Below, one piece after another: positions 1 to 64,000 of a stretch of 64,000 bases of DNA. Numbering within the stretch: the stretch's first letter is position 1; every line of letters begins with the position of its first letter. Location: the NCBI GenBank assembly GCA_964016885.1, contig OZ024759.1, forward strand, positions 25,358,001 to 25,422,000. The letters run 5' to 3'. Under the pieces are notes generated by a model that saw only the letters and a program-made list of their open reading frames with translations, searched no databases and was not told where the DNA came from. The stretch is from Eledone cirrhosa. Taxonomy: Eukaryota. The position numbers and the translations under genes were made by a program.

Positions 1-3000
1 ACTCATTCGCCTTTATTTACTTACTGTCTCTCCCTTCTTTGTCCCTTTCTCTATGTTTCCCCCTCTTTCTTACACTTGTCTTACACTACGCTTTCTCCTT
101 TTTCTCTGTCTTGCCTCCTATTCACTCAACATCTCTCTCTCTCTTTGCAGCACCTCTGTATTTCTCTCCCTCTCTCTGTCTTCACATATGACCCCTTCCT
201 ATCACCACACTATCTTCTTTGTCCCTCTCACCTCACCTCTTCTCCGTTTACTCTCCTGGAGTAAAATTGCGGGTGTGCAAAATCAGATCAATTTTAGTCA
301 AGGGGGAAGTAATTCTGTAAGCACACTGCCTCCTACCCCCATACTATCTTCTTTCTGTCTCTCTCACCAGCAAACGTAAACACTCTCACTTCCCCTCCTC
401 TCCGATCTCTCTCTCTTAGAATAGTATTGCGGGTGTGCAATATCAGACATACAGAACGACACCAAGTCCCTACTTAGGCGCTCTACCAGGTTCAAATATC
501 TCGAACAAAATGAATTAATAAAACACGACTATGAAACATCAATGTATTCGCCATAATTATATTCACAACTTTATAATAAAACATTGATAAAGAAAAATAA
601 CGAAGTAAAGATAAGATTAAAACCTGAACTTCGTGAAGTTCCGTTAAAAGTATCCATGTTGCCTTGGTAGACGACAGTATATATGTAAATATAGCTGTAA
701 ACCTGTATAAATTTATGTATGCATATATAAATTGTCTTATTTACATAAGTATTTTTCTCATATCGTGTTTAAAATATTTGATAATATATCGTCTGGCTTT
801 ATTCCAGTTAATCACTACATAGCTCTCAACTCATTCGCCTTTATTTACTTACGGTCTCTCCCTTTCTTTTTGTTTCCCCCTCTTTCTTACACTACGCTTT
901 CTCCTTTTTCTCTTTTTGTCCCCATCTGCTGCCGTTTTCTCTGTCTTGCCTCCTATTCACTCAACATCCCTCTCTCTCTCTTTGCAGCACCTCTGTATTT
1001 CTCTCCCTCTTAACCCCCCTCTCTCTGTCTTCACATATGACCCCTCCTACCACCACACTATCTTTTTTCTGTCCCTCTCACTTCACCTCTTCTCTCCCCT
1101 GGAGTCAAATTGCGGGTGTGCAAAATCAGATAAATTTTACAGTCAACGGGGAAGTAATTCTGTAAGCATACTGCCTCCTACCACGATACTATCCTCTTTC
1201 TGTCTCTCTCACCAACAAACGTAAACACTCTCACTTCCCCTCCTCTCCGCTCTCTCTTAGAATAGTATTGCGGGTGTGCAATATCAGATCTCTTTTACAG
1301 TCAAGTGGTAGTAAATCTGAAAACTTACAGAACGACACCATGTCCCTACTTGGGCGCTCTACCAGGTAAAAATATCTCGAACAAAATAAATAAATTATTA
1401 AAACATTATTGTATTCGCCATAATTACATTCATAACAAAAAGAAAGGGACAAAGGAGGGAGAGAGAGACAGTAAGTAAATAAAGGCGAATGAGTTGAGAG
1501 CTTTGTCGTGATTAACTGGAATAAAGCCAGACGACATAATATGAAATATTAAACACGATATTAGAAAAATAGACAATTTATATATATGCATACATAAATA
1601 TATACAAGTTTTGCAGCTATATTTACATATATACTGTCGTCTACCAAGGCAACATGGATACTTTTAACGGAACTTCACGAAGTTCAGGTTTTAATCTTAT
1701 CTTTACTTCGTTATAGCGAATACATTGATGTTTCATAGTCGTGTTTTATTAATTCATTTTGTTCGAGATATTTTTACCTGGTAGAGCGTCCACGTAGGGA
1801 CTTGGTGTCGTTCTGTAAGTTTACAGATTTACTACCACTTTACAGTAAAAGATCTGATATTGCACACCCGCAATACTATTCTAAGAGAGAGCGGAGAGGA
1901 GGGGAAGTGAGAGTGTTTACGTTTGTTGGTGAGAGAGACAGAAAGAAGATAGTATGGGGGTAGGAGGCAGTGTGCTTACAGAATTACTTCCCCCTTGACT
2001 GCAAAATTGATCTGATTTTGCACACCCGCAATTTTACTCCAGGAGAGTGAACGGGGAAGAGAAGAGGGGAGGTGAGAGGGACAGAAAGAAGATAGTGTGG
2101 TGGTAGGACGGGATCATATGTAAAGACAGAGAGAGAGGGGGGGGTGAGAGAAAAGCAGAGAAATATAGAGTAACTGCAAAGAAAGAGAGGGATGTTGAGT
2201 GAATAGGAGGCAAGACAGAGAGAGGGAAAGAAGGGACAGAGAGAGAACGGCGGAGGATGGGGGGGGGGGGGCAAAAAGAGAAAGAGAGGGTAGTAGAAAG
2301 TGTAGAGTAAGAGAGAGGGGGGAACAAAAAGAAGGCGAGTGACTATAGGAGGAAAACAGCGAAAGAAAAAAACAAAAAAGGCAGAGAGAGAGAGAGGGAG
2401 AAAGGCTGTGTGTGAGGGAAAGAGAGAGAGTAAGTAAATAAAGGGGAGAGTTGAGAGTTATGTCGTGATTAACTGGAATAAAACCAGACGACATAATATG
2501 AAATATTAAACACGATATTAGAGAAATACTTTTGTAAATAAGACAACAATTTAAATACATATATGCATACATAAATATAAACATATGTTTACAGCTATAT
2601 ATCATGTAACCGTCGTCTGCCAAGGCAACATGGATACTTTTAACGGAGTTTCTCGAAGTTTAGGTTTTAATCTTATCTTAACTTCTTTATTTTTCCTTAT
2701 CAATGTTTTATTATAAAGTTGTGAATATAATTATGGCAAATACATTGATGTTTCATAGTCGTGTTTTATTAATTAATTTATTTTGTTCGAGATATGTTTA
2801 CCTGGTAGAGCGCCCAAGTAGGGACTTGGTATCGTTCTGTATGTCTGATATTGCACAACCACAACACTATTGTCAGAGAGAGAGCGCGGAGAGGAGGGGA
2901 AGTGAGAGTGTTTACGTTTGTTGGTGAGAGAGACAGAAAGAAGATAGTATCGTGGTAGGAGGATGTATGTTTACAGAATTACTTCCCCCTTGACTGTAAA

Positions 3001-6000
3001 ATTGATCTGATTTTGCACACCCGCAATTTTATTAGAGAGAGACAGACAGATAGATAGAGAGGGGAGTGAATAGGAGGTAAGACAGAGAAAGAACGGCGGA
3101 GGATGGGGGGTCAAAAAGAGAAAGGATTTGAGAATGAGAGAGAAAGAGAGGGAAGTAGAAAGCCTAGAGTAAGAGAGGGGGAAACAGCGAAACAAAGAAG
3201 GAAGGGAGAAAGAGAAAGGCTGTATGAGAGAAGGGCTCGGCAAAAAGAGAAAGTAAAGGCTGTATGAGAGGGGAAAGAAAGAGAGAGAAAGAGACATTAA
3301 GTAAACAAAGGGGAGTGAGTTCAACGTGATTAAATGCAATAAAACCAGACACAATGAAATATTAAACACGATAATAGACAAATATTTTTGTAAATAAGAC
3401 AATAATTTATATATACATATTGTCATACATAAATATATACATATATCTACAACTATATTTATATATATACACACACATGTAACTGTCGTCTACCAAGGCA
3501 ACATGGACACTTTTACGGAGTTTCACGAAGTTTAGGTTTTAATCTAGTCTTAACTTCTTTATTTTTCCTTATCAATATTTTATTATAAAGTTGTGAATAT
3601 AATTATGGCAAATACATTGATGTTTCATAGTCGTGTTTTATTAATTAATTTATTTTGTTCGAGATATGTTTACCTGGTAGAGCGCCCAAGTAGGGACTTG
3701 GTATCGTTCTGTATGTCTGATATTGCACAACCACAACACTATTGTCAGAGAGAGAGCGCGGAGAGGAGGGGAAGTGAGAGTGTTTACGTTTGTTGGTGAG
3801 AGAGACAGAAAGAAGATAGTATGGGGGTAGGAGGCAGTGTGCTTACAGAATTACTTCCCCCTTGACTGCAAAATTGATCTGATTTTGCACACCCGCAATT
3901 TTACTCCAGGAGAGTGAACGGAGAAGAGAAGAGAGGAGGTGAGAGGGACAGAAAGAAGATAGTGTGGTGGTAGGAAGGGGTCATATGTGAAGACGGAGAG
4001 AGAGGGGGTGAGAGAAAGGCAGAGAAATATAGAGGAACTGCAAAGAAAGAGAGAGATGTTGAGTGAATAGGAGGTAAGACAGAGAGAGAATGCGAGGGAT
4101 GGGGGGCAAAAAGAGAAAGGATTTGAGAATAAGAGAGAGAAAGAGAGGATAGTAGAAAGTGTAGAGTAAGAGAGAGGGGGGAACAAAAAGAAGGCGAGTG
4201 ACTATAGGAGGAAAACAGCGAAAGAAAGAAACAAAAAAGGCAGAGAGAGAGAAAGGCTGTGTGTGATGGAAAGAGAGAGAGTAAGTAAATAAAGTTAAGA
4301 GTTATGTCGTGATTAACTGGAATAAAACCAGACGACATAATATGAAATATTAAACACGATATTAGAGAAATACTTTTGTAAATAAGACAACAATTTAAAT
4401 ACATATATGCATACATAAATATAAACATATGTTTACAGCTATATATCATGTAACCGTCGTCTGCCAAGGCAACATGGATACTTTTAACGGAGTTTCTCGA
4501 AGTTTAGGTTTTAATCTTATCTTAACTTCTTTATTTTTCCTTATCAATGTTTTATTATAAAGTTATGAATGTAATTATGGCGAATACATTGATGTTTCAT
4601 AGTCGTGTTTTATTAATTCATTTTCTTCGAGATATTTTTACATGGTAGAGCGCCCAAGTAGGGACTTGGTGTCGTTCGGAATGTCTGATATTGCACACCC
4701 GCAATACTATTCTAAGAGAGAGATATCGGAGAGGAGGGAAAGTGAGAGTGTTTATGTTTGTTTGTGAGAGAGACAGAAAGAAGAAAGTATCGTGGTAGGA
4801 GGATGTATGCTTACAGAATTACTTCCCCCTTGACTGTAAAATTGATCTGATTTTGCACACCCGCAATTTTATTAGAGAGAGACAGACAGATAAATAGAGA
4901 GGGGAGTGAATAGGAGGTAAGACAGAGAAAGAACGGCGGAGGATGGGGGTCAAAAAGAGAAAGGATTTGAGAATGAGAGAGAAAGAGAGGGAAGTAGAAA
5001 GCCTAGAGTAAGAGAGGGGGAAACAGCGAAACAAAGAAGGAAGGGAGAAAGAGAAAGGCTGTATGAGAGAAGGGCTCGGCAAAAAGAGAAAGTAAAGGCT
5101 GTATGAGAGGGGAAAGAAAGAGAGAGAAAGAGACATTAAGTAAACAAAGGGGAGTAAGTTCAACGTGATTAAATGCAATAAAACCAGACACAATGAAATA
5201 TTAAACACGATAATAGACAAATATTTTTGTAAATAAGACAATAATTTATATATACATATTGGCATACATAAATATATACATATATCTACAACTATATTTA
5301 TATATACACACACATGTAACTGTCGTCTACCAAGGCAACATGGACACTTTTACGGAGTTTCACGAAGTTTAAGTTTTAATCTAGTCTTAACTTCTTTATT
5401 TTTCCTTATCAATGTTTTATTATAAAGTTGTGAATATAATTATGGCAAATACATTGATGTTTCATAGTCGTGTTTTATTAATTAATTTATTTTGTTCGAG
5501 ATATGTTTACCTGGTAGAGCGCCCAAGTAGGGACTTGGTATCGTTCTGTATGTCTGATATTGCACAACCACAACACTATTGTCAGAGAGAGAGCGCGGAG
5601 AGGAGGGGAAGTGAGAGTGTTTACGTTTGTTGGTGAGAGAGACAGAAAGAAGATAGCATGGGGGTAGGAGGCAGTGTGCTTACAGAATTACTTCCCCCTT
5701 GACTGCAAAATTGATCTGATTTTGCACACCCGCAATTTTACTCCAGGAGAGTGAACGGAGAAGAGAAGAGGGGAGGTGAGAGGGACAGAAAGAAGATAGT
5801 GTGGTGGTAGGAAGGGGTCATATGTGAAGACGGAGAGAGAGGGGGTGAGAGAAAGGCAGAGAAATATAGAGGAACTGCAAAGAAAGAGAGAGATGTTGAG
5901 TGAATAGGAGGCAAGACAGAGAGAGAATGCGAGGGATGGGGGGCAAAAAGAGAAAGGATTTGAGAATAAGAGAGAGAAAGAGAGGGTAGTAGAAAGTGTA

Positions 6001-6498
6001 GAGTAAGAGAGAGGGGGGAACAAAAAGAAGACGAGTGACTATAAGAGGAAAACAGCGAAAGAAAGAAACAAAAAAGGCAGAGAGAGAGAGAGAAAGGCTG
6101 TGTGTGATGGAAAGAGAGAGAGTAAGTAAATAAAGTTAAGAGTTATGTCGTGATTAACTGGAATAAAACCAGACGACATAATATGAAATATTAAACACGA
6201 TATTAGAGAAATACTTTTGTAAATAAGACAACAATTTAAATACATATATGCATACATAAATATAAACATATGTTTACAGCTATATATCATGTAACCGTCG
6301 TCTGCCAAGGCAACATGGATACTTTTAACGGAGTTTCTCGAAGTTTAGGTTTTAATCTTATCTTAACTTCTTTATTTTTCCTTATCAATGTTTTATTATA
6401 AAGTTATGAATGTAATTATGGCGAATACATTGATGTTTCATAGTCGTGTTTTATTAATTCATTTTCTTCGAGATATTTTTACATGGTAGAGCGCCCAA
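1..6498. repeat. Satellite with ~0.83-1.0 kb monomer; forward 1-~1435, inverted ~1440-6498
   Basis: actcattcgcctttatttacttac occurs at 1 and ~829 and its reverse complement at ~1470. ttacagaattacttccccc recurs at ~1976, 2971, 3843, 4810 and 5680. Confidence 0.93.
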
Positions 6499-6714
6499 TT
6501 GATGGAAGGCAGGAGGCTGAATTAAGTGCAAGAATTGCAGGAGCTGGTGCAGTAATGCACCAGCTTCAGTATCTGTAATGAGAAGGGAGGTAAGTGTAAA
6601 ATCTAAACTCGCTACCTTCACAAATACAAGCTGCCGGGGAGGGGGTTCCTCTGAATGGTATTTGTAGTAATGTTACTCAATAGAGTGCATAGCTTGGAGA
6701 TCAGAGAGACAGCT

Positions 6715-7280
6715 GTATAAAAAATGTGCAGGGCAATGAAAATTTGATAGAAGCTACAGAGTGGGCGGACCAAGAAAAACCTGGGACGAGGTGATAAAAA
6801 CTGACCTTGCTCACTTACACCTCTCTAAGATAATGTCACAGGATTGAAATCTTTGGCGCCATGCAGTTGTACAGAAGACTCACCTTCCCTTGCATACAAA
6901 CCTAGTCAGTAGGCACCTCTTAACTCAATATACACCCCACACACCCTACTACCCCATCCTCCCATTACCGTTCCGTCCACTGTGTTGATGACACAACAGT
7001 CCACACTGTAAAGGGGTCGTGTAGGAGACACAGTAACGAGGCTCCCAGTCCACACTGTAAATGTGGTTGGTGCTAGGAAGGGCATCAAGCTGTAGAAAAC
7101 CTGCCAGATAGTCCTATATGAGCAAGACACGGTCACTCTACCTACCTTGCCTCAAGTGGGACAACTCCCGTCTAACAACCTGCCAGAGACACGGTCTCCT
7201 GACCATTTCCGCATCAAATGGAACAAAATCGTCTAACCCATGCTAGCATGGAAGATGGACGTTAAACGATGATGATGATA
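6715..7280 (+). mobile_element. RTE 3' end / RTE-related short element with (GAT)n tail
   Basis: GRPRKTWDEVIKTDL...DLWRHAV, then ...aacccatgctagcatggaagatggacgttaaacgatgatgat. Reverse copies lie at ~8312-8810, 8903-9120, 30785-30960 and 36375-36600. Confidence 0.72.
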
Positions 7281-7589
7281 TATATATATATATATATTCT
7301 TTATTATGACTAAGTGATGAGTCTTATTGCTCTGGAGTTTCATCTCCGCACACACAGTATCCTCAGATAAGGCACTCACCCACATACCAACCAACCTACT
7401 TATCTATCTACCAACCAAATGTCTACACACAAGTGTCTAGCTGCTCACTTATTCATCTCCTCATCTACTCACCCACATTGCCATAGTTTAACAAGTGAAA
7501 TCATTTAAAGAGTATAAGCATACCTGCAAATGTTTCCTTAAATCCCTATTTCATTAGAAGATAACTGAATAAAATTGCTGCATCAATCT

Positions 7590-7980
7590 GCTTTACAATA
7601 GGCACACCATATACCTGTGTGTATCTGGTTGACAATAGATACACTATATCCTAGTGTATCTGGTTTACAATACATACACTGTATCCGTGTGTATATCTGG
7701 TTTACAATAGGCACACCATATCCGTGTGTATATCTGATTTACGATAGGTACACGGTATCCCTGTGTATATCTGGTTTACAATACATACACTGTATCCCTG
7801 TGTATATCTGGTTTACAATAGGTACACTGTAACCCTGTGTGTATCTGGTTTACAATAGGTACACTGTATCCCTATATGTATCTGGTTTAAAACAGGTACA
7901 CCATATCACTGTATATATCTTTATGTAGCTGCTTTAGAATAGGTAAACTGTATCTCTTTGTATATCTACAATGGATACAC
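7590..7980 (+). repeat. Minisatellite, 35-37 bp unit (tgtatatctggtttacaataggtacactgtatccctg), ~10-11 copies
   Basis: ggtttacaa recurs at 7662, 7699 and onward. Confidence 0.88.
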
Positions 7981-9217
7981 TTTTACTGGCCCAGAGGCCA
8001 GTAAAACAGTTGTTACCAGAAAGGACATCTGGCTATAAAAATTAAAAAAATTGCTCCATTTATTATGGTAAGAAACTCTCAGGAGAGCTTGACAGCAAAA
8101 CATCTTCAGAAAAGAAACTCCTCTCAAGTGAGTGTTTCAACCCATAACATTTTACACTCAAAGGAGGCTGGACTCCTCCAAGTTATGACTCCTCAGTGCC
8201 CTTCTGCTGACATTTAGGTATTTGGATATCTGAAATTTGTATAATAATATTATTGAAGTCATCAGAAGAACCGATATATCTTTAATTAAGCCAGCATCAT
8301 TAAGATAATGAATCATCATCATCGCTTAATGTCCATCTTCCATGCTAGCATGGGTTAGACGGGAATTGTCCCACTTGAGGTAAGATTGATCGGGTGATCG
8401 TGTCTCGCTCGTATAGGACTATCTGGCAGGTTTTCTATGGCTGGATGCCCTTCCTAACACCGACCTCGTTTACAGTGTGAACTGGGAGGTTTTTAACGTG
8501 TTACCTACATGGCCACATTACAGCATGGACTGTGTGTTTTTTTGTCGTGACACCTACATGACCGCATTAGTTTGGACTGCATGTTGTGGTACCAACATAA
8601 CTTTACAGAGAAAGGGTGGTGTTGGTGGGAGTGGGAGGATAGAGTAAGGGTAGTGAGTTGGGGTATATATTTGGTTAAGAGGTACCTATTGGCTGTAGGT
8701 TTCGCTTTGTACATAGCTAAGGTGGGTCTTCTGTACTATTGTGTGGCGCCAAAGATCTCGGTCCAGTGACATTGTCTTAGAGAGGTGCAAGTGTGTAAGG
8801 TCGGAATTTATCAAATATACAAATTTATATATACATATATCATATACACAAATTTTTATATATATATATATCATATATACAAATTTATATATATATATAT
8901 TATCATCATCATGATCATTTAACGTCCATTTTCCATGCTAGCATGTATTAGACGGGTTGTCCCATTTGAGGCAAGTTGGGTCAGGTGACCATGTCTTACT
9001 CATACAGAACTGTTTCTGGTTTGGTTTCTACAGCTGGATGTCCTTCCTGACACCAACCACATTTACAGTGTTTGTTGGGTGCTTTTTTTTCATGACACCT
9101 ACATGACCACTTTACAGTGTATAAGATATATACATATATATATATCATTTTTTATTCTTTCTCTTGCTCTGGTCATATATTTTGGTGCATTGTATTTGAG
9201 GTTCCTAACAATAGCTA

Positions 9218-10470
9218 ATCTTCTTCTTCACCCAGTTATTGCTGAGAGGGTCGTGGGGGCAGAGTCTTCAAATACTCCCTTCAGCAGGTCCTGTCAGAAG
9301 CAATCATCTCCAACTGATCTGGCTGGATCCCCAAGTGTGACTAGTTAAGCTCATGAAAGTTATCCAACCATCTTGCTTGGGGTCTGCCCCAGCTCTACCT
9401 GGAGTGACTCTCTGAGTGATGCACTTTAACATGTAATGTTACCCCAAAGTTCCTTAGGATGAACCCCATTTCAGCAGCTTGTATTTACGATTATATTCTT
9501 TTGGTCATTACCCAAGATTCATGACTATAGGTAAGGGTTGGCACGAAAACTGAATTGAAGATAGCGAGTTTAGCTTTTACACCTACCTCCCTTCTTCTGA
9601 TTACTGAATGCTGAAGCTGGCATATTTCTGCACCAGCTCCTGCAATTCTTGCACTTAATTCAGCCTCCTACATTCCATCACTCATGAACACGGCCCCAAG
9701 ATACTTGAACGTCTCTACCTGCTTCCGTGGAACTCCATTCTCATGTAGAGTGTACTGCGCAAGCTTCCTTGAGAGGATGAGTGTCTCAGTTTTTGCAGCA
9801 ATGATTTTCATTCCACATGTAGCACTCGGCATAAACCTATCAAATGCAAGTCAAAGATCATCTGTGCAAAGAAGGAGGCTTACAAAGCTTAGCTTGGAAA
9901 TAAGTCCTGCTTGCATTTGTGGTACAACCAGGCTCGAAAAATCGCAGCAGAGACAGTAAAAGCTTCCAAAGATATGGGAAGACTTTGGGCTTAAGTTGGA
10001 ATCCGATTTCAGATCAGCAAATGAACCATCTGTCATAAGAAGCCCTCCTCCACACCTACTATCAAGAACGTGTCTGGGGTTCTCCTCTCTTCAGAGAGGT
10101 GCATCCTTGTGAGGTGGAGAGAATAATTTGCTGATCTACTAACCCGATCACAAAATCCTTGGCACTACACATTCTTTTACTTTCACTTCTGACAGCCAAT
10201 TCCGTTGTAGTGCCTAATCCTTAAATAAAGATGGTATTCTTTGGTTGACTTCTGTGTGCCTGGCGGCCTGAATCTCTGAAAGGGCACCTAAGCAATGGCA
10301 ATCGGGAGTGATAATCCCAATTTTCAAAAAGGGAGACAAAGAGCGATTGTTCCAATTACAGAGGGGTCTCCTTGTTAAGCCTCCCCGGTAAAGTTTCTTC
10401 TAAGTGTCTGGCAAAGGGATGTAGGGAGATTGTCGAGTCCAAGCTAGCTGATGAACAGTGTAGCTTTCGC
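9218..10470 (-). mobile_element. Degenerate RTE-clade LINE with an inverted 5' part
   Basis: Minus 9930-9218 gives LLCTDDL, QVETFKYLG, PTLTYSHESW and a (GAA)n tail. Plus ~9930-10470 gives QWQSGVIIPIFKKGDK, SNYRGVSLLSLPGKV and EQCSFR. Confidence 0.82.
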
Positions 10471-10664
10471 AATCGTTAATCGTATTGGTTATATATTCTC
10501 ATTCTAAAAGAATGGTGAGCTATTTGTAATGTTATTTATGTAAATCTTTAAGACTTAATAAATAAAATTTTGAAAACAGACGTAAGGAAATACATAGAGA
10601 AATACACAAACGGTGAACACTATAATTAAGTGTTCAGGCTATCTGATATCAAATAATAACATAC

Positions 10665-10794
10665 CTGCCAGTTTTACGTGATTTGGTAACCACGGTTCGA
10701 AGCTTCTAGACCATTCTTGTAGAACACGATCGCAAAGATATTCAATAATCCAACCGTTTATTGTGTTTTCAATTAAATGAAAATTGTCAGCCAT
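10665..10794 (-). CDS. Candidate first coding exon of a divergent gene, TRFH-like (telomere repeat-binding factor-like) N-terminus
   Basis: Minus strand: gccacaATGG (strong Kozak), 43 open codons MADNFHLIENTINGWIIEYLCDRVLQEWSRSFEPWLPNHVKLA, then G|gtatgt (phase 1 donor), in unique CpG-containing sequence. GWIIEYLC resembles TRF1 GWMLDFLC (from memory). No intact downstream exons were found in the window. Confidence 0.5.
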
Positions 10795-11104
10795 TGTGGC
10801 GGGGAAAGTATTTGAAATCTCGTAACACCGGTGTCAAACGAAATAATTCCCCTTCTTAAAATACCTCCTAAAATGATTTGCTTCCGCTAAATGTATCTAT
10901 GCTCCCGTAACTTTTAAGGAATTCGTAGGAGCACCGTATTAACAAACGTCATTTCTAGGGTATTTTTAAACCTGGCGGAGTTCATCTCTTCTCCAGATCT
11001 GAATACAGCAGATTTCATCCAGAGAAGGATAGAAAGTGAGAAAGACATATAGAGGAAGAATCGAACCCTAGTACTAGACTGGTACTTTTTTTTTATCGAC
11101 CTCG

Positions 11105-11758
11105 GGCATAGGTTAAGTTTAACGTCCTCGAAAATGAAACTAGGTTTTCTGACAAGTGAATGTGTTTGTTTGTTTTTTTACAATGAAATTTACGATACAC
11201 TCTTTGTTTATTTACAACAGGTCTCTATAGTGATATGGTGTTAATTAGTATTGCGTGTGTGATTATTTTCTCTTATATATATATGTGTGGGTGTGTATAT
11301 GTGTGTATATATATGTGTGTATGTATGTATATATATATATATGTGTGTTTGTATATATATATGTGTTTGTGTCATCATCATCGTTTAGATGTTTTTGTAA
11401 TATCTTGCCAAAGTTGACACCAACTATAAACAAATTAAGGCCGGGTCATAAGAAGGACAGAGAATGATAAGGGATTTGGGTAAAAACATGTAAACGATGA
11501 TGATGACACAAACACATATATATATACAAACACACATATATATATACATACAGACACACATATATATACACACCCACACATATATATATAAGAGAAAATA
11601 ATCACACACGCAATACTAATTAACACCATATCACTATAGAGACCTGTTGTAAATAAACAAAGAGTGTATCGTAAATTTCATTGTAAAAAAAAAAAAAACA
11701 CATTCACTTGTCAGAAAACCTAGTTTCATTTTCGAGGACGTTAAACTTAACCTATGCC
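11105..11758. mobile_element. Non-autonomous long-TIR (Mutator/foldback-like) DNA element with 9-bp TSD, inserted in a SINE
   Basis: TIRs of ~290 bp (GGCATAGGTTAAGTTTAACG...CGTTAAACTTAACCTATGCC) are flanked by TCGACCTCG at 11096-11104 and 11759-11767. Confidence 0.88.
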
Positions 11759-12429
11759 TCGACCTCGAAAGAATGAAAAGCAAAGTTAACCTCGGCGGAA
11801 TTTAAAATCAGAGAGTAACGAATACCACAAAAGATTCCATCCGACGTTTCAATTCGTCCTTCCTTCCGCCAAATACCTAGTTTAAACGTCTTTCACATGA
11901 CGTATCAAGATATAGATTTAGTTAGTAAGAGAATAATCGAATCTGAAGTTCCTTGTGTGTATTTTTGCATCCCTACTTAGAGCGGTTATGGTTTAGTTTC
12001 AGACGGAATTTCTTTATAAAAGACTGAGTCATAAGTAACAGGGCAGTACTTCTACTCCTCCTACTTCTTCTTCTTTTTCGACATAAGCACAAAAGTCCTT
12101 GGCTTACCCAGGAGATCAGTGCCTCCTCTTCAGCACTGACTTGGTATATATGGACCTATCCAACCCTTGCTAAAAGACAAAACCACAAGACTACCTCCTG
12201 GACAGAACACCTGTCCAACACAGGGTTAAACCCACAGCTATTGCTGGTACTCATTTCCAACTGAGTATACCGGAGCAACATGAAATGAAGGGTTTTACTC
12301 AAGAACACAACACACAACCCAGTCCAAGAATTAAACCCATGACATTAAGATTGTAAGCTAAACACACTTATCACTAGGCCACCTGCCTCCACAAGGTGGA
12401 ATTCCCTGCCTGGAAACTTGGTGCAAGCA

Positions 12430-12517
<88 letters not shown>

Positions 12518-13219
12518 TATTGTTTAAGGATGGACTGAGAACCCAGCTCAAAAGTGATGGGATTCCTATAAGAATAATTATATCACAAATTAGAAACATC
12601 TGGACACAATTTTAAAGAATATATTATCGGGAAGTAGAATAAACCAAAAGATCAACTGCTAGAATCTTACATTGTCAACACCTCTCCATTAGATTAACAA
12701 CAACAAAAAAAACTGAGAAAGAACTGCCATTTTTAGAGATATTCATAAAACAACTGGCAGAGTAGACCCTGAGCAAGATGGTTTGATAGCATCCATGAGC
12801 TCGACTGGTCTCGCTTGGGGATCCTTCCAGGTCAATTGGAGCCAGATGCTTCTGGCAAAACAGAAGATGTATACATAATACTGTCTCACTTCTTTTTTTA
12901 TAATATATATATATAATAGTTTCTACTTTAGGCACAAAGCCAGCAATTACCCAGTGCATACTGGTACTTTATTTTATCGATCCCGTAAGGATGAAAGGCA
13001 AAGTCAACCTCGGCAGGATTTGAACTCAGATCGTAAAGGGATATATATAATGAATAAAAATAACCAGGATTAAATTACATTAAATTATTTCAATGATTTA
13101 CAAATATTTCTATCAATACAGTAAGAAATTCCACTTTTTCCTCTGTACTGATTTACTCAGAATCTATTAAACAGCATGAATAACATAATTTATAATATAT
13201 ATACATATATATATATACA

Positions 13220-13310
<91 letters not shown>

Positions 13311-13401
13311 CGTTATTCCGGGTTGAATCGGAGGTAACCACAGTAAGTAAGGTACTCAATACATTGCAGAGTATAAAAGTTTTTATATATATATATATAT
13401 A

Positions 13402-13560
13402 AGTAAGACCTCAAGCAGGAGGAGAGTGACTTGGTGGTGGAACAATAAGGTAGATGAAGCAGTCAAGGCCAAGAGACAGGCATGGAAAGAATGGAAGAAC
13501 GGGGGAGCAGGGTACATTACATAGAGACCAAGAGGGAAGCTAGGCGACAAGTATACTTAG
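13402..13560 (+). mobile_element. Internal RTE LINE fragment abutting the 15-mer array
   Basis: RRVTWWWNNKVDEAVKAKRQAWKEWKNG/GSRVHYIETKREARRQVYL with one frameshift, the typical RTE linker between EN and RT. Confidence 0.75.
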
Positions 13561-16500
13561 GAGGTAGAACCTTAGGAGGTAAAACCTTAGGAGGTAAAAC
13601 CTTAGGGGGAACCCTAGGAGGTAAAACCTTAGGGGGTAAAACCTTAGGAGGTAAAACCTTAGGGGGTAAAACCTTGGGAGGTAAAACCTTGGGAGGTAAA
13701 ACCTTAGGAGGTAAAACCTTAGGAGGTAAAACCTTAGGAGGTAAACCTTAGGAGGTAAAACCTTAGGATGTAAAACCTTAGGAGGTTAACCTTAGGGGGT
13801 AGAACCTTAGGGGGTAGAACCTTAGGAAGTAGAACCTTAGGGGGTAGAACCTTAGGAGGGGGGAACCTTAGGAGGGGGGAACCTTAGGAGGTAGAACCTT
13901 AGGAGGTAAAACCTTAGGAGGGGGGAACCTTAGGAGGTAAAACCTTACGAGGTAAAACCTTACGAGGTAAAACCTTACGAGGTAAAACCTTACGAGGTAA
14001 AACCTTAGGGGGTAGAACCTTAGGGGGGAACCTTACGAGGTAAAACCTTTGGGGGGAACCTTAGGAGGTAAAACCTTAGGAGGTAGAACCTTAGGGGGGA
14101 ACCTTAGGAGGTAAAACCTTAGGGGTTAGAACCTTAGGAGGTAAAACCTTAGGGGGTAGAACCTTAGGAGGTAAAACCTTAGGAGGTAGAACCTTAGGAG
14201 GTAGAACCTTAGGAGGTAGAGCCTTAGGGGGTAGAACCTTAGGGGGGAACCTTACGAGGTAAAACCTTTGGGGGGAACCTTAGGAGGTAAAACCTTAGGG
14301 GTTAGAACCTTAGGAGGTAAACCTTAGGGGGTAAAACCTTAGGAGGTAAAACCTTAGGAGGTAGAACCTTAGGAGGTAAAACCTTAGGGGGTAGAAGCTT
14401 AGGAGGTAGAACCTTAGGAGGTAGAACCTTAGGAGGTAAAACCTTAGGAGGTAGAACCTTAGGAGGTAGAACCTTAGGGGGGAACCTTACGAGGTAAAAC
14501 CTTTGGGGGGAACCTTAGGAGGTAGAACCTTAGGAGGTAAAACCTTGGGAGGTAGAACCTTAGGAGGTAGAACCTTAGGAGGTAGAACCTTAGGAGGTAG
14601 AACCTTAGGAGGTAGAGCCTTAGGAGGGAACCTTAGGAGGTAGAACCTTAGGAGGTAGAGCCTTAGGAGGTAGAACCTTAGGAGGTAGAACCTTAGGAGG
14701 TAAAACCTTACGAGGTAGAACCTTAGGGGGTAGAACCTTAGGAGGGGGGAACCTTAGGAGGTAAAACCTTACGAGGTAAAACCTTACGACGTAAAACCTT
14801 AGGGGGTAGAACCTTAGGAGGTAGAACCTTAGGAGGTAGAACCTTAGGAGGTAGAACCTTAGGAGGTAAAACCTTAGGAGGTAGAACCTTATGAGGTAGA
14901 ACCTTAGGAGGTAAAACCTTAGGAGGTAGAACCTTAGGAGGTAGAACCTTAGGAGGGAACCTTAGGAGGTAGAACCTTAGGAGGTAGAACCTTAGGAGGT
15001 AAAACCTTAGGAGGTAAAACCTTAGGAGGTAGAACCTTAGGAGGTAAAACCTTAGGAGGTAGAACCTTAGGAGGTAGAACCTTAGGAGGGAACCTTAGGA
15101 GGTAGAACCTTAGGAGGTAGAACCTTAGGAGGTAGAACCTTAGGAGGGAACCTTAGGAGGTAGAACCTTAGGAGGTAGAACCTTAGGAGGTAGAACCTTA
15201 GGAGGGAACCTTAGGAGGTAGAACCTTAGGAGGTAGAACCTTAGGAGGTAGAACCTTAGGAGGGAACCTTAGGAGGTAGAACCTTAGGAGGTAGAGCCTT
15301 AGGAGGTAGAACCTTAGGAGGTAGAACCTTAGGAGGTAGAACCTTAGGAGGGAACCTTAGGAGGTAAAACCTTAGGAGGGAACCTTAGGAGGTAGAACCT
15401 TAGGAGGTAAAACCTTAGGAGGTAGAACCTTAGGAGGTAAAACCTTAGGGGGTAGAACCTTAGGAGGTAGAACCTTAGGAGGGAACCTTAGGAGGTAAAA
15501 CCTTAGGAGGTAGTGCCTTAGGATGTAGAACCTTAGGAGGTAAAGCCTTAGGGGGTAGAACCTTAGGGGGTAGAACCTTAGGAGGTAGAACCTTAGGAGG
15601 TAAAACCTTAGGGGATAGAACCTTAGGAGGTAAAACCTTAGGAGGTAAAACCTTAGGAGGTAGAACCTTAGGAGGTAGAACCTTAGGAGGGAACCTTAGG
15701 AGGTAGAACCTTAGGAGGTAGAACCTTAGGAGGTAAAACCTTAGGATGTAGAACCTTAGGAGGTAAAACCTTAGGAGGGAACACCTTAGGAGGTAAAACC
15801 TTAGGAGGTAGAACCTTAGGAGGTAGAACCTTAGGAGGGAACTTTAGGAGGTAGAACCTTAGGAGGTAGAACCTTAGGAGGTAGAGCCTTAGGAGGTAGA
15901 ACCTTAGGAGGTAGAACCTTAGGAGGTAGAACCTTAGGAGGTAGAGCCTTAGGAGGTAGAACCTTAGGAGGTAGAACCTTAGGAGGTAGAACCTTTTACC
16001 TCCTAAGGTTCTACATCCTAAGGCACTACCTCCTAAGGTTTTACCTCCTAAGGTTTTACCTCCTAAGGTTTTACCTCCTAAGGTTCCCTCCTAAGGTTTT
16101 ACCTCCTAAGGTTTTACCTCCTAAGGTTCTACCCCCTAAGGTTTTACCTCCTAAGGTTCTACCTCCTAAGGTTCTACCCCCTAAGGTTCTACCCCCTAAG
16201 GTTTTACCTCCTAAGGTTCTACATCCGAAGGCACTACCTCCTAAGGTTTTACCTCCTAAGGTTTTACCTCCTAAGGTTCCCTCCTAAGGTTTTACCTCCT
16301 AAGGTTCCCTCCTAAGGTTCTACCTCCTAAGGTTCTACCTCCTAAGGCTCTACCTCCTAAGGTTCTACCTCCTAAGGTTCTACCTCCTAAGGTTCCCTCC
16401 TAAGGTTCTACCTCCTAAGGTTCTACCTCCTAAGGTTCTACCTCCTAAGGTTCCCTCCTAAGGTTCTACCTCCTAAGGTTCCCTCCTAAGGTTCTACCTC

Positions 16501-19500
16501 CTAAGGTTCTACCTCCTAAGGTTCCCTCCTAAGGTTTTACCTCCTAAGGTTCTACATCCTAAGGTTTTACCTCCTAAGGTTCTACCTCCTAAGGTTTTAC
16601 CTCCTAAGGTTTTACCTCCTAAGGTTTTACCTCCTAAGGTTTTACCTTCTAAGGTTCTACCTCCTAAGGTTTTACCTCCTAAGGTTCTACATCCTAAGGT
16701 TCTACCTCCTAAGGTTTTACCTCCTAAGGTTTTACCTCCTAAGGTTCCCTCCTAAGGTTTTACCTCCTAAGGTTCTACCTCCTAAGGTTCTACCTCCTAA
16801 GGCTCTACCTCCTAAGGTTCTACCTCCTAAGGTTCTACCTCCTAAGGTTCTACCTCCTAAGGTTCCCTCCTAAGGTTCTACCTCCTAAGGTTCTACCTCC
16901 TAAGGTTCTACCTCCTAAGGTTCTACCTCCTAAGGTTCCCTCCTAAGGTTCTACCTCCTAAGGTTCTACCTCCTAAGGTTCTACCTTAGGAGGTAGAACC
17001 TTAGGAGGTAGAACCTTAGGAGGTAGAACCCTAGGAGGTAGAACCTTAGGAGGGAACCTTAGGAGGTAGAACCTTAGGAGGTAGAACCTTAGGAGGTAGA
17101 ACCTTAGGAGGTAGAGCCTTAGGAGGTAGAACCTTAGGAGGTAGAACCTTAGGAGGGAACCTTAGGAGGTAAAACCTTAGGAGGGAACCTTAGGAGGTAA
17201 AACCTTAGGAGGTAAAACCTTAGGAGGTAGTGCCTTAGGAGGTAAAACCTTAGGATGTAGAACCTTAGGAGGTAAAACCTTAGGAGGTAGAACCTTAGGA
17301 GGTAAAACCTTAGGAGGTAAAACCTTAGGAGGTAAAACCTTAGGAGGTAAAACCTTAGGAGGTAGAACCTTAGGAGGTAAAACCTTAGGAGGTAAAACCT
17401 TAGGAGGTAAAACCTTAGGAGGTAGAACCCTAGGAGGTAAAACCTTAGGAGGTAAAACCTTAGGAGGTAGAACCTTAGGAGGTAAAACCTTAGGAGGTAG
17501 AACCTTAGGAGGTAAAACCTTAGGAGGTAAAACCTTAGGAGGTAAAACCTTAGGAGGTAAAACCTTAGGAGGGAACACCTTAGGAGGTAAAACCTTAGGA
17601 GGTAAAACCTTAGGATGTAGAACCTTAGGAGGTAAAACCTTAGGAGGGAACACCTTAGGAGGTAAAACCTTAGGAGGTAGAACCTTAGGAGGTAGAACCT
17701 TAGGAGGGAACCTTAGGAGGTAGAACCTTAGGAGGTAGAACCTTAGGAGGTAGAACCTTAGGAGGTAGAGCCTTAGGAGGTAGAACCTTAGGAGGTAGAA
17801 CCTTAGGAGGTAGAACCTTAGGAGGGAACCTTAGGAGGTAAAACCTTAGGAGGGAACCTTAGGAGGTAGAACCTTAGGAGGTAGAGCCTTAGGATGTAGA
17901 ACCTTAGGAGGTAAAACCTTAGGAGGTAAAACCTTAGGAGGTAGTGCCTTAGGATGTAGAACCTTAGGAGGTAAAACCTTAGGGGGTAGAACCTTAGGGG
18001 GTAGAACCTTAGGAGGTAGAACCTTAGGAGGTAAAACCTTAGGGGGTAGAACCTTAGGAGGTAAAACCTTAGGAGGTAAAACCTTAGGAGGTAGAACCTT
18101 AGAAGGTAAAACCTTAGGAGGTAGAACCTTAGGAGGTAGAACCTTAGGAGGTAAAACCTTAGGAGGTAGAACCTTAGGAGGTAAAACCTTAGGAGGTAGA
18201 ACCTTAGGAGGTAGAACCTTAGGAGGTAGAACCTTAGGAGGTAAAACCTTAGGAGGTAGAACCTTAGGAGGTAGAACGTTAGGAGGTAGAACCTTAGTGG
18301 GAACCTTAGGAGGTAAAACCTTAGGGGGAACCTTAGGAGGTAAAACCTTAGGGGGAACCTTAGGAGGTAAAACCTTAGGGGGTAGAACCTTAGGAGGTAG
18401 AACCTTAGGGGGTAGAACCTTAGGGGGTAAAACCTTAGGAGGTAGAACCTTAGGAGGTAGAACCTTAGGAGGTAGAACCTTAGGAGGTAGAACCTTAGGA
18501 GGTAGAACCTTAGGAGGGAACCTTAGGAGGTAGAACCTTAGGAGGTAGAACCTTAGGAGGTAGAACCTTAGGAGGTAGAACCTTAGGAGGTAGAACCTTA
18601 GGAGGGAACCTTAGGAGGTAAAACCTTAGGAGGGAACCTTAGGAGGTAAAACCTTAGGAGGTAAAACCTTAGGAGGTAGTGCCTTAGGAGGTAAAACCTT
18701 AGGATGTAGAACCTTAGGAGGTAAAACCTTAGGAGGTAAAACCTTAGGAGGTAAAACCTTAGGAGGTAAAACCTTAGGAGGTAGAACCTTAGGAGGTAAA
18801 ACCTTAGGATGTAGAACCTTAGGAGGTAAAACCTTAGGAGGGAACACCTTAGGAGGTAGTGCCTTAGGATGTAGAACCTTAGGAGGTAAAACCTTAGGAG
18901 GTAGAACCTTAGGAGGTAGAACCTTAGGAGGTAGAACCTTAGGAGGTAGAACCTTAGGAGGGAACCTTAGCAGGTAAAACCTTAGGAGGGAACCTTAGGA
19001 GGTAAAACCTTAGGAGGTAGAACCTTAGTGGGAACCTTAGGAGGTAAAACCTTAGGGGGAACCTTAGGAGGTAAAACCTTAGGGGGAACCTTAGGAGGTA
19101 AAACCTTAGGGGGTAGAACCTTAGGAGGTAGAACCTTAGGGGGTAGAACCTTAGGGGGTAGAAGCTTAGGAGGTAAAACCTTAGGAGGCAAAACCTTAGG
19201 AGGCAAAACCTTAGGAGGTTAGGAGGTAAAACCTTAGGAGGTAAAACCTTAGGAGGTAAAACCTTACGAGGTAAAACCTTATGAGGTAAAACCTTACGAG
19301 GTAAAACCTTACGAGGTAAAACCTTAGGGGGTAGAACCTTAGGGGGGAACCTTACGAGGTAAAACCTTAGGAGGTAGAACCTTAGGGGGGAACCTTAGGA
19401 GGTAAAACCTTAGGAGGTAGAACCTTAGGGGGTAGAACCTTAGGAGGTAGAACCTTAGGGGGTAGAACCTTAGGAGGTAAAACCTTAGGAGATAAAACCT

Positions 19501-19936
19501 TAGGAGGTAGAACCTTAGGAGGTAAAACCTTAGGAGGGAACACCTTAGGAGGTAAAACCTTAGGAGGTAGAACCTTAGGGGGTAGAACCTTAGGAGGTAG
19601 AACCTTAGGAGGGAACACCTTAGGAGGTAAAACCTTAGGAGGTAGAACCTTAGGGGGTAGAACCTTAGGAGGTAGAACCTTAGGGGGTAGAACCTTAGGG
19701 GGTAAAACCTTAGGAGGTAAAACCTTAGGAGGTAAAACCTTAGAAGGTAAAACCTTAGGGGGTAAAACCTTAGGAGGTAAAACCGTACGGTGTAGAACCT
19801 TAGGAGGTAAAACCTTAGGAGGTAAAACCTTAGCGGGTAGAACCTTAGAGGGGAACCTTACGAGGTAAAACCTTAGGGGGAACCTTTGGGGGGAAAAACC
19901 TTAGGGGGGAACCTTACGGGGGAACCTTAGGAGGTA
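13556..19936 (+). repeat. Tandem array of 15-bp unit CCTTAGGAGGTARAA (with shorter variants), roughly 430 copies
   Basis: Directly visible. Variants include TTAGGGGG, TTACGAGG and TTAGGATG. The block ~15995-16986 is in reverse orientation. Confidence 0.97.
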
Positions 19937-21412
19937 TGGAGGGATGGAGAGAGAGAGAGAGAGAGAGAGAGGGATGGATGGAGAGAGAGAGAGAGAGGGA
20001 TGGATGGAGAGAGAGAGAGGGGGATGGATGGAGAGAGAGAGAGAGAGTGATGGATGGAGAGGGATGGATGGAGAGGGATGGATAGAGAGAGAGGTATGGA
20101 TGGAGAGAGATGGGGGTGGGTGGAGAGAGAGAGATGGATAGAGAGAGAGAGGGGGGTGGATGGAGAGAGAGAGAGGGGTAGATAGAGAGAGAAAGAGGGG
20201 TGGATAGAGAGAGAGAGAGAGGAATGGAATGGAGAGAGAGAGGGATGGAATGGAGAGAGAGAGGGATGGATGGAATGGAGAGAGAGAGGGATGGAATGGA
20301 GAGAGAGAGGGATGGATGGAGAGAGGGGTGGACGGAGAGAGAGAGAGAGATGGATTGGGAGAGAGGGATGGATGGAGAGAGAGAGAGACATGGAAAGAAA
20401 GATAGAGAGGGATGGATGGATAGAAGGATAGAGAGGGATGGATAGAGAGAGAGAGAGAGAGAGAGGGATGGATAGAGGGAGAGGGGGAGGGATGGAGAGG
20501 GGGATGGATGGGGAGAGAGGGATGGAAGGAGAGAGAGAGAGAGAGGGATGGATGGAGAGGGATGGAAGGATAGAGAGGGATGGATGGAGAGAGAGAGAGA
20601 GAGATGGATGGAGAGAGGGATGGATGGAGAGAGAGAGAGAGAGTGATGGATGGAGAGAGAGATGGATGGAGAGAGGGAGGGATGGAGAGAGAGAGAGGGA
20701 TGGAATGGAGAGAGGGAGGGATGGAGAGAGAGAGAGAGGGATGGAATGGAGAGAGAGAGAGGGAGGGATGGAGAGAGAGAGAGGGATGGATAGAGAGAGA
20801 GAGAGGGAGAGATGGATGGAGAGAGAGAGAGAGGGATGGATGGAGAGAGGGACGGATAGAGAGAGGGATGGATAGAGAGAGAGAGGGGGATGGAAGGAGA
20901 TAGAGGGGGATGGAAGAAGAGAGAGAGAGAGAGGGATGGATAGAGAGAGAGGGATGGAGAGAGAGGGATGGAAGGAGAGAGGGAGAGGGATGGAAGGAGA
21001 GAGAGAGAGGGATGGCTAGAGAGAGAGAGAGGGATGGATAGAGAGGGAGAGAGGGGTGGATAGAGAGGGAGAGAGGGATGGGTGGAGAGAGAGAGGGATG
21101 GATGTGGAGAGAGGGAGGGATGCATAGGGAGAGGGACGGATGGAGAGAGGGATGGATAGAGAGAGAGAGAGAGGGGTGGATGGAGAGAGAGAGAGAGAGA
21201 GGGGTGGATGGATAGAGAGAGAGAGATGGATGGAGAGAGAGGGATGGATAGAGAGAGAGGGATGGATGGATAGAGAGAGGGATGGATAGAGAGAGAGAGA
21301 TGGAAGGATAGAGAGAGAGGGATGGAAAGAGAGAGAGAGGGATGGATGGAGAGAGAGCGATGGATAGAGAGTTAGAGGGGGATGGATGGAGAGAGAGAGC
21401 GGGATGGATAGA
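19937..21412 (+). repeat. Purine-rich low-complexity tract of mixed (GA)n/(GGAT)n
   Basis: Almost entirely G/A with interspersed T, and nearly no C, over 1.5 kb. Confidence 0.95.
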
Positions 21413-21502
21413 ATGTGACTGCTTAATCACCCTTGAGGCTAATTTACAACAACAACACTATATGCTGCAATAATTAGAAAATATTACAACAGAGAAAGAA
21501 TT

Positions 21503-21517
21503 AGAATGTTCCGGAAA
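21503..21517 (+). promoter_or_regulatory. Heat shock element (HSF site) upstream of HSPA9
   Basis: aGAAtgTTCcgGAAa is a perfect nGAAnnTTCnnGAAn, ~420 bp upstream of the ATG, and overlaps an ETS core (CCGGAA). Confidence 0.7.
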
Positions 21518-21535
21518 TGAACAGGAGGTGAATAG

Positions 21536-21547
21536 TACGCATGCGCA
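21536..21547 (+). promoter_or_regulatory. NRF-1-like site
   Basis: TACGCATGCGCA has one mismatch to YGCGCAYGCGCR, the site typical of nuclear genes for mitochondrial proteins. Confidence 0.5.
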
Positions 21548-21826
21548 ACATATTCACCGATTAACAAAATAACCAAAGAACACACAAAAATATAACCACT
21601 AAACAAACAACAAAAAACTACGGAGAACGATAGTGAGAGAATAAGAGAGAGACACACTGAGATAGATAAGGAGAGAGAGTAAGAGAGTAGCAGAAAGAGT
21701 AAGAAATAGAGACAGTAAGACAGAGCAGGACACACAAAGAGTGTAAGAGTGAGACGGAGAGTAAGAGATACAGGAAGAGAGAGAGAGTAAGTGATAGAAA
21801 GAGGGAACTCCATCGTAGTCGTCGGT

Positions 21827-21836
21827 CACACGTGTG
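21827..21836. promoter_or_regulatory. Palindromic E-box near the probable HSPA9 TSS
   Basis: CACACGTGTG ~100 bp upstream of the ATG. Confidence 0.35.
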
Positions 21837-21929
21837 TTGAAAGTAGGTTTGCTGGATCTTATTTTAGTGTGTTCTTTTTTTAAAATATAACAATTATTAG
21901 GAGGTCCTTGTCCTTCGTTTGTGCTAATC

Positions 21930-39943
<18,014 letters not shown>

Positions 39944-40392
39944 CCTCATTATATGCTTAATTAGTTAAAATAAATAATTAATTTTTTTTTTGTTTTATGT
40001 AAAGACTTTGATGGTGATAATGTAGTATTATCTGATCTGCTCACAATGATCAGCAATGCTACCTGGCCATTTATTTGTCATCAGCTAGGTGATTTTTAGT
40101 GTGACTTGGTTAGATAACATTTGTAAATAACTAGAAGTATATCAACTGGCTCTTGCCTTCTATTTTTTTTTCCCTACCCTACCACTCAACAACAAATTCA
40201 TTCTGGGACAACAATACCAGCAGCATTTCTTTTGTTTCTCTCTCTCTCTCTCTCGCTTTCTTTCTCTCTGTATATCTGTTATATATTTCTGATCAACTGT
40301 CTAATCTGTTATTACTAACAATTTCCTGGACCTGTTATAATTGAAGAGGAGGGAAACCTGTTAGTTGTGTTACATTGGGGAAAAAAAAATTC

Positions 40393-40398
40393 ATTAAA
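40393..40398 (+). terminator. Candidate HSPA9 polyadenylation signal
   Basis: ATTAAA followed ~20 nt later by a GU/U-rich tract (tttgttttgtgttgtctttt). A proximal AATAAA also lies at 39969-39974. Confidence 0.45.
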
Positions 40399-40825
40399 AA
40401 AATTATGATTTCATCATTTGTTTTGTGTTGTCTTTTATTTTATTTTATTTATATTTTTTTCAAATATAACCTTTTTGATACCAACCTGTCCTAAACTGAC
40501 TCTGGTTCTATTAAAACAAAACCACTTTAGCATTTACATATACTATTGTATTTTAGTGGTAAAGGCTTTACCTCACATAATATCAAATCTATGAGAATTT
40601 GATGTTATTTATTTTGAGAACAATACCTTAACGTCTGTATGAGCGGCCAGATACAGCTGGTTTAAATGCTAAAGGGTTAAATGGTCCCTATTTAACCCTT
40701 TTGATACTAACATGTCTAAAACCAGCTCTGTTATTATTAAAACAAAACCACTAATTTTAAACGGTTCCTATTTAACAATTTTGAAACCAACTTCTTCAAA
40801 ACTGGCTTTGGTTGTATTTAAATGA

Positions 40826-42760
40826 TCTTCTTCTTAGCCTACTTGTTGCTGAAAGTGTTGTGGTAGGAGGTAGTCCTCAAACACCTTGAGGGTCCTGCCA
40901 GAAGCAACTGTCTCTTACTGATCCAGCTGGATCCCCAAGTGTGACCAACCAAGGTCATGTATGTTATCCAATCATCTTGCTTGGGGTCTATCCCTGTCTA
41001 GTGATTCTTTCCTGAGACATTCTAACCACATGCTCATAGTTTCGGAGCTGTAATCTTGGAGAAGTAGTGGCTCTACCTGGATTGAATATCTGATTTCCAA
41101 GCTATGCACTTTATTGAGTAACATTACCCCAAAACCCTTCGGAGGAATCCCATTTCGCCGCTTGTATTTGCAATATTCTTTTGGTCATTACCCAAGATTC
41201 GTGACCATAGGTAAGGGTTGGCACGATAACCGAATTGAAGATACCTAGTTTGGCTTATACACCTACCTCCCTTCTTCTGATTACTGAATGTTGAAGCTTG
41301 CACTTAATTCAACCTGCTTTCCATCACTCATGAACATGGCCCCAAGATACTTGAACATCTCTACCTGCTTCAGTGGAATTCTATTCACATGTAGAGTGCA
41401 CTGTGCAGGCTTCCTTGATAGACTGAGCGTCACAGTTTTCGCAGCACTCATTTTCATTTCAGCCATACAGCGCTCGGCATCAAACCTATCAAATGAAAGT
41501 CAGAGATCATCTGTGCAAAGGAGGCTTACAAAGCTTAGCTTGGAAATAAGTCCTGCTTGCCCCTGTTGAGGGCAGCATGGCATGGAAGGCGGCCGGCACT
41601 GTGGCAACAGGAAAGTGGGTGGAGGCCGAAAGAGTCCACGGTGGATCCGCAGCGACATTGGTGTGGCTCGCAGATCCGGAGGCCGAGCCTCAAGGAAAAG
41701 CCAATGCACAGGCAATTATTGTCTAGCTGCGTGCCAATGGAGAAGGAGGGCAGGTCATGGACCCAGGCACCACTGGGGTTTTGAGGCCGCACTAAAATAG
41801 GCAAGGCTTCAATTTCTGTGTATATTGTCAATTACGATTTTATTTGATCATATATACTTGCGTATAATATCGATATACACTCTACACATGCTAGCAGAAA
41901 ATCACCCGTACTATAGGCACAAGGCCAGCAATTATTCCAGTGTGTTACTGGTACTTTATTTTATCGACCCCCCCCCCCCCGTAGGGTTGAAAGGCAAAGT
42001 TAACCTCGGCGGGATTTGAACTCAGATCATAAAGGGCTGTAGCTCTATGCTACAAAGCATGGCGTCCGACCTACTAATACTGCCAATCACGTATGCTCAT
42101 GTATATAATGAATAGAAGAGGTGACAGACCAATGGTTTCGATTTAGCACCATTTATCTGAACACAAATACTTGTGCAATGGTTTAGACATCAGGTCAGTA
42201 AGAAGCATACTGCTGCATAGCCTTCGACAGCAGGTCCTTAGGAACGCAGTCATATGCCTTCTCAAGGTCGACAAAACAGTAATATACTTGTGTGAATATT
42301 TGGTTGGTTGTGCTGCGTCCAGGTTGAAAACCATACAGATCATCAGCTAGCTTGAACTCGACAATCTCTTTGCCAGACATTTAGCAGAGACAACAATCTC
42401 TCCTCCCTCAATGGGATCCAGTCCATAACAGATTCTGACAGCCGGCGGGGCTTGTGAGTATCCCCACTACCACCTGTGCAGTCATTTCTGGCGCCATACC
42501 TGAATAGTGGAGTTTCCGTGCTCCATCCAAATCTACAGTATCAGAGGCATGGAAATTTGTTGTGGAAACCCCGACTACATGTAGTCCATAGCATCTAGCC
42601 TCCTCCTCTAGTTCCTGCTTCTTGCCTGTATGCAGGTTCCAACTGTCAAGGTTTGCTCCTTTGTGGACTGTCGGGATACGCAACCTTTGTGCCTCCAGTA
42701 CAAGTTGCAGGCCCATCACCAGTTTTTGCGGCATGAAATGGAGACTGCAATATATTTTCT
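40826..42760 (-). mobile_element. Degenerate RTE-clade LINE of the same family (APE start, RT, 3' end), internally deleted and interrupted
   Basis: SWNLHTGKKQEL (APE), YGFQPGRSTT, CFVDLEKAYD, LLCTDDL, FKYLG and a (GAA)n tail at 40826. Close similarity to 9230-9915. Shorter pieces occur at 6500-6625, 12735-12875 and 31157-31515. Confidence 0.82.
41562..41790 (-). mobile_element. Fragment of a CRE-like RLE non-LTR retrotransposon (zinc-knuckle region)
   Basis: SGAWVHDLPSFSIGTQLDNNCLCIGFSLRLGLRICEPHQCRCGSTVDSFGLHPLSCCHSAGRLPCHAALN matches the C-x-C...H...C...H pattern I recall for CRE-clade elements. Confidence 0.68.
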
Positions 42761-42885
42761 TAACAGGCTTAGACGTGTCCCTTGTTAACCTGCACGAAGG
42801 ACGATGCTGTAATATATATATTTCTACTACCCTAATTATTGAGTACTTTGGTGCGTTATGGTCCACCTGGTTCCTTACCTCTATT

Positions 42886-42916
<31 letters not shown>

Positions 42917-43172
42917 ATTTTATTTTTTTTTTTTTACGAAAATTCAAGGGAGATAACTCTTATTTCACGGGAGATAAGCCGAGCTTTACTGCATTTCACA
43001 TTATATTTAAACCTGCTAGAAATAGCAGCCAAACTATCCTGCAGTAGACTAGAAACATTTGTTGTAGTTATTAGGGCAGCGGATTGGCAGAATCGGTAGA
43101 GCATCGGACAAAATATTTCGCTGCTCTTTGCCTTTTCATCCTTTCGGGGTCGATAAAATAAAGTACTAGGAA

Positions 43173-43280
43173 AGGCGTGTGGCTTAAATGTTAGAGAGTT
43201 GGATTCACAATTGTGAGTTCGATTCCCAGGCCTAGCGATGCGTTGTGTCCTTGAGCAAGACACTATTTCACGTTGTTCTT
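43173..43280 (+). mobile_element. Second tRNA-derived SINE family with a CORE-like domain
   Basis: GGCGTGTGGCTTA...GAGTTCGATTCC...GTTGTGTCCTTGAGCAAGACACT. Related copies lie at ~25455-25560, 27490-27550, 35760-36000, 12150-12400 (-) and 28890-29100 (-). Confidence 0.65.
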
Positions 43281-43520
43281 TCTGTCAGGAATTTGCGATC
43301 GGTAGATAGTATCAACGATGGAAACATTGTTTCCTTGGTCCGATTTGACGAGTACCAGACCTCGAATGAGGTCTGGATCTTGTCGAATCGAATCAAAAGT
43401 ATTTACTGCTTTATTTCATTGACCTCTGAAGGATAGAATTATTTACAATACAATTTTGTATTGAGTACTTAACTGAACATAGTCTTACTAGTAACTCCCA
43501 TTTTATATCTCTTTCTATTT

Positions 43521-43561
<41 letters not shown>

Positions 43562-43688
43562 CGTATAGCACGGTGCATAAACACATACGCACCGTGTTGT
43601 ATTTTGACGGTATTGTATTAGCTCAATGTACGAGAACAGAGCCGTTATATGTAAAAGAAACCAAAGAACGCTTACATACTCAAACAGT

Positions 43689-43750
43689 TTTTATTTGCTT
43701 ACAATGTTCCATCCATACCGTTGGGTAGGAATCATCAGAGCTTAATAAAC
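43689..43750 (-). ncRNA. Degenerate hammerhead ribozyme motif
   Basis: Minus strand: tttattaaGCT CTGATGA tTCCTACC caac GGTAtGGAt GGAAC att GTA AGC aaataaa. GAAA is mutated to GGAA. Confidence 0.5.
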
Positions 43751-45016
43751 ACAGTGCTGAGTATAAGCTCTACCAAGCTTAGTCTCACGAACAATTGGAA
43801 TACAGTAGAGGGTAAAGACAGGGAGATCGGATATGGCGAATAAGGAAAGAGTGCATGTTGGGGTTGTTAAGCACCACAGCTAAATGCTAGGGCACAAACA
43901 GATCACACAAGATGCAGATACAATTTATGGCACACAAAAGCAAAAAAATAAAAACAAAAAAGCAAAAAATACAAACAATGGTTAAAACATAAGAAGGTAA
44001 AAGGAAGATAATATAAAGAGATAAAAAGGTAAAACATTAAAAAAAAATTTTAAAAAGAAAGAAGAGAAAAAAGAAAGAGTTTTAAGCACAAAAAAAAGCC
44101 AGAGGAATTTAAGCGCTGGTCCCTAATAAAACAAGTGAATAGGATCTCCGTAACTTATAGTTATATAAGCACTAAGAGGTTCTTAAGGTACATCCAGAAA
44201 GACCATAGTAATTAAAATCCTCGCCATGGTATACATATACAGGGTATACTGGTAGGTACTTGAATTACGTAGCCCATGGGTGTTCCACAAGCATAAAGAC
44301 GGGTAAGACATAAATGCAAGCCATGCATAAGCGAAGTGGGGTTATTACAGGATAGAGTTGGGTATAACAAGTATATAGACAGGCACCACATATAAAGCAA
44401 GCTATACACAAGCAAATCGGGGTTACTATAAGATAGAGCTGCAGCAAAAGCCCCACATATTATTTGTGTGATATTATGTTTGAATGATAGTATAAATCCA
44501 ACTATTTTTTTACTTTTGGACGATCTATAATTTGGGCTGATTTGTTATCTAATGACAATCCTATTTCTATATAACCCCGAGACAACTGGGACATAGGTAA
44601 CCGATTGGTCTAACCTATACGGTTAATATACATGTGTAGTGACTCTTTGCCAGTTGGTTTTACAGTAACTAAAATAATATGTGGGGCTTTTATCGACATC
44701 AGTACATTACTGCTATTTTATCGACATCAGTATATTACTGGTATTTTGTTTTATCAATCTCCCGGAAGGATGAAAGGCAAAGTTGACCTCGGTAGGAATT
44801 GAACCTGGAAGGTAAAGGTCTGCAACTGAACGCTACAAACAATGGAAGAGGTCGTGGGAAAGATTTCTTAGTTCACAGAGTTCAGCGTTTTTTAAGGGTC
44901 AAGATTAAAGAAATAAATGTATGCTTAGCTGGGCTGGACATAATTAAGTGGCCAGTACTGGGGTGACACTGCGGACAGCAAATAAATAAATATATATACA
45001 TATATGTATATGTGTG

Positions 45017-45080
<64 letters not shown>

Positions 45081-45115
45081 CTGTATGTGTGTATATGTGT
45101 ATATACATATGTATG

Positions 45116-45168
<53 letters not shown>

Positions 45169-45917
45169 AGTTAAGAGCTAACATCTGTTATTAGGAGAAT
45201 CGACCAAATTATCTATTTAAGATCTGTGTGAGTGTGTGTATGTATGTATTTGTGTGTGTCATATTTGACAGAGAAAGAGAGGAGTTGATGAGAGAGAAAG
45301 AGTAAGAAAAAGTAAAAGAGACAGAAGATGACCGTGTAAAGAGAGAGTGGGGTGATGAGAGAGAGAGTGTGGATACGTAAGGCCATAACACCGTGACGTA
45401 AGCAAGTCATTATCGTTTCAAAGGTCTGATGGTCGACTTGAAATTCATAATTGGTTGGGATAATAATAATGATAATAATAATTGTTTCATTTCTTGGCCA
45501 CAAGGGCCGACATATAGGGGACAATACAATAGATGGGGACAGTAAGGGTTTTACACAAAAATCAAGTAAAAAGATAAATAACAACAAAAATACAAACAGA
45601 GTTCCCCAATAGGGGGAATAACCACCCAGGGTCGACTCAGGTACCCTACCAATCCCGAATAACCCGACGCTTCAAGGGCCACACACAATGGTTTCTGATT
45701 TAGGCACAAGACCAGCAATTGTGGGGGCGGGGAATGTCGATCAAATCGACTCCAGTGCATTACTGGTACTTTACTTTATCGACCTCGGAAGGATGAAAGG
45801 CAAAGCTAACCTCGGCGGGATTTGAACTTAGAACGTAAAGGACCCAATAGTAATAACAATAACAAGAACATCAACAATAACAGTAATACTAATAACAACA
45901 ATAATAATAATAATAAG

Positions 45918-46222
45918 AAGAAGAAGAAAATTAACCGATACGAAGATTTAAAGCGGGAATTAAAAAGGATTTAGGACTGTCATGAGATCAAGATCGTCGC
46001 GATTGTCATAGGAGCACTAGGTACTACCTTGAAACGTTTTCATGGATGGTTAAAGAACATTAGTCCAGCTCCCTTTTTTGGAACACTTCAAAATGCATGC
46101 TTGCTGGGAACAGCAAGAACCCTCCGATACATCCAGAATATCTGAGGCTGCAGGTAGCGGCTTGATGTTCATTTGGACAAACTTTCCAGTTAAATGGCAT
46201 CAATGACTGAGAGTCCAAGGAA
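45918..46222 (+). mobile_element. 3' end of an R4/Dong-like RLE non-LTR element inside an (AAT)n tract
   Basis: KINRYEDLKRELKRI*DCHEIKIVAIVIGALG...LQNACLLGTARTLR, flanked on both sides by AAT/AAC repeats. Confidence 0.75.
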
Positions 46223-47066
46223 ATAACAATAATAATTGTTTAAGCTTTTGACACACAACCAGCAATTACCCTGGTGCTTTATTTTATCGACCCACTAAGG
46301 ATGAAAGGCAAGATTAACCTCGGCGAGATTTGAACTCAGATCATAAACAGCCATAACTCTACGCTGCAAAGCTTGGCATCTGACGTTAATAATAATGGAT
46401 TCTTATATAGGCACAAGGCCAGCAAATTTTTTTTGGGGGGGTCGATTAAATCGACCCCAGTGCGTGACTGGTTCTTTATTTTATCGACCCTGTAAGGATC
46501 AAAGGCAAAGATAACCTCGGCGGGATTTGAACTTTGAACGTAAAGGGCCATAACTCTATGCTGCAAAGCATGGCATCTGACACTAATAATAATAATAAAC
46601 GTTTCAAAATACTTGAAGATGTCATCTGAGTGGCTACTTTCCTTCTTATCTTTTACAGATTCATTGGACATGTTCTCACGATAGCCTCTGTTTAATGCTT
46701 TTGATAATAGATTTGTTTGATGACGTTGGTGTGGAGGGGGACTGACATGGGGTTAAACAACAATAACAATAACAAAAACAACACAAAGTAGGTCTGTTCT
46801 TTTACCTTTATCATCTGTTACACGTAATAAGACTTCGTGTTTTTTGACATCTCTGTGTTTGTCTTGTCTTGTCTTGACTATTCTTGAACTATATATATAT
46901 ATATATATATACAGTATATAAATATATGTATGTATGTATATATATATATATTTATATATATATATATATATACCTGTATATACAGAGGTTATATTTAATT
47001 TGTTGGGATTCAACAAGCTTTTTTTGTTTTCCGGGTATGTCAATATTTATTTATAAAACAAATCTG

Positions 47067-47132
47067 TATTTTATCTGATGAAAGCGCACCATAATTTGCC
47101 TTGGTTGCCCTTGAAATATATATAATAAAATA
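47067..47132 (+). ncRNA. Minimal type I hammerhead ribozyme motif
   Basis: Stem I TATTTTAT/ATAAAATA (8 bp), core CTGATGA, stem II AAGCGCACC/GGTTGCCCTT (imperfect), GAAA, palindromic stem III TATATA, cleavage triplet AUA. Confidence 0.75.
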
Positions 47133-47308
47133 AATATGGTTTTATAAATATAGTTTCCATTTATTAATATATTGTATATACCTGTATATATCTATATCTA
47201 TATATGCATATATGTGTGTGTATATATATATATGTAAATATATATATATGAATATAAATATATATATGTATATATATGTATATATATATATATACATATA
47301 TATATGTA

Positions 47309-47412
<104 letters not shown>

Positions 47413-47624
47413 ATGGGTTTATATATATGGGTATATATATATATATACCATGGGTTTTTGTGCGTGAAGAAGAGAGACTGGTATACATGGGTGACGGCTG
47501 GTCTTGCACAAAAACCCATGGTTACTCTTGACCTAATGGGATCTTTACCCTTATGCTTTATATATATATATATAAGGTAAACAGAAATAACAACACAATC
47601 GGTACAGTATATGGAAGGGGTATA

Positions 47625-47860
47625 TGGCTCTGAACATTAATCAGTATACACTGAGGGTGAAGAACTCAGAGCTGTATGGGAGCCTCCCAAAAGTCAGCTC
47701 AACAGTGACACAGAGGAGATTGAGGTTAGCTGGACATGCTCACCGACATCCAGAGTTGACACTGCACTTAGTGCTCCTGTGGGAGCCCCTGCATGGACAC
47801 ACTGGAAGAGGAAGACCAAGGTTAACGTATGTTGATGCCCTGGTCTGTTGGAGACGCAGG
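47625..47860 (+). mobile_element. RTE/RTEX LINE C-terminal fragment
   Basis: [31 protein letters not shown]...VLLWEP..G..GRGRP..TYVD. Confidence 0.75.
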
Positions 47861-47962
47861 ACATGGCAGCGATAATGAGGGACAGAGACCGCTGGAGAGA
47901 ACTGGTCCATGGATCTCGGGAATTTTACCCTCCCTAGATAGATATGTATATAAGTATTTATA

Positions 47963-48025
<63 letters not shown>

Positions 48026-48243
48026 GTGTGTGTCCGTGTATGTGTATACGAATGTATATATGTGTGATTTTGATTTTATAAATACTTGAACACTCTCGCA
48101 AAAATATGTGTGTGATGTATGTAATGGTTGAGTTGCTTACTTTCTGACATACAATAAAAAACGAAAGAAAGTAAAAAAGAAGGAAAGTAAAAGAAAGAAA
48201 GAATGAAAAAGGCGTTGTATTGATATGAATATATATATATGTA

Positions 48244-48323
<80 letters not shown>

Positions 48324-48376
48324 TACAATATACAATATTATATTATAATATATTATAACAAATGAAATATAACCTC

Positions 48377-48434
<58 letters not shown>

Positions 48435-48458
48435 CATATGTATATACTTACACACACT

Positions 48459-48548
<90 letters not shown>

Positions 48549-48566
48549 TATACTGTATATATATAT

Positions 48567-48623
<57 letters not shown>

Positions 48624-48979
48624 CAGGGGAATCGGAAATGAATACTTATGCAGCCCCTGAAATGAGGGGGATTTATATTTATCCCTTACTATTTTCTTCT
48701 TTTAAAATAAATAAAATGAAATCTAATGAAACACCAACAACATATGAAACCTCACACACATTGTCAGTGATGCATTAATGATTGATGTGCCATTAGTGAT
48801 ATTGTCATGCTGTGACGTGACACACCCTCTTGAATATAATCCCTGCTGGAATGGAACCGTGTTGAAATCATTACGGTGAAGGATTAAATGCCTTGCAGTA
48901 TTTCGTTTCGGAATTTTTTTATGATCTGAGTTCAAATCCCGCCGAGGTCAACTTTGCCTTTCATCCATTCTTTGTCCCA

Positions 48980-49051
<72 letters not shown>

Positions 49052-49195
49052 AGTAATAATAATAAAATTGAAGACTAAAATCCAAAGAGGGCTCGATAAG
49101 GAAAATATATATCAAATATATAAGAACCGTAGAAGGGTGAAAGCAGCGATTCTTTGCTTAAACTTTAATCTGTTATTTTAATAAATATATATATG

Positions 49196-49395
<200 letters not shown>

Positions 49396-49493
49396 CGTAT
49401 GTAAACACTTTAAGTGAAATTTGTTATACTTTATGTATTCATATATATACATACACAAACATACATATATATATATATAAATACGTACATACA

Positions 49494-49537
<44 letters not shown>

Positions 49538-49798
49538 TATGTATATATATGAATATATATGAAAGATATATATTGAGTTAGAAACTCGAAATAGTCTCTT
49601 ACAATTAAATAGCTAAAAGAAAGCAGTTTTTCTGAGCCGTGTAATATAATTGAATATACAAGAGAGGTAAACACAAATATAAACATACATGTGTTCAAGC
49701 TGTAAGGGACCAAGTTCGCTAGGGTGAAAAAAGTACTAACTATAACAATATGGTTTTTGCCAGACTCAATTTAAATTAATAAATCAAGAAAAAGAATA

Positions 49799-49834
<36 letters not shown>

Positions 49835-50870
49835 AGAAAGTTTAGTGTGTTGGAACAGATATTGTCATTTGGTAGGATCCTGCTACCAATAAAACACGGC
49901 TTTCTTATTAGTCGTTCAAACAATCCATTCCCTGGATTGTTAGGTAGCTGGATGGTTAATTAACCATCAAATGTTTTTCGTCACACGTTACATGACCTTC
50001 GCAATGACTAGTTTGTCCATCTGTGTCATCTCTTTAGATTTCTTTTTGTTCTTGATACTACATCATTATGAGATAGACAGGATGAGAGTTTGCTCTAAAC
50101 AGACAGACATTCAAACACACATACACATGCTCGCGCGCATACATATATATATGATCGGCTCCCTAGTCATCTCTACCGAATGAAACAATTCTAGTCCTGT
50201 AGAAGCCATTTCTATATTAAATATTTATACTCTGCTATGTAATGAGTACCTTACATACTGTGGTTACCCCCGATTGAACCCGGGAAAAGCACACACATAT
50301 ATATATGTCACTTCGTGATATGAGCTCGTTTGATCACGAAACCATAGGTCTGTGTACAAACTGATGTAGTTTTACGAATGTAACAAACTCTAAACTCTAA
50401 TCCTATATAAAGGCTTATTTCTTCCATTGTATAAACAAAACAACAACCCCACCCTCCCAGCTTCCACGCTCAGATAGATGATATATGTATTTGGGGGTCT
50501 TGTGTATGTGTGTGCGTGTTTTTATTGTCAGCACTTCATATATGCATTTGTGCATCCCTAGAATGAGAATAACATAGCAGAGTTTCCATCACTTCCCGCT
50601 ACTTCGCACCACTATAAAAGTACTTAACCTTCAGGGTACCAACACTTATAAATATAGAACCTGACACAAAGTTCTAGTTAACCCCACAAACATCACGACT
50701 TTAAATATTGTAGGAGGCATTTTACAGATTTTACTGCTTCTGGGATATATGTATACATATATACATATATACATATATGTATACATATATACATATATAC
50801 ATATGCAAATATATGCATATATGTATGTATACACAAAGACACGCACACACACATATATATGTATAATATA

Positions 50871-50980
<110 letters not shown>

Positions 50981-51015
50981 CATCCTAGCTAACATCAAAC
51001 ACACACATACATATA

Positions 51016-51070
<55 letters not shown>

Positions 51071-51168
51071 ATATATATATATATATGTGTATATATATGT
51101 ATCAATATAACTATCAACATAAATGTTTATATATATATATATATATATATAAACATGTGTGTGTGTGT

Positions 51169-51241
<73 letters not shown>

Positions 51242-51592
51242 GACGTATATATATATATATACATATATGTATATTACTCTTTTACTCTTTTACCTGTTTC
51301 AGCCATCCGGCTGAGGCCATGCTGGGGCACCGTATATATTTTATATATATAATATAATTATACATTTATACATATTTATACATAGTTGTGTGTGTGTGTG
51401 TGGTATATTTATATAATTGTTTCTACTTTTGGCACAAGGCCAGCAATTATACCAGTACATTACTGGTACTTTATTTTATCGACCCCGTATGGATGAAAGG
51501 CAAAGTTAACCTCGGCGGGATTTGAACTCAGAATGGCAATGGCCTTAACTCAATGCGTCAAAGCTATGTATTTATATATATATATATATATA

Positions 51593-51684
<92 letters not shown>

Positions 51685-51752
51685 TATATATATCTATATC
51701 TATATCTATAAATACATACATATATATATATATAATATATATATATATATAC

Positions 51753-51851
<99 letters not shown>

Positions 51852-51925
51852 TATATTCTGTATAAATACGTTCACTTACACACACACATTTATACATGTA
51901 TTTATATATAATGGGTGCAAATATC

Positions 51926-51959
<34 letters not shown>

Positions 51960-52082
51960 GCGTGTGTGTGAGTGAATGTATTTATAGAGAAAGAATATAT
52001 ATATGTATATATTATATAAAGTATAAATCTTTAAATATGTAAGTATAAATTATATGCACACGCTTATAGTCGATTATACATA

Positions 52083-52123
<41 letters not shown>

Positions 52124-52176
52124 TTACAGCAAATATTTATTATAAGAACAGATTATATATGTATATCTCTGTCACA

Positions 52177-52249
<73 letters not shown>

Positions 52250-52300
52250 GTATGTATATATATATATATAATTATATATATATGTATATATATATATATC

Positions 52301-52366
<66 letters not shown>

Positions 52367-52577
52367 TAAATATATTATACTCCATTTTATATACATTTGA
52401 AGTGTAAATACTTAACATATAAGGAGATAGAGAGCAGAGTATTGTATATATAATAAATGTTGATGTACGTGTTTGTTTAAAATATCTGACAGAAGACACA
52501 TAGCCTTGCGAATGTCTGTGTTTATATGTTTATACAACCCTAAGTAAGTATGTTTATACACACACACGCATATGCCC

Positions 52578-52610
<33 letters not shown>

Positions 52611-52620
52611 AGTATATGTA

Positions 52621-52935
<315 letters not shown>

Positions 52936-53013
52936 GTATACTCGAGTCCTACAAACTGAGTGCTTCTTATCCGATATCTGCATTGCTTTATTGTACTACA
53001 ATAAAACTCACCT

Positions 53014-53084
<71 letters not shown>

Positions 53085-53278
53085 TATTATATGTGAATAT
53101 ATCTATATCTATAACCATAACTATATCTATCTATCTCTATATATATATATATATATTTAAATATACATATATGTGTGTGCGTCTGCGTGCGTGTGTGTAT
53201 GTGTGCAATATAACATTATAGAACATACAAATATATAGTTGAACACACGGTTTCACATGAAGAATGAAGAATATTGGA

Positions 53279-53326
<48 letters not shown>

Positions 53327-53433
53327 CATATATAATCGAAGCAGGAACGAAGTGGTCTTATTGCATATGACAATTGTTGTCATATCGACCATAATAATGA
53401 TCAAGGCCCGACTTTACACCGACCTTTCATCAT

Positions 53434-53475
<42 letters not shown>

Positions 53476-53566
53476 GCACACGCAGCTAACGCGCCCGCAC
53501 ACTCACAAATATAAAGTCACACTTATATAAACATAATTATATTGTACATTTTAAAATATAATTTTG

Positions 53567-53708
<142 letters not shown>

Positions 53709-53784
53709 ATATGAGGTAAATATTTATATTATATTTTTTAATGTATTTTGAAAAATTGATTGAATTTTACTTGTTCTGCTTATC

Positions 53785-53873
<89 letters not shown>

Positions 53874-54102
53874 CATTAAGGTTGATATATAATATTTATA
53901 TGGTATTAATAACCTCATTTCTCAGTGTTGTCTCTTCTTATACATAAAATGTATTAAAAATCTATATTTCTACTTCATATATGAGTCTAGAATATACATT
54001 TATATATGCGTGTATGTATACATTTATGATATGACTATAAATTGGTCACAAACATAAATAAATAGAAATGAGGAATAAAATATTTATGAAAATATATAAA
54101 TA

Positions 54103-54138
54103 TCCAACGATGGCTCCTAAAATCCAGACATACGTACA

Positions 54139-54186
<48 letters not shown>

Positions 54187-54474
54187 AGTGTTCTACACAT
54201 CTAGGAATTATATATATATATATATGTATTTATAATTCTACATGCATGTAAAATTTTAAACAGTGATAACAAAGCAAACGACACAGTTATATATATATAT
54301 ATAACATATATATATAACATATAATCCTCCATTGAACTGTGTCGTTTGCTTTGTTATCACTGTTTTACATGCATGTAGAATTATATATACATATATATAT
54401 ATATAATTCCTAAATGTGAAGAACACTCGTATCTATATGCACATGTATATATGGATTTTAGGAGCCATCGTTGG

Positions 54475-54475
<1 letters not shown>
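54103..54475. repeat. Fold-back inverted repeat (~140-185 bp arms, 46-bp spacer) in (TA)n-rich DNA
   Basis: tccaacgatggctcctaaaatcc...acgacacagtt / aactgtgtcgt...ggattttaggagccatcgttgga. Confidence 0.82.
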
Positions 54476-54529
<54 letters not shown>

Positions 54530-54777
54530 AGTTAATTTAGAATAACTTGTTTTCAAATAGAACAATAGAACAACAAATGATTTGCAAAGGTTTTGTTGTT
54601 TCTTATAATTTTTTATAAATTCTGATGAATCCAATTAGTGGATTATATAATTAATAAGCAAATAATTAATTATATATCCTGTAAGATGGAAGAAACGTAC
54701 GTTTAATATAATATGATATAATCAATAGTATTTGGTCTTATATTTGATTATACATTCATATATACATACATACATGT

Positions 54778-54847
<70 letters not shown>

Positions 54848-54878
54848 GTATATATATGTATATATATATACATATATA

Positions 54879-54964
<86 letters not shown>

Positions 54965-54974
54965 CATATATATA

Positions 54975-55056
<82 letters not shown>

Positions 55057-55437
55057 TATATATATATATATATTCATATATATATATATACATACATACA
55101 TAAACAGACACACACATTAAAATATCACAAATATATCACCTCTAATGATAGCCAACCACCCTAAAACCAGTTTCGATTTTTGATACAAGTCTTTCCAGTT
55201 TAAAATATTTTTAAATATATTAATATATTGATATTTATATAAAAAGCTTACAACAAATATTTTCAAAAGAAATTTACGTTAAATAATTTTCCAGTCATTA
55301 ACTTAATACCGAATAGCTTCATTATATCATTAAAAATGTGACAAATCTTTAAAAAATGTGGTATTTTAAAAATTAATTAATACCTGTTCGAAATATATAA
55401 TATATATGCATGATATCATATGTTTATATATATATAG

Positions 55438-55750
55438 AAAAAAAGATGAAATTGAAAATGCAACTGGAGCCTTATTTTGAAAAATATATATATATTTATT
55501 TGGTTCCTTTACCGGTTTCGCAGTTCTTCTGCTTTTCAAAAGTAGAGTTGAGATGGAGGGTCTGTGGTTTTTCTCACATCTGATGTGAGAAAAACCACAG
55601 ACCCTCCATCTGAACAGGCCTCCACAGACTCTCCATCTTAACTCTACTTTTGAAAAGCAGAAGAACTGCGAAACCGGTAAAGGAACCAAATAAAAATATA
55701 TATTTAAAAAAAAATAAGACTCCAGTTGCATTTTCGATTTCATCTTTTTT
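55438..55750. repeat. Fold-back of a Penelope-pLTR-like sequence with two opposed hammerheads
   Basis: Axis at 55581 (ctcacatc t gatgtgag). Hammerheads lie at 55506-55543 (-) and 55646-55684 (+). The right arm is also present at 59437-59580. Confidence 0.85.
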
Positions 55751-55838
55751 TTCTTTTTATACTTTCACTCGTGTAGGACACCCCGGTTATTTTTCATTTT
55801 GGAAAAAAACCTCACTTTCTAATATATATATATATATA

Positions 55839-55974
55839 TAGAAGTGGTTACACAACAGTTAATTCACCATACCGAGAACAATTGTTTCACCTTAGCGGAT
55901 CCTCAGCAGAAGTTCCGCTAAGGTGAAACAATTGTTCTCGGTATGGTGAACTAACTGTTGTGTAACCACTTCTA
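55839..55974. repeat. Hairpin with ~61-bp arms and a 14-nt loop, hammerhead core in the loop
   Basis: Arms TAGAAGTGG...TTAGCGGA / TCCGCTAA...CCACTTCTA. The minus strand reads CTGAGGA-tCCgctaaGGt-GAAAC AATT GTT. Confidence 0.82.
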
Positions 55975-56035
55975 CCTAACTCGTCCCATGGACTGAGTGC
56001 TCTACCACTACGGATATTACCTTCCAGTGTTCTAC

Positions 56036-56089
<54 letters not shown>

Positions 56090-56318
56090 ATATATATGTG
56101 TCCGTGTGTGTGTGTGTTTACTATATATTTGTTCATACTGTAAATATACAAAGAAATATACTTATTAATATTTATTTTAATATTTTTGTGTACAACAATT
56201 TCATATTTTTTACATCTCTGTGGCTATTTTACCCGGTTTCTGCAACTACAATATATAGTGATGGACTATTATTATAGTGATTTCCATAGGGAAGCACACA
56301 ATTCAAAAAACACACACA

Positions 56319-56369
<51 letters not shown>

Positions 56370-56520
56370 ATATGAATGTGTGTATATATGATAGTATGTA
56401 TATATATATATATATATATATACAGATATAGATATAGATATAGAAATGGTTACATACATATTCTTATATATTTATTTGTAAACATGTATCTATATATCTC
56501 TCTAACTATATATACATATA

Positions 56521-56574
<54 letters not shown>

Positions 56575-56755
56575 TATGCATATATACAAATGTATATGTG
56601 TCTCACTGTATTTATATATCTATACATGAATGTATGTGAGTATTCTTTCTTATACGCATACACATATATATGCATGCTTATACAATATATTAAATATATA
56701 TATATATTAAATATATATTAAATATAAACATACTCGCCCACACTCATACAAACAA

Positions 56756-56800
<45 letters not shown>

Positions 56801-56937
56801 CATGTGTGCGCGCGCGTGTGTGTGTGTGTGTGTGTATGAGTGTGTGTGTGTGTGTGTGTGTGTTTACGTGAACATGGTCATTAAGAGTAGAATCCTTTGA
56901 GAATGAATTAATATATATATATACATATATATATATT

Positions 56938-56983
<46 letters not shown>

Positions 56984-57053
56984 CATACAAACATATATAT
57001 ATATATATATGCATGTATATATATATATATGTATATATATATAAATATATATG

Positions 57054-57086
<33 letters not shown>

Positions 57087-57260
57087 GTATATATATATAT
57101 GTGTGTGTGTGTGTGTATATGTATATATGCATATATATATTTGCACATATATATATTTATATATATAATATATATATTAATATATATACTGTATATATAT
57201 ATATAATATTAATATATATATATTTATATATATTTATTTATACAGACACACACACATATA

Positions 57261-57331
<71 letters not shown>

Positions 57332-57696
57332 ACATAAATACTTATTTATATATTTATGTATATACCCAAGTAAAAATAAAATAAAGAAAAGTTTAACTTC
57401 TCATTGATTGATGTTCTTCAAGATGTGAGTAGAATCTTCCTGGCGTTGTTGGTTAATCACCACCGTCTTTTTCTTTCTCTTTTGAGTTCACCAAGTGTCT
57501 TAAATTGTCGTCACTGGACACTACTTGCACTCCGTCACCTCGCCCAGAATGTAGGATAGTTATTATTAATAATAATTGTTTCTACTTTTGGCATAAGGCC
57601 AGCAATTATCCTAGTGCATTACTGGTACTTTATTTTATCGAACCCGTAAGGATGAAAAGCAAAGTTAACCTCGGCGGAATTTGAACACAGACGATA

Positions 57697-58711
57697 AAGA
57701 TCTTTCTTTCCCTTATTACGAAGCATTTTCCCCCTACACATAAACGTAGTAAAATTTTTAATAGAAATACTATTAAAATTTCTTACTCTACGACTCCTAA
57801 CCTTGCACATAACATCACAGCTTCAAATTTAGCTAAACTACCTAGCCGTAGGAACACGTGCAACCCTGTAGTTAGTACTAACTGTAATTGTAGGAATCGG
57901 GTTGATTGCCCCCTATCCGGGAAATGCCTCTCTAGTAACATTGTCTACAAATGTAAGGTTGAAACACCCACGTCTCGTAGGGCCTACATAGGGTTAACCG
58001 CCAATAGATTCAAGTAGCGTCATGCATACCCATTCTTTTCGTTACCCTCTAAGAAGGAATATGACGTCACTTTCAGCTTATATCTGGAGTCTAAAAGACA
58101 ACCACACCCAATATACGTTACACTGGGAGATCCTAGCTAGGGCTAGATTGTATAACAGAAATAAAAGACCATGTGACCTCTGCGCCGCTGAGTCCCTGGA
58201 AATACTCTACGCCACAGACCACATCTTAAACAAAAAATCTGAGGCAATTTTGGCTTGTAAACATAAATTGCACAAAACTTTCCTGTATTACAGCCCCACG
58301 TTATACCCTAACGGATAGTACGATCTATACGTGGATATTTTACGTCTTGATGTGGTAGCTAAGTATATGTTTTGTTTATACCTTTACTTATTTGCATAGG
58401 TAAGTATATATTACCTGTATGTTTGTGAAGGTACGTATACTTTCTCGTACGTATATTTGATTGTATATGTTATGGCGTATAATTTTATATATTCTGGTAC
58501 ATATGGTTCGGTTTTGTGTATACGGGAGTTTTGCATCTGTGTGAGTATGCAGATTCGTACGTATGTAGGGTGTGTGTATAAGTGTACTTCATGTTTTGGT
58601 TGACTTACGTCTCCGAACATTTGTGTATTTACATGTAGGTATGTGTGTGCGCTTGTTATATACGTATTTATTTATTTATATACGTTTATTTACTTATTTA
58701 TTTATTTGTAT

Positions 58712-58743
<32 letters not shown>

Positions 58744-59435
58744 GTATTTATATGTGCGTGGTTTTGTATACCTATGGTAAGTGTTTTCGCGTATGCTTGT
58801 GTATGTACGTATTTGTATGCGTGTATGTATTTATTTAATTTCTATTACCTCTGTATTGTATTTATTTACTTTATTCTTAACTCTGAAGCGGAGATTCATT
58901 CGGTCTCCTAGTTAGAATTTTAGTCTACGACTTCTGCTATACCATTTACGTGGTTTTGTCTTTGCGTGCAATTGTTCTCCACGCTCCACATATGACGTAT
59001 TATCTTCGTTTTTTTCGTTCATTGCCAGAGAACGTCTCTATGAACCACATAAGAGAACATTAGTCTACGACCTCTTTTATACCATAAACGTGGTTCTGTC
59101 TTTGCGCGTAATTGTTTTTCACCGCTTCTATTAATTACGTATTATATTCGTTTTTTCCCGTTCTTTGCCAGGGAACGTTTCCACGAACCAAAGTATCGTC
59201 TCCCTGTCTTCCTCCGGTTGCAACATTTTTTGAAATATCCACTTCTGCGTTTACAGATTGACTTTGTTAGTTTCAGAAGATCCCGTTAAGGGTGAAAGCA
59301 GCGATTCTTTGCTTAAACTTTAATCTGTTATTTTAATAAATATTTGCTCTACGGTTCTTATATATTTGATATATATTTATCCTTATCGAGCCCTCTTTGG
59401 ATTTTAGTCTTCAAATTTATTATTATTACTATATA
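57697..59435 (+). mobile_element. Penelope-like retroelement remnant: RT thumb, GIY-YIG endonuclease (pseudogenised) and 3' pLTR-like sequence
   Basis: FLSLITKHFP/KIFNRNTIKISYS; CNCRNRVDCPLSGKCLSSNIVYKC...AYIGLTANRFK*; HSFR...TSLSAYIWSLK...WEIL...CDLC..E...LNKKSE...CKH (to 58318). Decayed hammerhead motifs lie at 58873-58918 and 59273-59310. Confidence 0.82.
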
Positions 59436-59472
59436 TATGTGAGAAAAACCACAGACCCTCCATCTCAACTCA

Positions 59473-59510
59473 CCTTTTGAAAAGCAGAAGAACTGCGAAA
59501 CCGGTAAAGG
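59473..59510 (+). ncRNA. Minimal hammerhead ribozyme motif with U3-A8 core variant
   Basis: CCTT-TTGAAAA-GCAG aagaa CTGC-GAAA-C CG G-TA-AAGG. All three stems close, stem III is the palindrome ACCGGT, and the triplet is GUA. Confidence 0.68.
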
Positions 59511-59579
59511 AACCAAATAAATATATATATTTAAAAAAAAAATAAGACTTCAGTTGCATTGTCGATTTCATCCCTTTTT

Positions 59580-59664
<85 letters not shown>

Positions 59665-59798
59665 TATATATAAATATATACTAATTTAAGGTATCAAAAC
59701 ATTTATATTATGTATGATACTTGCGTTTCTCAGTAGAAAAGTTTAATGGACATTTGTCCAGAGCATCAATAATTCAAATTTATAGAATATAGTGGTGG

Positions 59799-60005
<207 letters not shown>

Positions 60006-60006
60006 C

Positions 60007-60112
<106 letters not shown>

Positions 60113-60131
60113 ATGTATATATATATGTATG

Positions 60132-60241
<110 letters not shown>

Positions 60242-60277
60242 CATATATATATATGTGTATGTATATATATATGTATG

Positions 60278-60357
<80 letters not shown>

Positions 60358-60421
60358 TATATGTGTATATATATATATATATATATTTATATATGTATAT
60401 ATATATATATGTATATATATG

Positions 60422-60495
<74 letters not shown>

Positions 60496-61290
60496 TGTGT
60501 GAGTATGCCAAGGATAAAAGGAGGCAGGGGTTTGATAGGTAGGTTGTGAAAGCTGTGTCGGCAGAAGAAAACACAATATGGTTTAGTTTATAAGGAATAT
60601 ACCAGAGAATCATTACTGTTGGAAGTGAGACAGATTTGGTTAATATTGACAATTGCTAAGATGAAGTCTAGCACAAAACAGAGAAGAGTGTTTAAATTGT
60701 AAACAACTATTTGTTTATAAGGACATGGTGTTGACTGTGAAGAATGGTGGTGGTGGTGGTGGTTGTGGTGAGTGAGGTAGTTGTGGTGGTTATGCTGGGG
60801 GTGGAGCTGGGTGAGGTTGTGGTGCTGGGTGAGGTGGTCGCCCTGGGTGAAGTGGTAGTGTTGAGTGAGGTGGTGGTGGTAGTGGTGGGAGCTATTCTAA
60901 CACTAACAACAACGGGAAGTCACGTTAGAACCCAGTAAGGATGATGATGATGATGATGATGATCGTGGTGGTGGTGGTGGTGGTGGTGGTGGTGGTGCTT
61001 TGCTGGTGACGTTGCGCTGGAAATGGAAACGGCCATAAATCTGTCACGTGATTGATTGTACATCTTGCTCAATGTTATATTTTGATCACTTATGTCCACA
61101 GATGGCTATACACCGCCCTCGCTCCAAACCCCGGGGGCCCTGCTTATACAAGGCTCGTTTCACGGTTACCTCCACCAAGATCTCTCGTTCTCCAGCCACA
61201 CTACGATAAATAAATACCGGAAGTGAAGCCATTAATCACGTGTTTGTTGCTTCTCTTAAACAAACTCAATTGTCGGAGACATAAGTATAA

Positions 61291-61371
<81 letters not shown>

Positions 61372-62376
61372 TGAGCGAGAGAGAAGGGAGAAAGAGAGGG
61401 TGAGTAAGAGTAAGAGAACGAGGTTCGGAGGTGTTGAAATAATATTGGTATCTGTAATAATGGTGCTGGTGGTTGTGGTGGTTGTGGTGGCGGCAGAGGC
61501 GGTGGTTGTGGTGGTAGTGGTGGCTGTGGTTGTGGTTGAGGTTATGGTGGAGATGATGTAGTTACCACAAAGCCACTTATAACCCCACCTCCTAGTTTTT
61601 GCGGTTCTGAGAAAATTACCAAATTGGTTAGGGACACCATTTTACAAGAATCCTGCTACTGTCATCCATGGTCATCTTCCTGATGTCATCCTCAGCCATC
61701 CTCCTATTTCTTCTAACCACAACTGAAAGCTACCAATAATACTTGCATCCTTCTACTATGTTCTTAATTTCATCATCATCTTTTCTGTACAAGCAATCAT
61801 ACCACATCGTCCTTACCGTGGGGTAACAAGGGACGGGGTAAGGCCATTGTTAGAGGGGCCTGTTCGAAAAATATGATGCAGTCTCCATCTAACGCTGCAA
61901 GAACTGGTGATGGGTCTGTGGCCTGTAAAATCTGTTGGGAAGCGTGTGATGGGCGCAGTGCTGAATCTAGGATAAATGAGGCCCTGTGCTAATTAAGTTA
62001 TGAACGTTTGACATTTGATAAACATTTGAAAAATTAATTGTAAACATTTTTTGGGGGCAGAAATATGGGCACCCCTGGCCCAACTAAGCCCAACTAAGCA
62101 CAATCGTAAATCCGGCACTGGATGGACGTAGAAAGGTTGCACGTCCTGAAACCCTAAAAAGGGTTCAGAAGGGAAGAAACGTTAAGAATTCGCTACTGGA
62201 ACATTGCAACCCTAATAGGAGGGATAGGTAAAGCGTAGGGACTTGTGGGGAAAGCCAGATGTTTCTGGCAAGATATACAGTAGGGGTTTCTTCTACAACC
62301 TTCCGTGGCTCTGGTACTGTAGATGTGAATTTTTTCCCTGTTTTGAAAATAGGTCAGAACGTTTTAATCCCTCCTT

Positions 62377-62435
<59 letters not shown>

Positions 62436-62485
62436 AGGTATAGAAAATATTGTAGCAGAAAGCCATACATATATATGTGTATATA

Positions 62486-62586
<101 letters not shown>

Positions 62587-62595
62587 GTATATATG

Positions 62596-62666
<71 letters not shown>

Positions 62667-62898
62667 ATGTATATGTATATATGTATATATATATATGTGT
62701 GTATGTATATGTATATATGTATATATATATATGTATATATATATGTATATATATACATTATGTGTATGTATATATATATATATGTACATATATACATATA
62801 TATGTGTGTTTGTGTTTGTGGGTGTATCTGTATGAATGTATGTATGAATATGTATATGCATGTATGTGTATGTATATATGTATATATATATATATATA

Positions 62899-63010
<112 letters not shown>

Positions 63011-63568
63011 CCAGCACTCTTTTATGCTCTAGTGTTTTTTATTACCTAAGAGAATAGCTGAGTTGATTGTGGCGCATTAGTTGAAGTTGAGGGCCAAACG
63101 AATCAGGACTCCCATTCGTTGACTTTCACATCCCAAACGTTAAAGATCGTTTCTCTAGCTGATAGCAACAACGAATTAATAACAAATCCGTTGGCCCGAT
63201 CTTATCTGCTGTAATTAAATTTATTAGAACACGACAACACATCTAGCCTTATAACTCATGTCTACACTTTTCCCCTACACTAGCATTTCTTTCCTTAGCT
63301 TTCTTTCTTTCTTTCTTTCTTCTTTTTTTCTTTCCACCTCACTCTTTCTTTCTCTCTCTCTTTCTTTCTCTTTCTTTTCCCTCTCTTTCTTTTTCTTTCT
63401 CTTTCTTTTTCCCTCTCTCACTTTTTTCTTTCTTTCTTTCTTTTTCTTTCTTTCTTATTTTCTTTCTTTCTTTCTTATATATATGTTTTAGTCGCTGATT
63501 ATTACCACTTTTATTTGTTTGTTTCTTTCATTTTATTACTACCATTATCATTTTTGTTGTTGTTGTTG

Positions 63569-63618
<50 letters not shown>

Positions 63619-63942
63619 TATTATTGTTGTTGTTGTTGTTGTTTATTATTATTTCTATCGCTGTGTTTTCTATGTCGAAAATTATGTTCAACAGATGGGA
63701 AAAAAAAGAAAAAAGAGAAAAAAAGAGAGAAAAGGGAGAGAAAGGAAAGAGCTAAGTTGTAGTTAGACATTAATATCGTAGAGATCGGCTGAAATTTGGG
63801 GGAAGAAAGATTTTTCATCAAAATGTCAAAACTCAAAATGGCGGCTTCTCCTTCTTCTCCTTCTTATTCTCATGTTTGTGTCGTTGATACAATCAACAGC
63901 GTTCTATGTGGTTTGCACCAATACACATACATGCTCTCTCAC

Positions 63943-64000
<58 letters not shown>

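What the first reader, a model, noticed from the sequence alone, without database searches (positions are those of the whole stretch)
10665..19936. TRFH-like first exon lying ~2.8 kb from a 6.4-kb TTAGG-containing array
Seen: a Kozak ATG, 43 open codons and a canonical phase-1 donor on the minus strand. ENTINGWIIEYLCDRVLQEW recalls helix 1 of the TRFH domain (TRF1 EAVAAGWMLDFLCLSLCRAF, TRF2 EEAVNRWVLKFY; from memory, vertebrate TERF exon 1 also ends in phase 1). TTTCCCCGCC (E2F-like) and TTCAAA (CHR-like) sit just 5' of the ATG. Inference: a possible telomere repeat-binding factor gene, head-to-head with HSPA9, has a large telomere-like array in its upstream region, raising the possibility of autoregulation or position effect. 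The homology rests on ~20 residues only.
Basis: partly seen in the sequence, partly recalled or inferred. Interest (0 to 1): 0.72.

Follow-up and report, generated by a model that had tools for sequence, protein, structure and literature searches.

The report
Octopus telomere-protein gene beside ordinary minisatellite
This is likely the first coding exon of an octopus telomere repeat-binding factor (TRF) gene, facing away from the mitochondrial chaperone gene HSPA9; the 6.4-kb repeat between the two genes has no canonical TRF binding site and is likely an unrelated minisatellite rather than a self-regulation switch.

Summary
The gene call holds; the autoregulation idea is weak. The 43-codon exon (10794-10665, minus) is real and single-copy, and matches the N-terminus of unnamed octopod proteins (28 of 43 identical to O. 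vulgaris CAI9738837.1). These orthologues end in a telobox Myb domain that keeps all five TRF1 base-contacting residues. The predicted fold of their first 205 residues best matches human TRF1/TRF2 TRFH (Z 12.8; best unrelated 7.3). HSPA9 starts at 21930 (plus), head-to-head; accession numbers suggest the same pairing in four other octopods. The array is a 15-bp minisatellite of about 432 units with a 1-kb internal inversion. It holds 0 YTAGGGTTR sites, 0 tandem telomere repeats and 3 exact TAGGGTT. It lies nearer HSPA9 (2.0 kb) than TRF (2.8 kb), behind transposon debris, in a window that is 21% tandem repeat even without it. Splicing, expression and binding are untested. Single invertebrate TRFs, molluscan ones included, are published: a new, unannotated member of a known family.

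The parts
10665..10794 (-). First coding exon of the octopod TRF gene: 43 codons plus 1 nt, encoding TRFH helix 1 and most of helix 2; phase-1 donor GT at 10664-10663
   Evidence: helices 6-30 and 37-48 in the orthologue model; single-copy in read contigs
1..10664 (-). Inferred intron 1 (over 10.6 kb); no further TRF exon in the window; filled with repeats
   Evidence: Profile A2 against 2923 six-frame segments: only the exon scores (E 3e-18; next 4.5)
10795..10921 (-). Single-copy 5' flank (5' UTR or promoter) holding the E2F-like (10807-10798) and CHR-like (10816-10811) words; function not shown
11105..11758 (.). MITE-like insertion with inverted arms of about 290 bp and a 9-bp target duplication TCGACCTCG (11096-11104, 11759-11767), inside a dispersed repeat
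   Evidence: loose ends at 11104 continue as the empty-site repeat
13556..19936 (.). 15-bp minisatellite, consensus CCTTAGGAGGTARAA, 432 units (365 of 15 nt, 45 of 13, 9 of 12, 13 other); non-coding
15996..16984 (-). Inverted block of about 67 units inside the array
19938..21412 (.). GA/GGAT-rich simple repeat abutting the array
21930..39943 (+). HSPA9 (mitochondrial Hsp70) coding region; ATG at 21930, head-to-head with TRF, 11,136 nt ATG to ATG
   Evidence: tblastn of O. vulgaris, O. bimaculoides and Argonauta proteins

Best explanation
The exon is likely the first coding exon of the octopod telomere repeat-binding factor gene, whose product is predicted to dimerise through an N-terminal TRFH domain and to bind double-stranded TTAGGG telomere repeats through a C-terminal telobox Myb domain, while the neighbouring 15-bp array is likely a locally expanded minisatellite that this protein would not bind. 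Shown: the exon, its homology to octopod proteins, the telobox residues of those proteins, the head-to-head layout with HSPA9, and the absence of canonical sites in the array. Predicted: the TRFH fold, from a model of the O. vulgaris orthologue. Inferred: splicing to exons left of the window, an intact Myb domain in this species, dimerisation, telomere binding, and growth of the array by slippage, unequal exchange and one inversion in an intergenic stretch that also collected transposons. Any effect of the array on the two promoters would be generic (spacing, heterochromatin), not feedback.
For: Exon homology: 28/43 identical to O. vulgaris CAI9738837.1, 29/43 to O. bimaculoides, 19/43 to Argonauta, 17/43 to cuttlefish; similarity ends at the donor. 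Telobox: K-D-K-W-R in 6 of 8 aligned proteins; the other 2 lack the C-terminal domain. The O. vulgaris protein aligns to human TRF1 with R380, V418, K421, D422 and R425 kept (alignment; residue roles from PMC5737604 passages). The best PDB sequence hit is human TRF1 (E 2.2e-6, two stretches). With the profile the top hits are TRF2 (1.3e-11) and TRF1 (4e-9), and 11 of the 40 hits are TRFH-only chains (E 4.5e-5 to 3.9e-3). Fold: the top 39 rows are TRF1/TRF2 TRFH (Z 10.4-12.8, rmsd 4.4-5.3, 181-196 aligned, model 1-205), then S. pombe Tbf1 at 9.4 and the best unrelated at 7.3; Foldseek lists only TRFH chains down to rank 46. Neighbouring accessions for TRF and HSPA9 in O. vulgaris (CAI9738837/36), O. 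sinensis (XP_029655299/296), O. bimaculoides (XP_014775847/850) and Argonauta (GAB1607677/675). Array: 0 YTAGGGTTR, 3 TAGGGTT, 0 tandem repeats; one G3x4 motif in 6.4 kb; frame-breaking unit lengths; the rest of the window is 21% tandem repeat. TRF1 dimers need two YTAGGGTTR motifs (PMC3241663 passage).
Against: The Myb domain and exons 2 onward of this species were not seen; they lie outside the window. The 43 residues alone hit no Pfam family and no TRF in the PDB. Pfam's TRF family was not among the 13 families listed for the 8 orthologues at E<=1. In the profile search the exon-1 helix aligns to TRF2 95-114 only at a sub-threshold score (-0.3 bits). The model is modest (mean pLDDT 57.6, 8 sequences), no Foldseek row reached E<=0.001 (best 3.8e-3), and Z near 13 is borderline for helical bundles by the tool's own note. 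Against the array being neutral: 390 copies of TAAGGTT/AACCTTA, one mismatch from TAGGGTT; 395 sites within two mismatches of YTAGGGTTR; a random 15-mer has the one-mismatch core 3-4% of the time and both telomere-like words 0.3-0.8%; core positions are 99-100% conserved among units, although most other positions are too.
Confidence: 0.85

Rival explanations
1. Autoregulation by avidity: the gene is TRF, and TRF dimers bind the roughly 390 degenerate half-sites (CTAAGGTT, every 15 bp) weakly but in bulk, nucleating shelterin or repressive chromatin 2-3 kb from the TRF and HSPA9 promoters.
For: One-mismatch core in most units, chance 3-4% per random unit; 3 exact TAGGGTT; TRF1 dimers accept any spacing or orientation of half-sites (PMC3241663 passage); human TRF2 has extra-telomeric promoter sites (PMC6879327 passages).
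Against: The mismatch removes one of the three consecutive G:C pairs that the recognition helix and D422 face (PMC5737604 passages), and the final purine of YTAGGGTTR is lost too; no complete site. The two telomere-like words overlap in the near-palindrome CCTTAGG/CCTAAGG, so they are one coincidence, found after the fact in a large scan. One G4 motif only. No basic domain in the orthologues, whereas human TRF2 uses it for satellites. About 2.6 kb of repeats lie between array and TRF promoter.
Confidence: 0.05
2. The exon is a relic, or the 5' end of a broken or Myb-less copy, while the functional TRF lies elsewhere or is rearranged.
For: No second exon within 10.6 kb; only 65-67% identity to Octopus orthologues where HSPA9 exons are 84-100% over their true spans; current O. 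bimaculoides RefSeq models end before the Myb domain.
Against: Open frame, Kozak context and donor are intact; single-copy; same neighbour as in other octopods; TRFH domains diverge fast (36% +/- 10%, PMC8653790 section 5); an older O. bimaculoides model has the Myb domain.
Confidence: 0.05
3. The array is a decayed interstitial telomere or fusion relic that was later amplified with a spacer, so it is telomere-derived but no longer bound.
For: The unit contains AACCTTAG (373 copies), one change from the C-strand word AACCCTAG (3 copies), overlapping TTAGG; an internal inversion.
Against: No tandem hexamers in the window; 0 AACCCTAA in the array; the inversion junctions fall within ordinary units; the resemblance is only a few-percent event.
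Confidence: 0.05

Closest known systems
Single invertebrate TRF (TRF2-like ancestor of TRF1/TRF2), Myler et al. 2021, PMC8653790
   Same: TRFH paired with a C-terminal Myb carrying K-D-R/K-W/Y-R; no acidic patch before the Myb, as reported for molluscs (3-5 D/E against 12-16 K/R in 60 residues, 5 of 5 proteins).
   Different: 'Octopus' does not occur in the main text or in 2 of 3 supplementary files. Cephalopod proteins are short (O. vulgaris 412 aa) and too divergent for the Pfam TRF model. Databases call them uncharacterized or 'myb F'.
Human TRF1 (TERF1) and TRF2 (TERF2)
   Same: Top sequence and fold matches; five base-contacting Myb residues kept.
   Different: No acidic or basic N-terminal domain: the TRFH match starts at residue 1-5; 12-18% identity in the structural alignments.
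Interstitial telomeric sequences bound by TRF1/TRF2
   Same: Internal, G-skewed tandem array containing TTAGG, near genes.
   Different: 15-bp unit, no tandem TTAGGG, no YTAGGGTTR.

Membership tests
TRF1/TRF2-type telomere repeat-binding factor | N-terminal TRFH domain | tested here: met
   In orthologues: profile hits to 11 TRFH-only PDB chains; model residues 1-205 match TRF1 60-268 at Z 12.8, rmsd 4.7, 194 aligned. The window supplies residues 1-43. Pfam TRF model not hit.
TRF1/TRF2-type telomere repeat-binding factor | C-terminal Myb with K-D-R/K-W/Y-R and the N-terminal arm arginine | tested here: met
   In orthologues only: 6 of 8 aligned proteins; R380, V418, K421, D422, R425 equivalents kept in O. 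vulgaris.
TRF1/TRF2-type telomere repeat-binding factor | Both domains on one transcript in this species | not testable with these tools
   Downstream exons lie left of the window; no whole genome held.
TRF1/TRF2-type telomere repeat-binding factor | TRFH-mediated homodimer | not testable with these tools
TRF1/TRF2-type telomere repeat-binding factor | Binds duplex TTAGGG and localises to telomeres | not testable with these tools
   Needs EMSA or ChIP; that octopod telomeres are TTAGGG is assumed from most metazoans (PMC8653790 passage).
TERB1 | N-terminal ARM repeats | tested here: not met
   The N-terminal domain matches TRFH over its whole length; cephalopod TERB1 candidates appear to lack a Myb (PMC7227075 passage).
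TIN2 | TRFH domain without a C-terminal Myb | tested here: not met
   Orthologues carry a telobox; the TIN2 complex chain scores Z 6.7 against 12.8 for TRF1.
Interstitial telomeric sequence (array) | Tandem TTAGGG (or TTAGG) units | tested here: not met
   TTAGGGTTAGGG 0 and TTAGGTTAGG 0 in the whole window.
Interstitial telomeric sequence (array) | Canonical TRF half-site YTAGGGTTR | tested here: not met
   0 exact, 4 within one mismatch, 395 within two.

The most novel reading that the evidence does not exclude
An octopod TRF gene has acquired, between its own promoter and that of HSPA9, a 430-unit array of degenerate TRF half-sites (CTAAGGTT every 15 bp) that TRF dimers occupy by avidity. 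Free TRF, and hence telomere length, would then feed back on TRF and mitochondrial Hsp70 transcription.
Probability: 0.05. Interest if true: 0.75.

Novelty: new member of a known kind. Interest (0 to 1): 0.25.

Why it matters
It puts a name on the cephalopod TRF, which databases list as uncharacterized or 'myb F' and which the Pfam TRF model misses, and points to a likely conserved TRF-HSPA9 pair in octopods. That helps work on telomere biology and senescence in octopus but is expected from published shelterin evolution. It would matter much more if the array proved to be bound by the gene's own product, which would be a cis feedback loop tying telomere state to TRF and mitochondrial chaperone levels; present evidence makes that unlikely.

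Tried and rejected
With the 43 residues alone: Pfam 0 families; word-index search no candidate; one irrelevant PDB hit at E 0.84; ESM Atlas no usable hit. No RNA holder listed; 3 runs of unrecorded kind from one sample were laid as contigs and showed no joint at the donor, which says nothing on splicing. No whole genome was held. A three-unit array pattern found 0 matches in metagenome contigs, a poor test for an animal repeat. Rfam found 0 matches in 1-26000. Earlier scan findings: none by place, sequence or words. I considered 10891-10960 (plus) as HSPA9 exon 1 because it reads like a transit peptide; rejected, it has an in-frame stop and the true exon is at 21930. A coding reading of the array (LGGRT repeats) was rejected: 45 units of 13 nt break the frame, longest stop-free run 254 codons. 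Homology between the two upstream regions was rejected: 14.5% of 2000 shuffles reached the same local score. Literature: no paper in the held library with TRF1 + Myb domain + TTAAGG + telomeric, so no measurement for the G-to-A variant was found. The listed results of searches on Octopus telomere repeats, Octopus satellites (20 of 348 listed) and cephalopod shelterin (20 of 48 listed) showed no description of this gene or array.
Full report
1. Observation. On the minus strand an ATG at 10794 in GCCACAATGG opens 43 codons, followed by one G (10665) and GTATGT, a phase-1 donor. Contigs spanning the exon are identical to it and of low depth (2-9) in 3 of 3 runs laid, all one sample. The flanks below 10574 and above about 10950 are high-copy repeats. 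The array spans 13556-19936 with period 15 and 433.7 copies; my split gives 432 units, mostly CCTTAGGAGGTAGAA (138) and CCTTAGGAGGTAAAA (115), with an inverted block at about 15996-16984. The organism is an octopod: the plus-strand gene is HSPA9, and one late exon is 96% identical to O. vulgaris, 94% to O. bimaculoides and 89% to Argonauta. The HSPA9 ATG is at 21930, so the genes are head-to-head 11,136 nt apart; the array is 2762 nt from the TRF ATG and 1994 nt from the HSPA9 ATG.

2. What the exon is. Short-query tools found nothing. phmmer against 1.84 billion representatives gave 2 hits at E<=0.001, an O. sinensis protein (9.6e-13) and an Argonauta protein (3.7e-6), both at their N-termini. 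The cluster includes O. vulgaris CAI9738837.1, 412 aa, annotated 'myb F'. A search with it returned 7 proteins among 3929 candidates: 5 named octopod records and 2 unnamed Logan proteins, one of which clusters with a cuttlefish protein. The exon is 28/43, 29/43, 19/43 and 17/43 identical to the O. vulgaris, O. bimaculoides, Argonauta and cuttlefish proteins, and similarity stops at the donor. A profile of 8 sequences finds only this exon among 2923 six-frame segments of the window, so intron 1 is inferred to exceed 10.6 kb.

3. Domains of the orthologues. Six of 8 end in a Myb domain with NLKDKWR. Aligned to human TRF1, the O. vulgaris domain keeps the equivalents of R380, V418, K421, D422 and R425, the five base-interface residues examined in PMC5737604 (passages). 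Human TRF1 is the best PDB sequence hit (E 2.2e-6, one stretch in TRFH and one in the Myb). With the profile, TRF2 and TRF1 lead, and 11 of the 40 hits are TRFH-only chains, matching the second half of the domain. An AlphaFold2 model of the O. vulgaris protein (8 sequences, mean pLDDT 57.6; ten-residue blocks of 62-84 over residues 11-140) gave only TRF1/TRF2 TRFH chains down to Foldseek rank 46 (probability 1.0, target TM 0.51-0.65, best E 3.8e-3, none under 1e-3). Realignment of 995 chains put TRFH in the top 39 rows (Z 10.4-12.8, model 1-205), S. pombe Tbf1 next (9.4), unrelated folds at 7.3 or less and the TIN2 complex at 6.7. The Z is borderline for a helical domain by the tool's note, but it covers the whole domain and agrees with the sequence evidence. 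Pfam's TRF model was not among the hits, which likely explains the missing annotation. TRFH plus a C-terminal Myb with K-D-R/K-W/Y-R is the definition used in PMC8653790 (section 5 read whole, other passages seen), which reports a single TRF in each of 16 invertebrates, molluscs included. As it says of molluscs, there is no acidic patch before the Myb in 5 of 5 proteins checked.

4. Synteny. TRF and HSPA9 have neighbouring accessions in O. vulgaris (CAI9738837/36), O. sinensis (XP_029655299/296), O. bimaculoides (XP_014775847/850) and Argonauta (GAB1607677/675), and share the longest-contig length in three of these four. This is indirect evidence; orientation, distance and the presence of the array in those species were not seen.

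5. The array. It contains TTAGG 395 times but never in tandem. Counts on both strands: YTAGGGTTR 0 exact, 4 within one mismatch, 395 within two; TAGGGTT 3 exact, against 6 in the other 57.6 kb. TRF1 dimers require two YTAGGGTTR motifs, at free spacing and orientation (PMC3241663, passage). A random 15-mer has TTAGG 3% of the time, a one-mismatch TAGGGTT 3-4%, either 6-7% and both 0.3-0.8% (20,000 draws under each of three models). The two words overlap in the near-palindrome CCTTAGG, so this is one mildly unusual coincidence noticed after the fact. The mismatch removes one of the three G:C pairs the recognition helix faces; I found no direct measurement for this variant. Other routes look closed. 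There is one G3x4 motif with loops up to 15, the class enriched in extra-telomeric TRF2 peaks (PMC6879327, passages). Human TRF2 reaches satellites II/III through its basic domain, not the Myb (PMC8063955, passages), and the octopod proteins start directly with TRFH. The array is non-coding, sits behind about 2.6 kb of dispersed repeats including a MITE-like insertion, and lies in a window that is 21% tandem repeat without it.

6. Promoter words. TTTCCCCGCC occurs once in the window and TTTGAA 70 times. The pair lies 4-22 nt from the ATG, probably in the 5' UTR, with a 3-nt gap; the E2F consensus and the 4-nt CDE/CHR spacing are recalled. The O. bimaculoides model translates this stretch as GGAVT-M, which if colinear is incompatible with the same DNA word. 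I give the cell-cycle reading no weight.

7. Mechanism. Most likely (0.85): an ordinary single-copy invertebrate TRF that dimerises by TRFH, with the exon-1 helix at the interface (recalled from the human structures), and binds telomeric TTAGGG as the duplex-binding core of shelterin, beside a minisatellite that it does not bind. Shown: exon, homology, telobox residues, layout, lack of canonical sites. Predicted: fold. Inferred: splicing, intact Myb in this species, dimer, telomere binding, neutrality of the array. Rivals: avidity-based autoregulation (0.05), relic or Myb-less copy (0.05), telomere-derived but unbound array (0.05).

8. Novelty. New member of a known kind. I saw no description of the cephalopod gene or this array in the listings. 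'Octopus' is absent from the main text of PMC8653790 and from 2 of its 3 supplementary files; file 1, which could hold the species alignments, could not be searched, so an octopus sequence may already be listed there. PMC5646656 (passages) only cites one cephalopod telomere FISH study. PMC7227075 (passages) was used to set TERB1 aside. Interest 0.25.

Noticed in passing
window 10863-10871 (-) and 21897-21905 (+): Outside the array the 9-mer TTAGGAGGT occurs only twice in the window, about 70 nt before the TRF ATG and about 30 nt before the HSPA9 ATG, both in sense orientation. The chance of any unit 9-mer in a shuffled 150-nt flank is about 4% for each, noticed after the fact. Both also read as a possible TTAG|G splice acceptor of a 5'-UTR intron. 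Unexplained.
   Followed up: partly
window 11105-11758: MITE-like element with inverted arms of about 290 bp and a perfect 9-bp target duplication (a Mutator-like signature, recalled), inserted in a high-copy dispersed repeat.
   Followed up: partly
window 15996-16984: About 1 kb of the array is inverted with no spacer at either junction; it shares exact runs of 133 and 168 nt with the forward blocks. It could extrude hairpins, or be an assembly error.
   Followed up: partly
window 1-6500: Cluster of 0.4-1-kb repeat units in the inferred TRF intron 1, with a 2.8-kb overlapping match at 96% (1853-4657 against 3716-6498, offset about 1.9 kb) and an inverted set at about 1-1400; no Rfam match.
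   Followed up: partly
proteins P0128-P0130, P0133, P0123, P0126, P0127: Current O. bimaculoides RefSeq isoforms of the TRF gene end before the Myb domain while the older model has it; O. sinensis has the gene as separate N- and C-terminal fragments. Likely annotation or assembly faults.
   Followed up: no
protein P0124 (Argonauta): The hinge carries about eight copies of a 10-residue repeat; some O. bimaculoides isoforms have an acidic insert within TRFH.
   Followed up: no
window 21930-39943: HSPA9 coding exons all lie in the window and match the octopod proteins from start to stop; its introns hold several 31-132-bp minisatellites.
   Followed up: partly
window 47000-63000: Very AT-rich stretch dominated by long (AT)n runs and many short inverted repeats, for example near 54250-54480 and 55560-55970.
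   Followed up: no
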